Positions 1-55,303 of a stretch of 55,303 nucleotides of DNA are shown here, piece by piece. Position 1 is the first letter of the stretch. Each line of letters starts with the position of its first letter. The notes beneath the pieces are model-generated. The model did not search any database, had not been told where the DNA came from, and saw nothing but the letters and a program-made list of their open reading frames with translations. Source of the stretch: Candidatus Methanophaga sp. AG-394-G06 (GTDB lineage Archaea > Halobacteriota > Syntropharchaeia > Alkanophagales > Methanospirareceae); contig PRCZ01000004.1 of NCBI GenBank assembly GCA_009903405.1, positions 1-55,303 of the forward strand, given 5' to 3'. The translations under genes and the position numbers were made by a program.

Positions 1-50
1 AAACAAGTTTCTTTAGTAAAGTTTTCTTTTTAAAGAAAAGTTTATTATCG
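1..50. repeat. junction element B, copy 1 (50 nt, A/T-rich, internal ttttcttt/aaagaaaa palindrome)
   Basis: The same 50-mer recurs at 2943-2992. Both copies abut a truncated DUF1616 segment starting PILIVLSVF. Confidence 0.8.
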
Positions 51-152
51 CCTATTCTTATCGTTCTTTCAGTATTCGCGATTTCACTTGCTATAGGGGC
101 GTATGTAAGAAGAAACAGGATTCCAGAGGGGGTTAGAAGAAAAGATTTTTAA
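51..152 (+). pseudogene. DUF1616 membrane-protein fragment
   Basis: Translates PILIVLSVFAISLAIGAYVRRNRIPEGVRRKDF*. Paralogous to 2993-3070 and 6872-6950. It has no start codon and its 5' side is replaced by element B. Confidence 0.6.
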
Positions 153-184
153 GTGCGAAGATAAAATTAGTCCTGGCGATAAAT

Positions 185-379
185 ATGGCAACAAGAGTAA
201 AAGCGATATATGAAGAGGGCATTTTGAAACCATTGGAAAAGCTCGATTTGAAGGAAGGAGAGGAAGTGGAGATAGAGGAGAAGAAGAGCCCAGTTGAGAG
301 ATTAGAAGGGATGATAAGGATCTCTAATAGAAGGTGGGTGAAAGAGCTAATAGAAAGTCCTGATTTGGAGCCAATTTAA
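185..379 (+). CDS. DUF104/AF2212-like antitoxin
   Basis: Carries the KAIYEEGILKPLEKLDLKEGEEVEI signature. Its stop overlaps the ATG of the downstream PIN gene (TAATG). Confidence 0.7.
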   Translation: MATRVKAIYEEGILKPLEKLDLKEGEEVEIEEKKSPVERLEGMIRISNRRWVKELIESPDLEPI

Positions 380-861
380 TGCTGGACAAGATAGAGTCAG
401 GAACAAGGGTATTCGTAGATGCTAACATCTTTCTTTATGAAACTTTTGACCATTGAAGATACGGTAGATTATGCAAAAATTTTTTAGATGATGTAAATAA
501 GGGTAAGTGCAGTGGTATAACCTCTGTGCTGGTGTGCAACGAGATTTTTCATAGGGTTATGCTCGCCGAGGTCGTAGAAAAGTATGGAATAGAGCCTAAA
601 TCTGTTGTACGTCATTTGAAGAAGAATTGGAGTATTATAACAGAATTGAGGAAACCATGGGGTGTTATGTTAAATATCAGACAGATTGAAAACTTGAAAA
701 TCCTTGAAGTAACTGAAGAGGATTTTGAAGTTGCTCTAAGTTATTCTAAAAAATATGGTTTACTCTCGAATGATGCCATACATGTTGCAACGATGACGCA
801 GCATGGAATAACAAACATCGCAACAAAACACTTTCTTTCTACGAGAAAGAACCTGTGCTAA
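379..861 (+). pseudogene. vapC: PIN-domain toxin with in-frame TGA (454-456) and 3' end replaced by element A
   Basis: VFVDANIFLYE and SNDAIHVATM PIN motifs lie in one frame. A TGA occupies codon 26, and the C-terminus runs into the cactttctttct repeat. Confidence 0.6.
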
Positions 862-868
862 GAAAGAG
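829..868. repeat. junction element A, copy 1 (about 38 nt, palindromic)
   Basis: Sequence is cactttctttctacgagaaagaacctgtgctaagaaag. It has terminal inverted repeats cactttctt/aagaaagtg and an inner 8-bp stem ttctttct/agaaagaa. Other copies lie at 1824-1860 (inverted) and 2908-2945. Confidence 0.8.
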
Positions 869-901
869 TGGTGGAAACCTTAAACAAAAATACGGAGAAA
901 A

Positions 902-1290
902 ATGAAAGACAAAACGGTCTGTATTGTTGGTTTAGGCTACGTCAAACTTTTTTGTAAGCAAAGACATTTACTAAAAATGCTTACGCCATTTTTTGCTTCG
1001 CAAAAAGAAATATTTCTTTGGTAACGCTTTTAAAACTTTTTAAAAGAAAGGTTTGTTATGAACATTTACTCAGCAAGGAGGAGATAGCGGGGTTTGGTGT
1101 GAATGCTTTGGATATTTTGGATGTGAAATTTAAAATGGACGGTGTGATTGTGGCGGTTGCGCATGATGAATTCAAGAAGATGGGATTAGAAGATATAGGG
1201 AAGTTTATGAATGATAAGCCTGTGATGATAGATGTGCGAGTGATGTTTGATGTGGGAGAAGGAAAGGGAGTTTATTATAGGGGGTTGTAA
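902..1290 (+). pseudogene. nucleotide-sugar dehydrogenase remnant: 14-codon N-terminal stub, element C, then the C-terminal ~80 codons
   Basis: MKDKTVCIVGLGYV (Rossmann start) runs directly into the repeat. 1018-1290 encodes a typical C-terminus (VIVAVAHDEFKK...DVRVMF...YYRGL). Confidence 0.6.
944..1008. repeat. element C (43-nt unit, about 1.5 copies)
   Basis: Sequence is aaacttttttgtaagcaaagacatttactaaaaatgcttacgc, with a gtaagca/tgcttac hairpin. Two tandem units of the same element lie at 14426-14516. Confidence 0.75.
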
Positions 1291-1418
1291 TGCTCAAATT
1301 AATATTTGACACAAATGCTTTGATCACATCGTGTAAGTTCTATGTGCATTGACTACCAGTCATCAAAGTTTTAAACTGTAATAATATAAAGACAAACATA
1401 GAGGCGAAAAGATAAAAG

Positions 1419-1661
1419 ATGACGCTATACGTAGAAATCACGAAAGGGGGGTATTTATCAATTCCAAAGCGAATCGTCGAGAAGATGCGGTTGAGGGCAG
1501 GCATGCAGTTTAAATTGTTGGCTGGCGAGGATGATGTTCTGGTTTTAAGGCTCGTGCGTGAAGAAGATGCCGAAAGCCAGATAAATGGGGGTTCTTTGTT
1601 GCTACAGCAAGAGGCACTAAAGAACATTTGGGATAGCGAAGAGGAAGATGTCTACGAATAA
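1419..1661 (+). CDS. AbrB/SpoVT-family antitoxin
   Basis: LSIPKRIVEKMRLRAGMQFKLL is a swapped-hairpin motif, followed by an acidic C-terminal tail. No intact toxin gene follows. Confidence 0.55.
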   Translation: MTLYVEITKGGYLSIPKRIVEKMRLRAGMQFKLLAGEDDVLVLRLVREEDAESQINGGSLLLQQEALKNIWDSEEEDVYE

Positions 1662-1823
1662 AAAACTAAAGCTAAGTTTGGGAATAGAGGATTAAGAGTT
1701 AAAATAGATATACTGGATGCATCGAAGACGGTAATTGACTTCTTAGAGCCAATATTGAGTCAAAAACCGTTAGCAAAAGCCGTAAGTTATTAAAAGAACA
1801 ACTTTTCTCGAAGAGAACTTTCA

Positions 1824-1860
1824 CTTTCTTAGCACAGGTTCTTTCTTTAGAAAGAAAGTG
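1824..1860. repeat. junction element A, copy 2 (inverted orientation)
   Basis: ctttcttagcacaggttctttctttagaaagaaagtg is the reverse complement of the 829-868 element. Confidence 0.8.
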
Positions 1861-1862
1861 TG

Positions 1863-1925
1863 GCGTGCGAGGGATGTTTGAGGATGAAGAAGGAAAGGGA
1901 TTTTATTATTTATAGGGGGTTGTAA
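1863..1925 (+). pseudogene. second copy of the dehydrogenase 3' end
   Basis: Paralogous to 1240-1290 (gagggatgtttgaggatgaag...ggggttgtaa) and starts immediately after element A copy 2. Confidence 0.5.
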
Positions 1926-2132
1926 TTTGTACTCTCAAGCTTTAAGCGATGAATACGACTGCATCATATACAACTTATTTATATACAAGGAAACTCGTAG
2001 GCAATAATCGTAATTGCATGATGTGCAGAATGAAAGAAGAAACCATCGTTGGAATCGCAAAGGTGAAGCACCCACAAGACAAGTCTGAGGTTGAAACAGC
2101 ATTAGTTAATTGAAGTTAGGAAACATTTATAG

Positions 2133-2387
2133 ATGAGGAATAAAAAAGTTGAGTTTACCTTGCATGCAGAAGACAAGCTCAAACGCCTTACGAGGATAGG
2201 AGTTACGAAGGAGAAGAGTTTGGAAATCATTGAAAACCCTGAAAAAGTTGTTAGCGGATATTATGGACGCAAGATAGCACAGGGTTTATTAAGCAAAGAT
2301 TTAATATTAAGAGTAGTATATGAAGAAAGAGAGGAGGAAATTATGGTGATTACCGTATATCCAGGCGAAAGGAGGAGATATGAATGA
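2133..2387 (+). CDS. DUF4258-family protein (toxin-like partner of DUF2283)
   Basis: 84 aa with the pattern FTLHAEDKLKRL...ILRVVYEE...VITVY. Overlaps the next ORF by 4 nt (ATGA). Confidence 0.6.
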   Translation: MRNKKVEFTLHAEDKLKRLTRIGVTKEKSLEIIENPEKVVSGYYGRKIAQGLLSKDLILRVVYEEREEEIMVITVYPGERRRYE

Positions 2388-2599
2388 AGGTTAGGTATGA
2401 TAGGGAAGGGGACACATTGGATATGCTCTTAGAAGATGGACAGATACATCATGCAGAAGAGCACGGACAGATAATAGTGAATTATGACGAAAAGGGGAAG
2501 ATAGTTGAGGTAGAGATACTGAACGCCAGCAAATTACTTGGAGGGTTTTTAACAGAAATCCTTAAAGCACCGGAAAGGAAGATAGTTGAAATTGTATAG
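2384..2599 (+). CDS. DUF2283-family protein
   Basis: Pattern is YDREGDTLDMLL...DEKGKIVEVEILNASK. A decayed second copy of the pair lies at 23063-23438. Confidence 0.65.
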   Translation: MKVRYDREGDTLDMLLEDGQIHHAEEHGQIIVNYDEKGKIVEVEILNASKLLGGFLTEILKAPERKIVEIV

Positions 2600-2768
2600 T
2601 CAAGCACACAAATAATTAGGCAAGTACAGAGTGATTTTAGTGAAGTTCGTAGTTCTTTTAAAGTATTCAAGATTTATTGGAGCATAAACAAGAAAAATTA
2701 TGAATGAAATATCCTGATTTTACACGGACCAAAAACCAGATAAAATCTCCTGCTTCTATTTGGAAATT

Positions 2769-2806
2769 GCCCCTTAGCCTTTTGCCTTTAGCCCTTTGCC
2801 CCCCCC
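2769..2806. repeat. P-type heptamer array (CCTTTTG/CCCTTAG units)
   Basis: Sequence is gccccttagccttttgcctttagccctttgcc. The same array type lies at 6501-6539 and 21093-21204. Here and at 6501-6539 it sits just 5' of a DUF1616 start. Confidence 0.7.
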
Positions 2807-2815
2807 TGAAACAAT

Positions 2816-3562
2816 ATGCGGAAACTAAACATACCCTCGGACCTTGCCCTCGTAATCTTCCTTACCCTTTTATGTATACCCTTTGTCCTCATCCCACCCC
2901 TAAACGACACTTTCTTTTACAAAAAGAACCTGTGCTAAGAAAAAACAAGTTTCTTTAGTAAAGTTTTCTTTTTAAAGAAAAGTTTATTATCGCCTATTCT
3001 TATCGTTCTATCAGTATTCACAATTGCACTCGCCATCGGCACGTGGGTAAGAAGGGGCAGGATTCGAGAAGCGGATAGGTTTTGGGTTGATTTTGGAGCT
3101 TTCTTTAAAAGTATAAAAGAATCCTTTAAAACAGCAGATACAAAAGCTGACAAGATATTGACTGCTGTATTGATTATTTCGATCGTGCTTGCGCTCAGCG
3201 TGACCGTTTATGTCATCGTAACGCCAAAAGAAGGCGAGAAGTTCACGGAATTTTATGTGCTCGGTCCCGGTGGTATGGCAGAGGATTATCCGACGAATTT
3301 AACGGTCGGCGAGGAAGGGGAAGTGATCATTGGGGTTGTGAATCACGAATATGCTCCCGTCAACTATCAACTGGAAGTGATACTCAACGGAGAAGTTATA
3401 AATGAAAAGAGCATTGAGCTCATGCATAATGAGACATGGGAAGGTCCTCTTACATTCAGGGCAAAGAAAACAGGAGAAGATCAAAAGTTGGAATTCTTAT
3501 TGTATAAGGAAGGAGTAAAAGATGTATATAGATCGCTTCATTTGTGGGTGGATGTAAAATAG
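2816..3562 (+). pseudogene. DUF1616 protein with its middle replaced by elements A+B
   Basis: The N-terminus is MRKLNIPSDLALVIFLTLLCIPFVLIPPLND. The repeat occupies 2908-2992. An open frame then resumes at PILIVLSVF and runs through the soluble C-domain to HLWVDVK*. Confidence 0.7.
2908..2992. repeat. junction elements A (copy 3) + B (copy 2)
   Basis: cactttcttttacaaaaagaacctgtgctaagaaa is followed by the 50-mer seen at 1-50. Together they replace about 220 bp of DUF1616 coding sequence (compare 6672-6878). Confidence 0.8.
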
Positions 3563-3762
3563 TTTGTGATAAGGGGATTTCCATGTTAATAATAGAAGCA
3601 TCAGAAATAAGAGGAAATGTCCTGTATATTATATCAAAAGAAAATGATATTGCATACATCCAATGTGTGGACCCTGGAGAGTCATATACCGGAGGAGGAA
3701 CCGTTATATTTAAATATTATGTTGAAGAATAAAATTATAGGAATAGATAAAAGGGGGATCTG

Positions 3763-3987
3763 ATGGATGATAAGTTTAAATACAAAGAATTTAAATTAAT
3801 AACGGGTGGGATAATGGAGGAAATAAGTAAAGAAGTAACAGAGATAAAATTCGTGCTAAAGAAGATTGAAAGCATAATAGATGCAAGATTGATAGGTATA
3901 GAAGAAGCAGAAGAGGACGAAATAAAAGAGATAGAGGAGTATGAGAAAAGAAAGAGCGAAGAAAAGATTGAATTAAATGAGTTATAA
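3763..3987 (+). CDS. putative archaeal RelB-like antitoxin
   Basis: Small acidic coiled-coil protein that overlaps the downstream RelE-like ORF by 11 nt. Confidence 0.5.
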   Translation: MDDKFKYKEFKLITGGIMEEISKEVTEIKFVLKKIESIIDARLIGIEEAEEDEIKEIEEYEKRKSEEKIELNEL

Positions 3988-4234
3988 TGTATTTTTGGAG
4001 AGAAAAGCAGAAAAACAGTTGAAAACTTTAAACTCAAGTAGCGGTAGAATAATAAATGAGAAGATAAGCAAACTCAAAAAAGGTTTTTCTCCTGAACTTG
4101 ATATAAAAAAGTTAAAAGGATATAGAAACCATTATCGTTTACGTGTTAGGGGATATAGGATTCTTTTCGAGCTTCAAGAAGGGCATACTATTATAGTTTA
4201 TGCTATTTTGCCAAGAAAGAAAGCATACAAATAA
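3977..4234 (+). CDS. relE: RelE/ParE-family toxin
   Basis: 85 aa. KAEKQLKTL...KKLKGYRNHYRLRVRGYRILFEL...IIVYAILPRKKAY is a typical RelE/StbE pattern. Confidence 0.75.
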   Translation: MSYNVFLERKAEKQLKTLNSSSGRIINEKISKLKKGFSPELDIKKLKGYRNHYRLRVRGYRILFELQEGHTIIVYAILPRKKAYK

Positions 4235-4246
4235 TTAGGAATAGGG

Positions 4247-4273
4247 ATTAAATTTTTCATTGAAAAATTTAAT
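4247..4273. repeat. perfect 27-nt palindrome at a duplication junction
   Basis: Sequence is attaaatttttca-t-tgaaaaatttaat. A partial copy lies at 4581-4607. Each precedes a 5'-truncated DUF1616 C-terminal block (LMHNETWEG). Confidence 0.85.
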
Positions 4274-4745
4274 GCATAATGAGACATGGGAAGGTCCTTT
4301 TACCTTCAAACCGAAGAAAACAGGAGAAGATCAGAAGTTGGAGTTCTTATTATACAAAAACCCTTTTAATAAAAGTGTTTACGGAAAAGAAGATGAGGAA
4401 GAAATATATCGGGCACTTCATTTGTGGGTGGATGTAAAATAGTTTGTGATAAGGGGATTTTCATGTTAATAATAGAAGCATCAGAAATAAGAGGAAAATG
4501 TCCTATATATCAAAAGAAAAGGATATTGCATACATCCAATGTGTGGACCCTGGAGAGCCATATACCAGAGGAGGAACTGTTATATTTTTCATTGAAAAAT
4601 TTAATGCATAATGAGACATGAAAAAGTCCTTTTAAATTTGAAGCTCTGAGAAAAGGAGAAGATCAAAAGTTGGAATTCTTACTTTACAAGGTTGGTGAGG
4701 AAGGGATATACCGATCACTCCATCTATGGGTGGATGTTATTTGAT
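4253..4745 (+). pseudogene. two tandem degenerate copies of the DUF1616 3' end plus the downstream small ORF
   Basis: 4260-4442 and 4600-4745 repeat 3418-3562 (NETWEGP..GEDQKLEFLLYK..LHLWVDV). 4424-4590 repeats 3544-3732. Confidence 0.7.
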
Positions 4746-4800
4746 CAAACTTTTCTAAACAATAAAGAGTATAAAAATGAGGAACATTTATGTATATAAC

Positions 4801-4858
4801 AGATCACAGATCACCCATTACCGATCACGCATTACCCATTACACATCACGCATTACCC
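4801..4858. repeat. H-type heptamer array (ATCACGC/ATTACCC units), C-rich strand on +
   Basis: Sequence is agatcacagatcacccattaccgatcacgcattacccattacacatcacgcattaccc, with 7-nt periodicity. Confidence 0.8.
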
Positions 4859-4875
4859 AAAAGAACGAACTTTAC

Positions 4876-5448
4876 TTACCGCTCTCTCCATCTGCGGTTA
4901 AGCGTCCGATAACCAAACCCGTTGAAAAACACCCTACAAATCGCAAAACCAGCAAGACAGACCAAAATAAGAGTACCCATAATCTCAGATGCAAACACAT
5001 AAGACAGCGCGGGCACGTACGACTTGGTAAACGCAAGGAGAAAATATTCATACCAGTTGTCACCTATTACCGTCCCTTTTGGAAATCCGAATCCATACAA
5101 TGGATAGAATAATGTTGCGGGTATTTCCCACATCTTATCTTCTATCAGGTGCATAAACGCGCCGAATGAAAGGCAAAAGACTGCATCGCGATGATCTTTG
5201 AAGAAGAATCCAAGTAGTACCAATATCAATACGAAGAGCAGCGTATGCCCGAACAATCTTCCATTTGCTACCGATTCGCCAAGCAGAATACGTCCTATCG
5301 GTTTGTCTATCAGGTCTGGGAGGATCGCTCCAAGCGCAACGAACAAATAATTGATCTTCTTCAGTCTTATCCCAATCCTTGGAAGAACTAATTGGAATAT
5401 TATGAATGCAATGCCAAGCGTGATCCCCAGATGTCCAAATACAAACAT
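4876..5448 (-). CDS. membrane-bound metal-dependent hydrolase (YdjM/DUF457-like)
   Basis: 190 aa and polytopic. Contains MFVFGHLGITLG, LPDLIDKP, GHT and MHLIEDK His/Asp motifs. Confidence 0.7.
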   Translation of the reverse strand: MFVFGHLGITLGIAFIIFQLVLPRIGIRLKKINYLFVALGAILPDLIDKPIGRILLGESVANGRLFGHTLLFVLILVLLGFFFKDHRDAVFCLSFGAFMHLIEDKMWEIPATLFYPLYGFGFPKGTVIGDNWYEYFLLAFTKSYVPALSYVFASEIMGTLILVCLAGFAICRVFFNGFGYRTLNRRWRER

Positions 5449-5513
5449 GGTTATACGTTATTTCTATATGATAAAAATCTATTGGATTACGGGAACATTT
5501 TATTGATATAAAA

Positions 5514-5523
5514 TTTATATATA
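5514..5523 (+). promoter_or_regulatory. candidate archaeal TATA box for the 5555 operon
   Basis: tttatatata preceded by an A-rich BRE-like aaaa, about 32 nt upstream of the ATG at 5555. Confidence 0.35.
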
Positions 5524-5554
5524 ATCGAAGTCAATATGATATAGGTGATATGAA

Positions 5555-5797
5555 ATGAATGAATTGGCGATAACTGTTAGGGTTAGAGGAGCTACTGCAA
5601 GGATGTTAGAGGAACTTGTGGAAAAGGGATATTATTCTACAAAAGCGGAGGCACTCCGTGCTGGGATACTTCATCTCGCGGAGGAGTATGGTATGATAGG
5701 TTCTCCTATATACTACCGAAGAATGTTGAAGTCAGAAATCGGGCGGCAAATAAAGCATGAAGAGATAGAGAAAGTGTTAGAGGAGATAGAAGAGTGA
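5555..5797 (+). CDS. vapB: RHH-type VapB-like antitoxin
   Basis: ITVRVRGATARMLEELVEKGYYSTKAEALRAGI is a ribbon-helix-helix pattern. Overlaps the downstream PIN gene by 4 nt. Confidence 0.55.
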   Translation: MNELAITVRVRGATARMLEELVEKGYYSTKAEALRAGILHLAEEYGMIGSPIYYRRMLKSEIGRQIKHEEIEKVLEEIEE

Positions 5798-6225
5798 ATT
5801 TACGTGCATATCTGGATACAAACGTATTCGTTTACGGGTTACTTGAAGATTGTAACTCTTCTATTATATTGTCAACGGCGGAAGCAGGAGCTCTGGAGGT
5901 AGTAGTTTCAGAATTGGAGGTAGAGGAAGTTCAAACGGTTTTTAAACGGCTCGCCGGAAGGGAGGCAGGATTTTATGCCATGAGATATGTCGAGACATTG
6001 GCTGTAAAGATAGTGAAGAGAGAGGAGATGAAGAGCGAGATAACGGAAAATAGAGGTAAGATAAAGGATAAAGATGTGGAAAATGTAGCAGCGGTAAGGC
6101 ATGAACATTTAGAATTCCTGGTCGCTTATGACAGGGACTACGAAGGTGTGCCGGAATACATCACACCAAAGGATTTTATTGAAAGATTTGGAATAGGAAT
6201 AAGAGAGTATGATATAGAATACTGA
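5794..6225 (+). CDS. vapC: PIN-domain toxin
   Basis: YLDTNVFVY, SELEVEEV and VAYDRDY are acidic PIN motifs. Confidence 0.75.
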   Translation: MNLRAYLDTNVFVYGLLEDCNSSIILSTAEAGALEVVVSELEVEEVQTVFKRLAGREAGFYAMRYVETLAVKIVKREEMKSEITENRGKIKDKDVENVAAVRHEHLEFLVAYDRDYEGVPEYITPKDFIERFGIGIREYDIEY

Positions 6226-6250
6226 GAGCTCATAAATACACATAGCAATG

Positions 6251-6539
6251 ATAAGAGGCGAAAGGCTAATGGGTAAAGGGTAACGGGTGATGAGTAACGA
6301 GTAAAGAGTGATGGGTAATGAGTATGTCACGGATTACGGAGAGTTGGGGTGAAGAGTAACGGGGGTTAAGCAAAATGAACGAAACGCAACGATTATGCAT
6401 TGCAGATTACATATTACCGATTACGGATCACGCATCACCGATCACCATTATAATAGAAATATCAAGTATGCTTTCAAAATTGATTTCGGCAAGGTCGAAA
6501 GCCTTTTGCCCTTAGCCATTTGTCTTTCACCATTTCCCC
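6251..6539. repeat. decayed four-helix-bundle gene cassette (arms plus the last ~15 codons of the ORF)
   Basis: G-rich P+H arrays span 6251-6325 and a C-rich H array spans 6405-6448. 6452-6500 nearly matches 21048-21092 (the EISSMLSKLISARSK tail of the gene at 20736-21107). A P array follows at 6501-6539. Confidence 0.75.
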
Positions 6540-6548
6540 AAGAATAAA

Positions 6549-7018
6549 ATGAAAGTCGCCATACCAAAGAACAGAAAGGAAATTAAGCACTTCCCAAACG
6601 ACCTTGCCCTTGTAATCTTCCTCACCCTTTTATGCATACCTTTTGTCCTAATCTCATCCCACCATTAAACGAATCACCGGTAAGAATCATTTTGGGTCTT
6701 CCCCTAGTGCTCTTCCTACCAGGCTACTCTTTAATCGCCGCATTATTCCCAAGAAAAGACGATTTAGATGGGATCGAACGAGTTGCACTCAGCTTTGGAC
6801 TAAGCATTGCAATATCACCATTATTAGGCTTGGCATTGAACTACACACCGTTTGGAATACGATTGACGCCGATACTTATCGTTCTATCAGTATTCACGAT
6901 TGCACTCGCCATCGGCGCGTGGGTAAGAAGAAACAGGATTCCAGAGGAGGATCGATTTGTGGTTGATTTTGGAGTATTATTCAAAAGTATAAAGGAATCA
7001 GCTAATCAATTAAAATAA
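6549..7018 (+). pseudogene. DUF1616 N-terminal membrane module, frameshifted and lacking the C-domain
   Basis: MKVAIPKNRKEIKHFPNDLALVIFLTLLCIPFVLI is followed by a 5-nt insertion (aatct, near 6650) relative to the 2890 copy. Frame 6632-7018 continues PPLNESPVRIILGLP...LNYTPFGI. Confidence 0.6.
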
Positions 7019-7060
7019 TTATAGATGATATATTATACATGATAATAAAGAGGTGATAAG

Positions 7061-7243
7061 ATGGAGATAAAAACAAAAGATGTCCTGAAAAGGATTGGGG
7101 ATTTAGAGCGTGAAATAGAATACATAAAGAGGGATTTGATGCATCTAGCGGAAAAGCCGAAACAGAAGCCTTCACTTTTTGGTAGTGTTCGGGGTGGGGA
7201 TATAACAGATGAGATGATAGAAGAAGCGAAGAAGAATAATTAG
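7061..7243 (+). CDS. putative VapB-type antitoxin
   Basis: 60 aa with the pattern SLFGSVRGGDITDEMIEEAKK. Followed directly by the C-terminal half of a PIN gene. Confidence 0.45.
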   Translation: MEIKTKDVLKRIGDLEREIEYIKRDLMHLAEKPKQKPSLFGSVRGGDITDEMIEEAKKNN

Positions 7244-7394
7244 TTTCAGTCCAGAAATTTTAGAAGAAGTTCTGCACACGCAAATTCCCGAAATACATGA
7301 TAGAATCATTGTTGCCACTGCGAAGTTCTATAAGGCGTGGATATTAACTAAAGAAAAAATAATTCGGGAGTCCGGAGAGGTTGAGAAGTTATAA
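7244..7394 (+). pseudogene. vapC: PIN-domain toxin, C-terminal half only
   Basis: Translates SPEILEEVLHTQIPEIHDRIIVATAKFYKAWILTKEK. The N-terminal half, including the first acidic residues, is missing. Confidence 0.55.
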
Positions 7395-7423
7395 ATGATT
7401 CCAGTAGCGGTGATAGAACCAAG

Positions 7424-7573
7424 ATGAAAACATTAAATATCATGCCCAAACTCAAACACTTCCCAAAAGACTTTGACCTCGCACTCATAATCTTCTTCAC
7501 CCTCTTATGCATACACTTTGTCCTAATCTCACCACTAAACGAAAGGGCGGTAAGAATTAATTTGGATTGTTAA
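7424..7573 (+). pseudogene. DUF1616 N-terminal stub (third copy)
   Basis: MKTLNIMPKLKHFPKDFDLALIIFFTLLCIHFVLISPLNERAVRI then a stop. Collinear with 6549-6690. Confidence 0.6.
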
Positions 7574-7677
7574 TTGATGGCTATTAAACAAAATGGAAGC
7601 GGTAGAAGAAATCGTTAAGATGTGAGAGAAAGAAGGGCTGAAAATAGGTGATTTAATGAGAAGAGAGAAGAGAGAAA

Positions 7678-7971
7678 ATGGATGCTGACAAGATAGAAAG
7701 AGAATTGGAAGAGAAGAAAGTTTACATAAAGAGGGTTTTTCATATTAGTGAAGTAGGAATATTTGGTTCATTTATCAGAGGAGAACAAACCGCAAGCAGT
7801 GATATAGACGTTCTTGTTGAATTTGAAAAGGGACACAAGGATTTTTTTAATTATATGAGATTAAAACATTACCTTGAAGAGCTTCTTGGGAGAAAAGTTG
7901 ACCTGGTCATAAAAAATGCAGTTAAACCAAGATTGAGGGAAAGGATTTTTAGCGAGGTTGAATATGTCTGA
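7678..7971 (+). CDS. mntA: MNT-type nucleotidyltransferase (antitoxin of HEPN-MNT pairs)
   Basis: GIFGSFIRGEQTASSDIDVLVEF is the GSxxRGx..SDxD motif. 97 aa. Confidence 0.8.
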   Translation: MDADKIERELEEKKVYIKRVFHISEVGIFGSFIRGEQTASSDIDVLVEFEKGHKDFFNYMRLKHYLEELLGRKVDLVIKNAVKPRLRERIFSEVEYV

Positions 7972-8134
7972 ACAGAGAAGGGAGTACATACTTTTTATAG
8001 AGGATATCTCAACTTGCATTGAAAAGATAGACTTAGAAGCTGTGTGGGACACTCTAAGAAATAATATCCCATCCTTCAAGAAACAGATTGTAAACGTTTT
8101 AAAATCTGAAAAAGCATCAGAAGAGGAAAAATGA
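7964..8134 (+). pseudogene. hepT: HepT (DUF86/HEPN) toxin reduced to 56 codons by an internal in-frame deletion
   Basis: MSEQRREYILFIEDISTCIEKI (HepT N-terminus) is joined to AVWDTLRNNIPSFKKQI (HepT C-terminus). The Rx4HxY core is absent. The start overlaps the MNT stop. Confidence 0.55.
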
Positions 8135-8136
8135 AT

Positions 8137-8290
8137 AACTCATTACATACCTCACAATATTATATATCACACATCACCGATCACGCATTACGCATCACCA
8201 ATCACGCATCACGCATTACCGATCACGCATTACTGATTACCCATTACGTATACCCATCACCGATTACCGATCACGCATTACCCATCACCC
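8137..8290. repeat. H-type heptamer array (about 22 units)
   Basis: Sequence includes catcaccgatcacgcattacgcatcaccaatcacgcatcacgcattaccgatcacgcattactgattacccattacg. This is the longest array in the window. Confidence 0.85.
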
Positions 8291-8301
8291 AAAAGAACGA
8301 A

Positions 8302-8363
8302 CTGGAATATTTTGATATGAACGCAATGCCAAGGGTAAGTTCTATGTGTCTGAATACAAACAT
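8302..8363 (-). pseudogene. 5' stub of a YdjM-like hydrolase paralog
   Basis: Reverse strand reads MFVFRHIELTLGIAFISKYSS, compared with MFVFGHLGITLGIAFIIFQL at 5448. The flanks 8285-8470 are collinear with 4858-5560 minus the gene body. Confidence 0.55.
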
Positions 8364-8464
8364 GGTTTAAAGATATGTTATCTTTATATGATAGTTATTG
8401 ATTTATGAAAATCAATATACCTGAACCAAAGATAAAATTATAGGTGATAAAAATAATAGAAATA

Positions 8465-8528
8465 ATGGATGAAGAACAAACGTTTGCATCATCGGCTTTG
8501 GCTACCCGGGCTTACCTTTAGCTTTTGT
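8465..8528 (+). pseudogene. N-terminal stub of a nucleotide-sugar dehydrogenase
   Basis: A shifted frame reads VCIIGFGYPGLPLAFVI (Rossmann GxGxxG start) and runs directly into an H-type array. Confidence 0.5.
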
Positions 8529-8570
8529 GATCGATCACAGATTACACCTCACAGCTCACGCATTACGCTT
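8529..8570. repeat. H-type heptamer array (short)
   Basis: Sequence is gatcgatcacagattacacctcacagctcacgcattacgc. Confidence 0.65.
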
Positions 8571-8620
8571 TGAACCTGATATATAGCAACAACTACCTGA
8601 TCTTTCTTTTATAGTAAGTG

Positions 8621-8628
8621 TTTATATA
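8621..8628 (+). promoter_or_regulatory. candidate TATA box for the RHH-cysDN operon
   Basis: tttatata ends 28 nt upstream of the ATG at 8656, which fits a short-leader or leaderless archaeal transcript. Confidence 0.35.
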
Positions 8629-8655
8629 CTCTTATATTACTATAATTAGAGTGTA

Positions 8656-8868
8656 ATGTCAGACAAAGTCACGATAAAGATACCGCAGGAATTATATGAA
8701 AAGCTGCGGGAGATGATAGGAGGCACTGGATTCTCCAGTGTGACAGAATTTATCGTTTTTGTGATGCGGAGTTTAGCGTCAAGCGGAAAGCTAAAAGAAG
8801 AAGACAAGCTAACAAACGAAGAAGTAGAAGCGGTAAGAGAAAGATTGAGGAGGCTTGGATATTTATGA
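8656..8868 (+). CDS. ribbon-helix-helix (CopG-like) protein with an LGYL C-terminal tail
   Basis: VTIKIPQELYEKLREMIGGTGFSSVTEFIVFVMRSL is an RHH fold pattern. The tail is EEVEAVRERLRRLGYL. Overlaps the next ORF by 4 nt. Confidence 0.7.
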   Translation: MSDKVTIKIPQELYEKLREMIGGTGFSSVTEFIVFVMRSLASSGKLKEEDKLTNEEVEAVRERLRRLGYL

Positions 8869-9089
8869 AGAACGAAGAGGAAAAGAAAGCCGTATTTTTA
8901 CCGGCTGTGCTTTATGGCAGAATAGAAGAGCGGGTGCATGCTACGGAATTCAACTCTGTGGCGGATTATGTCTCGTATGTGATGGAAGAGATACTGAGAG
9001 AAGAAGAGAGCGAAGAAGAACCTACTTTTAGTGAAGAGGAGGAAGAAGAGGTGAAGAAGAGATTAAGAGCGTTGGGCTATTTGGAGTGA
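8865..9089 (+). CDS. second RHH-like protein with an LGYLE C-terminal tail
   Basis: VFLPAVLYGRIEERVHATEFNSVADYVSYVMEEIL, then an acidic linker, then VKKRLRALGYLE. Confidence 0.65.
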   Translation: MKNEEEKKAVFLPAVLYGRIEERVHATEFNSVADYVSYVMEEILREEESEEEPTFSEEEEEEVKKRLRALGYLE

Positions 9090-9183
9090 GTGCAAATGGA
9101 CAATATTAATAAGACACTAACTACCTTTGCGGCGATTGGTGTGAGGGGATGTTTGTGATCAGAAAGGAGATGATGAAAAGAGA

Positions 9184-9999
9184 ATGGGACTGAAAGAACT
9201 GGAGAATAAGAGCATATATATTCTGAGGGAAGCGTACGCGGAATTCGAGAACCCGGCAATTCTGTGGAGTATGGGAAAGGACAGCACAACTGCGCTATGG
9301 CTGTGTCGAAAAGCATTCTTAGGTGAAATCCCATTTCCTGTAATCCATATTGATACGGGTTACAAGTTCAAGCAGATGTATGAGTTCAGAGACAGAATAG
9401 CAGAGGAATGGGGATTTGATTTAGTAATAGCGAAGAATGAAGAAGCGATGAAAGCCGGTATGGGACCAGAAAAAGGGAAATTGGAGTGTTGCACTGCGCT
9501 TAAAACGGAAGCTTTAATGAACTATCTTGATAAGCACAGGTTTGATGCTTTGTTCTTGGCAATACGGCGGGACGAACACGGGATACGAGCGAAGGAACGT
9601 GTCTTTTCACCACGCGATGAAGAGTTCCGATGGAATTACCGCGACCAGCCGCTCGAGATGTGGGACCAGTATCAAACTCAAGGTCGAAGTGAGAAGGGTG
9701 CTGTTCAGAACCACACGCGAGTGCATCCAATTCTGCATTGGCGTGAGTTGGACGTTTGGGAATATATAAAGCAAGAGAAAGACATTCCAGTGAATCCGAT
9801 GTATTTTGCCAACGATGGTAAACGGTATAGAAGCTTAGGCTGTGAACCGTGCACTTCGCCAATAGAGTCAACTGCAAAGACGATAGATGAGGTGGTGGAA
9901 GAGCTGAGAACAACAAAAGTTGCAGAACGGTCTGGTCGCGCACAGGACAAAGAGAAGGCGTTTATGATGCAGAAGCTGAGAGCGCTTGGGTACATGTAA
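9184..9999 (+). CDS. cysD: sulfate adenylyltransferase subunit 2
   Basis: Contains the SMGKDSTT PP-loop, HIDTGYKFKQMYEFRD, RSLGCEPCT and GRAQDKE. Collinear with E. coli CysD, including the ...LRALGYM tail. Confidence 0.9.
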   Translation: MGLKELENKSIYILREAYAEFENPAILWSMGKDSTTALWLCRKAFLGEIPFPVIHIDTGYKFKQMYEFRDRIAEEWGFDLVIAKNEEAMKAGMGPEKGKLECCTALKTEALMNYLDKHRFDALFLAIRRDEHGIRAKERVFSPRDEEFRWNYRDQPLEMWDQYQTQGRSEKGAVQNHTRVHPILHWRELDVWEYIKQEKDIPVNPMYFANDGKRYRSLGCEPCTSPIESTAKTIDEVVEELRTTKVAERSGRAQDKEKAFMMQKLRALGYM

Positions 10000-10080
10000 G
10001 GAAAATGTAAAAACTAAAATGTAAAGATTAAAATGACAAATTAAAAATAAAAAAATGAAATGGGCGGTTAAAAATAAAAA
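10000..10080. repeat. A-rich heptamer-periodic element after the cysD stop
   Basis: Sequence is aaaatgtaaaaactaaaatgtaaagattaaaatgacaaattaaaaataaaaaaatg. A closely related ~45-nt copy lies at 11311-11355. Confidence 0.7.
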
Positions 10081-11322
10081 ATGGGAACTGAGAAGATGAG
10101 CGTAAATGTGGTGCTCGTAGGGCATGTGGATCATGGTAAGTCCACATTGATAGGAAGATTGCTTTACGACAGTGAGAGCATAAAGGATGAACGGGTGGAA
10201 GAGATCCAGAAATTAGCAGAAGAATATAAGCGCAAATTCGAATTCGCTTATTTTCTCGACTCTTTTGAGGATGAACTGAAAGAAGAGCGGACAATAGACA
10301 CGGTAAGTTTGATGTTTAAAGGCAAGAAGAATTTTTACACGATAACTGACGTGCCAGGGCATAAGGAGTTTATAAAGAACATGCTAACAGGCGCGTCACA
10401 TGCGGATGTAGCGGTTTTGGTGGTATCTGCAGAAGAAGGCGTGCAAGAGCAGACGAGAAGGCATATGTTCCTGCTCAAGATGCTTGGCATCAAACAGGTC
10501 TTTGTAGTTGTAAATAAGATGGATGCTGTGGAGTATAATAAAGAGCGGTTTGAAGAAGAAAAGGAACAAATAAGCAAGCTTTTGGATTCCTTTGACTACG
10601 CGACAGGAGAAATGCTCTTTATTCCCGTGTCCGCAATGGAAGGCGATAACATTTACAAGTATTCCGAGCATATGAAATGGTATGACGGTCCAACGTTGAT
10701 AGACGCATTGGATGGCGTGAGACTGGAAGGAAAAGAGAAACCATTGAGGTTTGCTGTTCAAGATATATATAAGGTAGAGGATGAAGAGACAATCGTAGGG
10801 CGCGTGGAATCGGGAATTCTAAGAAGAGCAGACAATGTAGTTTTCGAACCTTCGGGCGTCAAGGCGAAAGTAGAGAAGATAAATGTCTTTGATGGCGAAT
10901 TGGCAGAAGCTAAGGCAGGGGATAGTATTGGTATTATTATAAACGGAGGAGTGGTAAAAAGAGGTGATGTTCTTGGACTTCTGGAGAAACCGCCAAAACC
11001 TACTAATGCGTTTTTAGGCGAGGCGGTTTTGCTGGATAAGAACTTGAAAAAAGGGGAAGTAGTGGAAATAAGGTGTGGAACTGCAAAAGTAAGTGGTGAG
11101 ATAAAAGAGATAAGAGAAAAGATAGATTCAGAGACAGGAGCAGTTTTAGAGAGTAATCCAGAAGAGATAAATGAGCATGATGCGGCAACTATTGTCTTTG
11201 CGACCGAGCCGCTGGTGGTAGAGGAATTCGCGGAGATTCCGGAACTCGGACGGTTTGTTCTCGTAAAAGCTAACAGGAATATAGGGGCTGGAGTGGTCTT
11301 AAATGCAGATGTTAAAATGTAA
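10081..11322 (+). CDS. cysN: sulfate adenylyltransferase subunit 1 (GTPase), no APS-kinase domain
   Basis: EF-Tu-like motifs GHVDHGKST, DVPGH and NKMD. Adjacent to cysD. 413 aa. Confidence 0.85.
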   Translation: MGTEKMSVNVVLVGHVDHGKSTLIGRLLYDSESIKDERVEEIQKLAEEYKRKFEFAYFLDSFEDELKEERTIDTVSLMFKGKKNFYTITDVPGHKEFIKNMLTGASHADVAVLVVSAEEGVQEQTRRHMFLLKMLGIKQVFVVVNKMDAVEYNKERFEEEKEQISKLLDSFDYATGEMLFIPVSAMEGDNIYKYSEHMKWYDGPTLIDALDGVRLEGKEKPLRFAVQDIYKVEDEETIVGRVESGILRRADNVVFEPSGVKAKVEKINVFDGELAEAKAGDSIGIIINGGVVKRGDVLGLLEKPPKPTNAFLGEAVLLDKNLKKGEVVEIRCGTAKVSGEIKEIREKIDSETGAVLESNPEEINEHDAATIVFATEPLVVEEFAEIPELGRFVLVKANRNIGAGVVLNADVKM

Positions 11323-11355
11323 AAATCAAAATGGCAAGTCAAAAATAAAAAAGAA
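11311..11355. repeat. A-rich heptamer-periodic element overlapping the cysN stop
   Basis: gttaaaatgtaaaaatcaaaatggcaagtcaaaaataaaaaag. The last cysN codons (VKM*) are encoded by the element. Confidence 0.7.
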
Positions 11356-11414
11356 TGCGTTACCAAAGAAATTAAAAGGGAAGGGGTTTATATTTTATCT
11401 ACAAGTTTTGGACA

Positions 11415-12227
11415 TTGGGAGCAATGAAAGCAGTACAAAGAGATAAGGGAACATTTCTCGTATTAGGCATAGATGCGGCGACATGGGCTGTTGTGAACGC
11501 GAATTTGAGCAAGTTAAGTAATTTTGAGCGGTTGATTAAGCTTGGCAAAAGCAAAGTAATCACGCTGACGGAGAAGCCTATATCTGCATCTATCTGGTGC
11601 GGTATGTTCTCAGGTAAGCTTTTCACGGAGCACAAACATGAGAGTTATGTTGTTAATGGCGATATTGTAAAGCGAGCGGATATAAATGTGGATTTTATAT
11701 GGGATATTCTACATGCGAGAGGAAAGAATGTAAAAGCGTTGAACGTACCTTTTGTTGTGCCGCCTTATTCATTCAACGTAGATTTTAAGCCCATAGGTTT
11801 TGGATTGCCCACGAATGAAAAGGAATGGGGAGAGGAGCTGGAACGAGTTACGGAGAAGACGAAAGAACTTTTAGTGGTTGAGAAGCCGGATTTGCTCATC
11901 GCTGTTTATACGTTTTTGGATAGGATCCAGCACTTCCACTGGGGTGAGGATTACGTAGTCGAGTGGTATGAGCGAATGGATGAGAAGGTTGGAGAACTGA
12001 TATTCGATACAGGTTTCTTAGATGGGAACAACAAGTTGATTGTAATTTCAGATCATGGATTCTGTTCTTTTGGCGAAGCAAAAGTGCAGACGCTGCCGGA
12101 ATACACGAAAGATGGGCAATTGAAGGGTGATCATCATGAAGATGCTTTTTTGGTAACGGTGAACGTGGATTATGAGGTAGAGAGACCGCAGGATGTGTTT
12201 TTTGCGATTGAAGAAGAGATTGTATGA
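11415..12227 (+). CDS. small alkaline-phosphatase-superfamily (NPP-like) protein
   Basis: LVLGIDAATW and VISDHGF are metal-ligand motifs. PISASIW occupies the nucleophile position (Ser instead of Thr). 270 aa with no tail motif. Confidence 0.55.
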   Translation: MGAMKAVQRDKGTFLVLGIDAATWAVVNANLSKLSNFERLIKLGKSKVITLTEKPISASIWCGMFSGKLFTEHKHESYVVNGDIVKRADINVDFIWDILHARGKNVKALNVPFVVPPYSFNVDFKPIGFGLPTNEKEWGEELERVTEKTKELLVVEKPDLLIAVYTFLDRIQHFHWGEDYVVEWYERMDEKVGELIFDTGFLDGNNKLIVISDHGFCSFGEAKVQTLPEYTKDGQLKGDHHEDAFLVTVNVDYEVERPQDVFFAIEEEIV

Positions 12228-12331
12228 AGGATATTGATGAAGAGCGCTGTTTAAGAACTCAGCATAGATGTTCGGTTAAGGGAACTCCCAGTAAATAGTT
12301 TATCCAAAAAGTTTTGATAATTATCATACAA

Positions 12332-12479
12332 AGACACAGATTTCACAGATTTACACAGATGCTACTCTAAAGTCCCGAAAAGATTATTAAGCTTTTATGG
12401 GTTCATAAAATCAAAATTGAATTTATAAATCAATTATTGCACTACTTTAAATCTGTGTTAATCAGCGTTAATCTGTGTC
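12332..12479. repeat. T-type decamer inverted-repeat element
   Basis: Left arm is agacacagatttcacagatttacacagat and right arm is aaatctgtgttaatcagcgttaatctgtgtc, separated by an ~88-nt spacer. It lies between convergent genes. Confidence 0.75.
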
Positions 12480-12515
12480 AATAAAATACTTTTTTGCAAG
12501 AATAGCATACATAGC

Positions 12516-12959
12516 TTATTCAACAACCGCTATTACTTTGCATGGTGCATTCTTCTTCAAATCGTCTACAATTTTAGCCCGTTTCTCTACCAATATCGTA
12601 TCTACATTATATCTCTGTACCACTTCGACAACCGATTCAACAAAGGGTCCTTTAACTCTTATTGTCTCAAAGGATATGCCACGTTTTTCCGCTTCCTTTT
12701 CCAATCTGGCCAATCGCTTCGAGATGACCTCTTCCCTATCTGCGTTTATATCTACCTCTAATCGCTCTACAACCTTTTCACCAAGAAAACCCAGATCATG
12801 CGTTAACCGGGCAACCTTTTCGGCAATATTCATATCTCGCACGCTTAATATGATCAGATCGGCTTTATCTCTCGCCGCAAGATCCAGTGCCTGCATTGCC
12901 ATTTTTTTGTGGATGGAAGTAGCAGAAAATGCTACTAATATTTTAGCTTTCGTCTCCAT
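12516..12959 (-). CDS. universal stress protein (UspA family)
   Basis: 147 aa. KILVAFSATS, DLIILSV and the C-terminal VDTILVEKR...APCKVIAV fit the USP alpha/beta fold. Confidence 0.7.
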   Translation of the reverse strand: METKAKILVAFSATSIHKKMAMQALDLAARDKADLIILSVRDMNIAEKVARLTHDLGFLGEKVVERLEVDINADREEVISKRLARLEKEAEKRGISFETIRVKGPFVESVVEVVQRYNVDTILVEKRAKIVDDLKKNAPCKVIAVVE

Positions 12960-12993
12960 GATTTATCCTTATATTAAATTAAATTAAATTATA

Positions 12994-14382
12994 TTAAATT
13001 ATGTTGATACCAATTAAAGGCCAATATGTAAATACCATAATAATAAAAACTAACCATGCAGTTAAATTTAAAATGAATGCAGGCAGCAGGATTTGACGTA
13101 TCGTATAATAGCCAGCCGAATATGCAATTGCATTTGGCGGCGTGCCCATAGGCAGGATAAATGCAAGTCCTGATGGTATGGCTATCAGAAACACCATAAT
13201 TATAGGGCTTATGCCTACTATATCACCTATACTGAATCCGATGGGTATGAGAATCGCAACACATGCAGAATTACTGATTGCCTCTGTAAGGAATATAGCG
13301 ATAAGTGGTAGTATCAGAACTACAATGACCGAGGTCAACGTGATGTTATCCAAAACGGTCATAGCAGCCCATTCTGCCGCTCCTGTCGATGCCAGTGCCG
13401 ATCCGATGGCGATTGCCCCACCGTACATTAGGATTATTCCCCAGTTGACATTGGATTCCACATCTCGCCATTTCAGCACATTGAGCATGAAGAGCAAAAC
13501 AGCAGAAAGAATCGCTATTACTGCTAATCCTATTGTATTACCAATAAATATCCATGAACAGACGGTCAGCAGCATAACACACCCCGCCTTCTTTTCTGCC
13601 CTCGTTATCTTACCTACGGCTACTAGTTCAGATCTGAGTACTTCTTTTGCCGGTTTGATTGTGTGTATATCCATTTTCAAAAAAAGATTTAATATGACAA
13701 AAGCAATTGCAAGCATTACAAATACAATTGGCATCGCTGCCACCATCCACTCAAAGAAAGTTATTTCAAGACCTGTGCTTTCTTTTAATAATCCGATAGC
13801 AAGTGGGTTCCTTGCACCGCCAAGCAGCGTTCCCACACCGCCTATCACGGCACCCCAGGCCAGTGATAAAAAGAGAAGTGCACCGTAATTGCTGTTTAAC
13901 TTTTCTAAATCTAAACTGTTCGCAATCGCAGCAACCACCGGAAACATCATGGCTGCAACGGCGTGTTCCGGCATTATAAAGGATAAAAATGCGCACGTTA
14001 GCATTATGCCAGCCAACAATTTACGGGGTGTGCTGTCAAATTTATTGAGCATAAGCAAAGCAATTCTTTTGCTTAAGCCTGTCTCAATCATTGCAGCGGC
14101 AAGGATGAAAGCACCAAGGATAAAGAATACCGCTGAGTTTCCAAAAAGAGCAAAAGCCTCTTTACTCGGCATCACGCCTAGTAGAGGAAGAAGAGCGATT
14201 ACAAACAGACCCGTCACAGAAAGGGGCAGCGCGTTTGTTATCCACAGAATAATAGCACATGCAAAGATCCCTATTGCATTTTTCGCTTCCGTAGACAGTC
14301 CTGTCGGTGCAGGCGATACCACAAAAACTGCAAGTACGAGTAATGAAAAAGCTATGATGATATATTGTCCTTTTCTATTCAT
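12994..14382 (-). CDS. DASS/SLC13-family anion permease (candidate sulfate transporter)
   Basis: 462 aa and polytopic, with hairpin motifs of the SNxx type (TEAISNSACVAIL). The gene context is cysDN. Confidence 0.7.
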   Translation of the reverse strand: MNRKGQYIIIAFSLLVLAVFVVSPAPTGLSTEAKNAIGIFACAIILWITNALPLSVTGLFVIALLPLLGVMPSKEAFALFGNSAVFFILGAFILAAAMIETGLSKRIALLMLNKFDSTPRKLLAGIMLTCAFLSFIMPEHAVAAMMFPVVAAIANSLDLEKLNSNYGALLFLSLAWGAVIGGVGTLLGGARNPLAIGLLKESTGLEITFFEWMVAAMPIVFVMLAIAFVILNLFLKMDIHTIKPAKEVLRSELVAVGKITRAEKKAGCVMLLTVCSWIFIGNTIGLAVIAILSAVLLFMLNVLKWRDVESNVNWGIILMYGGAIAIGSALASTGAAEWAAMTVLDNITLTSVIVVLILPLIAIFLTEAISNSACVAILIPIGFSIGDIVGISPIIMVFLIAIPSGLAFILPMGTPPNAIAYSAGYYTIRQILLPAFILNLTAWLVFIIMVFTYWPLIGINII

Positions 14383-14425
14383 TATTGAACTTCACTCTCG
14401 CTGGCAATAATCGCATGCGTGATGT

Positions 14426-14516
14426 AAAAAAACTTTTTTGCAAGCAAAAACCTTTACTAAAAAATGCTTACGCTTCTTTTTTGCAAGCAAAAACCTTTAC
14501 TAAAAAAAGCTTACGC
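14426..14516. repeat. element C, two tandem 43-44-nt units
   Basis: ttttttgcaagcaaaaacctttactaaaaaatgcttacgc occurs twice. Related to 944-1008. Confidence 0.8.
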
Positions 14517-14577
14517 TATAGCAAAAGGAACAGGTATAGTTTTCATCGGTACGATCATTGGCACGCTTTTGAAAAAA
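14517..14577 (+). pseudogene. N-terminal stub of a Wzx-type flippase
   Basis: Reads AKGTGIVFIGTIIGTLLKKF, compared with MAKGTGIVFIGSLAGVFLAF at 23566. It directly follows element C. Confidence 0.55.
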
Positions 14578-14587
14578 TTTATATATA
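14578..14587 (+). promoter_or_regulatory. candidate TATA box for the rml operon
   Basis: aaaaaatttatatata lies 33 nt upstream of the rmlA ATG. Confidence 0.4.
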
Positions 14588-14619
14588 ACATTGGAGTTTG
14601 AGGTGTATAAGATATAAAA

Positions 14620-15675
14620 ATGAAAGGCTTAATACTATCAGGCGGATACGGAACAAGATTAAGGCCAATCACATACTCCCAGCAAAAACAGCTAATACCT
14701 GTTGCAAACAAGCCAATCCTATTTTATGCCATTGAAGACGTAATAGAAGCAGGAGCAAAAGAGATAGGCATCATTGTAGGACCAAATAAAGAACAGGTCA
14801 TGGAAACTGTTAGATCGGTCGATTGGAATGCAGATATAGATTTTATTTATCAAGGCGAACCAAAAGGGTTAGCACATACAATCCTCATTGCCAAAAATTT
14901 TTTAGATGACGAATTCGTCATGTACTTAGGCGATAACATTTTGCGAGAAGGGATTGCAGAACACGCAAATAAGTTTAAAGCGAACAATTATGATGCAAGC
15001 ATAATGCTTACGGAAGTTGAAAATCCACAGGAATTTGGAGTTGCGGATATTAACGAAGATGGAACGATAAAACGACTTGTAGAAAAGCCAAAAGATCCAC
15101 CAAGCAATCTTGCTTTAGTTGGTATTTACTTCTTCAAACTAGCCATATTAGAAGCGTGCAAGAGCATAAAACCTTCATGGCGTGATGAACTTGAAATTAC
15201 AGATGCAATCCAATGGCTCATTGAAAAGGGATACGAAGTGGGATGGACAAAAGTGGAAGACTGGTGGAAAGACACAGGCAAACCGGACGACATCTTTGAA
15301 GCTAACAGATTAATTTTAGATGATTTAGCACACGAGATAAGAGGTGTGGTAAAGGGTGGAGAGATTAGAGGAAGAGTTTCAATAGATACAGGAACAATAG
15401 TAAACGAGAAATCGGTGATAAAAGGTCCTGCACTCATAGGAAGAGATTGTCTTATAAGAGATAGCTATATCGGGCCTTATACAAGTATAGGTAATAACTG
15501 CGAGATATTGAACTCCGAAGTGGAAGATTCGGTAGTGATGGATGGTGCAAAGCTTATAAACGCCGGAAATATTGTTGATAGTATGATTGGAAGAGGTGCA
15601 GTAATAGAGAAGAACAAAAGATTACCAAAAGGGAGTAAATTTATTATTGGTGATAACTCATGGGTGCGGATATGA
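14620..15675 (+). CDS. rmlA: glucose-1-phosphate thymidylyltransferase, long form with a C-terminal beta-helix
   Basis: LSGGYGTRLRPIT (GxGTRLxPxT) and a hexapeptide-repeat C-terminus. First gene of the rml set. Confidence 0.8.
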   Translation: MKGLILSGGYGTRLRPITYSQQKQLIPVANKPILFYAIEDVIEAGAKEIGIIVGPNKEQVMETVRSVDWNADIDFIYQGEPKGLAHTILIAKNFLDDEFVMYLGDNILREGIAEHANKFKANNYDASIMLTEVENPQEFGVADINEDGTIKRLVEKPKDPPSNLALVGIYFFKLAILEACKSIKPSWRDELEITDAIQWLIEKGYEVGWTKVEDWWKDTGKPDDIFEANRLILDDLAHEIRGVVKGGEIRGRVSIDTGTIVNEKSVIKGPALIGRDCLIRDSYIGPYTSIGNNCEILNSEVEDSVVMDGAKLINAGNIVDSMIGRGAVIEKNKRLPKGSKFIIGDNSWVRI

Positions 15676-16661
15676 AGATACTTGTAACTGGTGGATTGGG
15701 ATTCATAGGGAGCAATTTTGTAAGGTGGAGGATAGAAGAAGCCGGAGCGAATGTTGATGACATCGTTGTAGTTGACGCATTAAAATACGGCTCCAACGAG
15801 AACAATTTGGGGGATTTAGATTGCAAATTCGTTAAAGGCAATATTTGCGATTATGAGTTAATAGCAGAGCTTGTTAAGGAGACGGATGTAATAGTGAACT
15901 TTGCGGCAGAGACGCACGTTGACAGAAGCATATCAAATCCTTATGCGTTTATCGAAAGCAATGTAATCAGCACTTATACGATATTAGAAGCGATGCGAAA
16001 AGCTAATTCAGAGGCAAAGCTTGTTCATGTAAGCACAGATGAGGTTTATGGAGATATAGATAAAGGCTCTTTCAAGGAAGAAGATATGCTAAAACCTTCT
16101 TCTCCATATTCAGCGAGTAAAGCTTCCGCAGATCTGCTTGTTCTGGCTTATGTGAGAACTTTTGGGCTGAATGCGGTGATTACTAGATGCACAAATAATT
16201 ATGGCCCTTACCAATTCCCGGAGAAGTTAATTCCCAAGGCGATATTAAGAGCGAAAATGGATATGAAGATACCGATTTATGGAACTGGGAAGAACGTGAG
16301 GGACTGGATTTACGTTAATGATCACTGTGAAGCAATAAATTTGGCTTTGAAGAAAGGGGAAAGAGGCGAAATATATAATGTTTCGAGCGGTGATGAAAAA
16401 AGTAATTTAGAGGTTGTGAATGAAATCGTAGACATAATAGGCAAAAAGGATTTCATAGAATTTGTAGAAGACAGACCCGGACATGATATAAGATACAGCC
16501 TGGATTCATCAAAAATCAGAAAATTGGGCTGGAAGTCCAAGCATAGCTACAAAAAAGGATTGAAAGAAACCGTTGAGTGGTATCTAGAGAATGAGTGGTG
16601 GTGGAAACCTTTAGCTGAAGAGAAAGTCTTGCATCCAACGCCCTGGAAATTGGACTGGTAG
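15672..16661 (+). CDS. rmlB: dTDP-glucose 4,6-dehydratase
   Basis: MKILVTGGLGFIGSNF, STDEVYG and YSASKASAD. The ATG overlaps the rmlA stop (ATGA). An alternative upstream start lies at 15660. Confidence 0.9.
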   Translation: MKILVTGGLGFIGSNFVRWRIEEAGANVDDIVVVDALKYGSNENNLGDLDCKFVKGNICDYELIAELVKETDVIVNFAAETHVDRSISNPYAFIESNVISTYTILEAMRKANSEAKLVHVSTDEVYGDIDKGSFKEEDMLKPSSPYSASKASADLLVLAYVRTFGLNAVITRCTNNYGPYQFPEKLIPKAILRAKMDMKIPIYGTGKNVRDWIYVNDHCEAINLALKKGERGEIYNVSSGDEKSNLEVVNEIVDIIGKKDFIEFVEDRPGHDIRYSLDSSKIRKLGWKSKHSYKKGLKETVEWYLENEWWWKPLAEEKVLHPTPWKLDW

Positions 16662-16764
16662 GAGCAGCTAAAATGACTTTCGAGTTTAAAAAGTTGGAAA
16701 TTCCTGATGTTATCCTGATAAAACCAACGGTCTTTGAGGACGAAAGAGGTTTTTTCATGGAAAC

Positions 16765-18636
16765 GAGGCTGTCCAACAATTACCAAACAACCAACAGATA
16801 ATATTTCCTGCACAGATATAAAAAGCAGTTTTTCTTCTCAACACCCCTTCACTTTATAGCCATATCTAACACGAATTGCAAAAGCGCATCCTAAAAATTA
16901 ATGAATTTCGATTCCAAGCGAAAAGAAACCGAAAAGCTTTTATTGCTGCACGTACAATTATACTTAGCTTATAAAAGCGAGGTGATGACGAGAAATGGCG
17001 ATAAGGGATGATAAAATGGGGCAGTCGTGGCTATTGCCCCCTGATATTAGTGAACTCATACCGGTAGACCACATCTGCTACCTGGTTATTGCAATCGTGA
17101 ATGGCATAGATGTTAGTGAAATAGAGGAGAAGTACAGGTTCAAACCGGGCAATTCGGCGTATCCGCGGCGGATGCTGCTCCGACTGCTGGTGCAGGCGGC
17201 AATCGATGGCGTATGGTCCTCCAGAAAGATTGATAAGTTGGCGCTCGAGAACGTGGTCTACATGTACCTGGCAGGGAACGAGAAGCCCGACTTTAGAACG
17301 CTATGTAAATTCCGATCGGAGAACAAAGAGCTGATCGAGGCTACCTTCGAGAAAACCGTCACCTTTGCTAAAGCATTGGGAATAGCGAAGTTGGGTCACC
17401 TCTCGACCGATGGTACCAAGATGAAAGCCAATGCCTCAAACAGCTACACGCTGAGTAAGGAGGAGATAAAGGCGATAAGGGAGATAATAGAGCGCGGAAT
17501 CGCAATAGACGAAGAAGAGGATAAACTCTACGGGGATAAGCGGGGTGACGAGCTGCCGCCCGAACTCAATACGCAGCAGAAGATTCGTGAGAAGCTAAAA
17601 GAAATTGAACAAGCCTCTAACAGGAAATTGAGGAGTGCCGCAAAGAATATTATCGAGCAGCATGCGCTTGGTGATGAGCTGCAGAAGGAGCAGATTATTG
17701 AAAAGCTTGATAAGGCTGAAGAAGAGCTAAATACGAGTGGACAGAGATCTGTAAGTATAACTGACCCTGAAGCAAGATTTATGAAGAACAAGAAGGAGCG
17801 AATCGAATTGTCATACAACCCGCAAATCACCGTAGATCACGATTCGGGGATAATCGTTGCCAATGACGTTACACAGGATTGCACTGACCACGCGCAGTTA
17901 GAGCCGCAGGTGAATAGTACGCTGGAAAATGTGGGGGAACTGCCGGAAGGTGCAAAACTGAGCTTTGATAACGGATATTTCAGTGGTGCTAACCTGCGAT
18001 ACCTGGAGACGAACGGGTTAGACGCCTATATTCCAGACCGCAAGCAGGCGGGGGAGATGAAGGGAAATAAGCCGAAGCTGAGCCCATTCTCGAAGGATTC
18101 GTTCGATTATGACGAAGAAAAAGACCAGTTTTTATGCCCCAATGGAGGGATACTCAGCAGAAAGGGCGAATATGAGTATAACGGTAAGCAGGTGTACGCC
18201 TATTATGGTGCGAACTGTGGTGAATGCCCGTTCCGGGCGGAATGCGCGGGTGAAGGCAAAACAAGGGTGATTACCAGTGACGGCTACGAGGGTGAACGCC
18301 GTAGGATGACAGCTAAAATGCGGTCGGAGGCGGGTAAAGAGGCGTACAAAAAGCGTAAGGAGACTGTTGAATGGCCTTTCGGTAACATCAAGCAGAATCT
18401 GAAGTTCCGTGAATTCCTGACACGTGGAATAGAGAAGGTTAGGGTAGAGCATAATCTGGTATGCACAGCGCACAATTTGAAGGTAATATGGGGTAAGTTG
18501 GAGAGGAATGTGCCGATCATCAGTACGATTCGGACGTTAGTAGCTAATTCGGTATCTAAAGTAGGGAGTTTTTTACGTGTTCACGCAATAATTAACTTTA
18601 AGTGTCAGTGTTGATAATTAATTGGGGGACAGCCTC
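16765..18636 (+). mobile_element. IS element (IS1182/IS5-like), 1872 bp
   Basis: Terminal inverted repeats are GAGGCTGTCC/GGACAGCCTC. A 4-bp direct duplication AAAC lies at 16761-16764 and 18637-18640. Removing the IS restores the rmlC frame. Confidence 0.85.
16995..18614 (+). CDS. DDE transposase (IS1182/IS5 family)
   Basis: N-terminal InsH-like region (LLPPDISELIPVDHICY, RRMLLRLLV), then STDGTKMKANAS and FDNGYFS DDE-type motifs. Confidence 0.8.
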   Translation: MAIRDDKMGQSWLLPPDISELIPVDHICYLVIAIVNGIDVSEIEEKYRFKPGNSAYPRRMLLRLLVQAAIDGVWSSRKIDKLALENVVYMYLAGNEKPDFRTLCKFRSENKELIEATFEKTVTFAKALGIAKLGHLSTDGTKMKANASNSYTLSKEEIKAIREIIERGIAIDEEEDKLYGDKRGDELPPELNTQQKIREKLKEIEQASNRKLRSAAKNIIEQHALGDELQKEQIIEKLDKAEEELNTSGQRSVSITDPEARFMKNKKERIELSYNPQITVDHDSGIIVANDVTQDCTDHAQLEPQVNSTLENVGELPEGAKLSFDNGYFSGANLRYLETNGLDAYIPDRKQAGEMKGNKPKLSPFSKDSFDYDEEKDQFLCPNGGILSRKGEYEYNGKQVYAYYGANCGECPFRAECAGEGKTRVITSDGYEGERRRMTAKMRSEAGKEAYKKRKETVEWPFGNIKQNLKFREFLTRGIEKVRVEHNLVCTAHNLKVIWGKLERNVPIISTIRTLVANSVSKVGSFLRVHAIINFKCQC

Positions 18637-19144
18637 AAACATATAAAAAAGAAGATTTTGAAGAAAACGCAGGAATAAAAGGTGAATTCATTCAGGACAA
18701 CCACTCAAAATCAGAGTATGGTGTTTTAAGAGGCTTGCATTTTCAAAGAGAACCTTATGCTCAGGCTAAAATAGTTCGATGCATTAGAGGTGCGATTTAT
18801 GATGTTGCAGTTGATTTAAGAAAGAACTCACCAACCTTTGGTAACTATGCTGGTGTTAATCTTTCAGAAGACAACAAGTATCAGCTTTACATTCCCGGAG
18901 GTTGTGCTCATGGATTTTTAGTATTAAGTGATGCCGCTGAAGTCATTTATAAAGTTGACAACGTTTACGCTCCAGATTATGAGAGCGGATTAATCTGGAA
19001 CGATCCCGATGTAAATATTAGATGGCCGATTGATAATCCAATTCTCTCACCAAAAGACCGGCAGTTGCCTAGGTTGAGTGTGTTGGAGGAGCGGGGAGAG
19101 GTGTATTACAATGATGTTTTTATATAGGTATTACAAAATTTAAT

Positions 19145-19378
19145 ATGATGAGTGGTATGGAGGTCATAAGTTTTCGGATACCGAAGGAGTTGAAGGAGAG
19201 CGTAAATGAATTGGAAATCAACTGGAGCGAAGAAGTGAGAAGGTTCATAGAGGATAAGGTGAAGGAATACAAGAGGAAGAGAGCCTTGGAAGAGATAGAT
19301 ACAATGCTCAAAAATGTACCCCCGCCTGAGAAAGGAACAGCATCGAGGTATGTGAGGGAAGATCGTGATAGTCATTGA
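19145..19378 (+). CDS. vapB: VapB-like antitoxin
   Basis: ISFRIPKELKESVNEL...RKRALEEIDTML. Overlaps the downstream PIN gene by 14 nt. Confidence 0.6.
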   Translation: MMSGMEVISFRIPKELKESVNELEINWSEEVRRFIEDKVKEYKRKRALEEIDTMLKNVPPPEKGTASRYVREDRDSH

Positions 19379-19769
19379 TGCATCCACGATCGCGAAGTAT
19401 GTCCTGAAGGAAGAGCACTGGGAGCAGGTGAGGGACTATCTCACTGCTGAACCACGCTCACTGGACTTAGCGCTGGCTGAAGTTTCGAATGCTATCTGGA
19501 AGCATCAGGTGATCTACCGTAAGATATCGAGCAGTGACGCCACGTTACTCTTCGAAGCGCTGCAGAAATTAGGCGCGGATGTACTGATCCTTGAATCCTT
19601 TGCGGGGTATCTCCGCGGTGCTACTGAGATCGCGGTGAAGGAGAAGCTCACCATATACGATGCCCTTTACATCGTGCAAGCGCAGAGATATGGTCACTTC
19701 GTGACGAGTGACGACTTCCAGCGCAAGATCGCGGTGAAGCTGGGGCTCGAGGTAGTGTTTATCGAGTAA
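19365..19769 (+). CDS. vapC: PIN-domain toxin
   Basis: VIDASTIAKYVL, LAEVSNAIWK, IYDALYIVQA and FVTSDD. Confidence 0.8.
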   Translation: MIVIDASTIAKYVLKEEHWEQVRDYLTAEPRSLDLALAEVSNAIWKHQVIYRKISSSDATLLFEALQKLGADVLILESFAGYLRGATEIAVKEKLTIYDALYIVQAQRYGHFVTSDDFQRKIAVKLGLEVVFIE

Positions 19770-19797
19770 GTAGTTAGTTAAGGAGGCGGTGATAAGC

Positions 19798-20667
19798 GTG
19801 AAGGTAGCGATACTCGGTGCAAATGGTCAATTAGGCAGTGATCTGGTAGAAACATTTGGCGAGGATGCGATTCCTTTAACTAGCCGAGATTTGGATGTTA
19901 CCGATCCAGAAAGAGTGAAGATTTTGAATGTGCTTAAGCCGGATGTCATAATTAACACTGCCGCTTACGTTAGAGTTGACGATGCGGAAGTAGAAGTGGA
20001 AAAAGCATTTCAAGTCAATACGATTGGAGCTTTGAACGTTGCAAAAGTGTGTAATGAAATAGATGCAGTCAATGTTTATATCAGCACGGATTATGTTTTC
20101 GATGGCGCTAAAGGAGAACCTTATGAGGAGGGAGATGTTCCAAACCCGATAAACGTTTATGGGCTGAGTAAATACACAGGGGAGATTTTTACACGGAATT
20201 ATTCCAAGAAATATTATATAATACGTGTTGCCAGTTTGTATGGCAAAGCAGGTGCAAGAGGAAAAGGAGGTAACTTTGTGGATTTCATGATTCAGAGAGC
20301 TAAAAAAAGGGAAGGGATTAAGGTTGTTGATGACGTGTTTATGAGTCCCACATGTACTAAAGATGTTTCAATAATGCTTAAGAGGTTCTTAGATTTAGGT
20401 TTAGGTTTAGGTTTAGGTATTAAACCTGCGTTTGGGGTTTACCACATGGTTAACGAAGGTTATTGTAACTGGTATGAATTTACGAGAGAGATTTTCACTG
20501 TCTTAGGTTGGGATGCGCAAAATCAAATAATTCCTATACGGTCGAGTGAATTAAAGAGGTTGGCGAGAAGACCTATCTTTTCTGCGTTGAGGAATACGAA
20601 ACTTGACGATCTTGGATTGAAGATGAGAACTTGGAAGGATGCGTTGAGGGAATATCTGATGGAATAG
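19798..20667 (+). CDS. rmlD: dTDP-4-dehydrorhamnose reductase
   Basis: KVAILGANGQLG, STDYVFDG and YGLSKYTGE. The GTG start lies 11 nt after aggagg. The ORF track starts at 19789. Confidence 0.85.
   Translation: MKVAILGANGQLGSDLVETFGEDAIPLTSRDLDVTDPERVKILNVLKPDVIINTAAYVRVDDAEVEVEKAFQVNTIGALNVAKVCNEIDAVNVYISTDYVFDGAKGEPYEEGDVPNPINVYGLSKYTGEIFTRNYSKKYYIIRVASLYGKAGARGKGGNFVDFMIQRAKKREGIKVVDDVFMSPTCTKDVSIMLKRFLDLGLGLGLGIKPAFGVYHMVNEGYCNWYEFTREIFTVLGWDAQNQIIPIRSSELKRLARRPIFSALRNTKLDDLGLKMRTWKDALREYLME
20395..20418 (+). repeat. (TTAGGT)x4 in-frame microsatellite inside rmlD
   Basis: Encodes LGLGLGLG within LDLGLGLGLGIKP. Confidence 0.9.
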
Positions 20668-20682
20668 AAGAGGTGGAGATAA

Positions 20683-20733
20683 GTGGAGGGAAGAGGGCTA
20701 AAGGCGAGAGGCAAAGGGGACAAGGCGAAAGAC
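20683..20733. repeat. P-type heptamer array, G-rich strand (left arm of the four-helix-bundle cassette)
   Basis: ggctaaaggcgagaggcaaaggggacaaggcgaaagac is heptamer-phased and imperfectly complementary to 21093-21125. Confidence 0.7.
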
Positions 20734-20735
20734 TA

Positions 20736-21107
20736 ATGAGTAAAGGAGGTTTTAAAGAACTTAGGGTTTGGCAGAAGGGTAAAGACCTTGCTGTTTACAT
20801 CTATCGAATAACAAACACTGGCGATTTTGCAAAGGATTATGGTTTAAGAGATCAAATCAGGCGTGCGGTAGTTTCTATTCCGAGTAACATTGCAGAAGGC
20901 GATGAGAGAGAAACTGATAAAGAGGCTGTTCGGTACTTTTACATTGCTAAAGGGTCATCTGCTGAAGTGTTGACACAGGCAACTATTGCCTTTGAAATAG
21001 GCTATATCCCAAAAGAGACATTTTTTGAGATAGAGAAAGGGTGTATAGAAATATCAAGTATGCTTTCAAAATTGATTTCGGCACGGTCGAAGACCTTTTG
21101 CCCTTAG
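20736..21107 (+). CDS. four-helix-bundle protein (23S rRNA intervening-sequence protein family, Avd-like)
   Basis: 123 aa. Contains FKELRVWQKGKDL, IPSNIAEG and YIAKGSSAEV. The start is taken at the ATG after the left arm rather than at 20631. Confidence 0.8.
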   Translation: MSKGGFKELRVWQKGKDLAVYIYRITNTGDFAKDYGLRDQIRRAVVSIPSNIAEGDERETDKEAVRYFYIAKGSSAEVLTQATIAFEIGYIPKETFFEIEKGCIEISSMLSKLISARSKTFCP

Positions 21108-21236
21108 CCATTTGCCTTTTAGCCAAACCAGAAGGAAAAGCGGCAGGTAAATTGATTTCGGCACGCTTGAAAACCTTTAACCCTTTGCCATTCGCCATTT
21201 GCCCATGATCACCCATTACGCATCACCCATTCCCGA
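21090..21236. repeat. right arm: P array, duplicated gene tail, second P array, H array
   Basis: A P array (accttttgcccttagccatttgccttttagcc) is followed at 21149-21178 by a repeat of the last codons (aaattgatttcggcacg). Then come ccctttgccattcgccatttgccc and atgatcacccattacgcatcacccattcccgat. Confidence 0.75.
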
Positions 21237-21396
21237 TAGTTTTATATACCCATTGTTATATATAGCTGTATTCAATATATAATACAGAGAGGGATGCAAC
21301 CACCAAATGCATGAACTAGTAGTAAATAGAAGGAAAAGAAAAGAAAACCGCATAGAACAGCGACAATCACCGCGGAAGAACGGCAAATAAAAATAA

Positions 21397-22386
<990 letters not shown>

Positions 22387-22389
22387 AAC

Positions 22390-22720
22390 ATCCCTCTCTT
22401 TTTTATCTTGAATACCCTTGAATATAGTTGGACGTATTTGCAGAAAGAAAATTTTCGATCCGGAATGTGCTGAATCAATGCTTTAATGAACTCTCGCACC
22501 TCCATTGTCACGAAATTGCATCCCTGTTGCGATTGTCCTCGAATATGTGTCTAACCGTGAGAGGGGCATCAATAGTAAGACCGAGGAGAAGTATAAGGAG
22601 GTATGTTCCGGGTGTGAATATGTCTATATGCATTAGTTAGAGGCATGGTTGGATGGTTACATTAATTGACGCGGAGCGAACGCGGGGTTATAGTTTATTG
22701 AGCCTCTGGAAGCATGTCTA
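22390..22720 (-). pseudogene. possible transposase remnant (Y2/IS91-like C-terminal region)
   Basis: Reverse frames read TVRHIFEDNRNRDAIS, then (frameshift) TMEVREFIKALIQHIPDRKFS...YVQLYSR. The resemblance is weak. Confidence 0.3.
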
Positions 22721-23058
22721 AACATCCTTTAATAGCAAATTCAGTCATTAATTCTGCCCGTTTTCCCCATAATTTTTGTTATAATCATCTAAAGCACATT
22801 TAAGCCCATTTTATCAGATAGAGAAAAAGAGGCACATAAAACACTCGATATGTTTAAAGAAGCGCTTAAGAAAGCCTGAACGATGGTAATTAAATTTGTT
22901 CCTCGCTTTAAGATGCCAAAAGTATCGCCCCATCGGACCTTATACTACCTTCAGCAGTAGCCTAATTAAAGCCGTAGACAAATTTTTAGTGCAAAAGAGG
23001 AAGAATTAATAGAATAAAGGTGAATTAGGGCATTGTGGTAGGCGATTCCAGAGGCTCT
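22701..23058. mobile_element. possible MITE-like element (358 bp)
   Basis: A 12-bp terminal inverted repeat gagcctctggaa/ttccagaggctc. The right end abuts the 5'-truncated DUF4258 pseudogene. No convincing ORF. Confidence 0.3.
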
Positions 23059-23062
23059 TTTA

Positions 23063-23438
23063 TATCCCCTGAAAAAGTTGTTGATGGATACTATGGACGC
23101 AAGATGGCACAGGGTTTATTAAGCGAAAATTTAATATTAAGAGTAGTATATGAATGAAGAAAAAGAGAGGGAACTTATGGTAGTTACCGTATATCCGGGC
23201 GAAAGGAGGAGATATGAATGAAGGCAAGGTATGACTGACAGGGAAGGGGACACATTGGATATGCTATTAGAGGATAAGCAGATACACTATGCGGAAGAGC
23301 ATGGACAGATAATAGTGAACTACGATGAAAGGGGGAAAATAGTTGAGATAGAGATACTAAATGCCAGTAAATTACTCGGCGGGGTTTTTAACTGAGATCC
23401 TCAAAGCTCAGGAAAGGAGGATAGTTGAAATTATATGA
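23063..23438 (+). pseudogene. decayed copy of the DUF4258-DUF2283 pair
   Basis: Collinear with 2230-2599. The 5' end is missing, with stops or frameshifts (YE*, YD*QGRGH) and a disrupted C-terminus. Confidence 0.75.
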
Positions 23439-23532
23439 CGTGATGGGTGACGAGTGATGGATATTGGGTATTGGATATTGAATAACCCATCACCGATCAC
23501 GCATTACCAATTTCCGATCACGTATTACCGAT
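23439..23532. repeat. empty H-type hairpin (G-rich arm, short loop, C-rich arm)
   Basis: cgtgatgggtgacgagtgatggatattgggtattgg faces cccatcaccgatcacgcattaccaatttccgatcacgtattaccg. It ends 3 nt before the flippase ATG. Confidence 0.75.
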
Positions 23533-23535
23533 ACC

Positions 23536-25095
23536 ATGTCCGAAAACGTAAACCAATCGCTCAAAAAAATGGCAAAAGGCACTGGTATAGTTTTTATCGG
23601 TTCTTTAGCAGGCGTATTTCTTGCTTTTATTGGCAGGCTTATGATTGCCAGATACGGGACTGTGAGTGAATACGGTGTCTTTTCCCTGGCATTAGTAATA
23701 CTGAACATCTGTGTTGTTATAAGTACCTTGGGGCTACAAAACGGAGTCACTCGCAGCATTGCCTATGCAAGAGGAAAAAATGAGAATGAAAAAATTCAGG
23801 GGTTTATTTCCGCTTCTATCTGGCTTAGTCTTGCAGCGAGCTTCATACTATGTTTTATCCTTTTCTTCGCATCGGAGACTATTGCAGTAAACATTTTCCA
23901 TGAGCCTGCTCTTATCGCTCCATTAAAGATATTCTCCATAGCCATACCGTTTTTCACCTTAAGCAGTGTCATTGTCTCCATATTCCTAGGATTTGGTCGT
24001 GTCCAAGCAAAGGTTTACTTCCAGGACATCCTGAGAAATGTACTTTTCCCGCTACTCTTGTTAGCTGTTATTCTCCTAAGTCTATCTTTCACCAGCGTCT
24101 TTTATGCTTACACAGTATCCTTAGCCGTTCCGTGCCTTCTTCTTGTAATCTATACCGTTAAATACCTACCCTCGTCAATAAAATTTACTGCTAAACAGAC
24201 TAATAATGCTAATCCCGTAGCCAAGGAACTTTTATTTTTTTCGCTCCCTCTACTAGGTGTGGCTATGCTGGGAATGATAATCGCTTGGACGGACACTTTA
24301 ATGCTCGGAAGTTTTAAAAGTACAGCGGAAGTGGGCATATATAATGCTGCACATCCTTTAGCCAATTTTATTTCCTCACCTTTAAGTGCTTTATTGGTGA
24401 TCTACATGCCGATTACTTCAGGTCTATATGCTCAGGGACTGATGCCAGAAATGAGAAGAAACTTCGCTATTTTGACCAAGTGGCTCTGCTCACTTACCTT
24501 GCCGTTATTTCTCATCCTATTTCTGTTTTCCGAAACGGTATTAAACTTCCTCTTCGGCGCCAGCTACATTTTTGCTGCAAATGCTCTTAGAATCTTGTCT
24601 TTGGGGTATTTTGTCAATAATTTCGTGGGACCTAACGGCGCTACTCTAACTGCTATAGGTAAAGTTCGATTTCTAATGTGGGCCACTTTAGCCACTGCCG
24701 TTCTTAATATCGGGTTGAATATTGCTCTAATTCCGCCTTTAGGCATTGTAGGTGCTGCCATCGCTTCTGTGGTTGCCATAACCTTTATCAATCTGATAAG
24801 ATGCTGGAAACTCTACTCGCTTACGGAAGCACAGCCACTGAGTAAAAATCTAATAAAGCCAACTTTAGTTTCTCTGACGTTGATATTTCTTATTTACTTT
24901 GTTTCCATAGAGTTTATTACCGTTACCCTATGGATGCTCCCTCTGCTCTTCATACTCTACTATGTCATCTATGGCTCGGCCATCTTGCTGACAAAGAGCT
25001 TTGACCAAGAAGACATAACAATGCTGCTGGCGATAGAAAAACGGACTGGCATAAATGCTGCTCCAATAAAGAAGTTTTTGAACAAGTTTCTATAA
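23536..25095 (+). CDS. Wzx-type polysaccharide flippase (MOP superfamily)
   Basis: 519 aa with about 14 TM segments. The N-terminal KGTGIVFIGSLAG is typical of polysaccharide biosynthesis proteins. Confidence 0.75.
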   Translation: MSENVNQSLKKMAKGTGIVFIGSLAGVFLAFIGRLMIARYGTVSEYGVFSLALVILNICVVISTLGLQNGVTRSIAYARGKNENEKIQGFISASIWLSLAASFILCFILFFASETIAVNIFHEPALIAPLKIFSIAIPFFTLSSVIVSIFLGFGRVQAKVYFQDILRNVLFPLLLLAVILLSLSFTSVFYAYTVSLAVPCLLLVIYTVKYLPSSIKFTAKQTNNANPVAKELLFFSLPLLGVAMLGMIIAWTDTLMLGSFKSTAEVGIYNAAHPLANFISSPLSALLVIYMPITSGLYAQGLMPEMRRNFAILTKWLCSLTLPLFLILFLFSETVLNFLFGASYIFAANALRILSLGYFVNNFVGPNGATLTAIGKVRFLMWATLATAVLNIGLNIALIPPLGIVGAAIASVVAITFINLIRCWKLYSLTEAQPLSKNLIKPTLVSLTLIFLIYFVSIEFITVTLWMLPLLFILYYVIYGSAILLTKSFDQEDITMLLAIEKRTGINAAPIKKFLNKFL

Positions 25096-26103
25096 CTTGC
25101 CCGATTTCTTAAGCTTTCTTATTACATCTTTAGCTCTTTCTCTTTCTGCATCAACCATTGGTAGACCAAACTTTTTAACGATTTCTGCTGTATTCGATGC
25201 ACTCTTTACGCTTTTGATCTTAAACCAGGGAACTTCGACAAGTATAGGTTCTCTACTTCCATGAGGATGGGAATACCTCCTATCTTCTCCAAGCAATTCT
25301 CCGTGATCGGCAGTAATTACAATTCTGCTTGAAGGCCGATCATGTAATATCTTACGAGATAGCTCTGCAACATATCCTAAGGCAATACCAAGGTTTTCTT
25401 TATATGCTTCTCTTAAACCTTCTACACCATATTTTCTTCTTACCGCATCCATTGGAGATGCAGGAGGTAATTTTAACATTTCTCTTAGCTCCCATGTATT
25501 TTTAATAATGTTGGTTTTTACTAACAAAGCACCGAGTATATTTACTACTCGTTCGACAGTTCTATTAGTTTGATCTCCTTGAACCCCAGATAAAGGACCT
25601 TTTGTAAAGGGATTTGAAAAACCTTTCACAAAAAACTCTTGTGAGATATAGGGGGCATGTGGTTGTAAATAATGTATTATAAATCTCTTTTCCGAGTACT
25701 TTTCAATTAAGCTTAAAGTAGAATCGTTAATTTCATGAGGTGGAACAGTTCCTAATTTCTCATCCCACCCAAATGCCCACACGTCGGCAACTTTATAGAA
25801 GTGCTTTTTTGCGTCAAATTCTGCCACTTTTACCTTTGAGTTGATGTATGGATTCCCGGATACATATATAACATCCGGGTAATAGCTCTGAAAGGATTTT
25901 TGACACCACTCTGGAGTGCAAGAACCAATAGAAACTCTCTTTTCCAAATCTCCTGAAAAATAATCGCTAATCATGTTTGCGAAATAATCATATCGACATG
26001 CATCTAAAAGTATAAGATTATCCCAGTCCTCATCCATAATTTTTAAGACTCCTGTCAACTGCATCCCTCCCTTTTCAACGCTATGCAAATCATATTTCCT
26101 CAA
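25090..26103 (-). CDS. alkaline-phosphatase-superfamily protein (337 aa) with a basic C-terminal tail
   Basis: LILLDACRYD, GSCTPEW and ITADHGE. The tail is AKDVIRKLKKSGKL. Confidence 0.55.
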   Translation of the reverse strand: MRKYDLHSVEKGGMQLTGVLKIMDEDWDNLILLDACRYDYFANMISDYFSGDLEKRVSIGSCTPEWCQKSFQSYYPDVIYVSGNPYINSKVKVAEFDAKKHFYKVADVWAFGWDEKLGTVPPHEINDSTLSLIEKYSEKRFIIHYLQPHAPYISQEFFVKGFSNPFTKGPLSGVQGDQTNRTVERVVNILGALLVKTNIIKNTWELREMLKLPPASPMDAVRRKYGVEGLREAYKENLGIALGYVAELSRKILHDRPSSRIVITADHGELLGEDRRYSHPHGSREPILVEVPWFKIKSVKSASNTAEIVKKFGLPMVDAERERAKDVIRKLKKSGKL

Positions 26104-26109
26104 TCCTGT

Positions 26110-27732
26110 TTATAACCTACCCGATTCCTTTAGCTTTTTTATCTGATCTTTAACCTTTTCCCTTTCCATATCAACTGCTTGATACCTTACCGCCCTCTGT
26201 GCTGGTTCGCTTCCCTCCTTGAAAATCTCCTTTAACAGCCGGCCATCCATGTCATCTGGAACTGACAAACCAAACATATGTAAGATTGTTGGAGCTATGT
26301 CATAGATTTTAGCTCCTTGTATTTGAACCTCTTCTTTAATATCTGGACCATAAGCAATAAAGACCCCCTCTTTTTTATGCGCCCCACTATAAACAGGGTT
26401 GGGTGAAGGCTTCTGATAGACCTCTTTATTAAAGCCAAAGTAAATACTGCACTCGAAATCATCTATTTCAAACAAGATATTGGGAGCGAGATTTACATAC
26501 TCCCCCAAGTAAAGTTCGTCAGGCGAATAGACCCTTACCGAAACACCTAGGTTACTGCAAGTCTTTTTAAGCTTTTCAATTATTTCATCCTTAAGGACAT
26601 TAGAGTCATGATAGCCTCTACTTGAAAGAATTGCCGGTTCATTCAGGCAAATTTTCCCCACCAAAGAAGCATTAACCGGAGCAAAAGCCAGACTCCTTTT
26701 GAAGTCTACTTCAGCGGTGACTGGTATACTATGCACTCTCCCCGACTGGACTGCTTTGATCAATTTATCATGCAAAGCAGGGGAGATTTTTCTTATCAAA
26801 TTAGCAACGGCTCGTTGTAGCTGACGCAACTTAATGAGTTCGCTTCTCTTCTTAAGGTAGCCCTCTTTTTCCAGCCAAGAATTCGTGTAAAAAGAGCTTC
26901 GATGTGGACCAAAACCATGATCTGAAACAATTAAAATGTTTGTTTTTTGTGACGTTGCTTTCACTACCAAACTTATGATTTTATCTATTCTCTGCCAAAT
27001 CTGAACAAAAGCAGGTTTATACTTTTCCGCCCCCTCCTCGGAATAATACGGATGAGTAGGATCAATGTATCTCCACATATAATGTTGAGTAAAGTCCGAA
27101 GCGGAGATCACAAAGGTAATTACTTCCAAGTCTTGCTTCAGTAAAAGCTGCATAGTTTTGTAGTTTATTTCTATAAGGTCAAAGATATGTTCGACAAAAA
27201 GTGAAGGGTTTTCAGTATAAAGGGGGTCATGCCAGGGCACAACTATTCGATAATTGCCACAATTTTCGATTAATAGCTGCTTAAATTCCTTTGGATAGGA
27301 AATATCATCTCTCGGATCGCTCCCCAGCCCTGAAACCATGATCCCGTTGATTTTATAGGGCGGATATAAACAGGGGTAATTTACTACACCCGTCTTTATT
27401 CCGGCATGGCTTAGGTAATCCCAATAAGGCTTTGCTTTTCTTATCTCTGAAGAACTCACGGCTTTAGTCTCAAAGCCATCGCTACTGATTCGGTTTAAGA
27501 AATCAAACACTCCAGTTTTTCCTGGGTTCTTCCCGGTAGCTAGTGCTGGCCATGCAGGACCAGTAACTGGTGGGAAGGTACTTTCCAGTGTTCCGTGCAC
27601 ACCATTTGTTATCAATTTCTTTAGAGTTGGTAACTTTCCCTCATCACTTAGAGGATTAATTACACGAAAAGTTGCTCCATCCAAACCTATAATTAGCAGT
27701 TTAATCATCTTTCTTTTCCCTACGCCCTCCAT
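26110..27732 (-). CDS. type I phosphodiesterase/nucleotide pyrophosphatase-like enzyme (COG3379-like)
   Basis: IIGLDGATF, PPVTGPAWPALATG (Thr nucleophile) and IVSDHGF. The tail is VKDQIKKLKESGRL. Confidence 0.75.
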   Translation of the reverse strand: MEGVGKRKMIKLLIIGLDGATFRVINPLSDEGKLPTLKKLITNGVHGTLESTFPPVTGPAWPALATGKNPGKTGVFDFLNRISSDGFETKAVSSSEIRKAKPYWDYLSHAGIKTGVVNYPCLYPPYKINGIMVSGLGSDPRDDISYPKEFKQLLIENCGNYRIVVPWHDPLYTENPSLFVEHIFDLIEINYKTMQLLLKQDLEVITFVISASDFTQHYMWRYIDPTHPYYSEEGAEKYKPAFVQIWQRIDKIISLVVKATSQKTNILIVSDHGFGPHRSSFYTNSWLEKEGYLKKRSELIKLRQLQRAVANLIRKISPALHDKLIKAVQSGRVHSIPVTAEVDFKRSLAFAPVNASLVGKICLNEPAILSSRGYHDSNVLKDEIIEKLKKTCSNLGVSVRVYSPDELYLGEYVNLAPNILFEIDDFECSIYFGFNKEVYQKPSPNPVYSGAHKKEGVFIAYGPDIKEEVQIQGAKIYDIAPTILHMFGLSVPDDMDGRLLKEIFKEGSEPAQRAVRYQAVDMEREKVKDQIKKLKESGRL

Positions 27733-27800
27733 ACCAAAAACTCGCCATTTTCATATATCTTTGATATACTTTTATCTGCATTTAACTTAATAAAACCACC

Positions 27801-30074
27801 TTATACTTTTTCCGATTTGCTTATCCCTTTCACAAAAAAAACATCCAGTTCGCCATTTGAGTATAACATATCCACCGTTGAATCATCCTCTACTCTCTCA
27901 AAGTCGCTATTGTTAAACCTGCCAATCTCTGGCCATACTTCCAGATATAGTGCTTTATTCCACTTAGATATCACCATATAGCGATCCTGAGCATATAATT
28001 CACCCAATGAGGTATGATTAGCATAGTCAAAGTGATCTGGAATACTTGAGGGAAAAAAAGTTGAAAAGTCCTCTCTTTCTCGGGATTGAGAATATCCATA
28101 TATAGCATCAGAAAACCTATGTATGTGACCCATTCCTATATATAAGTCTGGTACATTTTTGTAGTTAAAAAACCAATGCACCCCCGTTAACTCCATATTC
28201 GTAATCTGGGAACTTGATTGCTTCAAATAAGGGGAAGGATATAGGTTAAATATACCAATTGTTGACGAGACTACCAAGATAGCTACGATGATAGCAATAC
28301 TTATGGTTCGATGACGATTTTTAAATAACTCATAAAAAGCAAATCCCGCCAATAAAGGTGTTACTAACATCATAAAATTTAAAAAAACGAGTCTTTGTGC
28401 AGACTGCGTCAATGAGGACGCCATCGCCAGTAAAGAGAATAGAATCATCAACCCCGTGATTATAAACCATACCGATATTCTAAACAGATTTTTTATTTTC
28501 TTATTCTGATAAAAGAATTTAAAGATAATCAATACAGCAATCAACGAAAGTATTGTATATATGATTTGATGTCCAAAAAATTTAATGGTTAATTCAAATA
28601 GTTCAGATTTTGTAGTCGCTACTTTTGAAACTCTGCTCATAATCAGATCGGAACTAGAGCCGATAACCGTACCATATAACCAACTAGCCATACTGCGAAC
28701 TCTCTGACCAAATGCAAGATATGCGGAAAACCACATGAAAAAAGTTATAACAGGAATTAGAATTGGATTTATTGAAATTTGCGTTATTGCGTGAGAAAAT
28801 TTGATTTCTGATCTTTTAGATGTATATATTATCTTCGAGATTTCCATCATTATCAGAAACAGGATTAAAATGAGCACCGTTAGCGGATGAAAGAATGGAT
28901 ATACCATTAGTAGTATAATATATACCAAGCTAAATCCTACTGATGGTTTTTCCGAAATTTTGAAATAAAGGTAAAATACCAAAGGGAGCATTAACGTGGA
29001 ATGAGCTGCTGGGAATACTTCTACATGATAATAAGTAAAAAATAAAGTGCAACTGGCTGCTGCAGATAATAATATGTATTCCCGTTTATCAAATATCACT
29101 GTGGCTAATAAGTATATAGAAGCCATATATAAAATTGTAAATAAAGCAGGGACAAAGCCCATTACTATTATAGGCGGTATACCGCAAACCCCTGTTATTT
29201 CTGCAATGAATATGTGTGTAATTGGATAGAAATCATTAATATTTATGTAGCCACTTGAAAGAATATCTTTTACAGATCCCAGATGTGATAAATGGTCACC
29301 ACGACCAAATGTAGCATAACCTCTGATGACGGAGAAAAGAGTAACAATAAGATTACTTAAGATTAATATTAAAAACCCAATTAACCAAAAATTATCTCTT
29401 TCTTTGTCTTTACTAAACGCTTGGTGAGTGATGATCGCAATTCCACAGGCAATACTACCGATCAAAAATAGCCATACAAAAGGAGATACACCCTTGTATA
29501 TAGATAATTCGTAACCACTTGCAGGAGGCGTTCTGGCGGTTATCGTTAAAGCTAATGTAATAAAAATAAAAGCGATAATCGCTATGATTTTGATGATTCT
29601 ATTCTGATTTTCGGATTTAATAAATTCACTCTTAGACCTTCCTAACTCACGCCATCCAGAAATACTCATCTGCGAAAGTGGAGCAAACACCTCTTTTTTG
29701 AAAATGATTCTCCTTCTATACGTTGCCGCTGCTGATATTAGAAGTATGAACAAGAACAGCGAAAACGTAACTGGATAAAGCATTATCCCAAAAGGCGTAT
29801 AGTTTAGCATGAGTCCTATCAATGATGTAACAGCTATGCTGAGTCCCAAACTCAAAACTAATCTCTCAACAATATCCAAATCTTTTCTTCTGGGAAATAG
29901 AGCACAAATTAACACATAGCCTGGGAAGAACAGAATAAAGGGTAAGCTAAGTATGATGCGTGCTGGCGAGTTTGGGAAGAACGCTATTACGGAAACAAGC
30001 AAAGCTGATAGAATATCTACTAAGATTATGTCTCGCTCGGTTTTAAAGCGTATATCTCGCAGTATCGTAGTCAT
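27801..30074 (-). CDS. DUF1616 module fused to a large polytopic membrane domain (possible GT-C or polymerase-like)
   Basis: The first ~130 aa match DUF1616 (FFPGYVLICALFPRRKDLDIVERL..LNYTPFGI). About 14 further TM helices and a ~130-aa soluble C-terminus follow. No WWDYG motif is present. Confidence 0.55.
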   Translation of the reverse strand: MTTILRDIRFKTERDIILVDILSALLVSVIAFFPNSPARIILSLPFILFFPGYVLICALFPRRKDLDIVERLVLSLGLSIAVTSLIGLMLNYTPFGIMLYPVTFSLFLFILLISAAATYRRRIIFKKEVFAPLSQMSISGWRELGRSKSEFIKSENQNRIIKIIAIIAFIFITLALTITARTPPASGYELSIYKGVSPFVWLFLIGSIACGIAIITHQAFSKDKERDNFWLIGFLILILSNLIVTLFSVIRGYATFGRGDHLSHLGSVKDILSSGYININDFYPITHIFIAEITGVCGIPPIIVMGFVPALFTILYMASIYLLATVIFDKREYILLSAAASCTLFFTYYHVEVFPAAHSTLMLPLVFYLYFKISEKPSVGFSLVYIILLMVYPFFHPLTVLILILFLIMMEISKIIYTSKRSEIKFSHAITQISINPILIPVITFFMWFSAYLAFGQRVRSMASWLYGTVIGSSSDLIMSRVSKVATTKSELFELTIKFFGHQIIYTILSLIAVLIIFKFFYQNKKIKNLFRISVWFIITGLMILFSLLAMASSLTQSAQRLVFLNFMMLVTPLLAGFAFYELFKNRHRTISIAIIVAILVVSSTIGIFNLYPSPYLKQSSSQITNMELTGVHWFFNYKNVPDLYIGMGHIHRFSDAIYGYSQSREREDFSTFFPSSIPDHFDYANHTSLGELYAQDRYMVISKWNKALYLEVWPEIGRFNNSDFERVEDDSTVDMLYSNGELDVFFVKGISKSEKV

Positions 30075-30175
30075 GATAATTCTCTTAAGATTTCCCTATA
30101 CCTTTCTGCAGTAGAATGCCATCTTTTATTACAATAGATTGATATGATTGCAAAAAAGATGTGCTAAATATCATT

Positions 30176-31030
30176 TCATCGCTTTTCTTTTCTAAAGATA
30201 TATTTTAATGTATTTAAAAAAATTAATAAAATATTAAAAAATATCATGTAAATCGATCTTATGCCGTAAAATTTAAAAGAAAAAAGTGTTCGATTTCTTA
30301 TTGAATAACACTCACTAGCTAAAAGGTTATTGACTCTACAACCACCAGAATCCACATGTTTATGGTATGTTATGGCTTTTGATTGAAAATACAGTTTATA
30401 TCCTCTTTTTTTCACCTGAAAATAGAAATCATGTTCTTCATGAGTATAGGTGCCTTTATATCTATTTTCCTCATACCCCCCTACATCTTCAAACACGCTC
30501 TTAGGAATCAATGAACATGCATGCAGCGATGGGCATTCTTGGAGTACATCAGATTCTAACCCGAAATTATTGTAAATTCTACCTGTTTTTTTGTCAATTA
30601 CACATGCTTTATGTATATCTTTCTTCTGAAAATAATCTTTCTTGTCTCTGTCATCTATTAATCTTGGGGCTATTGCACCAACAGGAACTCTTTGCTCTAA
30701 TTCTTCAAATGTCTTTACAAGGATTTCCAAGCAGTTCTGCTCTAATATCAAATCATCCTCAATAAAAAAGATCAGATCACCTTGCGAGATAGAAACTGCT
30801 ACATTTCTATTTCTTGGCAGTCCTTGGCAAACAGCATTTCTATGGTAGCGAACTCTTGAGTCTTTTTTCTCGTATTTTTTTGCGATTATTTGTGTATTAT
30901 CCTCAGATCCATCATCAGATATAATGAGTTCCCAATCGGAATAAGATTGTGCTAAAACAGAATTTATGCATCGTTCCAGTATATTTGCTCTATTATAAGT
31001 TGGCAGAATGATAGATACAAACCTATTCAT
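30176..31030 (-). CDS. GT2-family glycosyltransferase
   Basis: VSIILPTYNRANILERC, ISDDGSEDNT and FIEDDL. Confidence 0.8.
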   Translation of the reverse strand: MNRFVSIILPTYNRANILERCINSVLAQSYSDWELIISDDGSEDNTQIIAKKYEKKDSRVRYHRNAVCQGLPRNRNVAVSISQGDLIFFIEDDLILEQNCLEILVKTFEELEQRVPVGAIAPRLIDDRDKKDYFQKKDIHKACVIDKKTGRIYNNFGLESDVLQECPSLHACSLIPKSVFEDVGGYEENRYKGTYTHEEHDFYFQVKKRGYKLYFQSKAITYHKHVDSGGCRVNNLLASECYSIRNRTLFSFKFYGIRSIYMIFFNILLIFLNTLKYIFRKEKR

Positions 31031-31135
31031 TTAATTGTGTAACCCCTTTAATTTTTTCATATAATCTTGAAACTCTTTTGATTCTCCAGTCATTCATTTT
31101 AAATGGTTTATCTATTTGCATGTTACTTGAACATT

Positions 31136-31261
31136 TTACCTATCATTATACACCTCTTCATACACCCTCAACGTCTCTTTCGCTGTTTTCTCCCAGCTAA
31201 ACATCTTCGCTCTTTTTAATCCTCTTTTAATCATATCTTCTCTTAATCCATCGTTAGTCAT
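31136..31261 (-). pseudogene. GT4 glycosyltransferase C-terminal fragment
   Basis: Reverse strand reads MTNDGLREDMIKRGLKRAKMFSWEKTAKETLRVYEEVYNDR*. Confidence 0.6.
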
Positions 31262-31533
31262 CTACACATTACCCCTTTCCGCCTTATTAAGCTCTTACAC
31301 TCTCTGGCACACCCATAGGCTCCATTAAGCCAACGTTTATTTTATTTAGCCTGCCAGATTCAATATCATCAAGCATGCATTTTAACGGTTCAACAACAGA
31401 GAATACGAATTTTGGTGGGGTTTTCCACAGTAAATAGAAAGATAACAGTTCTAAAACATCTTTAAAGCTCATTCCATCAATACACAACCTCAGATACTGC
31501 ACAAGGTTATAGATCAAAGAGAGCAAGAAAAAA

Positions 31534-31726
31534 GGCTCTTTGGTAATTTGCGTTGAACATATTTCCTTGATAAATCAAGCAAATAAAGAATAACCCTCAA
31601 GATCAAGGTGTATGCGCTGAAACAGATGTTTAACGTTTAGAATTCCATAACAACGCCGCTTAATCACATTAATCTTGTTATTAAAGCCCTCCTCGAATCC
31701 ACTCGTTTGCCGGTTAATAAAGTAGT
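31534..31726 (-). mobile_element. ISL3-family IS remnant (3' end only)
   Basis: Reverse strand reads PNYFINRQTSGFEEGFNNKINVIKRRCYGILNVKHLFQRIHLDLEGY*. The terminal ggctctttggtaatttgcg is a typical ISL3 end. Confidence 0.6.
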
Positions 31727-33353
31727 TTGGTAACTACTCAGGTCAGTCAAAAAGGAGGATGGACGTAGTGTCTTTAATGCAATTCAAGATGCATTTTTGT
31801 GTAATCCGTTTATTTCCTTCCTTCTTTTACAAGAAATAGTCAGGGGGGGGTGACAGTATCTCCGAAAGCCTATATTTTCTCTTATGCGTAATAATGCCGT
31901 TGCACAATACTTGTATCCTGCATAAACAGGAGAATTAAAAAGATATCTCTAAAAGAATCAGCGTAAAAAATTGAAATACTGATAAAAGATCTTTTAGTAG
32001 TTGTACGGCAATTCTACTAGCATGGGATATTCAGTAGTGGATTTCTTGGTATCTTCTCTGTTTCGATGGATATTCAGCGAAAAACATCCATTAGGGAATG
32101 CAGAATACTCTCCTGGTGCATTCGTACGACTTCTGATGAATGCAGCGCAGGCGAAGGATTACGTTGAGACTATTAGCGGCATTGATCAGGGATTGCCAAA
32201 CGTTGACACACTTTTTTGGCGATTATCCGAGTGTGCCAGCAGGGATCTGATATTGCGTGAATACAAAAAAGTTGTGAAAAGGCACATCGAAGCGGCGAAG
32301 GGGCAGATAAGAAGAAGGCGATTTATTATAGCAATTGATGAGACCCATGAGCCTTTTTACGGGCGGATAAAGAATCTATGGATCCATGATTACAGAAATG
32401 GTGTCAAAGGTGCTACTGGTTCATACAAATACATCGTTGTATCTATTGTATCAGGCAATTTGAGATTCATCCTTCTTGTCATACCTATCCCTAAAATAAG
32501 CAATGATACGGATTACTACGTGAAAGAGCTGCTAATATTCGTAAAATCGCTCATACCAACCGAGATCGTCCTTCTTGACCGGGGATTCTACTCATGGGGC
32601 GTCATAAAGGTTTTACAAAAACTCAAACTGGGATATATACTCTTGGTTCCGAAATACGACAAGTTCAAGGAATGGTTAAAGAAAGGTGCGGGATTGCACG
32701 ATCATCAGGGGAAACTGAAGAGAGACAAGACAACATACAAAATAAGCACATGTATTGCGATATTGCCGGACTATAAAGGTTTTGACTGGGTTTTTGCAAC
32801 AAATATCAAATATGATAAGATTTTCAGATACGTGCGCTATTATAAGAAGAGGTGGGGTATAGAAACCACGTTTAGAGTGCAGGATGAGGTCAAAATCAAG
32901 ACAAAATTGTTAATACCCCTGATACGGATCGCACTCTTCGTATTCGAGTGCATGCTGTATAATGTATGGCAGTTCTTCAAGGGGCGTGTTCCGTTCAGGA
33001 GATTTGTTAATATCCTGTTCAGGAGGCACATCATCAAAACAGCGGTATTTGCAATCATTGAGCTCATCGGAGAGAAGGATATTCTGGACGATAAAGGTCC
33101 GCCCCCAGACAAGATTTATGGGGAGTTAATTGGAAAATTTGGCTATATTGATGGAGTTAGCTTATAGCAAGGCGGTTAATGTGACTTTTTTGCGGTTTTT
33201 ACTTATTTCTACCGCTTAATTTGCGGACCACCCTTGCATCGAAGGGTTAATGGGCAATATATGCTCGATTATATTTGTTAGATACACTTAAAATCGGTTA
33301 TTTTGTTAATATATCTAAAATATATTCGGAGATACTGGGTGGGTAGTTACTAA
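31727..33353 (+). mobile_element. ISH3-family IS (boundaries approximate)
   Basis: The outer inverted pair is ttggtaactac/gtagttactaa (31727-31737, 33343-33353). A second inverted pair, cagtatctccgaa/ttcggagatactg, lies at 31854-31866 and 33325-33337. No clear target duplication. Confidence 0.55.
32001..33167 (+). CDS. ISH3-family (IS4 superfamily) DDE transposase
   Basis: FIIAIDETHEPFYG, VLLDRGFYS and YYKKRWGIETTFR. The likely start is the ATG at 32022. Confidence 0.8.
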   Translation: MYGNSTSMGYSVVDFLVSSLFRWIFSEKHPLGNAEYSPGAFVRLLMNAAQAKDYVETISGIDQGLPNVDTLFWRLSECASRDLILREYKKVVKRHIEAAKGQIRRRRFIIAIDETHEPFYGRIKNLWIHDYRNGVKGATGSYKYIVVSIVSGNLRFILLVIPIPKISNDTDYYVKELLIFVKSLIPTEIVLLDRGFYSWGVIKVLQKLKLGYILLVPKYDKFKEWLKKGAGLHDHQGKLKRDKTTYKISTCIAILPDYKGFDWVFATNIKYDKIFRYVRYYKKRWGIETTFRVQDEVKIKTKLLIPLIRIALFVFECMLYNVWQFFKGRVPFRRFVNILFRRHIIKTAVFAIIELIGEKDILDDKGPPPDKIYGELIGKFGYIDGVSL

Positions 33354-33376
33354 TGTATAAGCGTATACGTGTTATT

Positions 33377-35425
33377 CTTGACTTTCGGAGATAGTATTTT
33401 ATCACTTAAATAATTTTCCATTTGATGAGGTTATCCGCCATTTTTTAACGGAAATACGCCACAGGAGGCCATATCTTCTATTTCGCCCATACCCAAATGT
33501 ACTGACTAAAAGTCACGTTTGAAAAAGTCGTGGTGAATGTCGTGTAAATTCAAAACTCCCCATTGTTAGACAATAAAATAGAAAGCTTTATAAGCATGTA
33601 ATGACTAAACTAATTTATGCATTTCGTCAAGAAGAAGGTGGCGGGGAAGACATATCTTTCCATCGCCGAGACGCATCGAGTGAATGGAGTTCCTAAGACG
33701 TCCATTGTTAAATACGTGGGCTCTGCTGAGAAATTATTCAAAATACTAATCGGTCTGGATAAAGAAGAAACCGAATACCACCGCAGATACAAATTTGCGG
33801 CGCCGCTGGCAATACATCAAATAGCAGAGGAAATTAGGCTAATCGAAACAATCAACAGGCACACAAAGAAAAGGGAGCAGGGCTTCTCTGTCGGAGAATA
33901 TCTTCACATTATTACCTTGAATCGGGCATTATATCCAAGAAGCAAAAGGGGAATAAAAAGGTGGTATGAAAGAACCATTCTCCCCTTCATTTTGAGGATT
34001 CCGCCGGAAAAACTCACGAGCCAGGTTTTTTGGGAACACATGGAATATCTGAACGAGGAAGAGATTGAGCGGATCGAAAAAGAGCTCAGTTCCAGGATTA
34101 TAAAGCTATACGACCTCAACACAGAGTGCCTGTTGTATGACATCACCAATTTCTACACTTTTATCCAGGAACACGAGGGCAACGAACTACCAAAAAAGGG
34201 TAAAAGCAAGGCTAAACGCTTCGATTTGAATCAGATTAATCTCGCTCTGCTTGTCACAAAAGATGGTGGAATCCCGCTTATGCATCAGACCTACGAAGGG
34301 AACAGGCATGACGCAAAAAAATTCCCCGAAATTATCAGTAAACTCACAGACAGGCTAGTAATGTTCTCCAAAAACGTAGATAAAGTCACGATAGTCTTTG
34401 ACAAAGGAAATAACTCCAAAGCTAGCATGAATCTGCTTGACGACACCCCTTATTATTTCGTTGGATCGCTCAGGCCCTATGACTACAAGCATTTTCTGGA
34501 AATACCACTGGAGAAATTCCAGTTGGTTCCAATGGAAAATGGAGAAGAAGATAAGAAAAAGGATGATATATACGCTTATCGCACGCGAGAAGATGCTTTT
34601 GGTGCGGAAAGGACAGTTGTTGTAATTTACGAGCAGAAACTTTATCATAGGAACCTGAAAACCTTCATAAAAGGTATTGACAAGAGGAAGAAGGAGTTTG
34701 AGGAGCTCGAATCGAAGATAGGACGGCGAAGATACAGAACAAAGTCGGCGATTGAGAAGAAAGCGGAAAAGATACAGGCAAAAGCTCCTGATGGGCTTTT
34801 CGATGTTGTGGTCGGCGAAGAAGAGGGTAACGTAACGCTTGATTACGCGGTGAACAAAACCGTCTACAAAGAGAAGCTTAAATCGTTTGGAAAAATGATT
34901 CTTTTCACGAATAATCACGAATGGAGTACCGCACAGATAATAAGGGTTTATCGGGGTAAAGCTAAGATAGAAGATGACTTCAAAAGGATGAAGAGCCCAA
35001 TAATGATCAGTCTAGAGCCCGTGTACCACTGGACGGACCAGAAGATAAGGGTGCATGTCTTTTGTTGTGTTCTCGCATTAATGCTATTACTGATCCTGAA
35101 ACGCAAATTAGAGATGGTTGGCATTAAATTGAGCCTTGAAAGGATGATAGAGGAGCTTTCTGATGTTCAACTCTCCGTTATCAAGTTTTATGATGTGGAT
35201 AAGAGGTTATGTCTCCTTAATGACATGAATGAGGAGCAGAAGGCGATGTTTGATGTATTGGATCTGATGCGGTATAAGAAGTTAGTCAGTACAAAGTTAC
35301 ATTAGCTCTTTTATACCGCATTTCACAGGATGCCTGAAATGTCGCCTATGGGAAATTGAAAGACTGTGATGGGAAAAATGGTGCTGTTAAATATTTCTTT
35401 AATTTATATAACTCCGAAAGTCAAG
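33377..35425 (+). mobile_element. IS1634-family IS, 2049 bp
   Basis: Terminal inverted repeats are CTTGACTTTCGGAG/CTCCGAAAGTCAAG. A 5-bp direct duplication TTATT lies at 33372-33376 and 35426-35430. Confidence 0.8.
33617..35305 (+). CDS. IS1634-family transposase
   Basis: 562 aa. KKKVAGKTYLSIAETHRVNG is typical of the IS1634 N-terminus, with IVFDKGNNS and a C-terminal DDE region. Confidence 0.75.
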   Translation: MHFVKKKVAGKTYLSIAETHRVNGVPKTSIVKYVGSAEKLFKILIGLDKEETEYHRRYKFAAPLAIHQIAEEIRLIETINRHTKKREQGFSVGEYLHIITLNRALYPRSKRGIKRWYERTILPFILRIPPEKLTSQVFWEHMEYLNEEEIERIEKELSSRIIKLYDLNTECLLYDITNFYTFIQEHEGNELPKKGKSKAKRFDLNQINLALLVTKDGGIPLMHQTYEGNRHDAKKFPEIISKLTDRLVMFSKNVDKVTIVFDKGNNSKASMNLLDDTPYYFVGSLRPYDYKHFLEIPLEKFQLVPMENGEEDKKKDDIYAYRTREDAFGAERTVVVIYEQKLYHRNLKTFIKGIDKRKKEFEELESKIGRRRYRTKSAIEKKAEKIQAKAPDGLFDVVVGEEEGNVTLDYAVNKTVYKEKLKSFGKMILFTNNHEWSTAQIIRVYRGKAKIEDDFKRMKSPIMISLEPVYHWTDQKIRVHVFCCVLALMLLLILKRKLEMVGIKLSLERMIEELSDVQLSVIKFYDVDKRLCLLNDMNEEQKAMFDVLDLMRYKKLVSTKLH

Positions 35426-35529
35426 TTATTGTCATCCAAAAAGAGTAAATTGTTCAAATGGTTAACAATATAATTCCCAACACCTGTTCTTCTATCATCG
35501 AGCATGTCTGTAATTATTCCAACCTTCAT
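35426..35529 (-). pseudogene. GT4 glycosyltransferase N-terminal fragment, disrupted by the IS nest
   Basis: Reverse strand reads MKVGIITDMLDDRRTGVGNYIVNHLNNLLFLDDNN. It continues for 23 bp at 33354-33376. The ATG overlaps the upstream stop (ATGA). Confidence 0.65.
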
Positions 35530-36530
35530 TTTCCACCCTCTAATAATGTTTTATACAAATTTAGGTGTTTCATAGCGATATTAGCCCAAGAATATTTATC
35601 TCTTTCACATTCAGCAAGTTTGATTAATTTTTTTCTAATTTTTTCATCACTACAAAATTTAATAATAGCTTCTTTTAGATCTTGAGTAGATTCAACAATC
35701 AGTCCCGCATTTTTGACAATTTCTGAAAAAGATCCGATATTCGAACATATAACGGGCTTCCCAGCACATATAGCCATCGCCATAGGATAGCTACTCTCTC
35801 CAACTGAATTTAGCCTATAGTTAATTAGAATATCCGACAACTCAATATAGTGGATAAACTTTCTATCATCCACGAATCCCACATAAATAATACTCTTATC
35901 AGATAAATTTCGGAGTTCGATTTGAGATTCTTTATCAACTGCTTTCCCAACAACTAATAACTTGGCATTTCTCAGGTTTAAATCTCTAAAAATTTTTATA
36001 ACTTCTAGTTGCCCTTTCGCTTTTTTTACAAAACCGGCCATTAGTAATATGATATCATCGTCTGAGAAACCATATTCTCTCCTCAACTTTTTTATGTCAT
36101 ATCTTTCAAAAATTGTACATCCGATAGGAATGACTGAAATTCTCTCAATGGAAATAAATGGAGCTACCTGCAATAATAATCCTTTTGCAAATTCTGAGTG
36201 GACAATAAATTCATCTAAGAATAAATCCAAATATCTATAGATAATCCGTGTAAACCAAATCGGTATTTTCTTTGTTCGTGGGATCACATCATGAATTGTT
36301 ATTACCTTTACTTTCGACCGAAATATCGGTAATGTTACTAAAACAAATCTAGTTGAGTTTGCTACATGAAAATGGGCTATGTCATATTTTTTAAAAAAAT
36401 TAATTTCCCTCCAATTTCTTAGTTCCACTATGCGACCTTTATCTATTCCCTCAAGTTTCTGAACTAAATGAGTTATATAAAACAAAATTCCTCTTGAATT
36501 TTTATCAGTTATGTGTTGTATTTTCATCAT
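35526..36530 (-). CDS. GT4-family glycosyltransferase
   Basis: 334 aa. The C-terminal half has GFVDD, NSVGESSYPMAMAICAGKPVICSNIG and KYSW. Confidence 0.75.
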   Translation of the reverse strand: MMKIQHITDKNSRGILFYITHLVQKLEGIDKGRIVELRNWREINFFKKYDIAHFHVANSTRFVLVTLPIFRSKVKVITIHDVIPRTKKIPIWFTRIIYRYLDLFLDEFIVHSEFAKGLLLQVAPFISIERISVIPIGCTIFERYDIKKLRREYGFSDDDIILLMAGFVKKAKGQLEVIKIFRDLNLRNAKLLVVGKAVDKESQIELRNLSDKSIIYVGFVDDRKFIHYIELSDILINYRLNSVGESSYPMAMAICAGKPVICSNIGSFSEIVKNAGLIVESTQDLKEAIIKFCSDEKIRKKLIKLAECERDKYSWANIAMKHLNLYKTLLEGGK

Positions 36531-37719
36531 ACTATCTTTCTATACAACCCCACCGTCATCTCCGCAACCTTATCCCAGGAATATTCCTCTGCCAAATCCC
36601 TTGAATCCTCTGCAAGCTTTTTAAGCAGTTCATCGTCACCAAGCGCCAATAATATCTTCTCAGCCAACTCTCTTGGATTGTTCTGCTCTACAACAAAGTT
36701 TCTATCCTTCACCAATTCTGGCAGACCTCCAACATCTGTTACGATTAATGGTTTTTCAAATGCCAGTGCATCTGCACCGAGTGCACTTTGAGACATAAAC
36801 TCCCTGTAAGGTAGAACAACCAAATCAGAAGCATAATAAAAATATTTTACCTTATCTGAAGGAATGAATTCTAAGAAAAGTTTAATATTTTTGTTAATAT
36901 CTTTCATTTTAATTAGTTCTTCGTATTTTTCCCACCCCCCCCCAAGGATATCCTGCTATCACCAAAAAAACCTCCCCTCTCTCTTTGGTAACATAAAAAA
37001 AACGCTTCTAACAGTATATCAAGCCCTTTGTATCCCCTGAGGGTTCCAAAAAATAATAGGATCTTACCCTCTAAAGGAAGCCCCAGTACCTCTCTTGCAT
37101 CTTCTTTTGTAACAATGCTATCCTTAAACGATGTCAAAGTCCCAATAGGAATTCTAACAATCTTCTCTTTAGGTATTCCAAAAATATCATGCAGCTCTTC
37201 GATGTTTCTTGTGGAATGAACGATGAATATATCACCCAAAAATAAGACGACTCTATTCAAAAATTTATTTAGCCTCTTATTTTCATATGGTAGGTCAGCA
37301 TGTGGAAGGACACTATGAACTGTAATTATAATTTTTTTCCCCCTAAATTTACAGATAGCTAAAACCACAAAATATACTGGAGCTAAAACAAGACTCCACC
37401 ATTGAGCGTGAACGATCTTGCTTTTTATAGTGAAACCCGCCCAAATCCAAGAAAGTGGATTGTAGTATGTCAAAATGTTTCTTATTGTAGCGTTTGTTAT
37501 TGTAAAGGGTCTATACGTATTATCTCCTATATCCCTTCCGGGATATAAAAAATCCGGATACAGCTTCTTAAAATTGATGAACTCTACAAAAATATGCTTT
37601 GAAAGGGATTTGAGCAACTCTAAGCAATAAGGACTAAGTCCCTTTATTGGAGGTAGCGTTCCTATCATAGTTACTTTGTTTCTTTTAGATCTTTCCTGTT
37701 TAAACAAATCCCTCCACAT
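36527..37719 (-). pseudogene. GT4 glycosyltransferase split by two homopolymer frameshifts
   Basis: Frames read ...GLDILLEAF | (F)YVTKERGEVFLVIAGYPWGG | WEKYEELIKMKDIN.... The frame switches coincide with an A8 run (36995-37002) or A7 run (36964-36970) and with a C9 run (36935-36943). Confidence 0.7.
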
Positions 37720-37734
37720 CTCCTTGAAGTTTTA

Positions 37735-38032
37735 ATATATGTGTAACATCCACATTAGTTTAGGCACCGATTAAAACATCGGGTTTAAATTCTTTTGTGA
37801 TTTTATACAACTTATAATCAATTCTAAATATTTCAACCGCTTCACTGACATTGTTTTTCTTAGATTCTCATATTTTCACGCATTTTATTCCAAGTTTATA
37901 CATTATATCTAATGTAATCCCTTTATTTCTTGCGGTTACTAACACATCATGACCGTTTGCTTTTAAGATTTGTATTACCTTCTTAAAGAGATGAACATGC
38001 GCCGGATGACCGATATTAACAACAATTCTCAT
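37735..38032 (-). pseudogene. DUF354-family gene, 5' remnant with stops
   Basis: MRIVVNIGHPAHVHLFKKVIQILKANGHDVLVTARNKGITLDIMYKLGIKCVKI*, followed by frames with FKPDVLIGA. The ATG overlaps the stop of the 576-aa gene. Confidence 0.5.
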
Positions 38033-39759
38033 TTGAGATCCCCTCTAAGCCCATGATTATCTACCTTTATTTCACATTTAAGTTCTTTGCTATCGGGATA
38101 TATTTCTCTAACTATACTTAACTTGCACATTCCTTTTATAAACTCGGCTAAATTATCCTCAGGCAATGGTCTTATATTAGATAATTCTTGTTTTTGGAAA
38201 AACTCTGTTGACTGCGCATATATCGGTGAAAATTTATCTACAATGTTGAAATATTCAAATCTAAAATCTTTATTAATATTCAAGATATCTAAGATTATTA
38301 CTTTTTCCTCATTATACGAAATTTTTCTTGTAAATTCTATTGGCACAGTTATATTTCCAGTAATCATCGTTTTCCTTAATCGTTGATAAAGATTCTCTCT
38401 TACAAAGGGCATTCTACTGATAGAGAATAGTCCAATTCGTGAAAGAACCATTTTTACTGGTGTAAACAATGTCTCATTTATTTTGTGAAATGTGCCAGAA
38501 ATATCAACAAAATCATTATTCTCATCAAATATGACTTCGTTTGAATAATCTAACCATTGGCTACTAACTTTTTCGCCATTAGAAAGGATCCCAAGATATC
38601 CACAATCACTAAAAATTAAATCTGGGTTATCTTTGCATCCATATACCCTAACAACTCCTCCTTTGCTAGCTCCAATAATCATGTAGTAGCTATTCTTTTT
38701 AACGATTACGTATTTGGCTTGTGGGAAATACTTTGTGATTGAAGGTTTCATGTAAGGTAGGACAACATTGTTCTGTGTTCTTGGATGATAGTTATCATAA
38801 GCTTGAAAATATGTATGTAACATCCAGCATAGATATGTATTATCAAGAGTTATTGGGCTTATAATCTGACCGTGATTTAAAGCTTGTATATTACTATCTG
38901 CGATTGCTGCTGCCAAAGGAATTTCTCTTGATACAATCTCAAATCCGTTTGGTATAATAAACTCAGGGTTTCTACTGGTATATTCCCCACCCATGGTACC
39001 ATTTGGATGGACAAAATAACTGATAAATTCAATGGCTTTATCCAGAGTCTTTAATATATCTCTATTGCCACTTTTTTGATAATATTTCGCGAGTGAATTG
39101 ATAGTTACTGTTAAGTAAGCTATATCACCCCCGCCATATTCATTAAACCATCCTTCTGATGATTGATTCTTCAATATCATTTTTAATTTATTTTCCGCAC
39201 CATTTCTGTATCTTTCATCTCCTGTAATTTGATATATATTATAAAGTGCTATTAATGCTGTTGATTCCTGATTTATAACCTGTGTATCATGAGATTTTAG
39301 AAGCCAGTTACCTGCTTTTTTAATTGTGTCTATAATTATTTCTTTTAAAGAGTTGTTTATCTGCTCTTGCAATAATGAATACGATTCTGAAACTGCATAT
39401 ATGGAAGAAGCAACTGCATCAACACTCCATACATAGGGATAACTCCCATTAAATGACCCATCATAATTCTGTATTTTTGTTAAAAATTCCATTGCCGCAA
39501 TTGCCCAATCTCTAATTTTAGGATGTTCGTAATAGATATTATTTGGATATTTATTTGTATAAACTAATGCCAGTACTAGAGCAGCACTTTGAAACAATGC
39601 GCTGGAAAAATCAATCATTTTATATCGCCAATAGTATCGGTCAGAACAGCCATAAGTTTTAGAACACTTTTTCCGATCCATCAAACTCAACAATCGTGGT
39701 ATTTGACTTAGTGCTACTTCTGCATATATCTTATTATTACCTCTTTCTTCACTTATCAT
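38029..39759 (-). CDS. uncharacterized 576-aa protein, probably an alpha/alpha-toroid (lyase, epimerase or cyclase-like) fold
   Basis: Repeated aromatic-rich helical hairpins (YGCSDRYYWRYKMIDFSSA, DGSFNGSYPYVW, EGWFNEYGGGDIAY, NGTMGGEYTSRN). No confident family assignment. Confidence 0.4.
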   Translation of the reverse strand: MISEERGNNKIYAEVALSQIPRLLSLMDRKKCSKTYGCSDRYYWRYKMIDFSSALFQSAALVLALVYTNKYPNNIYYEHPKIRDWAIAAMEFLTKIQNYDGSFNGSYPYVWSVDAVASSIYAVSESYSLLQEQINNSLKEIIIDTIKKAGNWLLKSHDTQVINQESTALIALYNIYQITGDERYRNGAENKLKMILKNQSSEGWFNEYGGGDIAYLTVTINSLAKYYQKSGNRDILKTLDKAIEFISYFVHPNGTMGGEYTSRNPEFIIPNGFEIVSREIPLAAAIADSNIQALNHGQIISPITLDNTYLCWMLHTYFQAYDNYHPRTQNNVVLPYMKPSITKYFPQAKYVIVKKNSYYMIIGASKGGVVRVYGCKDNPDLIFSDCGYLGILSNGEKVSSQWLDYSNEVIFDENNDFVDISGTFHKINETLFTPVKMVLSRIGLFSISRMPFVRENLYQRLRKTMITGNITVPIEFTRKISYNEEKVIILDILNINKDFRFEYFNIVDKFSPIYAQSTEFFQKQELSNIRPLPEDNLAEFIKGMCKLSIVREIYPDSKELKCEIKVDNHGLRGDLK

Positions 39760-39857
39760 CTTACCATACCCCTTCCCAATTTCATCCTCCCTACAAAATT
39801 CTTAAAGTTAAAGGAATGAACTTGTCCTGGAGTGTTTATATCAACAACAATTCTCAT
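39756..39857 (-). pseudogene. second DUF354 5' stub (33 codons), ATGA-coupled to the 576-aa gene
   Basis: MRIVVDINTPGQVHSF followed by unrelated sequence. Its TGA overlaps the ATG at 39759. Confidence 0.5.
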
Positions 39858-39858
39858 T

Positions 39859-40125
39859 TCAATCCACACCACTTAAATATTTTTCATAAAAGATCTCAGG
39901 CAGTATCCCAAACTTGCAAGCCAATTTAATAGGAACCATAAGTGCCCTAATAATTGAATAATAGGTGGGATAATCCAAGAATGTCTTAGTCTCAGCGGAC
40001 ATTATTCCTTCAAATTCATCTTCAGTAAATCCCAGCTTTTTGAGTACATATTCTTTATCTCTCTTTGCTTGGTCTTCCGAAATAGGTGGCTCTTTTAGTT
40101 TCTCTAATGCCTTCTCCCCTATCAT
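39859..40125 (-). pseudogene. C-terminal fragment of an N-acetyl sugar amidotransferase (WbpG/TIGR03573-like)
   Basis: EKALEKLKEPPISEDQAKRDKEYVLKKLGFTEDEFEGIMSAETKTFLDYP matches the family C-terminus. The PP-loop N-terminal domain is absent. Confidence 0.55.
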
Positions 40126-40131
40126 TTCCCT

Positions 40132-40944
40132 TCACACTACGCTTACCGATGCTTTACTTTTTCTTCTTAACAATTTAATAATAACTTTACCCAAATTAAA
40201 CATACTATCCCTTCCCAATTTAAATACCCATTCTCCAAAACTATTACTCCATCTATTTGGATGCGTTTGAATATATAACCTTGGAATTGTTTGTGACTGA
40301 ATTAACCCTATTAGTTCATCGGTAGTATCAATAACCGGTTTATTTTTTGTTGATGCCCCTGTCGCGTAATCTTTAATACTGTATTTTGCCGCATTCCAGC
40401 ATCGACCAGTATCGGTGTAATATGCAATGTCTGAGAAATCCATAGATAGATATGCCTCACCAAAAATATCAAAATTTTTAAAATCATAATATTTCCAAAT
40501 ATCACGATTATCCCATTTTGTCCATGAGTTACCATGCATGCATATCGTTTGTATTGGTGTGATACTCCTTAAATTTTTTAGCTCCTGCTCAAACAATTCA
40601 ATCGCTTTTTCATAATCCCCTTTTGCTTTGTCCAATGTCTCATAGTGATATCCAATTTCATGACCTAATGCGGATATTCGCTTTATGATTCTTGGTTGTA
40701 ATACCTGTTTGGTTGTTCTAAAATAATATGTAGCTCTAATGCCTCGTTGATGTTCTATCTCAGCAAATTCTAATGACTTCTTTGGGTTTTTATCCACATC
40801 ATGTCTGAGGATTACAAATTTTTCTATTGTATTCTTTCTATCAACTAATTTAAAATATTCTGACATTGCCAAAATTTTATATTCTGATTGCACAATTGTA
40901 TCCAAAAGTTTGCGATATTTATTATATGTAAAATCAAGTGTCAT
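40132..40944 (-). CDS. polysaccharide deacetylase-like (CE4-related) protein
   Basis: ILRHDVDKNP, RATYYFR, GHEIGYHYE and ICMHGN. A decayed paralog lies at 46613-47040. Confidence 0.6.
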   Translation of the reverse strand: MTLDFTYNKYRKLLDTIVQSEYKILAMSEYFKLVDRKNTIEKFVILRHDVDKNPKKSLEFAEIEHQRGIRATYYFRTTKQVLQPRIIKRISALGHEIGYHYETLDKAKGDYEKAIELFEQELKNLRSITPIQTICMHGNSWTKWDNRDIWKYYDFKNFDIFGEAYLSMDFSDIAYYTDTGRCWNAAKYSIKDYATGASTKNKPVIDTTDELIGLIQSQTIPRLYIQTHPNRWSNSFGEWVFKLGRDSMFNLGKVIIKLLRRKSKASVSVV

Positions 40945-40961
40945 TTAACATCACTCCTTAT

Positions 40962-42455
40962 TTATATTCTACCCTTCCCATATCTTAGTTTTTTAATTGC
41001 CCTTTTTATATTGACAATTTCCTTACTTTTACCTTTATAAGTTATCTCCTTTAAATGTTCCTTAATTTTTTCCAAACACTTCTCAGCCATTTCCCTCTCC
41101 TCATTTATTATGTTGTTCCTCTCCCGCGGGTCTTTAATTAAGTCATACAATTCATCCTCACCATTATTTCTAAATATATAACTTCTATTTTTCGTAATAT
41201 ATGCTATTTTCATACTTTCTTTGTTTAGCTTTATTATCCCCGGTTCTGTTTGGAAAGCTTCTCCTCTTTCAGATTGCCCTTCTTCACAAAATACCCCTAT
41301 CCCTCCCCTATCATTCATGCCATTATTAAGAAGACTTTTTCCGAGTAAACCCATAGGTTTATTTATATTTAATAAATCTAAAATAGTAGGTGAAACATCA
41401 ATATGGCTAACTGGTAGTTCTATTTCTTTACAGGGTATGCCAGGACCCATAATAAATAAAGGCACGTGAACTAACTCCTGATACAACTCCAACTCGTTGT
41501 GTATTCTACCATGCTCTAAAAACTGTGTACCATGATCTGCGGTTATGATTACATATGTATCTTTTAGAAGTCCTAAATAATCTAACTCACCCATTAAATT
41601 CTTAATCCAAAAATCTAAATATTCCACTTCCATATCAAATAAATTCGATAACTTTTCAAGATCTTTAGGCTTAAAAGCATCCTCTTTGTTCTCAAACATT
41701 GCAATTCGTTGTTTTACATTTACTATAATCTTACTTAACATACCTATATCTCTTGAAAAGTTTTTAGGAGGAAGAAAAGGGGGATGTGTATCTAAATAAT
41801 GAGCCCAAAGAAAAAAAGGTTGATGTGCATTTTTGAGCAGACTCAAAATTTCCTTATTAAGTCTTTCGCCCATTTTTGGATACTTTTTTCTTTTATCCAA
41901 TAATGCTATCTTGCTGATAACAAGCCCAATCCTTAAAATTTTGACTGATGTCCAAATTTTGTAAAGAATACTTTTTTCTTTTGCGCTAAATAGCTTGTCA
42001 AACTTATAAAATTTCATTCTGATATACCTACGAATTTTATATTTCAATGCCTCAGAATTAGAATCTATCTCTTTTGTATTCCCCTTTTCTTTTATGCCAT
42101 CTTTAAATGTATCAAAGCCCTTATCGTAGCCAAAAAAAGAAGACAGGTATGCATGGAAAGGAAGTCCAATTGTAGTATACCCATTATTTCTTAATACTTC
42201 TGCTATTGATGTTCTTTTATTCATGGTGACATCGCCATCATACATGAAGGGGTATGTTGAAGTTAAAAGTGCATTAATGCAGGGAGCTGTCCATGAAGAA
42301 GCCGAATATGCTCGACTAAATAATAGCCCTCTTTTGAATAGTTCATCCAAATTAGGGGTTGTTTTCTTCTCGTATCCGAAAGTTCCAATCCTATCCGCTC
42401 TTAAACACTCCACTGTAAGGAGTATAACATTCTTCTTTTTTTTAGACGATTCCAT
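40962..42455 (-). CDS. sulfatase-family (AP superfamily) enzyme with a Thr at the nucleophile position
   Basis: ILLTVECLRADR, SSWTAPCINALLTS (T-x-P in place of C/S-x-P-x-R) and ITADHGTQF. The tail is IKRAIKKLRYGKGRI. Confidence 0.65.
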   Translation of the reverse strand: MESSKKKKNVILLTVECLRADRIGTFGYEKKTTPNLDELFKRGLLFSRAYSASSWTAPCINALLTSTYPFMYDGDVTMNKRTSIAEVLRNNGYTTIGLPFHAYLSSFFGYDKGFDTFKDGIKEKGNTKEIDSNSEALKYKIRRYIRMKFYKFDKLFSAKEKSILYKIWTSVKILRIGLVISKIALLDKRKKYPKMGERLNKEILSLLKNAHQPFFLWAHYLDTHPPFLPPKNFSRDIGMLSKIIVNVKQRIAMFENKEDAFKPKDLEKLSNLFDMEVEYLDFWIKNLMGELDYLGLLKDTYVIITADHGTQFLEHGRIHNELELYQELVHVPLFIMGPGIPCKEIELPVSHIDVSPTILDLLNINKPMGLLGKSLLNNGMNDRGGIGVFCEEGQSERGEAFQTEPGIIKLNKESMKIAYITKNRSYIFRNNGEDELYDLIKDPRERNNIINEEREMAEKCLEKIKEHLKEITYKGKSKEIVNIKRAIKKLRYGKGRI

Positions 42456-43636
42456 TATTTAGCACCTGGTTCCATTAGTCTTAGACTTTCTTCGCATATC
42501 TTAATTACTTCTGTTTTTGGATAAGTAAGTGGAAACAATAAATATCTATTTTCTATATCAACAACATTTTCTCCATAGTGCTTATAACCCCTAAACTTTG
42601 GATGCTCCCACAAGGCAAAGTATTTCATATCGCTTTTGTCTTTTACCTCTATGCCTTCCCTAAACAATTCCTTTTTCATTCTTTTTACTTCGCCATAATC
42701 CTCAACTAGCGCCGGAAAATACAGATAAGCAGGCTCTGCTTTCTTTGGAATCTCAACAAAGTCAAAAATCCCCTCAAAGCATTCATAATACAGTTTTGCA
42801 TTTTCATTTCTCAATTTTTTTGTAGCTTCATATTTTTTTATTTTCGAAAACGTGATATACGCCTCGATATTTGTGATTTCTCTTTCATACAATTGGAATG
42901 TAGAATTTTCATATTTGTTAGCAGAATAACCTTGAAGACTTCTTTGAAGATATCCATAAACAACCTTGTTAAAACTGATTGGTGCAGAAAATGCAGTGAA
43001 ATATGCTCTTGTGATTATTTTAAATCCCGGCTTATTAAAACTTAAATCAATTTTATCATCAAAATTTTTACAGTGCAGTGCTCCTCCACCAACGCTATTA
43101 ATATTTTTACTTATACCAAAACTGAAAAAACCACAATCACCATGTAATCCGGTAAATATTCCATTATATTTCGCGCCAAAAGACTGAGCACAATCTTCTA
43201 TCAATGGGACACTATATTTTTTTGATATTTCTATGAATTCATCGAGTCTTGCAGGAATGCCTCCAATATGTGCTATCACAATCGCTTTTGTTTTTTCTGA
43301 TATTGCTTCTTCAACACTTTCGGGAGACATATTTAAACTGTTTTCATCGTTATCCCCAAATACTGGTATTGCATTTACTTCTAAAGCTGCTTCGCCAACA
43401 CATGGACATATAAACGGAGGGATTATAACTTCATCTCCCTTGGAGACTTTTGATGATTTCAACGCAAGTTTTAAGGCATGTCTTCCAGAACCTGTTAACA
43501 CGATATTCGCTATTCCAAAATATTTAAAAAGTTCGTTTTTCAACTTCTCTTTTGGAATATTACAAAATAGGCAAGATATTACATCACGAAGTGTTATCTG
43601 TGGATTATAGAATGGAATAAGCTTCCGATCCCTCAT
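42455..43636 (-). CDS. DegT/DnrJ/EryC1/StrS-family aminotransferase
   Basis: VLTGSGRHALKLAL, IEDCAQSFGA and FSFGISKNI (PLP lysine region). Confidence 0.75.
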   Translation of the reverse strand: MRDRKLIPFYNPQITLRDVISCLFCNIPKEKLKNELFKYFGIANIVLTGSGRHALKLALKSSKVSKGDEVIIPPFICPCVGEAALEVNAIPVFGDNDENSLNMSPESVEEAISEKTKAIVIAHIGGIPARLDEFIEISKKYSVPLIEDCAQSFGAKYNGIFTGLHGDCGFFSFGISKNINSVGGGALHCKNFDDKIDLSFNKPGFKIITRAYFTAFSAPISFNKVVYGYLQRSLQGYSANKYENSTFQLYEREITNIEAYITFSKIKKYEATKKLRNENAKLYYECFEGIFDFVEIPKKAEPAYLYFPALVEDYGEVKRMKKELFREGIEVKDKSDMKYFALWEHPKFRGYKHYGENVVDIENRYLLFPLTYPKTEVIKICEESLRLMEPGAK

Positions 43637-44667
43637 ACAATATATCTCCTCACTCTTGGTCCAATTATATTGGTCGCTTTTAATGGCAACTTACTCCAAA
43701 TCTTTGCTAATTTTCCATATTCATTTTGAAGTGCTGTAATAGTCTTTGTTGGAGGATAATAGTAATATAATAATGTAACTTCAACAGAACCCCAACGCTC
43801 TTTAAATTTGTAATTACCTGAATCTGTCAAACTTCTGCCAAAGTCAAACCATACCATGTTATTTTCACATCCGTATGTTATGGAATACCAATACATAAAA
43901 TCGTTGGGTGCATATTTCAAAAACTCCGCTAAAGAAGCGCCCCATCCAGAGACTAACATATCCTTAAACTTCAATAAATACAATGAGGCAATTAGTTCTT
44001 CATTTAATTCTACTTTAGCAATAAAAACATTTTCTGGGAAGATCCTGTGGATATTATTGAAAAAGTTAAGTCGATGGACGGGAGTACCCAACTGTTTCAT
44101 ATTTTTTGAATATATCTCATAAAATTCAGAGAGTGCATTATGACTTGCTTCTACTTCAAATTTTAAATTACTTTTTCCCCCTTTTCTAATCATATTTCTA
44201 ACTTTTCTACTCATATTTTTCCATATATGCTCTCCTCCATTAGATAAATCCAAAATAAAAGTCGAATAATCTTTCATACAATTGAAATTCTCATACGTAT
44301 TTGTGTTTTTAAAATTTCTAAACTCACAATAACCTACATCCAAATTCTTTCCAGTATTTATTGCTTCATTAATCAAAGCATTTCCAATATCGCCATTCTC
44401 GCAACACACCCCGCCATACGGTGCAAAAGGAACAGAAACTAATCGCTTTCCAAAAAATATGTTCTTAATTAAGAACATCGGAAGAACTCCAACCACATCT
44501 CCAACATCGTTTTCAGCAAATAAATAATAAGGTTTGTGCCCATAAGTTTCTTCAACGACTTTTTTCCAGCCGATTTGATGATAAAACGTGGTGTTATTAT
44601 TCGTCTTTACAAACTCATCCCACTTCTTTTCGTCTTTTTCGCTTAACTGTTTTATTTCAAAATTCAC
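43633..44667 (-). CDS. FemAB-like (GNAT-fold) transferase, resembling PEP-CTERM-locus FemAB-related proteins
   Basis: TFYHQIGWKKVVEETYGHKPYYLFAE..VVGVLPMFLIKN..FGKRLVSVPFAPYGG. 344 aa with 4-nt overlaps on both sides. Confidence 0.65.
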   Translation of the reverse strand: MNFEIKQLSEKDEKKWDEFVKTNNNTTFYHQIGWKKVVEETYGHKPYYLFAENDVGDVVGVLPMFLIKNIFFGKRLVSVPFAPYGGVCCENGDIGNALINEAINTGKNLDVGYCEFRNFKNTNTYENFNCMKDYSTFILDLSNGGEHIWKNMSRKVRNMIRKGGKSNLKFEVEASHNALSEFYEIYSKNMKQLGTPVHRLNFFNNIHRIFPENVFIAKVELNEELIASLYLLKFKDMLVSGWGASLAEFLKYAPNDFMYWYSITYGCENNMVWFDFGRSLTDSGNYKFKERWGSVEVTLLYYYYPPTKTITALQNEYGKLAKIWSKLPLKATNIIGPRVRRYIV

Positions 44668-45578
44668 AGCACTTCACCTGCAGCATCTTTCAGAAACACC
44701 TTATTAACGTCTTTCAAATTCTTCAATATATACCTTATCTTCTTTTCAACCACATTCCCCTTAACAACCCAATACAGCGGTCTTCCTTTACCAACCACTG
44801 GAAACTTCTCATTTGAAATATCTATCGGATGAAAATAAAATATAGTATGTCCCCTCTTCAAACTCTGCTTCAATCCCTTCAATACCACATGTGCACCAAG
44901 AAATCTCAGCATCGGACCGCCAGCCGTAGGTATCTTAAAATTAAATCCAAAGACATTCCAATACGCCCATGGGAACTCCACAATTTTTTTTCCTTTTTCT
45001 TCTCCTATTTCCAACCCATTCTTCTTGGGATAATACGGATACGATGAAACACCTTCCAGAGATGAATCCGTTTTATTATACAACGAATTCACAGATATAG
45101 AAGAATCATATTTAAATCCTATCTTCTCCAATGAATCCAGCATCCAGCCGCCAACCAGCGCATTCGGCGCTCGGTATCCAACCACTTTTTGTTTACAAAC
45201 TCGTTCAAGCATTTCCTTTGCTTTTAACGTTCTCTCTTCGAAATCTTTAACACTCATCAACGGCTTCTTTGTCTTTGGATCTATCTTACAAGCGTGATGC
45301 AATCCATGACATCCAATCTCATGCCCTCTTTCAGCAATTGATTCCACCAATCCCGGATAATGGTCCGCCACATCCGCAACTACAAAGAACGTAGCTTTTA
45401 CATCGAATTCATCCAGCATATCCAGCACTCTTTTTGTTGGCTCTGTTAGATAGTCATATCTTCCGTTCCATTTATCAAAAAACTCATCTACATCTTTGTA
45501 TACGGAGAAAGGCGAACCTGTTACGGACGGTATATGATACCAATCTTCGATGTCAACCGTGATGGATAATGTGTTCAT
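44664..45578 (-). CDS. polysaccharide deacetylase (CE4), resembling the PEP-CTERM-locus subfamily
   Basis: LSITVDIEDWYH, VKATFFVVADVADHYPGLVESIAERGHEIGCHGLHH, GYRAPN and FYFHPIDI. Confidence 0.8.
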   Translation of the reverse strand: MNTLSITVDIEDWYHIPSVTGSPFSVYKDVDEFFDKWNGRYDYLTEPTKRVLDMLDEFDVKATFFVVADVADHYPGLVESIAERGHEIGCHGLHHACKIDPKTKKPLMSVKDFEERTLKAKEMLERVCKQKVVGYRAPNALVGGWMLDSLEKIGFKYDSSISVNSLYNKTDSSLEGVSSYPYYPKKNGLEIGEEKGKKIVEFPWAYWNVFGFNFKIPTAGGPMLRFLGAHVVLKGLKQSLKRGHTIFYFHPIDISNEKFPVVGKGRPLYWVVKGNVVEKKIRYILKNLKDVNKVFLKDAAGEVL

Positions 45579-45963
45579 ATTTTTTGATTTGCAGATAGCT
45601 CCCGCTGCCCAATGCCGATCCTCTTATCACCCTCCACCAGAAAGTCAATTCAGATTCGGCACTATAAATATAAATTAATATCTTTTCAGCTCTTGTATCT
45701 CTTTTATTTATTTGAGCACAGATTTGACACTTTCAATCCACACCAACCTTCTCTATTACCTTGCCGATAGTTGCTTTAATCCCCATAAAATGATCTCCCC
45801 TTTTATCCATTCAACATCTTCCCCTATTTTCTCTTTCATAACCGCCCTTGTCTTATTAAATCTGATTCCTCTCTTACGGCTTCACTCACCTTTTCTACAA
45901 CTTCTCTTGTCTTCTCGCCCTCAGCCTTTGTAACTTCTCTCGTCTTTTCCGATTCTTCTTTTA

Positions 45964-46461
45964 TCATAGATAAAGAACAATTTTCTTTGGTAAAGATTTC
46001 TTTTTGAAAGAAATGTTTTTTATCGTCTCGTCTTGCTTCTCAAGCATCCTTGATGTGTCCCCTTTCACCGATTCAAGAATTTCTATGGTTTTATCCTGCT
46101 TCTCAAGCATCGCATCCTGCTTCCCAAGCATGCCTACCCCTGCCTGGGCCATCTTCGTAAGCTGGAAGACCATGAAAGATTGTCTAAATGCGTCAATGCT
46201 CCTAACCTCGTCCTTGTAATCCTTAACCCCCACGGATTCAACAGAAGCTTCCGGTGGATAACTCGATTCTGCAAACACCACAAACCTGCTTATCTTCTCT
46301 TCTACTCCTTCTACCAGAACAATTAAGTGCTGTTCCCCCTTTACCAAAACATTTCTTGCATCGAATTTTTCGATTAACCATCTTTCCGCTTCGCTCAGTA
46401 ATAAAAATCGGTACCCAACATCGTGTACCTTCCCCTTTATCACTATTTCCTTCGCTTTCAT
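45964..46461 (-). CDS. acylphosphatase-like domain protein with a repetitive C-terminus
   Basis: IKGKVHDVGYRFLL...LVEGVEEKISRFV fits the acylphosphatase fold. The C-terminus has MLGKQDAMLEKQDKTIE..MLEKQDETIK repeats. Confidence 0.5.
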   Translation of the reverse strand: MKAKEIVIKGKVHDVGYRFLLLSEAERWLIEKFDARNVLVKGEQHLIVLVEGVEEKISRFVVFAESSYPPEASVESVGVKDYKDEVRSIDAFRQSFMVFQLTKMAQAGVGMLGKQDAMLEKQDKTIEILESVKGDTSRMLEKQDETIKNISFKKKSLPKKIVLYL

Positions 46462-46612
46462 CCCCTTATGCCTATCTCACCTTTTGAATCTATTTACTGT
46501 TTTAATAGTTATTTAATTTTAGGTTTCATTGTAAATACTATATACTCACCCATTAATATTAAGACATCACCTTTGGTATATCTTTCGATCTCCCTTTGCA
46601 TCCTCAAGCATC

Positions 46613-47040
46613 TCATCTACCGCACCATTCCCCGCAAGGAGATATACATTGGTCTCGCAAGCAATCCTTTAGCCCCGGCGCCCATACAAACACTTTTATC
46701 GCTTTTTCGTAATCCCCTTTCGCTTTACTCAAAACCTCATAATGATAACCAATTTCATGCCCCCAATCATTAATTTTTCCAATTATATCGGGCTTAAAAG
46801 TGTAAGGAAATCTGAAGTAGTAAGTTGACTGAATTCCCAATTCATGTTCCAACTCAGCCATCCACAACGCATTCCCGAATTTTCTGTCTATATCATGCCT
46901 AAGAACAACTAACTTATTATTCTTTTTCTTCTGACCTCTAAGACAAGATAAGAATAAACCGTCAGTGGTGTGTAGCCACTATCTAAAAGTCCCAAACACA
47001 ATTCTTTATACTTTTTCAATCTAAAATCACGCATAAACAT
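46613..47040 (-). pseudogene. decayed paralog of the 40132-40944 CE4-like gene
   Basis: MRDFRLKKYKEL..., then a frameshift, then WMAELEHELGIQSTYYFRFPYTFKPDIIGKINDWGHEIGYHYEVLSKAKGDYEKAIKVF. The 3' half is missing. Confidence 0.65.
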
Positions 47041-47073
47041 TATCATTTCTTCTCCTGTCAGTTCATCTGTGTA

Positions 47074-47487
47074 TCATTTACCACTAATTACCTTCAAATG
47101 CTTTATCTTATTGAAATGCCTTATATTGTTTGTCAAAACACCAAAACCATTAACCATAGCAATCGAGGCAATCAGTAAATCCCGAATATCCATCATATTT
47201 CCCTCACGTTCTAAACTTGCGGTTATCTTCCCCGCCATTTCCATCGAATTTTCATCCGTATTTAACATACGCAGACTATTTAAGAGCCCTTTTACTGATG
47301 CTAGGTTCTTCTCTTGATTTTGTGACTTGTACGCACCTCGGTATAGCTCAAATATGTTTATTGCGCTCGTTGCAAGTTCCACTTCATCTTCAAGCTTCTT
47401 TATAAGTGAAACTGCGTAATCTTTCTTGCGTAGCAGATCGATTAAAATGTCTGTATCCACAATTAATCCATTTTCCACGTTCTCCAC
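47074..47487 (-). CDS. vapC: PIN-domain toxin
   Basis: LIVDTDILIDLL, SAINIFELY, MDIRDLLIASIA and LTNNIRHF. Confidence 0.8.
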   Translation of the reverse strand: MENVENGLIVDTDILIDLLRKKDYAVSLIKKLEDEVELATSAINIFELYRGAYKSQNQEKNLASVKGLLNSLRMLNTDENSMEMAGKITASLEREGNMMDIRDLLIASIAMVNGFGVLTNNIRHFNKIKHLKVISGK

Positions 47488-47708
47488 AACTCCACAAGGC
47501 TTTTTTTGATTTCTTCTTCTTCTTCATCGCTCATTACCCAGGCACCCGCAAAATCGCTTGGCTTATTTCTATCTGCACGTGATAGTAAATCTTCCAACGC
47601 ATCGTCGATCGAGACACGCCTCTTCAATCGATCACTGAGAAGACCCGTAAAGGCGTTTAATTCCGCATAAACCTTAGGACTAATCTTTATTGTTTTTGTA
47701 TCTTCCAT
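47463..47708 (-). CDS. vapB: VapB-like antitoxin
   Basis: MEDTKTIKISPKVYAELN...FAGAWVMSDEEEEEIKKSL. Overlaps the PIN gene. The upstream part of the ORF-track call was trimmed. Confidence 0.6.
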   Translation of the reverse strand: MEDTKTIKISPKVYAELNAFTGLLSDRLKRRVSIDDALEDLLSRADRNKPSDFAGAWVMSDEEEEEIKKSLVELWRTWKMD

Positions 47709-47876
47709 TCTTATCGCCCTCCACTTTTGCTTATTGTATCTCCCATTTGCATATAAGATATATTTGGCAGTCAACAACAATCATCTTCTCTCTTCCAAGA
47801 ATTCCTTTAAGACATCCTCTGTAACTTTCATTCTATATTCTCTTGCTGCCTTGAGTTTTATGAATCGCAGCATTTC

Positions 47877-48170
47877 TCAATTTAAATATTTGCCTATTTT
47901 CATCTCACTGTCCCTGCCAGATGTTGGAATAGTAAATCCAAAGACATTCCAATATGACCACGGGAGTTCAATAAATTTTTCTTCTCCTATTCCCAACCCA
48001 TCCTTCTTGGGATGATAAGGATAAATAAAACTTCTTTTGCAATATTTTGATAATCCCGTTGTAGAGAAACGATAACTTTCGCCAACATGAACTTCAATAC
48101 CTTCTTTTCCGAGCGTCCGTGCAATCGCTAAGCTTGTCCGTTCTGCACCATCTGTAATGAATACGGTCAT
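47877..48170 (-). pseudogene. chimera: ATP-grasp-like N-terminal stub fused to an internal deacetylase fragment
   Basis: MTVFITDGAERTSLAIARTLGKEGIEVHV...SKYCKRSFIYP is joined to YHPKKDGLGIGEEKFIELPWSYWNVFGFTIPTSG. Compare the 44664-45578 protein: YYPKKNGLEIGEE..EFPWAYWNVFGF. Confidence 0.55.
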
Positions 48171-48203
48171 AATTTTTCCTTTAGACTCATCAAAATGTAT
48201 TTT

Positions 48204-48431
48204 TTAGAAAATTTCTGCTTTAGCCATTTCTTTTCCCCTGAGCATAGTTCTCCATTCCCTCTCAGCCATTTCAATTGCATCTACTGACTCTGCTGGAAAC
48301 TCTACATAGTTGCAGTTCGTATCCGGGCAAACAAATGCCTTTAGATTTGCCACCGCCAGACCTATATCCGGAATCACATATACATAATCTTTCCTTTCTA
48401 CCAATCCCTTACCACATTTTTGGCATCTCAT
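48204..48431 (-). CDS. YgiT-type zinc-finger protein (MqsA N-domain-like)
   Basis: MRCQKCGKGLVERKDYVYVIP....AFVCPDTNCNYVEF, with two CxxC-like pairs. The ORF-track start at 48446 is a GTG. Confidence 0.55.
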   Translation of the reverse strand: MRCQKCGKGLVERKDYVYVIPDIGLAVANLKAFVCPDTNCNYVEFPAESVDAIEMAEREWRTMLRGKEMAKAEIF

Positions 48432-48567
48432 TTCTCTCCCCTCCACGTAGTTATAACATCTTTAGTATATCTTTCGATCTCCCTTTGCATCTTCCATTTT
48501 TTCTCCCTCTGTTTTTGTTAAAGTATATCCCTTTTGCATATATCTTTAGCGACAAAGTTACTTTTTT

Positions 48568-48598
48568 CCATCTGCGTTAATCTGCGTTCATCTGTGTC
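48568..48598. repeat. T-type element, right arm only
   Basis: Sequence is catctgcgttaatctgcgttcatctgtgtc. It sits at the break point of the deacetylase remnant. Confidence 0.7.
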
Positions 48599-48629
48599 TA
48601 TATAATCGACGGAAGTTGATTTTTGATTC

Positions 48630-48815
48630 AATCCATGACACCCAATCTCATGTCCTCTTTCAACGATAGACTCCACCAATCCCGGATAATGTTCCACCAC
48701 ATCCGCAGCAACAAAGAACGTAGCTTTTATATCAAAATCGTCCAGCATATTCAGCACTCTTCTCGTTGGCTTGCGTAAACTTAAATAATTGTATCTTCCT
48801 TGTTTTGGATCAAAC
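48630..48815 (-). pseudogene. N-terminal fragment of a second CE4 deacetylase copy
   Basis: GRYNYLSLRKPTRRVLNMLDDFDIKATFFVAADVVEHYPGLVESIVERGHEIGCHGL is collinear with residues ~40-95 of the 44664-45578 protein. Confidence 0.7.
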
Positions 48816-48863
48816 CTTTTTTAAAGGTTTGATGTGTAATCTTGTGGTTCAAAGATAAGAGCA

Positions 48864-49829
48864 TCACTCGTACCTTCCACTTCTCTGCTCGCTATGATCC
48901 ACTTCCATATCAAACAGCATAGCAAACAGCAGAAACTGCACGCCTAGTATAAATATCAATAGTGAGAGAACTCCCCGAACAAATATTGACCCCCCCTCCA
49001 CAAATTTGTAATATATACTGTACAATCCACCTAAGAGCCCAAGCGGCGTCAGTAATATTCCAAGCGTGTAGAACAACACAAGCGGATGAAAACTCAGTAC
49101 TATGTACTTCATCTTCAATCGCCAGAAGAAGTCCTTGAGCAGCATCCACGATACCTTTGGTATATAAACACCATACATTATTCCTGATTCTTCCCTTCCG
49201 TATTTCGCGGGCATCACTATGTCCCTCACTCTGAACCCATACACATTCAACTTCACCAGCAGATCATTGCAGTAGCCGTACCAGGGATAGATAGCATCAA
49301 GCGGAATTCGTTCCAGAGCGCTCTTCGATATTGCAGCATAGCCGTTCTGCGGGTCCATCAACTGCCAGTATCCTGCACCTATCTTCGTCAACATCGTGAG
49401 TAACGAATTACCAAAGAACCGCCATTTCGTCATTCCTCTTCTGTATTCCGGGCTCAATAACCGATTTCCTTTTGTATAATCCGCTCTCCCTTCTATAATC
49501 GGCTCTATCAACTTCGGTAGTTGCTCCGGGTCCATCTGGTTATCGCCCGCCATTACCGCCGTAATATCAATACCATCTTCTAATGCTTTTTTATACCCTG
49601 AAACAATTGCTGCACCCACGCCTCCATTTTGCTCATGCTTTATGAAAAACACTCGTTCGTCTTTATCGTTGCAAAATTTTTGGATTAACGCAGCCGTATC
49701 ATCCACAGAACAATCATCAACTGCGTATATCTTATCCACATAACCCGGAATGGACGCTAAAGTTTCCTCTATCAATTCCTGTTCATTATACGCTGGTACT
49801 ACAACGCCAATACTGTGTTCTTTATACAT
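48864..49829 (-). CDS. GT2 glycosyltransferase with C-terminal TM helices (dolichyl-phosphate sugar synthase-like)
   Basis: IGVVVPAYNEQELIEETL, AVDDCSVDDT and MAGDNQMD, plus two C-terminal TM segments. Confidence 0.8.
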   Translation of the reverse strand: MYKEHSIGVVVPAYNEQELIEETLASIPGYVDKIYAVDDCSVDDTAALIQKFCNDKDERVFFIKHEQNGGVGAAIVSGYKKALEDGIDITAVMAGDNQMDPEQLPKLIEPIIEGRADYTKGNRLLSPEYRRGMTKWRFFGNSLLTMLTKIGAGYWQLMDPQNGYAAISKSALERIPLDAIYPWYGYCNDLLVKLNVYGFRVRDIVMPAKYGREESGIMYGVYIPKVSWMLLKDFFWRLKMKYIVLSFHPLVLFYTLGILLTPLGLLGGLYSIYYKFVEGGSIFVRGVLSLLIFILGVQFLLFAMLFDMEVDHSEQRSGRYE

Positions 49830-49937
49830 TTTATATATTCACCTTTGTTCAACGCCCTATCTATCCTAATTTGTTTATCCATTTTATTATTGCATCTACA
49901 CTCGAGGAGTTGTAAAAATTAACTCCTTCTCTAAAAG

Positions 49938-51299
49938 TTAGTGTGCTCTCCCAACACCCTTGTAAATAAAACCCAAATGCTCACATTCCTCTTTATTGTA
50001 TGCGTCCCTTCCATCTACCAGCACATGAGTACGCATAGTGTTTCTCATCGAACCAAGATCAAGGTTTAGATACTCATTATGCTTGGTTACTATAGCAACG
50101 GCGTCCGCACCCCTGATTGCTTCATTGAGGTCTCTTGTGAATGGAATATCAAAATCTCTTACATAGGGATCATGAAGTACTGGCTTAGCTCCTTTTTCTA
50201 CTAATCGTTCATAAAGTGGTCTCGAAGGTGTATTTCTCGTATCATCGGAATTCTCAAGAAATGCAACACCTAAAATAGCTATTTTTGCACTCTCTAACTC
50301 CCGTCCCGCATCATTTAAGCCTTCCTCTAACAGGTCTGCCATATGAGTCGGCATCCACGCATTTAATTCTCTGCTTTTTACTATTATATGTGGTTCAACT
50401 TTGAACGTCCCATATGTATCCACCCCATACTTTAACAACCATGAATCCTTTGGAAGGCAATGCCCACCAACACCAGCGCCTGGGAAATGCATGTTTCTTA
50501 TTGGATTGGCAGATGGATTTGACGGGTCATTCGGCAATGTATTTACCAATTCCCGTACCTTAAACACATCCACGCCTAAACTTTCACACATCAATGCCAT
50601 TTCATTTGCAAATGCGATGTTTACATCCCGATATGCATTTTCAGCCACTTTCGCTACTTCTGCTGTGAGCACATCTGTTGGATATAATTCCGCTTTTACA
50701 ATCATATTATATAACTCCATGGCTCTTTTGGTGCTCTCTTCATCTATCCCCCCAATAATACGAGGATAATTGATGATGTTATGCAGTAACCGTCCCACCA
50801 TAACCCGCTCATAGGAGAAAGCAAGCGCGAAATCTTTTCCCGCTTCCATCCCTGATTCCTCTTCCAGTATCGGTTTTACAATGTTTTCCGTAGTACCTGG
50901 AGCAATGGTAGATTCGATAACGACTAAAACATCTCTTCTCATCTGTCTACCAACGTGCGTGCTCACGTCCTTAAGCGATTCATAGTGCGGTATTCCATGT
51001 TCATCCGTAGGCGTTTGCACATCTATCAAAATAGCATCAGCGTCGTTACATTCGGAAAAGTCATCGGTGACTCGAAACGTTCCCTGTTTTACTACTTTCT
51101 CTATGAGCTCGGATAACCCTGGCTCATCGCCACCAATAGGATTTTTTCCTTTATTCAGCCAGTCTATTTTCCAGCCAGAGCGTTCTGACCTCCTTTGAAT
51201 CCCTACTACGTTAAATCCCGCTACATCTGCAAATAGAGCAGCCGCTGGTATCCCCACGTATCCCATCCCGACAACAACTATCTTCTTCTTCATCATCAT
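49938..51299 (-). CDS. UDP-N-acetyl-hexosamine 6-dehydrogenase (WbpA/WecC-like)
   Basis: IVVVGMGYVGIPAAALFA, GGHCLPKD and the C-terminal UDP-binding domain. 453 aa. Confidence 0.8.
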   Translation of the reverse strand: MMMKKKIVVVGMGYVGIPAAALFADVAGFNVVGIQRRSERSGWKIDWLNKGKNPIGGDEPGLSELIEKVVKQGTFRVTDDFSECNDADAILIDVQTPTDEHGIPHYESLKDVSTHVGRQMRRDVLVVIESTIAPGTTENIVKPILEEESGMEAGKDFALAFSYERVMVGRLLHNIINYPRIIGGIDEESTKRAMELYNMIVKAELYPTDVLTAEVAKVAENAYRDVNIAFANEMALMCESLGVDVFKVRELVNTLPNDPSNPSANPIRNMHFPGAGVGGHCLPKDSWLLKYGVDTYGTFKVEPHIIVKSRELNAWMPTHMADLLEEGLNDAGRELESAKIAILGVAFLENSDDTRNTPSRPLYERLVEKGAKPVLHDPYVRDFDIPFTRDLNEAIRGADAVAIVTKHNEYLNLDLGSMRNTMRTHVLVDGRDAYNKEECEHLGFIYKGVGRAH

Positions 51300-51332
51300 T
51301 TTAATTTCTTTATGAAGTATAACGTCCTAAGT

Positions 51333-51455
51333 CCTATTTAAGACACGGATTTACACTGATTTACGCGGACTTACTAAACTAAATTTGAGTTTGACATTAT
51401 TGTTGATTTTTTCATCTGTGTTAATCTGCGTTAATCTGTGTCAATAATTGATTTA
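51333..51455. repeat. T-type decamer inverted-repeat element, copy A
   Basis: cctatttaagacacggatttacactgatttacgcggac...catctgtgttaatctgcgttaatctgtgtc. Nearly identical to 52519-52640. The right arm encodes the last codons and stop of the 51431-52009 gene. Confidence 0.85.
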
Positions 51456-52009
51456 TTTTTTCTTGTCTCTACTTCCTTCCCGCATTTACATCCATAAACT
51501 AATTTCTCGTCATCTTCTCTGATTATCCTACTCAGTTTCCGCCCGCAAGAGCATACAAAACCCGCTAACCGCGCGGGATTACCGTATACTAACCCAAAAG
51601 GCACGACATCCTTTGTAACCACGCTACCAGCCCCTATCATTGCATACTCGCCTATTGTAACACCACAGATTATTATAGCATGTGCGCCGATGCTCGCACC
51701 CCTCTTGACCATCGTATAACATATTTTATCATCACTCCAAATGAACGCCCGTGGATATAAATCATTCGTAAACGTAACACCTGGTCCAACAAAAACATCA
51801 TCCTCTATCTTCACTCCCCTATACAGAGAGACGAAATTCTGGATCTTTACGTTATCTCCTATCACAACTTCTGTATCTATATAAGCATCCTTCCCAATAA
51901 TGCAGTTCTTACCTATCTTCGCCTTCTCTCTCACATGCACAAAATGCCATATCTTCGTCCCCTCCCCTATCTCTCCACTCTCCACTATTGCTGTCGGGTG
52001 CTTAAACAT
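51431..52009 (-). CDS. left-handed beta-helix N-acetyltransferase (WbpD/WlbB-like)
   Basis: Hexapeptide repeats (IGEGTKIWHFVHV, IGKNCIIGKDAYI, IGDNVKIQNFVSL) and VYGNPARL. Confidence 0.8.
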   Translation of the reverse strand: MFKHPTAIVESGEIGEGTKIWHFVHVREKAKIGKNCIIGKDAYIDTEVVIGDNVKIQNFVSLYRGVKIEDDVFVGPGVTFTNDLYPRAFIWSDDKICYTMVKRGASIGAHAIIICGVTIGEYAMIGAGSVVTKDVVPFGLVYGNPARLAGFVCSCGRKLSRIIREDDEKLVYGCKCGKEVETRKNKSIIDTD

Positions 52010-52035
52010 CTTTTTTATTGTATATGACGTATAAC

Positions 52036-52130
52036 TTCTACCTATTTAAGACGCAGATTTACACGGATTTTCTAAATTTAAGTTTGACGTTGTTGATCTT
52101 TATAATCTGCGTTATTATGTGTCTATAAAC
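52036..52130. repeat. T-type element, copy B (shorter, more diverged)
   Basis: cctatttaagacgcagatttacacggatttt...ataatctgcgttattatgtgtct. Confidence 0.75.
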
Positions 52131-52139
52131 GATACGGAT

Positions 52140-52534
52140 TTATTTCTTATCCATCACACGGCGTTTTACAGTCACGGACCTACCAAAGTTGATTAGAAGA
52201 CCAACTTCAATACCTGTCGCTTTGAGATAGTGGACAAGTTGAACTTCATGAATTCAGACAATTCTTTTACGGCTTTGATTTCAAGAATGACTTTTCCATT
52301 GACAACAATATCAGCGACATAATTACCAACGATTTCACCATGATAATGAACTGCGATAGGCTGTTCCACATCCATATTAAATCCAAGTGTTCGAAGCTCA
52401 ATAACAAGCGCATTTTGATACACCTTCTCTAAAAAACCATAACCAAGCGTATTGTGCACTCTCTGGGCTGCACCTATTATCTTCTCGGTTATCTCTCTAT
52501 GTTTGTAATTTTTCATTGGCATTTTTAAGGACAC
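52140..52534 (-). pseudogene. GxxExxY protein (PD-(D/E)xK-like) with a 1-nt frameshift near 52250-52256
   Basis: GYGFLEKVYQNAL...[12 protein letters not shown] is followed, in the next frame, by [36 protein letters not shown]. This is the family-typical C-terminus. Confidence 0.75.
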
Positions 52535-52640
52535 AGATTTACACGAATTTACGCGGACTTTCTAAATTTGAGTTTGACATTATTGTTGATTTTTTCATCT
52601 GTGTTAATCTGCGTTAATCTGTGTCAAAAAATAATTGATT
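52519..52640. repeat. T-type element, copy C
   Basis: ggacacagatttacacgaatttacgcggac...catctgtgttaatctgcgttaatctgtgtc. Together with copy B it brackets the GxxExxY gene. Confidence 0.85.
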
Positions 52641-53582
52641 TTAGTTTGTTCTTTTCCCTTTTCCGCCATTCTTTATCTCTTCTACAATTCGCAAATTCAA
52701 TACCGCTTGCTCCGCAGTGATTGGAAATTGCTTACCCTCTTTAACACATTCGACAAATAGTTTCAGCTCCTCTTTCAAGGGTTCCACTTTATTCACCAGC
52801 ACTTTCTCTATTATGTTCTCTTGTACATATCGTGAATTAATCTCTCTATACTTCTGCGGTTTCCTGTATATATACACATCCTGATTCATGAAATCACCTT
52901 CAATTGAAAATTCATCATCTTCAACATAGATGGACCTTATCTTCTTGCACCCAATTCTGCTCGCCGATAACGAAACGGCACAATTGCCAAACCGTGCAAT
53001 AACCTTGCATAAATCGGTATCCCAAAACGAATGCATCTCATAGCCTATACCTAAATTCATAAAAAGGTTCCAAACTAGATCTATATCATGAATCATTAGA
53101 TCGGACACAACGTCCGCATCCGTTATTCTCAATGACACCGGATTGTGTCTCCTTATCTCTATATACCGTGGACTTGTTATGAGTTTCTTTATTTCTCCCA
53201 CTATCGGATTAAATCGTTCGATGTGTCCCACACCTACAACTAAATCATCTGTTATCTTTATATCCTCCAGAAGCTTTTCCCCCTCCTCCAAGGTTAAACT
53301 AATAGGTTTCTCAATCAAACAGCTAATTCCCTTTTCTATTGCCTTCTTCGCCATCTCAAAGTGATACTTCGTTGGTGCACAGATGCTCACAGCATCTACC
53401 TTCTCCAACAAGAAATCCATTGAATCGCTAACTATTACTTCCTCCCCATACTGCTCTCTCATCCTCTTTACCGCATCGCCATTAACGTCATAAATGTAAA
53501 CCTTACCCACGTCTTTCAATTCTGAATATACTCGTACGTGGTTCCTCCCCATTGTCCCAATACCTATTACTCCTATGTCCAT
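52641..53582 (-). CDS. Gfo/Idh/MocA-family oxidoreductase (WbpB-like)
   Basis: IGVIGIGTMGRNH Rossmann motif, then EKP and GHIERFNP motifs. Confidence 0.8.
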   Translation of the reverse strand: MDIGVIGIGTMGRNHVRVYSELKDVGKVYIYDVNGDAVKRMREQYGEEVIVSDSMDFLLEKVDAVSICAPTKYHFEMAKKAIEKGISCLIEKPISLTLEEGEKLLEDIKITDDLVVGVGHIERFNPIVGEIKKLITSPRYIEIRRHNPVSLRITDADVVSDLMIHDIDLVWNLFMNLGIGYEMHSFWDTDLCKVIARFGNCAVSLSASRIGCKKIRSIYVEDDEFSIEGDFMNQDVYIYRKPQKYREINSRYVQENIIEKVLVNKVEPLKEELKLFVECVKEGKQFPITAEQAVLNLRIVEEIKNGGKGKRTN

Positions 53583-53599
53583 TCCGTCGTGTGTTTATC

Positions 53600-54691
53600 T
53601 CACCCCACCAAATTAATTACCTTACAGATGTATTCTAACTCATCACCGCTTAACGCTGGATGTACAGGTAAACTCAAAACGAGTTCTGATAATCGTGTTG
53701 CAGTAGGGCATTGTTTCTCCTCATACCCAAGCTCCTGATACAGCGGCTGTCGATGTACAGGTAATGGATAATGCACTGCACTTCCAATTCCGTTATCGCT
53801 TAAATACGCTATAAAATCAGCTCTTTTCATTGAAAAATCTGCTCCCAGTTTCACCACATACTGATGATAAACATGCTTCACATCCCGCTCCTTGTATGGC
53901 TTCTTTAGTGGAACCTTCAAGCCATTGTTTAAATATTCTGCATTAGTTATCCTTCTTTCGCTCAAATCGTCCAGTTTACTTAGCTGGGCAAGACCAATTG
54001 CAGCCTGTATATTTGTCATTCGATAATTATAACCCAACGTGGTATGTAAATACTTTTGGCTTTGTCCATGATTGATAATGAGTCTCAATCGCTCCTCCAC
54101 ATCATTGTTATTTGTTGTTATCATGCCACCCTCGCCTGTCACCATGTTTTTTGTACCATAAAAAGAAAAGCAGCTAGCAGCCCCAAAACCACCAACCTTT
54201 TTACCTCGGTATTCCGCTCCGTGCGCTTGCGCACAATCCTCAACTAAGAATAATCCATGATCATCACATATTTCCTGTATTGGCTTCACATCAAATGGAT
54301 GCCCAAACAGGTGAACGCCAATGACCGCTTTCGTTCTTGAGCTGATCTTATCTACAACATCCCCCGGATCTATTGCGAACGTTTCTTCATCAACATCTAC
54401 AAAAACAGGTCGCGCATTCTGAAATAATACCGCATTTGCTGTTGCTATAAACGTGAAGTCAGGAACGATTACTTCATCTCCACTTTCTATATCCAATGCT
54501 TTTAATGCTATGTCTAACGCTGTCGTTCCGCTGGTTGTGGTAACGGCATACTTTGTTCCTATGTAATCTGCAAATTCACACTCAAATCTTCTTGTCCACT
54601 CACCACTTGCGAGCATCCCTGATTTTAGTACCTCTATTACGTTCTCTATTTCCTGACTATCTATTGATGGTTTTGCTATTATTGGAATCAT
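53600..54691 (-). CDS. DegT-family aminotransferase (WbpE-like)
   Basis: TTSGTTALDIALKAL, VEDCAQAHGA and FSFYGTKNMVTGEGG (PLP lysine). Confidence 0.85.
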   Translation of the reverse strand: MIPIIAKPSIDSQEIENVIEVLKSGMLASGEWTRRFECEFADYIGTKYAVTTTSGTTALDIALKALDIESGDEVIVPDFTFIATANAVLFQNARPVFVDVDEETFAIDPGDVVDKISSRTKAVIGVHLFGHPFDVKPIQEICDDHGLFLVEDCAQAHGAEYRGKKVGGFGAASCFSFYGTKNMVTGEGGMITTNNNDVEERLRLIINHGQSQKYLHTTLGYNYRMTNIQAAIGLAQLSKLDDLSERRITNAEYLNNGLKVPLKKPYKERDVKHVYHQYVVKLGADFSMKRADFIAYLSDNGIGSAVHYPLPVHRQPLYQELGYEEKQCPTATRLSELVLSLPVHPALSGDELEYICKVINLVG

Positions 54692-54891
54692 TGAATTTCA
54701 TATTCCCTAATATTCACAAAATACGCCTGCCCAAAATCTTTAATGCACAAAGGATGCACCATAATATATAAAAGAGTTGTTCCCCCACCGTAGTTGGCTC
54801 CTTTGGGTCATATCCTTTCCTTATCCTTCGATAATTTACCATCGGCATTTTCTTTGACTCTTCTTGAGAGATAAGATAAGAGCTCTCATTT

Positions 54892-55010
54892 TTATAAAAA
54901 TTCCGCACTCCGCTCTATATCCGCCCAGTTCTCAATAAACCACGCATGCACCTTCTTCAACCCATCCTTGAAATCCATCTGCGGCTCGTAACCTAACAAC
55001 CTCTTCGCTT
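54892..55010 (-). pseudogene. C-terminal fragment of an NAD-dependent sugar epimerase/dehydratase
   Basis: Reverse frame reads KRLLGYEPQMDFKDGLKKVHAWFIENWADIERSAEFL*. No N-terminal part is present. Confidence 0.6.
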
Positions 55011-55069
55011 TCGATTAAAGGACAAATATTCGTGCTTAACTTCCCAAACCCAACATTCGTAATTCGTAA

Positions 55070-55303
55070 TTCATCCCGTATCCCCATAAACAGCTCAATC
55101 GCACCAAGAATCATAAAAATCGCCACCAGCATCGCATATGCAAGCGAGAAGTATCTGGTCTGATTATACTGCTGCAGCAGCAATAGCCCAAAGAAGACAC
55201 CAATAACAAATGTAAGGAAACCCGGAAATCCGAGATACAACAGAGGTCGCTTCTCTGCAATGAGCCCAATCACCGAGTTGAGCACTCCGACACCATGTGA
55301 CAC
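55070..55303 (-). pseudogene. C-terminal TM region of a GT2-type glycosyltransferase (partial at the window edge, 3' end fused to other fragments)
   Basis: VLNSVIGLIAEKRPLLYLGFPGFLTFVIGVFFGLLLLQQY...AMLVAIFMILGAIELFMGI is followed by a junction with an attcgtaattcgtaatt heptamer repeat (55047-55063). Confidence 0.5.

Follow-up and report, generated by a model that had tools for sequence, protein, structure and literature searches.

A capped C-terminal helix shared by ribbon-helix-helix regulators, CysD and related variants on alkaline phosphatase-superfamily enzymes: a candidate tethering tag of a sulfate-activation module

Two ribbon-helix-helix (RHH) proteins, the sulfate adenylyltransferase subunit CysD and, in a variant form, three enzymes of or resembling the alkaline phosphatase (AP) superfamily carry a common C-terminal tail in the window studied here, the whole 55,303-nucleotide stretch of DNA that was analyzed, which comes from a methane-oxidizing archaeon of the ANME-1 group. 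On comparison with shuffled, homologous, and neighboring sequences, we regard this tail as a real, selected, and modular element that is far from chance. Our preferred proposal, on which we see the balance as evenly poised, is that the tail helix is a portable tethering or localization tag that would direct pathway enzymes, transporter-proximal machinery, and regulators to a common site.

The six open reading frames and their C termini had been read correctly in the preliminary description (Table 1). The pattern search against shuffled controls that it had proposed was run on the window, and [KR]L[KR]xxG[YKR][LIM] matched 5 C termini among the 74 gene-like ORFs of the window, against a mean of 0.001 when the last 40 residues were shuffled; the pattern occurred internally once in the 15,730 residues of the window and at none of the C termini of its 83 non-gene ORFs. 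The statement that six proteins end alike needs some refinement: five match the pattern, the sulfatase-family enzyme fits it with a one-residue gap, and the tails of the AP-superfamily enzymes are best described as a related variant rather than as the identical motif. We therefore distinguish two forms. The Y-type, borne in the window by RHH1, RHH2, and CysD, has the consensus E-h-x-x-[IV]-[RK]-x-[RK]-L-[KR]-x-L-G-Y-[LIM], with near-invariant residues L-6, L-3, G-2, and Y-1; it is an element of about 15 residues behind a flexible, mostly acidic linker and has the features of a basic amphipathic helix with an S/T-x-E-E N-cap and a Schellman-type C-cap (L-x-x-L-G-Y-hydrophobic). The K-type, L-K-x-x-G-K-[IL], has a net charge of about +5 and is borne by the AP-superfamily enzymes, all three of which lack L-3 and Y-1. 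Synonymous sites differ between the tails of RHH1, RHH2, and CysD, which argues against recent gene conversion and for selection on the peptide. An Rfam scan of the window returned no matches.

Table 1. Features of the window discussed in the text
Feature	Position	Strand	Evidence and remarks	C-terminal end
RHH1 promoter and candidate operator	8621-8654	+	Comparative; operator at about 8626-8654	
RHH1, 70-aa ribbon-helix-helix protein	8656-8868	+	Y-type tail encoded at 8818-8865	...EEVEAVRERLRRLGYL
RHH2, 74-aa paralogous RHH-like protein	8865-9089	+	Y-type tail encoded at 9039-9086	...EEEEVKKRLRALGYLE
DUF2061 membrane-protein gene remnant	9096-9158	+	Internal deletion of about 250 bp	
CysD, sulfate adenylyltransferase catalytic subunit, 271 aa	9184-9999	+	Y-type tail encoded at 9952-9996	...KAFMMQKLRALGYM
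CysN-like, EF-1alpha-like GTPase, 413 aa	10081-11322	+	No tail	
Small AP-superfamily (Phosphodiest-like) enzyme, about 260-270 aa	11415-12227	+	Pfam Phosphodiest, E=5e-11; no tail	
Universal stress protein	12516-12959	-	Pfam	
DASS Na+/sulfate-type symporter	12994-14382	-	Pfam	
Wzx-type polysaccharide flippase	23536-25095	+	Pfam Polysacc_synt; adjoins tail-bearing AP-like genes	
Weakly AP-like 337-aa protein	25090-26103	-	K-type tail encoded at 25093-25143	...AKDVIRKLKKSGKL
NPP-like AP-superfamily enzyme, 540 aa	26110-27732	-	Pfam Phosphodiest, E=1.6e-33; K-type tail encoded at 26113-26163	...VKDQIKKLKESGRL
Sulfatase-family enzyme, 497 aa	40962-42455	-	Pfam Sulfatase, E=1.6e-44	...IKRAIKKLRYGKGRI
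K-type-like tail of the sulfatase-family enzyme	40965-41018	-	Sequence; one-residue gap	

Homologs of RHH1 were numerous: one search gave 1,113, a second gave 532 clusters at 50% identity, and roughly 580 species carry the protein. No part of the family is better conserved than the tail. RLRRLGY[LI] terminates 105 of the 120 closest homologs; among 150 sequences representing clusters at ≤50% identity, 126 have the tail no more than 4 residues from the end; and its residues L, G, and Y are the only invariant columns of a 52-sequence RHH alignment; the tyrosine is kept in 135 of 138 representatives, and F or W was never seen in its place. RHH2 carries the tail ...RLRALGYL[DE] in 54 loci, its 54 orthologs all ending in ...RL[RK]xLGY..[DE], and essentially all full-length CysD proteins of about 50 related loci end in ...MQKLRALGYM. 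The preliminary description had given E. coli CysD as ending in ...ELKKRQGYF and had taken the tail for an old feature of that family; E. coli CysD does have this end, the alignment with P. syringae CysD (1ZUN) extends to the same C-terminal end, and the G-Y-hydrophobic end is ancient. That the RHH proteins share the CysD motif is likewise borne out; their orthologs keep it, and it co-occurs with cysDN, cysD lying within 6 kb downstream of RHH1 in 38 of 47 informative species loci. The 80 loci analyzed, being those most closely related to the query, are biased towards cysDN contexts.

The 1,213 ORFs of related loci yielded 172 matches to the C-terminal motif, exclusively in pathway proteins, comprising RHH1, RHH2, and CysD-family proteins and three APS kinases. 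Short PAPS-reductase-like (PAPS_reduct) proteins (L043 and L048) and a sulfatase-like protein (L058) also bear the tail, and about 30 loci encode a TauE-family transporter that has the Y-type motif at an internal position, within a basic loop. Linkers range from about 10 to about 80 residues, the long ones being of low complexity. Tandem RHH-tail fusions occur among RHH1 homologs and account for a few of the N-terminal extensions of the long ones, most of which contain no domain. Being conserved, terminal, preceded by a flexible linker, and shared by unrelated proteins, the tail has the attributes of a short linear docking motif. Literature searches for the motif strings or for RHH proteins with sulfate adenylyltransferase retrieved nothing relevant, and the papers found on the 1ZUN CysD C terminus contain no description of the tail; this capped helix, which archaea and bacteria alike have kept, seems to be a tag not described before.

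The region from 8621 to 12227 is a conserved, horizontally mobile sulfate-activation module. The order RHH1–(RHH2)–CysD–CysN–small AP-like enzyme recurs in ANME, Methanoperedens, Methanothrix, and Dehalococcoidia, with CysD identities of 74 to 97% across loci of archaeal and bacterial phyla. CysD matches Pfam PAPS_reduct and the NCBIfam CysD subfamily model NF003587 (331.6 bits; cutoff, 195), scores under the cutoffs of TIGR02039 and NF009214, and aligns with 1ZUN_A at an E value of 1.5e-65; in an AF2 monomer model its residues 247 to 271 are helical with a pLDDT of <50, the tail being unpacked, and its conserved loop 130-173 is unstructured. The cysN gene adjoins cysD here, as it does in 37 of 38 related loci. 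Its product scores 303 bits against TIGR02034 (cutoff, 336) and higher, 407 bits, against EF-1alpha models, also below their cutoffs; in a published phylogeny ANME-1 CysN groups with CysN (PMC6286981). The small AP-like gene is the conserved last enzyme gene of the module, following cysN in at least 23 loci and often overlapping its stop codon by 4 nt, and the pair of genes for the universal stress protein and the symporter stands beside RHH1 in L067, L077, and L084. Bacterial CysDN (E. coli; P. syringae, 1ZUN) shares with this system the CysD fold, the ERxGR...G-Y-hydrophobic end, and the adjacent cysN, but CysD of the window is without an insertion of about 35 residues that the bacterial protein has and carries the tail ...KLRALGYM, CysN is closer to EF-1alpha, and the operon adds RHH1, RHH2, the AP-like enzyme, and often a TauE or DUF2061 membrane protein, with cysC and cysH absent.

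RHH1 exceeds the Pfam RHH_1 cutoff of 20.5 with 25.5 bits. RHH2, whose start overlaps the RHH1 stop (ATGA), has no Pfam RHH match and is 34% identical to RHH1 in alignment, and its Methanoperedens ortholog retains an ...IKIPKE... strand; its gene follows RHH1 in ANME-1 and Dehalococcoidia and the AP-like gene in Methanoperedens, ANME-2, and Methanothrix. A TATA-like box lies upstream of RHH1 at 8621-8628, and ACT(C/A) boxes at 8628-8631 and 8639-8642 together with GAGTG at 8649-8653 make up three subsites with 11-bp phasing; the palindrome ACTATAATTAGAGTG occupies 8639-8653, 3 nt upstream of the RHH1 ATG. Loci of archaea and of bacteria have equivalent CACTnnAATnn boxes immediately upstream of RHH1, and the palindromic box is present in 39 of 79 RHH1 upstream windows against 0.003 expected per window. 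The palindrome has its sole exact match in the 55-kb window at this site; a search for further operator copies there gave only chance-level two-mismatch matches within coding sequence. The comparative support for the conserved CACT box, overlapping the RHH1 promoter, as an operator is strong and suggests that RHH1 is probably an autoregulator. A second region, 9090-9183, had been put forward in the preliminary description as a regulatory site; alignment with L005 and L014 shows it to be the scar of a deleted DUF2061 gene, which when intact encodes 104 aa and matches Pfam DUF2061, and for that reason we dropped it.

In architecture, these proteins resemble the RHH antitoxins and repressors (CopG/Arc/MetJ/Mnt, ParD, CcdA, RelB, and PutA), with which they share an N-terminal RHH domain, a flexible linker, a C-terminal segment, and, here as a prediction, autoregulation at an operator with phased subsites. 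The C-terminal segment of RHH antitoxins and repressors binds a partner or oligomerizes, and PutA switches between DNA and membrane, a switch that relies on a large enzyme domain and not on a tail. The present system differs in that it lacks a toxin gene, metabolic enzymes and a transporter also bear the tail, and the RHH1 family is linked to sulfate and sulfonate genes across archaea and bacteria.

Among the K-type proteins, the ORF at 25090-26103 has no Pfam or NCBIfam match and aligns by hhalign with the NPP-like family at 37% probability over only its C-terminal 91 residues, a stretch that contains the tail and a DHG motif; by this alignment it is weakly AP-like. The AF2 model of the NPP-like enzyme has a pLDDT of 94 (70 to 81 in the tail helix, residues 520 to 535), and Foldseek confirmed its NPP fold. 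Most of 120 orthologs of this enzyme keep the K-type tail, but four (P0439, P0463, P0476, and P0495) have the Y-type in its place, which shows that both variants occupy the same position. K-type tails occur in orthologs from Thermococcus, Geoglobus, and Methanotorris, in glycan loci with no cysN nearby, and sulfatase-like neighbors of the RHH1-CysDN module in other phyla end in ...RIGKLRSTGKI, in ...RVKGLKDSGRI, and once in ...RRLQRLGYTYKSDE. The NPP-like gene stands beside a Wzx flippase gene in four independent loci, and the pairing seen in the window recurs in L031, L085, and L087. The suggestion that the AP-superfamily enzymes are part of this system is supported by the many loci in which NPP-like or sulfatase-like genes adjoin RHH1 or the cysDN module and by the NPP-like orthologs that carry Y-type tails. 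The median net charge of K-type tails is +5, and their HeliQuest-type index (D=1.6 to 2.0) falls in the lipid-binding range, at or above the values for the membrane-targeting sequences of FtsA and MinD; the Y-type gives 0.95 to 1.26, borderline or marginal for lipid binding.

We infer from these data both a tethering function and the kind of site involved. The tag would bring pathway enzymes, transporter-proximal machinery, and regulators together at one place, and the RHH regulators could then report on the assembled pathway or be sequestered by it. The common site would not be CysN as such but more likely a membrane-proximal platform, such as the cytoplasmic face of the membrane or the transporter, or a shared protein, for which the tail-less AP-like enzyme is a candidate; the AP-superfamily enzymes of the glycan locus would use the more basic K-type variant at the same position. 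In favor of tethering we count the nonrandomness and conservation of the motif, the retention of the module across archaeal and bacterial phyla, the presence of the tail on successive pathway components from different protein families, the transporter-loop copy, the variable linkers and tandem fusions, and the unpacked CysD tail; we also count the lipid-binding index and charge of the K-type tails, the NPP-like genes beside the Wzx flippase, the operator evidence pointing to RHH1 as a DNA-binding regulator, and the synonymous differences between the three Y-type tails. The tail resembles the MinD and FtsA membrane-targeting sequences, these too being short basic amphipathic helices at the extreme C terminus after a flexible linker, with a comparable hydrophobic moment and charge index. 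They tolerate many substitutions, however, and contain more F, L, and W, whereas in the Y-type tail four positions are near-invariant and the hydrophobic face is narrow; such invariance, with Y never replaced by F or W, is stricter than generic membrane binding would lead one to expect. The marginal amphipathicity of the Y-type and the awkward placement of an acidic linker beside an anionic membrane also count against tethering, as does the G-Y-F end of E. coli CysD, E. coli CysDN being a soluble complex. The invariant residues could also simply be what a self-capping terminal helix needs, so that a shared sequence does not necessarily imply a shared partner.

The preliminary description had nominated CysN as the common partner, with RHH1 and RHH2 mimicking the CysD tail and competing for CysN and with the AP enzymes joining the complex. 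In favor of this scheme, the ribosomal stalk protein aP1 of archaea binds EF-1alpha by way of an acidic linker and a C-terminal hydrophobic helix, and CysN here is EF-1alpha-like. CysD is moreover the obligate partner of CysN and has an ancient G-Y-hydrophobic end, which in this clade has moved from ...KKRQGYF to ...KLRALGYM, towards the RHH form; its tail and loop 130-173 are unstructured in the monomer model, as expected of partner-dependent segments, and RHH2 tracks cysDN almost one to one (54 RHH2 and 56 CysD matches). The contacts between CysD and CysN in 1ZUN have been summarized (PMC5770160). The tail nevertheless persists where cysN is missing from neighborhoods of 6 to 10 kb, although the gene may lie elsewhere in those genomes: in Sat and APS-kinase loci (L068, L077, and L084) in which the APS kinase is itself tailed, and in L068 and L077 has both its native last helix and an added linker and tail; in RHH1-RHH2-TauE-AP loci without cysDN (L036 and L062); on an RHH1 encoded next to a sulfonate-type ABC transporter (L081) and in TauE loci; and on the NPP-like enzymes of bacterial Wzx/Wzy loci (L085 and L087). 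The K-type glycan loci mentioned above add to this. Within these neighborhoods CysN does not always accompany the tail, and the presence of the tail on APS kinases, the TauE loop, PAPS-reductase-like proteins, and NPP-like enzymes without CysN nearby makes CysN an unlikely common partner and the competition scheme unlikely with it; CysN may still be the contact of CysD's own copy of the tail.

Self-association, by which RHH1 and RHH2 dimers would oligomerize cooperatively on the phased boxes, the enzymes would form homo- or hetero-oligomers, and enzyme tails could titrate regulator cooperativity, strikes us as distinctly unlikely. The Mnt repressor has a C-terminal tetramerization helix, the hydrophobic positions -13, -10, -6, -3, and 0 have a heptad-like 3-4-3-3 spacing, an acidic N-terminal and a basic C-terminal half would be self-complementary in antiparallel pairing, three operator subsites at 11-bp spacing imply two or more dimers, and tandem RHH-tail fusions exist; but two heptads are very short for a stable coiled coil, low-complexity linkers, which can reach about 80 residues, are ill suited to short-range cooperativity between dimers, and the transporter-loop copy is left unexplained. 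It is very unlikely, in our judgment, that the tail has no shared function and is a recurrently arisen capped helix that, in each protein, lies against the protein's own domain or contributes to solubility or stability. A Schellman C-cap would by itself call for L-6, G-2, and a following hydrophobic residue, the NPP-like tail helix is modeled with moderate pLDDT, and a T. siculi RmlD-like protein ends in ...LTEKGYL. The native last helix of the APS-kinase fold is also alike (7YQ0, ...EEEVEAVLKKLMELGYL; 8A8H, ...VIRTAQKLGYL; 3CR8, ...LEHEGYL), and the fold, seen also in 2GKS, is that of a sulfate-activation enzyme with a chain ending in S/T-x-E-E-x-V-x-x-h-x-x-h-x-x-L-G-Y-L. That helix is, however, integral to a folded domain, its face is more hydrophobic, and the tailed kinases carry both; the similarity is not statistically significant alone (E of about 0.35), a tail-only profile searched against the PDB returned noise, and we take the resemblance as a lead only. 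The restriction of the 172 matches to pathway proteins, the extra tails of those kinases, the conservation of the tail above all else in the RHH family, and the nonrandom gene linkage all argue against such convergence. A long shot, finally, is that the invariant tyrosine is reversibly O-sulfated or adenylylated from the APS or PAPS of the pathway, with the small tail-less AP-like enzyme as writer or eraser, arylsulfatase-type chemistry acting on aryl sulfates such as Tyr-O-sulfate. If true, a single shared tail would let the product of the pathway feed back on its transporter, its enzymes, and both RHH regulators together; K-type tails are without the tyrosine and would have to work differently.

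Coming back to the tethering tag, a close parallel within sulfur assimilation is the C-terminal tail of CysE, which docks into CysK in the cysteine synthase complex, alongside CymR-CysK and the CdiA-CT tail mimic. There, too, a short C-terminal peptide of an enzyme docks on a partner, and a regulator and an unrelated protein use the same site on that partner, coupling enzyme assembly to regulation. The complex has been described (PMC6829319). The differences are that the proteins are others, the receptor is known, and the motif is ...GDGI with the terminal Ile inserted in the active site, whereas the tail described here is a capped helix of about 15 residues that is also found internally.

How strict anaerobes, anaerobic methanotrophs among them, activate sulfate is poorly understood, and the process may supply sulfated glycans rather than cysteine. 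The comparisons define a compact module that has spread between archaea and bacteria and consists of CysDN, an AP-like enzyme, and an RHH regulator and its operator, often joined by a TauE or DUF2061 membrane protein, together with a 15-residue tag common to the regulators, at least three families of pathway enzymes, and a transporter loop. The tag also offers a sequence by which additional members of the system can be sought, and both operator and tag are open to direct experiment. If the tag does assemble or localize the pathway, it would be a simple and transferable means of coupling enzyme assembly to transcription.

The closest homologs of the window's proteins are named as ANME-1 (Methanophagales) proteins, and the window is assigned to an archaeon of this group on that basis. 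The six open reading frames (ORFs) listed in the preliminary description, and their C termini, were recovered exactly, and the view that they share an ending was upheld beyond chance: the regular expression proposed there matched 5 C termini among the 74 gene-like ORFs of the window, against 0.001 expected from shuffled controls, with a single internal match in 15,730 residues. The tail of the sulfatase-family enzyme fits the expression only with a one-residue gap. The ending splits into two variants, a Y-type tail, a C-terminal helix ending L-G-Y-[LIM], on CysD and on the ribbon-helix-helix (RHH) proteins RHH1 and RHH2, and a K-type tail on the alkaline phosphatase (AP)-superfamily enzymes. 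Counting back from the last motif residue (position 0), the Y-type profile, drawn from 138 RHH representatives at no more than 50% identity, comprises E(-14) (106/138), a hydrophobic residue at -13, I/V(-10), R/K(-9), R/K(-7), L(-6) (134/138), K/R(-5), L(-3) (129/138), G(-2) (133/138), and L/I(0); Y(-1) is kept in 135 of the 138 and is never replaced by F or W. The motif lies at the C terminus or one residue short of it in 115 of 132 cases, and the only invariant columns in an alignment of 52 RHH family members are tail residues. The K-type profile, from 49 orthologs, comprises E(-17), E(-15), K/R(-14), a hydrophobic residue at -13, K/R(-12), I(-9), K/R(-8), L(-6) (49/49), K(-5), G(-2), K(-1), and I/L(0), with a median net charge of +5 over the last 16 residues. 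Both variants share the frame hydrophobic(-13), L(-6), basic(-5), G(-2), and hydrophobic(0) and differ at positions -3 and -1. Since a Y-type tail replaces the K-type at the same position in 4 of 120 NPP-like orthologs, and intermediates such as ...RITRLKELGKL occur, it is reasonable on sequence grounds to group the two variants, which are nevertheless not identical.

Positions of the window genes and of related loci, with the C termini of NPP-like orthologs carrying Y-type tails
Feature	Position	Strand	Basis or remark
RHH1, ribbon-helix-helix protein	8656-8868		domain search
RHH2, small RHH1 paralog	8865-9089		start codon overlaps RHH1 stop
CysD	9184-9999		domain search
CysN, EF-1alpha-like	10081-11322		domain search
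Small Phosphodiest-type AP-superfamily enzyme, tail-less	11415-12227		domain search
Universal stress protein (USP) and Na+/sulfate-type symporter (DASS)	downstream of AP-like gene	opposite	domain search
Weakly AP-like protein	25090-26103		domain searches
NPP-like enzyme	26110-27732		domain search; predicted fold matches NPP structures
Sulfatase-family enzyme	40962-42455		domain search
Sat-type loci (Sat and APS kinase in place of CysDN behind RHH1)	L077 8329-10218; L084 10231-12121; L068 2089-2694		
P0439, NPP-like ortholog with Y-type tail			...IRARLRGLGYLDD
P0463, NPP-like ortholog with Y-type tail			...LERKLKGLGYL
P0476, NPP-like ortholog with Y-type tail			...LEKRLKGLGYL
P0495, NPP-like ortholog with Y-type tail			...IKERLKGLGYL

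A scan of species genomes returned at least 582 loci encoding a relative of RHH1, of which the best 80 were analyzed; these come from archaea (ANME-1, ANME-2, Methanoperedens, Methanothrix, Methanofastidiosum, Aenigmarchaeota, and Undinarchaeota) and bacteria (many Dehalococcoidia, Thermodesulfobacteriota, and others). Among the 47 loci with at least 4 kb of sequence downstream of RHH1, cysD lies within 6 kb downstream in 38 and cysN in 37. The order in ANME-1 and Dehalococcoidia is RHH1-RHH2-(TauE or DUF2061 membrane protein)-CysD-CysN-AP-like, and that in Methanoperedens, ANME-2, and Methanothrix is RHH1-CysD-TauE-CysN-AP-like-RHH2. The cysN stop codon frequently overlaps the AP-like gene by 4 nt in relatives (L027 3955-3958, L001 8331-8334, L038, L050, L055, L058, and L064), which suggests translational coupling and the AP-like enzyme as a possible third CysDN subunit; in the window, the two genes are separated by about 90 nt (11319-11415) with no overlap. 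Between archaea and Dehalococcoidia, CysD proteins of the RHH-linked clade share 74 to 97% identity, an indication that the module has spread laterally as a unit. Tails within the clade are near invariant (...MQKLRALGYM in CysD and ...RL[RK]ALGYL[DE] in RHH2). That the G-Y-hydrophobic end of CysD is ancient, as the preliminary description stated, is borne out by the E. coli terminus ...SMELKKRQGYF and by P. syringae CysD (1ZUN), to which the alignment runs to the very end; the form with L(-6) and L(-3) is specific to the RHH-linked clade.

Directly upstream of the RHH1 start in nearly all loci, archaeal and bacterial alike, lie CACTnnAATnn boxes in 11-bp phasing that close in a palindrome, as in CACTACAATTGCACTCTAATTGGAGTG. 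The window copies (ACTC at 8628, ACTA at 8639, and GAGTG at 8649-8653) overlap a TATA-like box at 8621-8628, and the last ends 3 nt before the ATG. The palindrome consensus has a single exact match in the 55-kb window (8639-8653), and a relaxed form occurs in 39 of 79 upstream windows, with 0.003 expected per window; judged from these patterns, RHH1 is probably a sequence-specific autoregulator acting at this predicted operator. The interval 9090-9183, suggested earlier as a second regulatory site, had to be abandoned as an operator: it holds the remains (9096-9158, between RHH2 and cysD) of a gene for a 104-residue DUF2061 membrane protein. Other ANME-1 genomes have the gene intact (L005 1536-1850); in the window it has lost about 250 bp internally, with its 5' and 3' ends kept. 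Degenerate intergenic tandem arrays of heptamers, (ATCACCC)n in about 18 copies and (ACCCATT)n, occupy 8166-8291 and 4799-4859, one of them about 365 bp upstream of RHH1; ORFs 8131-8370 and 4777-5112, which span them, are probably artifacts. A 43-bp direct repeat (two copies, 97% identity) lies at 14433-14517 between the symporter and nucleotidyltransferase genes. Toxin-antitoxin-like genes are found at 47074-47780, 5794-6225, 19365-19769, and 7678-8134 (one PIN gene paired with a VapB-like antitoxin gene, two more PIN genes, and a nucleotidyltransferase gene followed by a small ORF); the antitoxin ends ...DEEEEEIKKSLVELWRTWKMD, an acidic linker and helix without the tail motif.

The tail also extends beyond CysDN loci. 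Y-type C termini occur in 172 of 1213 gene-like ORFs from related loci, and all belong to RHH1, RHH2, CysD-family proteins, or APS kinases. In bacterial Sat-type loci, RHH1 is accompanied by an ATP sulfurylase of the homo-oligomeric type (Sat), an APS kinase, and an NPP-like enzyme; CysDN is absent, and a USP/symporter pair often lies upstream. The APS kinase of these loci carries an added linker and ...KIKKRLEDLGYI or ...IVKKRLENLGYY beyond a complete kinase domain. A similar end closes the native last helix of the APS kinase fold in solved structures (7YQ0, ...EEEVEAVLKKLMELGYL; 8A8H, ...QKLGYL), a likeness that is statistically nonsignificant by itself. The C termini of two short PAPS_reduct proteins read ...KEKLKKLGYL and ...KKRLKALGYI, and that of a sulfatase-like neighbor reads ...IKRRLQRLGYTYKSDE. 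In the module's 272-residue TauE/SafE-family membrane protein, the entire motif is internal and lies in a highly basic loop (DF+RDE.LIKERLRGLGYLP+S), and this internal copy (...IKERLRGLGYLP+S...) recurs in about 30 loci (L026 9817-10638, L022 1823-2650, L054 10622-11428, and some 27 others); the window has no TauE/SafE gene and instead has the DASS symporter downstream. Some Dehalococcoidia carry RHH1-RHH2-TauE(-TauE)-AP-like without cysDN (L036 and L062), and RHH1 adjoins a sulfonate-type ABC transporter or TauE gene in L081 and L073. Tandem RHH-tail-RHH-tail fusions were also found, so a free carboxylate is unnecessary. Three RHH1 family proteins of about 210 residues (P0222, P0253, and P0256) have an N-terminal RHH domain (DUF7557/RHH_10), a central domain of about 90 residues without a family match, and a C-terminal RHH-tail unit.

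The tailed NPP-like, sulfatase-family, and weakly AP-like genes of the window all lie in one glycan biosynthesis locus with a Wzx-type flippase, glycosyltransferases, aminotransferases, and nucleotide-sugar enzymes. Two of three DDE transposase genes (16995-18614, 32001-33167, and 33617-35305) lie within this locus, and a GT4 glycosyltransferase is divided between two ORFs (Glyco_transf_4 N-part, 36913-37719; Glycos_transf_1 C-part, 36527-36907), so that the gene (36527-37719) may have been frameshifted or broken. RHH1 adjoins in L031 the same flippase/NPP-like pair as that at 23.5-27.7 kb in the window. The NPP-like orthologs with Y-type tails belong to Wzx/Wzy polysaccharide loci of bacteria, and neither RHH nor cysDN genes occur within 10 kb of them. 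A Thermococcus siculi K-type ortholog lies directly upstream of a PAPS-type Sulfotransfer_1 gene in a glycosyltransferase-rich locus (L089 8001-10444), which hints at a role for the NPP-like family alongside PAPS-dependent sulfation, such as the handling of PAP, PAPS, or a phospho or sulfo group.

The preliminary description had taken the tail to be a CysN-docking peptide, with the RHH proteins competing with CysD for this common receptor. Such a mechanism could apply to the tail of CysD and perhaps to that of RHH2, whose occurrence follows that of cysDN, but it misfits the wider distribution, since tails persist in neighborhoods without CysN, and as a general account we consider it improbable. 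AlphaFold2 models the core of CysD with confidence, and both the helical tail (residues 247-271) and the highly conserved segment 130-173 have pLDDT values below 50, as would be expected of segments that become ordered only when bound to a partner. The NPP-like model has an overall pLDDT of 94, with 70 to 81 for the tail helix (520-535). From the sequence pattern of the tail, we infer a self-capping helix with S/T-x-E-E as its N-cap, a narrow stripe of hydrophobic residues, and a Schellman-type C-cap, whose expected key positions are L(-6), G(-2), and the aromatic residue that comes next. Of the readings weighed against each other here, the least probable is that the tail is just such a capped helix and that its copies have no function in common, and a role in self-association is only slightly less doubtful.

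We give about even credence to the tail being a common-site tethering tag. CysN, Sat, and the small or 451-residue AP-like enzymes are never tailed, and the AP-like family is a candidate receptor because it is the sole tail-less family common to both module types. A membrane face or transporter is also a candidate site for such tethering, favored by the transporter loop copy of the motif, the very basic K-type tails, and the NPP-like genes adjoining the flippase. The HeliQuest-type index of K-type tails (1.6 to 2.0) is in the lipid-binding range, on par with the FtsA and MinD membrane-targeting sequences, and that of Y-type tails (0.95 to 1.26) is borderline.

ANME cysDN genes were already known (PMC6286981); our literature search found no account of the RHH1-type family, of its operator, or of the shared tail. 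Conceptually, the closest parallels are the CysE tail/CysK/CymR system of sulfur metabolism, RHH antitoxins that bind partners through their C-terminal tails, the PutA switch between DNA and membrane, and MinD- or FtsA-type membrane-targeting helices. The shared tail is a robust and widespread feature and, on the evidence of its distribution, is a selected, portable module marking members of one functional system, which would comprise sulfate or sulfonate uptake, activation to APS or PAPS, the AP-superfamily enzymes of glycan loci, and the RHH regulators.

Follow-up and report, generated by a model that had tools for sequence, protein, structure and literature searches.

The cassette that opens a gene island for surface sugars in Candidatus Methanophaga sp. 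AG-394-G06, an ANME-1 archaeon, is read here, with a preference that is only slight, as a self-contained, PAPS-independent system for the sulfation of a cell-surface glycan. Its constant and defining member is a short metalloenzyme of the AP superfamily with an NPP fold, encoded directly after the genes for CysD and an EF-1alpha-like GTPase. The most likely direct substrate of this enzyme in glycan sulfation is APS, an inference made without biochemistry; no biochemical or glycan-composition data stand behind the function assigned to any cassette member.

Gene content of the cassette

The window, which is the whole 55,303-nt stretch of DNA that was analyzed, was described in an earlier note as carrying an RHH-RHH-cysD-cysN-NPP-like-Usp-DASS gene set at positions 8656-14382. 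All seven genes were found, each at the coordinates given to it. They are listed here with two further AP-superfamily genes of the island:

8656..8868, plus strand: RHH1, 70 aa, presumed regulator (PF01402, 25.5 bits)
8865..9089, plus strand: RHH2, 74 aa, paralogue of RHH1 (35% identity, tblastn)
9184..9999, plus strand: CysD, 271 aa, PP-loop catalytic subunit of heterodimeric ATP sulfurylase (NF003587, 331.6 bits)
10081..11322, plus strand: EF-1alpha-like GTPase, CysN analogue, 413 aa (GTP_EFTU, D2 and eEF1A_C domains)
11424..12227 (alternative start 11415), plus strand: short AP/NPP-fold metalloenzyme, 267 aa (PF01663, 43.2 bits)
12516..12959, minus strand: universal stress protein (Usp), 147 aa (PF00582, 34.1 bits)
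12994..14382, minus strand: DASS/SLC13 anion symporter, 462 aa (TIGR00785, 300 bits; PF00939, 231 bits)
26110..27732, minus strand: long AP/NPP-family protein, 540 aa, in the glycan island (PF01663, 117 bits)
40962..42455, minus strand: sulfatase-fold protein, 497 aa, basic C-terminal tail (PF00884, 153 bits)

The Usp and DASS genes had been counted as part of one module, but both are encoded on the minus strand, run toward the operon, and are not co-transcribed with it. The operon begins with two RHH genes that overlap, the ATG of RHH2 running into the RHH1 stop codon (ATGA). RHH1 was kept at the operon head in most of 80 genome loci, and RHH2, for which the profile search gave no Pfam RHH match, was likewise conserved in other loci. 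A short C-terminal tail was common to RHH1 (..RLRRLGYL), RHH2 (..RLRALGYLE), CysD (..KLRALGYM), and the long AP and sulfatase-like enzymes; the tail of the 540-aa protein is basic and ends in ..IKKLKESGRL.

CysD exceeded the NF003587 subfamily cut-off (331.6 versus 195 bits), but not those of two further models, equivalog and subfamily (NF009214, 259 versus 413; TIGR02039, 256 versus 397). It aligned over most of its length with chain A of PDB entry 1ZUN (224.7 bits), of which it lacks about 34 residues (chain residues 233-266), and its PP-loop motif, S29-x-G31-K32-D33-S34, was invariant in 20 module CysD sequences. The label cysN was only partly borne out for the next gene. It does encode a translational-type GTPase adjoining CysD, as in most of the 80 loci, but the protein failed the cut-off of the CysN model TIGR02034 (303.2 versus 336.1 bits) and was outscored by EF-1alpha models (407 and 384 bits, both under their own cut-offs). 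Among PDB sequences it matched archaeal EF-1alpha at 337 bits, versus 209 bits for CysN (1ZUN_B). The G1-G5 motifs (GHVDHGKS, DxPGH, NKMD, SA) were invariant and there was no APS-kinase domain; the true EF-1alpha of the genome, on contig C42, is 42% identical to the cassette GTPase. A published tree groups the ANME-1 copies of the GTPase with CysN (PMC6286981).

A bacterial origin had been suggested for the CysDN pair. The ANME-1 copies nested among those of Dehalococcoidia, a placement that implies cross-domain transfer. However, the GTPase resembles EF-1alpha, and in a quick tree the branches that split off deepest were archaeal (DPANN and Hadesarchaea), so the suggestion stands only in part.

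The DASS protein passed its family cut-off (TIGR00785, 300.2 versus 198.6). Its gene, with the Usp gene downstream of it, was found only in the window and in the closest relative, locus L011, where the same Usp/DASS pair follows the AP gene. In other loci its place is taken by a transporter encoded within the operon, of the TSUP/TauE or the PstS-like ABC type. Because these transporters fill the slot elsewhere, sulfate is inferred as the DASS substrate, and the protein is presumed to be the sulfate importer of this sub-lineage. DASS carriers move carboxylates too, the DASS gene here runs on the strand opposite to the operon, and the PstS-like binding protein of some loci (71 bits, under cut-off) would also fit another oxyanion.

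Recurrence and genomic context

The order CysD-GTPase-short AP, usually with RHH-RHH and a permease in front, was observed in most of 80 genome loci; these span two domains and come from ANME-1, many Dehalococcoidia, DPANN, and Hadesarchaea. Such a shared order across independent loci is far beyond chance. Glycan clusters surrounded the module in every locus examined. Its neighbors included genes for a flippase, AglB/STT3, GlmS, NDP-sugar dehydrogenases and glycosyltransferases, as well as rml and nucleotide-sugar genes, and AglB adjoined the module in several loci. Within ANME-1 the cassette is accessory: the short AP gene was found in 18 of 68 genomes, CysD in 20, and both in 16. CysD was a pseudogene in two genomes, and both genes were missing from many that are 95-99% complete.

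None of the 80 loci had an APS kinase or Sat less than 10 kb from the module, and full-length APS kinase was absent from 14 of 20 carrier genomes; these 14 include Chloroflexota genomes of 2.7-3.5 Mb and a complete DPANN chromosome of 0.83 Mb. PAPS-type sulfotransferases were not found in 17 of the 20 carriers. Those of the PF13469 type occurred only in three, the carriers with a canonical CysC; in genomes G015, G019, and G020 the PAPS-pathway genes formed a separate locus of their own. The cassette is, in this respect, observably independent of APS kinase and PAPS sulfotransferases. In the complete DPANN genome, RHH, CysD, and AP enzyme genes adjoined UDP-sugar dehydrogenases, and no GTPase, sulfatase-fold protein, or second PF01663 protein was found. 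Where the AP gene had no adjoining CysDN, the genome had Sat and CysC, or CysD, elsewhere. A few loci (such as L009) had the AP enzyme and GTPase without CysD, which the reading preferred here does not explain, and in some variants the AP enzyme was paired with PP-loop proteins intermediate between CysD and CysH (29-40% identity).

Profile searches of the window gave no cysC, cysH, or sulfite reductase, in agreement with the earlier note. When the search for APS kinase and sulfotransferases was extended to the genome, the outcome was mixed: an APS-kinase-like gene is present outside the window (contig C59, 3575-4027, adjoining cdhD), but the 75%-complete host MAG gave no match to the PF00685 or PF13469 sulfotransferases. 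PF03567 had no match in the MAG either, although the control for this profile also matched nowhere. The same MAG contained no CysH, NIR_SIR, or Sat. At 75% completeness, the failure to find CysH, sulfite reductase, and sulfotransferases is provisional, and because the host has an APS-kinase-like gene, a PAPS route in ANME-1 remains possible. That gene is core in ANME-1 (63 of 68 genomes, 23 of 23 of high quality) and occurs regardless of any ATP sulfurylase; it is decoupled from the cassette. Sat was not found across the ANME-1 family.

The short NPP-fold enzyme and its relatives

The likelier start of the short AP gene is the ATG at 11424, which has GGGAG in front of it and gives a 267-aa protein that clears the PF01663 gathering cut-off of 23 bits. 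Its 794 homologues shared 70-97% identity, with 70% between archaea and Chloroflexota, and were 250-280 aa long throughout. All six ligands of a two-metal site (D17, D166, H170, D210, H211, and H237) were invariant in the alignment, as was Ser54, the serine of the PISASIW motif that the earlier note had placed at the nucleophile position. Characterized NPPs have a Thr nucleophile and a catalytic domain of about 380 aa or more. A sequence search of the PDB gave no match for the short enzyme, but the top Foldseek matches of its AF2 model (pLDDT 95.7) were ENPP6 and Xac NPP (E 4e-10, TM 0.72, probability 1.00). The fold is that of NPPs (Xanthomonas NPP, ENPP5/6) and phosphonoacetate hydrolase (E 4e-10 to 1e-9, TM 0.6-0.72), and the metal ligands and nucleophile of NPPs occupy the same topological positions. 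In contrast to these enzymes, with which it shares 10-17% identity, the short enzyme is a minimal core only (267 versus about 380-400 aa), has Ser in place of Thr, is cytoplasmic, and is operon-linked to APS synthesis. The GTPase stop overlaps the start of the short AP gene in many loci.

The cassette resembles known CysD-CysN systems (E. coli cysDNC, Pseudomonas syringae 1ZUN, NodP-NodQ, and mycobacterial CysD-CysNC) in that a PP-loop CysD is followed by a translational-type GTPase. As in cysDNC, the GTPase gene is directly followed by, or fused with, a third gene for an APS-consuming step, presumed in the case of the cassette, where the short AP gene occupies the place of CysC and an NPP-fold enzyme replaces APS kinase. 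The cassette also differs in having a GTPase that resembles archaeal EF-1alpha more than bacterial CysN, a shortened CysD that ends in ..LRALGYM as in the RHH proteins, and an accessory operon located in glycan islands. PAPS-dependent sulfation runs from Sat or CysDN through CysC to a PF00685/PF13469 sulfotransferase. Such pathways, including those for rhizobial Nod factor and mycobacterial sulfolipid, likewise place dedicated sulfate activation genes in a surface-glycoconjugate locus, whereas the cassette locus and most carriers lack both APS kinase and a PAPS-type sulfotransferase.

A precedent comes from Halobacterium salinarum, where Agl30 (VNG1056C) and Agl31 (VNG1057C) are N-glycan sulfotransferases of the sulfatase-like type in the AP superfamily; that report named no sulfate donor and described no linked CysDN (PMC11980604). 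These proteins, on which sugar sulfation depends and whose genes lie in an N-glycosylation cluster, resemble those of the window in being AP-superfamily proteins of an archaeal glycan cluster without the PAPS-type sulfotransferase fold. The short enzyme differs from them in belonging to the NPP branch (PF01663), in being half the size, and in its Ser nucleophile, and the cassette has no genetic or mass-spectrometric evidence behind it. With the short AP, long AP, and sulfatase-fold proteins, the island holds three members of the superfamily. The 497-aa protein belongs to PF00884, as do Agl30 and Agl31, and its matches included the sulfatase entries 5G2T/5G2U and 6HHM; 5G2U and 6HHM are the nearest structures given for Agl30 and Agl31 (PMC11980604). 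A type I formylglycine sulfatase was ruled out for this protein, as T-A-P-C-I stands where the (C/S)-x-P-x-R formylglycine motif is expected, so it is not a hydrolytic enzyme of that kind; in alignment with a Ser-type sulfatase, a Thr takes the place of the nucleophile and an Ile that of the Arg. The protein is a candidate transferase of the Agl30/Agl31 kind, although no direct sequence comparison supports this, and the 540-aa protein is a candidate glycan-modifying enzyme. At least 11 further loci also have long AP proteins next to the module.

Proposed route and alternative explanations

In the proposed route, an anion permease (here DASS with its Usp partner, elsewhere TSUP/TauE or a PstS-like ABC transporter) would import sulfate, and CysD, powered by the EF-1alpha-like GTPase, would form APS from sulfate and ATP. 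The active site of the short NPP-fold enzyme, with its two metals and Ser54, would then use APS directly, and the sulfuryl group would most likely pass to a sugar or to a lipid- or nucleotide-linked glycan precursor. The short enzyme may carry out this transfer itself or may hand over to tail-bearing AP-fold and sulfatase-fold enzymes encoded farther along the island, which resemble Agl30/Agl31. The two RHH proteins would regulate the operon. That the reaction is a sulfuryl transfer and not a hydrolysis is inferred, as is the nature of the acceptor, and the earlier suggestion that the small AP protein performs an unconventional step at the level of APS is backed by comparative evidence alone. 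It is possible, though we hold this only tentatively, that the short enzyme founds a new class of APS-dependent, PAPS-independent sulfotransferases acting through a Ser-sulfate or by in-line transfer, with the tail assembling partners. NPP-type enzymes usually attack phosphorus rather than sulfur, and we know of no characterized precedent for a Ser-O-sulfate intermediate, so hydrolysis of APS or PPi would be chemically more conventional.

The short enzyme could accordingly be a servicing hydrolase that removes PPi and so pulls the unfavorable CysD reaction, or destroys excess APS, PAPS, or PAP, while sulfatase-fold and long AP-fold enzymes perform the transfer from APS or another donor. This is rather unlikely but has points in its favor: the fold and metal site are of the nucleotide pyrophosphatase/phosphodiesterase type, Agl30 and Agl31 belong to the sulfatase type, and this window, like about 20 of the 80 loci, has a sulfatase-like or long AP protein, in those loci no more than 10 kb from the module. 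However, six of 20 carriers, including the complete DPANN chromosome, had no PF00884 match. Two of the five PF00884-less carriers searched (that chromosome and a partial 0.7-Mb genome) also had no other PF01663 protein, nor any other recognizable user of APS. An APS destroyer translationally coupled to APS makers would be futile, and the very high conservation of the short enzyme between archaea and Chloroflexota suggests a specific substrate or partner. An improbable explanation is that the cassette does not handle sulfate, but activates some other tetrahedral oxyanion brought in by the PstS-like or TSUP transporter, or transfers a phosphoryl or nucleotidyl group to the glycan by NPP chemistry with the CysD-like protein as a generic adenylyltransferase. 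The PstS resemblance of the binding protein in some loci, the phosphoryl or nucleotidyl transfer typical of NPPs, and the variants with intermediate PP-loop proteins or with the GTPase alone are in keeping with this. Against it, the window CysD scores above the cut-off of its subfamily model and aligns with a sulfate adenylyltransferase subunit of known structure, genomes whose AP gene has no CysDN of its own carry Sat instead, and three unrelated transporter types (DASS, TSUP, and ABC), each earlier proposed for sulfate, fill one slot.

Ordinary assimilation, in which CysDN makes APS, the core APS kinase makes PAPS, reduction yields sulfide, and the glycan context is coincidental, appears more improbable still. 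It is the published reading for ANME-1, based on CysDN, APS kinase, and an APS/PAPS-reductase homologue, and CysN and APS-kinase peptides were detected in seep metaproteomes (Yu et al. 2018, PMC6286981); the host genome does contain the APS-kinase-like gene. Yet CysD and the AP enzyme are each found in fewer than a third of the 68 ANME-1 genomes, with pseudogenes and absences from nearly complete genomes as described above, while the kinase-like gene is retained irrespective of ATP sulfurylase. The 75%-complete host MAG had no CysH or NIR_SIR matches, and the module always lies in glycan islands and occurs in reduced DPANN genomes. The earlier argument for glycan sulfation over assimilation is supported by this glycan context, the accessory distribution, the DPANN and kinase-free carriers, and the lack of CysH, NIR_SIR, and Sat in the host MAG. 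If the short enzyme does found a new class of APS-dependent sulfotransferases, the cassette would supply the donor side that is so far missing from glycan sulfation by the AP superfamily in archaea and Chloroflexota.

Gene content of the cassette and its glycan surroundings

The host MAG is 1.53 Mb in size and 75% complete, and the window is its contig C64. Close homologues of the window's genes carry the label Methanophagales (ANME-1). The following genes were found at the head of the glycan island:

8656-8868, + strand, RHH1, a small ribbon-helix-helix protein
8865-9089, + strand, RHH2, a paralogue of RHH1 (35% identity)
9184-9999, + strand, CysD
10081-11322, + strand, EF-1alpha-like GTPase
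11424-12227, + strand, short AP enzyme (PF01663, 267 aa, from the likelier ATG start)
12516-12959, - strand, Usp
12994-14382, - strand, DASS symporter

All of the genes that the earlier note had grouped into one module (8656-14382) were present, but those for Usp and the DASS symporter are on the opposite strand and converge on the operon. The stop of RHH1 and the start of RHH2 overlap in an ATGA. Downstream is a large glycan island with rmlA, rmlB, rmlD, a GDP-mannose dehydratase, a Wzx-type flippase, glycosyltransferases, DegT aminotransferases, a UDP-sugar dehydrogenase, a 540-aa PF01663 protein (long AP) and a 497-aa sulfatase-fold protein. The island is broken up by three IS transposases (16995-18614, 32001-33167 and 33617-35305), of which one separates rmlB from rmlD. 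A GT4/GT1 glycosyltransferase (36527-37719, - strand) is probably a pseudogene, its sequence being split between two neighbouring frames of 268 and 126 aa.

Most of CysD could be aligned with the P. syringae subunit of known structure (1ZUN_A, 224.7 bits). The protein retained the PP-loop and scored above the NCBIfam CysD subfamily cut-off, and approximately 34 residues of 1ZUN_A are missing from it. The next gene had been called cysN. A GTPase with intact G1-G5 motifs is indeed encoded there, but it more closely resembles archaeal EF-1alpha than bacterial CysN, both in the PDB (337 vs 209 bits) and on the NCBIfam models (407 vs 303 bits, all under cut-off). The cell's own elongation factor is a different protein, encoded on contig C42 and sharing 42% identity with the GTPase. 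The intermediate position of the GTPase between EF-1alpha and CysN is relevant to the proposal that CysN arose from an archaeal EF-1alpha.

The third protein had been described as NPP-like and 270 aa long; family and fold held, while the likelier ATG at 11424 shortens it to 267 aa. A PDB sequence search gave no meaningful match, and the predicted structure (pLDDT 95.7) had the NPP core fold, with ENPP6, a Xanthomonas NPP, ENPP5 and phosphonoacetate hydrolase as the best Foldseek matches (E ~1e-9 to 4e-10, 10-17% identity). Seven residues (D17, S54, D166, H170, D210, H211 and H237) were invariant in relatives down to 23% identity and correspond, as judged from the alignment, to a predicted canonical two-metal site with a Ser nucleophile. 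Neither a signal peptide nor a membrane segment could be read from the sequence. A total of 794 homologues were found, and members from ANME-1 and Dehalococcoidia were 70% identical; beyond ~50% identity the family merged into ~500-aa 'AlkP superfamily' proteins. A literature search found no functional work on COG3379, the one paper that matched being concerned with DNA primases of mobile elements. Complex prediction for CysD, the GTPase and the AP enzyme gave no answer, as a control with the GTPase replaced scored nearly equal, and nothing was drawn from it for or against binding.

Several repeats were observed in and around these genes. The A-rich spacers after cysD (9997-10080) and after the GTPase gene (11320-11423) contain repeated AAAATG(T)AA units; in other lineages the corresponding genes overlap or abut instead. 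The spacer between the AP and Usp genes contains a repeat of ~60-130 bp (12271-12400), and eight or more further contigs have copies of it at 81-95% identity (C22, C30, C32 twice, C41, C53, C65, C67). Fragments of the AP-enzyme and GTPase genes (~120-155 bp, 75-84% DNA identity) were scattered over other host contigs (C59:5150-5278, C60:6521-6722, C107:175-296 and C119:17668-17829), one of them 1 kb away from an APS-kinase-like gene. No Rfam family matched anywhere in the window.

Recurrence of the cassette across archaea and bacteria

Eighty genome loci around the AP enzyme were fetched and annotated with reference proteins. Most of those having enough flank contained RHH1-RHH2-(TSUP/TauE permease or PstS-like ABC transporter)-CysD-GTPase-AP enzyme, and the GTPase stop often overlapped the AP start. 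Carriers were ANME-1, many Dehalococcoidia/Chloroflexota, Aenigmatarchaeota and other DPANN, Hadesarchaea, Ca. Methanohalarchaeum, Hydrothermarchaeales and one Heimdallarchaeote. Neighbouring genes encoded flippases, AglB/STT3, GlmS, NDP-sugar enzymes, glycosyltransferases, and sulfatase-fold and long AP proteins. The cassette is real and conserved. It can be described as sulfate activation in a variant form, linked to an AP-fold enzyme, and is biochemically untested.

Its only constant member was the short AP enzyme. Variants included RHH-AP-CysD-like without the GTPase, RHH-CysD-AP in a complete 0.83-Mb DPANN chromosome, permease-AP with no CysDN, and GTPase-AP with CysD missing, the last at one bacterial locus (L009:5329-8774). 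This contig encodes an RHH1 homologue, two unknown small proteins, the GTPase (33% identity) and the short AP enzyme (41%), and the present model leaves the arrangement unexplained. In one Chloroflexota lineage a gene for a 130-aa 23S_rRNA_IVP (four-helix-bundle) protein was located between cysD and the GTPase gene (L005:6309-6701). Decayed CysD was also observed, truncated in a Dehalococcoidia locus (L027:8328-9517) and interrupted by in-frame stops in two ANME-1 genomes (G058:C128:14858-15670 and G060:C46:7832-8644), which is compatible with a dispensable island function.

None of the 80 loci had an APS kinase or Sat gene within 10 kb. Of 20 carrier genomes, six gave a full-length match to APS kinase: three of these matches were of the ANME-1/Alkanophagales type, and three were canonical CysC adjoining Sat and PF13469 sulfotransferases, with the AP gene lacking its own CysDN in two of these three genomes. 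The other 14 genomes, including the complete DPANN chromosome and Chloroflexota of 2.7-3.5 Mb, had no full-length APS kinase match and no PF13469. On the DPANN chromosome the short AP enzyme was the sole PF01663 protein, and no sulfatase-fold protein was found there. The AP gene was not adjacent to CysD in five genomes, and every one of them had a candidate at another site: two had Sat, one had a module-type CysD, and the remaining two gave only weak matches of the CysD-like PP-loop kind.

A bacterial origin of the module had been suggested. A quick maximum likelihood tree was built from 48 module GTPases and rooted on the host EF-1alpha, canonical bacterial CysN not being included. In it, DPANN branched first, followed by Hadesarchaea and then Dehalococcoidia, and a monophyletic ANME-1 clade (support 100) was nested among the Dehalococcoidia (node supports 89-94). 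Transfer between the domains is clear from this tree; its deep direction is not settled.

Distribution in ANME-1 and the APS-kinase-like gene

The cassette had been described as lacking APS kinase, which was true within 10 kb but not of the whole genome: the host encodes an APS-kinase-like protein (PF01583, 86 bits) directly after cdhD (C59:3575-4027; L001:1495-2040 in the fetched locus). Sixty-eight genomes of the order, 23 of them of high quality, were surveyed. The APS-kinase-like gene was present in 63, including all 23 of high quality, and more than 40 had it without any known ATP sulfurylase. The short AP enzyme was found in 18 of the 68 (5 of the 23), CysD in 20 (two with in-frame stops and one a fragment), both together in 16, usually on the same contig, and Sat in two, both from the second family. 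In ANME-1, the gene set of the cassette varies from strain to strain as part of an island, and the APS-kinase-like gene is a core gene decoupled from the cassette. Being core regardless of the presence of an ATP sulfurylase, this gene was rejected as a partner of the cassette. Most of the 63 genomes had neither CysD nor Sat, and the gene's true substrate and role are unexplained.

In the host MAG (75% complete), CysD was the only PAPS_reduct match and CysH, a NIR_SIR domain, Sat and PAPS-type sulfotransferases were not found. With the caveat of completeness, these absences and the ANME-1 distribution argue against an assimilatory role of the cassette, the published reading of these ANME-1 genes (PMC6286981). 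Together with the glycan context, they support the earlier note's preference for glycan sulfation over assimilation. CysN, PAPS and sulfation are not mentioned in the ANME comparative paper of Chadwick et al. 2022.

Proposed role of the AP enzyme in glycan sulfation

In cysDNC, cysNC and nodPQ, the function following or fused to the GTPase consumes APS and so pulls the sulfurylase reaction forward against its unfavourable equilibrium. In the cassette this place is instead occupied by the NPP-fold enzyme. The short AP enzyme is therefore inferred to be the protein that consumes APS, based on its CysC-like position, its constancy, and its being the sole candidate user of APS in the minimal genomes. 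The main rival is that it is a hydrolase, in keeping with the conventional chemistry of its fold, which is attack at phosphorus. The glycan context and a precedent in Halobacterium favor transfer, and by this analogy the most likely outcome is inferred to be passage of the sulfuryl group to a glycan precursor. The Halobacterium N-glycan sulfotransferases, Agl30 and Agl31, are AP-superfamily proteins whose donor was not named (PMC11980604). The 497-aa sulfatase-fold protein is a candidate second transferase; it has T-A-P-C-I where (C/S)-x-P-x-R is expected, and so cannot be a formylglycine sulfatase.

The activation genes are tied to these other AP-fold enzymes by shared C-terminal tails. The motif [KR]-L-R-x-L-G-Y-[LM] forms the C-terminus of RHH1, RHH2 and CysD, and no other of the 11,202 open frames (≥50 aa, whole genome) ends in it. 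The same tail was found in ~50 other loci, including GTPase-free ones. A related basic tail (..KLKxSG[KR]L, ..KLRYGKGRI) ends the long AP, a 337-aa protein and the sulfatase-fold protein (25090-27732 and 40962-42455), and such neighbours in Dehalococcoidia and DPANN loci were similarly tailed, for example a long AP ending in RLKRMGYL. The short AP enzyme and the GTPase had no such tail. The tails hint at a shared docking site or at targeting to the membrane, which is untested. When profiles of the 337-aa protein (25090-26103) and of the short AP family were compared, the alignment covered the xDHG motif alone (E 0.059).

To our knowledge, all characterised biological O-sulfation of glycans proceeds via PAPS, and a literature search turned up no work on sulfotransferases that depend on APS, nor any on glycan sulfation in ANME-1. 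If the proposal is true, coupling of ATP sulfurylase to an AP-fold enzyme without APS kinase would be a second glycan-sulfation route with APS as donor, and would provide the donor side still lacking for the haloarchaeal AP-superfamily N-glycan sulfotransferases described recently. ANME-1 genes so far counted as sulfate assimilation would then serve strain-variable decoration of surface glycans, a re-reading with consequences for how sulfur use by methane-oxidising consortia is modelled.

Follow-up and report, generated by a model that had tools for sequence, protein, structure and literature searches.

What does a gene of the family named for the intervening sequences (IVSs) of 23S rRNA do between two glycan genes of an archaeon, and why is it enclosed by inverted arrays of 7-nt units? 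The locus lies in a stretch of 55,303 nucleotides from Candidatus Methanophaga sp. AG-394-G06, referred to here as the window, in which a 123-codon gene sits between rmlD and gmd (Table 1). The reading that we favour, at a probability of roughly 60%, is that the locus represents a single copy of an ancient, widespread element of ~430 nt, in which some five purine-rich heptamers precede a PF05635 gene and some five heptamers complementary to them follow it, with arms that would pair into an RNA stem and a protein that, as a pentamer, would read the arrays.

The gene and the arrays that enclose it

The assignment of the gene to the four-helix-bundle family of 23S rRNA IVSs, made in an earlier note from the sequence alone, is borne out by profile searches. 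The product matches Pfam PF05635 (23S_rRNA_IVP; E 1.2e-35, 122.3 bits against a cut-off of 33.8), which is the sole family matched in the Pfam search, as well as NCBIfam TIGR02436 (E 2.3e-34, 117.9 bits against a cut-off of 24) and NF008912 (129.4 bits against a cut-off of 124). The family is a large one, with 17,082 clusters at 50% identity matching PF05635 at E <= 1e-3. As predicted by AlphaFold2 (pLDDT 93.8), the window protein shares the four-helix-bundle fold of solved family members, with Foldseek TM scores of 0.85-0.92 against the pentameric XCC0516 (2GSC) and 0.77-0.90 against 2RLD. The solved structures 2GSC, 2RLD and 4DWL have five chains each, and by likeness to 2GSC, 2RLD and Avd the window protein may also be a homopentamer. 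PADLOC defence-system models gave no match.

Because the fold is common to Avd, the accessory protein of diversity-generating retroelements (DGRs), it could be asked whether the gene is itself an Avd gene. The model does resemble Avd (TM ~0.78), but at 12% identity, and the product gives no match to bAvd (PF22296) even at E = 10. A scan of 38 window ORFs turned up no reverse transcriptase, so that the search suggested earlier for excluding a DGR comes out against one, and no template/variable repeat pair occurs within 20600-21300, where the sole direct repeat longer than 21 nt is the duplicated gene tail described below. The neighbours of the homologues in other genomes are housekeeping genes. 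An Avd gene of a DGR is thus extremely unlikely here.

The arms lie remarkably close to the gene's own ends. The left arm stops 5 nt before the ATG and is preceded by a looser purine-rich lead-in from 20683, with phased GG traceable back to 20661. Right arm 1 overlaps the last codons, the stop codon TAG falling inside its second unit, and where this arm ends, so does the unit that recurs as copies in other genomes. The heptamer units are of the GGCTAAR and GGGTRAT types. The description of the gene as bracketed by inverted heptamer arrays is therefore confirmed, with coordinates that were right to ~13 nt. Also confirmed are the duplicated gene tail, the second P array and the H array that were said to follow the gene; they occupy 21149-21237, and 21149-21205 is 82% identical to 21069-21125. 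Tail and arrays together are the 3' remains of a second cassette at this position. Mimicry of SD/anti-SD pairing by the H-type units (GATCACC) was considered and set aside as not general, other lineages having unrelated units.

Table 1. Coordinates of the cassette, its neighbours and related arrays in the window
Feature	Coordinates	Strand	Description
rmlD	19789-20667	+	upstream neighbour
Left arm	20696-20730	+	five purine-rich heptamers GGCTAAA GGCGAGA GGCAAAG GGGACAA GGCGAAA, read from sequence
Four-helix-bundle gene	20736-21107	+	123 codons
Right arm 1	21094-21124	+	CCTTTTG CCCTTAG CCATTTG CCTTTTA GCC, read from sequence
3' remnant of second cassette	21149-21204	+	duplicated gene tail 21149-21173 and second C-type array
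Second C-type array	21174-21204	+	CCTTTAA CCCTTTG CCATTCG CCATTTG CCC
H-type pyrimidine-rich array	21208-21237	+	ATCACCC ATTACGC ATCACCC ATTCCCG AT
gmd	21412-22386	+	downstream neighbour
Decayed cassette	6247-6543	+	G-type arrays 6247-6328, H-type C array 6390-6453, last 20 codons 6453-6512, C-type array 6502-6543
ORF-less hairpin	23438-23532	+	G-type then C-type heptamers, directly upstream of wzx start codon
Solo C-type array	2771-2805	+	CCCTTAG-type, 3' of DUF4258/DUF2283 gene pair
Solo H-type C array	4799-4859	+	
Long H-type C array	8154-8296	+	~18 units, 3' of nucleotidyltransferase-type toxin-antitoxin gene

In the window copy the arms are degenerate. The two inverted repeats, one of 31 nt (20695-20725 with 21174-21204) and one of 26 nt (20700-20725 with 21094-21119), are each 77% complementary, and it is this degeneracy that might lead one to suspect a pattern due to chance or to low complexity. 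That suspicion is already refuted by the controls. Series of five GG at 7-nt spacing number 5 in the window and 0 in 100 dinucleotide-preserving shuffles (0.00 expected). The best ungapped Watson-Crick pairing of the arms joins 20695-20718 to 21181-21204, within the second C-type array, with 20 of 24 pairs and a score of 14; all 300 composition-preserving shuffles stay below this (maximum 13). If G-U pairs are allowed, 20684-20711 pairs with 21094-21121 at a score of 20.5, which 1 of 300 shuffles reached. The pattern moreover recurs in independent loci, as set out in the next section, and in finished genomes.

The window cassette has terminal inverted repeats able to form a stem around the insert. 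When the sense RNA of 20670-21240 was folded and compared with shuffles, as the earlier note had advised, it gave -166 kcal/mol (z = -2.87), with the outer stem formed by the arrays; the antisense gave -135 kcal/mol (z = -1.45). Rfam matched no family in 20000-24000.

Two further elements pointed out earlier in the window are also real. The supposed fossil copy at 6251-6539 holds a remnant of the gene, its last 20 codons being recovered by tblastn at 95% identity, along with flanking arrays. The hairpin placed at 23439-23532, which contains no ORF, folds moderately better than shuffles (z = -1.77, 15/200). The ORF-less arrays in the window lie just 3' of small toxin-antitoxin-type genes.

Heptamer arms across the family and in 23S rRNA

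In a scan that took one genome per species, more than 525 relatives came up, of which the best 80 were analysed; the counts that follow are on the 75 loci with an intact gene. The best 80 come from Methanophagales (ANME-1) archaea, which are the nearest genomes to the window, and from Brocadiaceae, Nitrospirota, many Desulfobacterota, Geobacter, Aquificota, Sumerlaeota, Aminicenantes, Bacteroidales, Ignavibacteria, Margulisbacteria and cyanobacteria; the bacteria alone represent more than ten phyla. Arrays were detected as phased dinucleotides; a strict identity-based detector of period 7 misses degenerate arrays, including those of the window itself.

At least four phased GG are present within 200 nt upstream of the gene in 67 of the 75 loci and at least four phased CC within 300 nt downstream in 72, against a background of ~0.3 arrays per kb. 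Both arrays occur together in 64 of the 75, and the supposition that inverted flanking arrays are a constant feature of the family has accordingly survived. Among flanks that are periodic, counting plasmid and rRNA loci, a period of 7 fits best upstream in 56 of 58 and downstream in 68 of 72, versus 3 of 178 control pieces. Arrays adjoining the gene most often have five units (24/67 upstream, 34/72 downstream), whereas background arrays fall steadily in number from four units.

Units of many types are found across the lineages (GGCTAAR, GGTGAAR, GGCGCAA, GGTACAA, GGCGATA, GGTTATG, GGTATCG and others), and the two arms of a locus go together. When the downstream unit is reverse-complemented, its similarity to the upstream unit is 0.51 within a locus and 0.39 between loci (permutation p < 1e-4), and the median score of arm pairing is 17.5 within loci versus 9.5 between them (p = 2e-6 for duplex energy). 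Unit similarity also tracks protein identity (Spearman 0.39, Mantel p = 5e-4). Part of this last correlation might come from gene and arms being inherited together.

Relative to its homologues the gene has a pN of ~0.09-0.15, with synonymous sites saturated (pS ~0.75), and the four-helix-bundle protein is under strong purifying selection. Recent horizontal transfer as the source of the 75-85% protein identity seen across phyla is ruled out by the same saturation. Since the arms keep their unit type although synonymous sites are saturated, they are probably under selection too. What selection keeps seems to be unit type, period 7, about five copies and inverted orientation rather than each base pair, because the bias towards G-U is slight and one arm mirrors the unit order of the other only weakly (mean z 0.48). 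Among arm mismatches across the loci, sense-strand G-U number 88 versus 64, with 152 transversions, and the advantage of the sense duplex over the antisense, seen in 44 of 74 loci, is marginal (p = 0.045).

Further arrays in these loci have the same unit type as the cassette (p < 1e-4), and ORF-less pairs of arrays run G-then-C in 27 cases versus 3 for the other order. The G-then-C order is strand-symmetric, in that either transcript begins with the purine-rich arm. It would fit hairpins that descend from cassettes, with the purine-rich arm as a ribosome-binding region. The arrangement of G-rich upstream and C-rich downstream arrays was dropped as evidence of ORF orientation for the reason that it is strand-symmetric, and orientation was judged from the neighbours instead.

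More distant members, at 33-47% identity, are found on cyanobacterial plasmids, and these mostly have inverted heptamer arms as well, with such units as GTAGGGA/TCCCTAC, CAGGTGA/CTGTCAC, GGGTGTA/CTACACC and GGCAGAA/CCTTCTG. One locus (L082) is an exception, its arrays being direct and not inverted. A match on a plasmid of Azospirillum lipoferum sits within a 23S rRNA gene (Rfam LSU, 2529 bits). Its arms, CAGAGGA CGGATGA CAGAGGA CGGAGGA CAGAAAG and five complementary units, form a terminal stem (z = -8.1). A protein search with the Azospirillum ORF returned eight further copies at five independent sites, all within LSU rRNA, most of them in helix 45 and one in helix 25, with three to five heptamers of the TCAGAAG/ACAGAGG type per arm. 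There are then six independent ORF-bearing 23S rRNA IVSs with heptamer arms, and the label "IVS-type" given to the window gene proves apt.

The ORF-bearing IVS of Coxiella has a length of 428-444 nt, similar to the ~430 nt of the window cassette, and a 28-bp terminal stem that is cut by RNase III (PMC4990558). Because heptamer arms, size and terminal stem agree, the classical ORF-bearing IVS and the window cassette are the same kind of object. With the rRNA IVSs (S23p in Leptospira and Coxiella; helices 25 and 45) the cassette has in common its protein family, the terminal inverted repeats around the ORF and, as seen in the six independent copies, three to five phased heptamers per arm. It differs in that it lies not in an rRNA helix but between protein-coding genes of an archaeon, rmlD and gmd, and in that its arms are less perfectly paired.

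The rRNA copies also bear on the idea that the purine-rich arrays are G-quadruplex elements, with i-motifs on the other arm, and not a duplex or a protein site. GG or GGG every 7 nt over at least four units fits quadruplex motifs in many loci. However, the units of rRNA IVSs and of some cyanobacteria (TCAGAAG, CAGGTGA) lack phased G runs and still show period 7 and five units, and quadruplexes would leave the complementarity of the arms unexplained; we consider them a very unlikely basis for the arrays.

Position within operons, movement and decay

The cassette gene begins 68 nt after rmlD and ends 305 nt before gmd. Because the 68-nt spacer is mostly array, it would appear to leave no room for an archaeal promoter of the cassette's own, and the TATA-like TTTATATA at ~21241 probably serves gmd. 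Across the family, the gene shares its strand with the upstream neighbour in 61 of 66 loci and with the downstream one in 59 of 71, and all three genes are co-oriented in 48 of 62; the gaps to the neighbours are typically 20-150 nt. The earlier note had proposed that the cassette inserts between genes of glycan operons. The part of this that stands is insertion inside a transcription unit, in the orientation of the host genes; the restriction to glycan operons does not, as the Pfam-backed operon pairs around cassettes include not only gmd-fcl but also glmU-glmS, guaB-guaA, two thiolases, and lexA with a Y-family polymerase, while plasmid cassettes lie between cas6 and cas4 and still others in rRNA. 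Genes of the PF05635 type between cas genes have been reported before, and the reported cas "association" is probably the same insertion behaviour.

Taken by itself, the position between rmlD and gmd might suggest a host regulator of the rml/gmd glycan genes, with the repeats as its operator sites, and the arrays could indeed be binding sites. But homologues with the same arms are also found within rRNA and in operons unrelated to this one, the cassette occupies another place in a close relative, and in another locus (L091) there is no cassette after rmlD. A dedicated regulator of these genes is highly improbable on this evidence.

Comparison of rmlD-gmd spacers in relatives, which had been put forward as a way of seeing the cassette present or absent, was less productive: a metagenome scan with RmlD returned two loci and no clean empty site, since in L091 a different gene follows rmlD and in L092 rmlD is interrupted. 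Related Methanophagales genomes are more informative on movement. One locus (L001), 96% identical to window 10979-14382, has 20701-21124 at 93% identity in a different place, immediately 5' of its wzx gene, with homology ending at the outer ends of the arrays. A second (L036) has a near-full-length copy where the window has its decayed cassette, the reading frame being broken at 87 codons, and a third (L020) holds one full copy and one internally deleted copy. The unit shared among these genomes is ~425 nt, and homology at other Methanophagales sites spans just 20701-21124, in agreement with the view of the earlier note that arms and gene make a self-contained cassette. Nested or tandem arrays and remnants are present in the window (21149-21237 and 6247-6543) and in four other loci (L002, L004, L010 and L065). 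A scan of viral contigs found no relative.

It may be that the arms act purely at the DNA level, as substrates for recombination or insertion (a hairpin or cruciform, as in integron attC sites, MITEs or REPINs), with homology between arrays and resident hairpins moving or deleting the ORF and the RNA stem being incidental. The nested arrays and remnants, the ORF-less hairpins of the same unit type in the same genomes and the presence of the cassette unit at different sites in close relatives would all fit such a role, as would the weakness of the sense-specific G-U signal and the matching of arms by unit type rather than by base pairs. On the other hand, the ORF is strongly co-oriented with host transcription and tightly packed in operons, and in rRNA IVSs identical arms are known to form RNA stems that RNase III cleaves. 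In addition, the cassette encodes no recombinase, and recombination alone leaves both period 7 and the five-unit mode unexplained. We judge arms that serve DNA alone to be unlikely, though by no means negligible.

A proposed pentamer-reader model and its relation to known systems

In the reading that we prefer, an element with an RNA stem and a pentameric reader, the element would be transcribed within the host RNA and its arms would pair into a stem of 25-35 bp enclosing the ORF. This stem would package the insertion in such a way that the host transcript tolerates it, and in bacteria it would be a substrate for RNase III, as published for rRNA IVSs. The homopentamer would read the five-unit array, one heptamer per subunit and probably as a single strand. 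Such reading could keep the arrays uniform, and it could control formation of the stem, translation of the protein's own gene or spread of the arrays; the relationship between gene and array would then resemble that of REPIN and RAYT. New sites may be reached by recombination with resident arrays or hairpins, which is the simplest route.

For the RNA stem, the support consists of the identical architecture of rRNA IVSs, co-orientation with transcription and the better sense fold of the window copy, and on these indirect grounds formation of the stem is plausible, its processing in this archaeon being hypothetical. Excision by RNase III is established solely for rRNA IVSs. RNase III is not known from most archaea, and excision in the manner of IVSs may therefore have no counterpart in this one.

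As for the protein, it appears to be the sole conserved component able to impose a universal period. Binding of the pentamer to a five-heptamer array is suggested by symmetry and covariation, and a pentamer on five heptamers would explain period 7, the modal length of five and the covariation of protein and unit together. More broadly, PF05635 pentamers in general might be sequence-specific readers of five-unit arrays, and ORF-bearing rRNA IVSs, STRR arrays and intra-operon cassettes might form one self-maintaining class of bacterial and archaeal elements. We put this generalisation forward tentatively, as a possibility that is less likely than not.

Several of the pieces are already known, namely the protein family in IVSs, the terminal inverted repeats of IVSs, the STRR heptamers of cyanobacteria and stray family members in operons. 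In the full-text literature searched on PF05635, IVS proteins and heptamer repeats, no paper connects genes of this family with heptamer arrays. Apparently undescribed are the phased heptamer arms, usually of five units, across the family and their covariation with the protein, and so are the same cassette in mRNA operons and in archaea and the accompanying ORF-less hairpins of the same dialect.

PF05635/TIGR02436 has solved structures and no known function outside the Avd of DGRs, and the arrays provide a concrete candidate ligand. If true, the reader model gives a function to a family of ~17,000 clusters that has had none for 30 years; at that size (clusters at 50% identity), the generalisation matters if it is experimentally upheld. 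The shared design of gene and arms also links rRNA IVSs, STRR repeats and stray "S23p" genes in operons and cas loci, which are usually treated separately. For annotation there is a warning as well: where a gene of this kind stands between cas, glm, gua or rml genes, it is probably a cassette that has inserted there and not a functional partner in the operon.

Four known systems, besides the rRNA IVSs discussed above, invite comparison. The first is Avd, which has the same four-helix-bundle fold and a pentameric barrel, and which binds structured RNA in the DGR ribonucleoprotein. The identity of ~12%, the separate Pfam family and a window with neither a reverse transcriptase nor a nearby template/variable repeat set the cassette protein apart from it.

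The second is the STRR heptanucleotide repeats of heterocystous cyanobacteria, reportedly described by Mazel in 1990 and Vioque in 1997. Their 7-nt units are repeated in tandem between genes and also within the gene of a structured RNA, and the window likewise has tandem arrays of 7-nt period in its non-coding DNA. The cyanobacterial four-helix-bundle genes that were checked are mostly flanked by such arrays. STRR sequences have been described as dispersed repeats, however, and in the literature searched neither PF05635 genes nor inverted pairing are connected with them; the cassettes occur in archaea and in many phyla other than cyanobacteria, and the published STRR units are not those of the window.

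In REPIN-RAYT systems, as in the window, inverted copies of a repeat stand on either side of one gene, and the repeat is also scattered as ORF-less hairpins (here 23438-23532). RAYT is an HUH (Y1) transposase, whereas the four-helix-bundle protein has no recognisable catalytic domain, and the repeats here are tandem heptamer arrays, not single palindromes. Finally, TRAP-type ring proteins have an unrelated fold, and array binding by the cassette protein is putative, but the likeness would lie in the arrangement itself: a symmetric ring in which the number of units equals the number of subunits, which in this element would be five and five.

Gene fragments, toxin-antitoxin-type genes and a second repeat family

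The window contains a dense grouping of small toxin-antitoxin-type genes, encoding DUF4258, DUF2283 (two copies), ParE, PIN and MNT nucleotidyltransferase proteins, and a heptamer array or hairpin follows four of the five sites at a distance of approximately 30-200 nt. The ParE gene is the exception, with its nearest heptamer array (4799) located about 560 nt downstream. A DUF1616 membrane protein is represented by two N-terminal fragments that resemble each other, each preceded by a C-type array of pyrimidine-rich heptamers, as well as by a full-length gene. A second dispersed repeat family consists of the 10-mers ATCTGCGTTA and ACACGGATTT, with the reverse complement AAATCCGTGT. In L001, L020 and L036, three relatives from the Methanophagales, this motif also precedes the cassettes, at a distance of 40-60 nt.

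Features of the window by position
Feature	Position	Strand
Toxin-antitoxin-type gene sites	2133-2599, 3977-4234, 5794-6225, 7678-7971, 23231-23395	
DUF1616 N-terminal fragments	2805-2900, 6543-6660	
10-mer repeat family	12334-12360, 48570-48594, 51343-51438, 52597-52621	
43-nt tandem duplication	14433-14517	
Transposase insertion in rmlC	16995-18614	
rmlC, C-terminal part	18735-19127	
VapB-like ORF and PIN-domain toxin gene	19145-19769	
TTAGGT repeat in rmlD	20389-20418	
DUF1616 gene, full-length	27801-30074	(-)

Insertions and tandem repeats among the rml genes

The rmlC gene is split by insertion of a DDE transposase (DDE_Tnp_1_6 / DUF772). This insertion is absent from L091, a relative that has rmlD with no cassette after it, and window position 16764 abuts 18637 there. 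Between rmlC and rmlD, the window encodes a small VapB-like ORF and a PIN-domain toxin, whereas the corresponding spacer in L091 is shorter and different. Tandem repeats also occur in this region: a 43-nt unit that includes a short palindrome is duplicated (97% match) directly upstream of rmlA, and five copies of the hexamer TTAGGT within rmlD give rise to a Leu-Gly repeat (LGLGLGLG) in the protein.

Extended and atypical arrays at other loci

At six loci (L003, L010, L033, L042, L065 and L073), the arrays adjoining the four-helix-bundle gene are either very long, reaching 29 units, or nested many times over, comprising several G/C array pairs. Their structure suggests that arrays have expanded or that a single site has received insertions more than once. 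Two cyanobacterial plasmids carry atypical cassettes. In a Nostoc edaphicum plasmid (L083), the cassette, with GTAGGGA/TCCCTAC arms, separates nrdB from nrdA and lies on the strand opposite to them, as one of the few antisense insertions. In a Pseudanabaena plasmid (L082, 1330-2000), the gene has cas6 on one side and cas4 on the other, and its long flanking heptamer arrays, AAAAGCT repeated about 15 times upstream and AAAAGCC about 10 times downstream, are in direct orientation, an exception to the inverted arms that are usual among cassettes.
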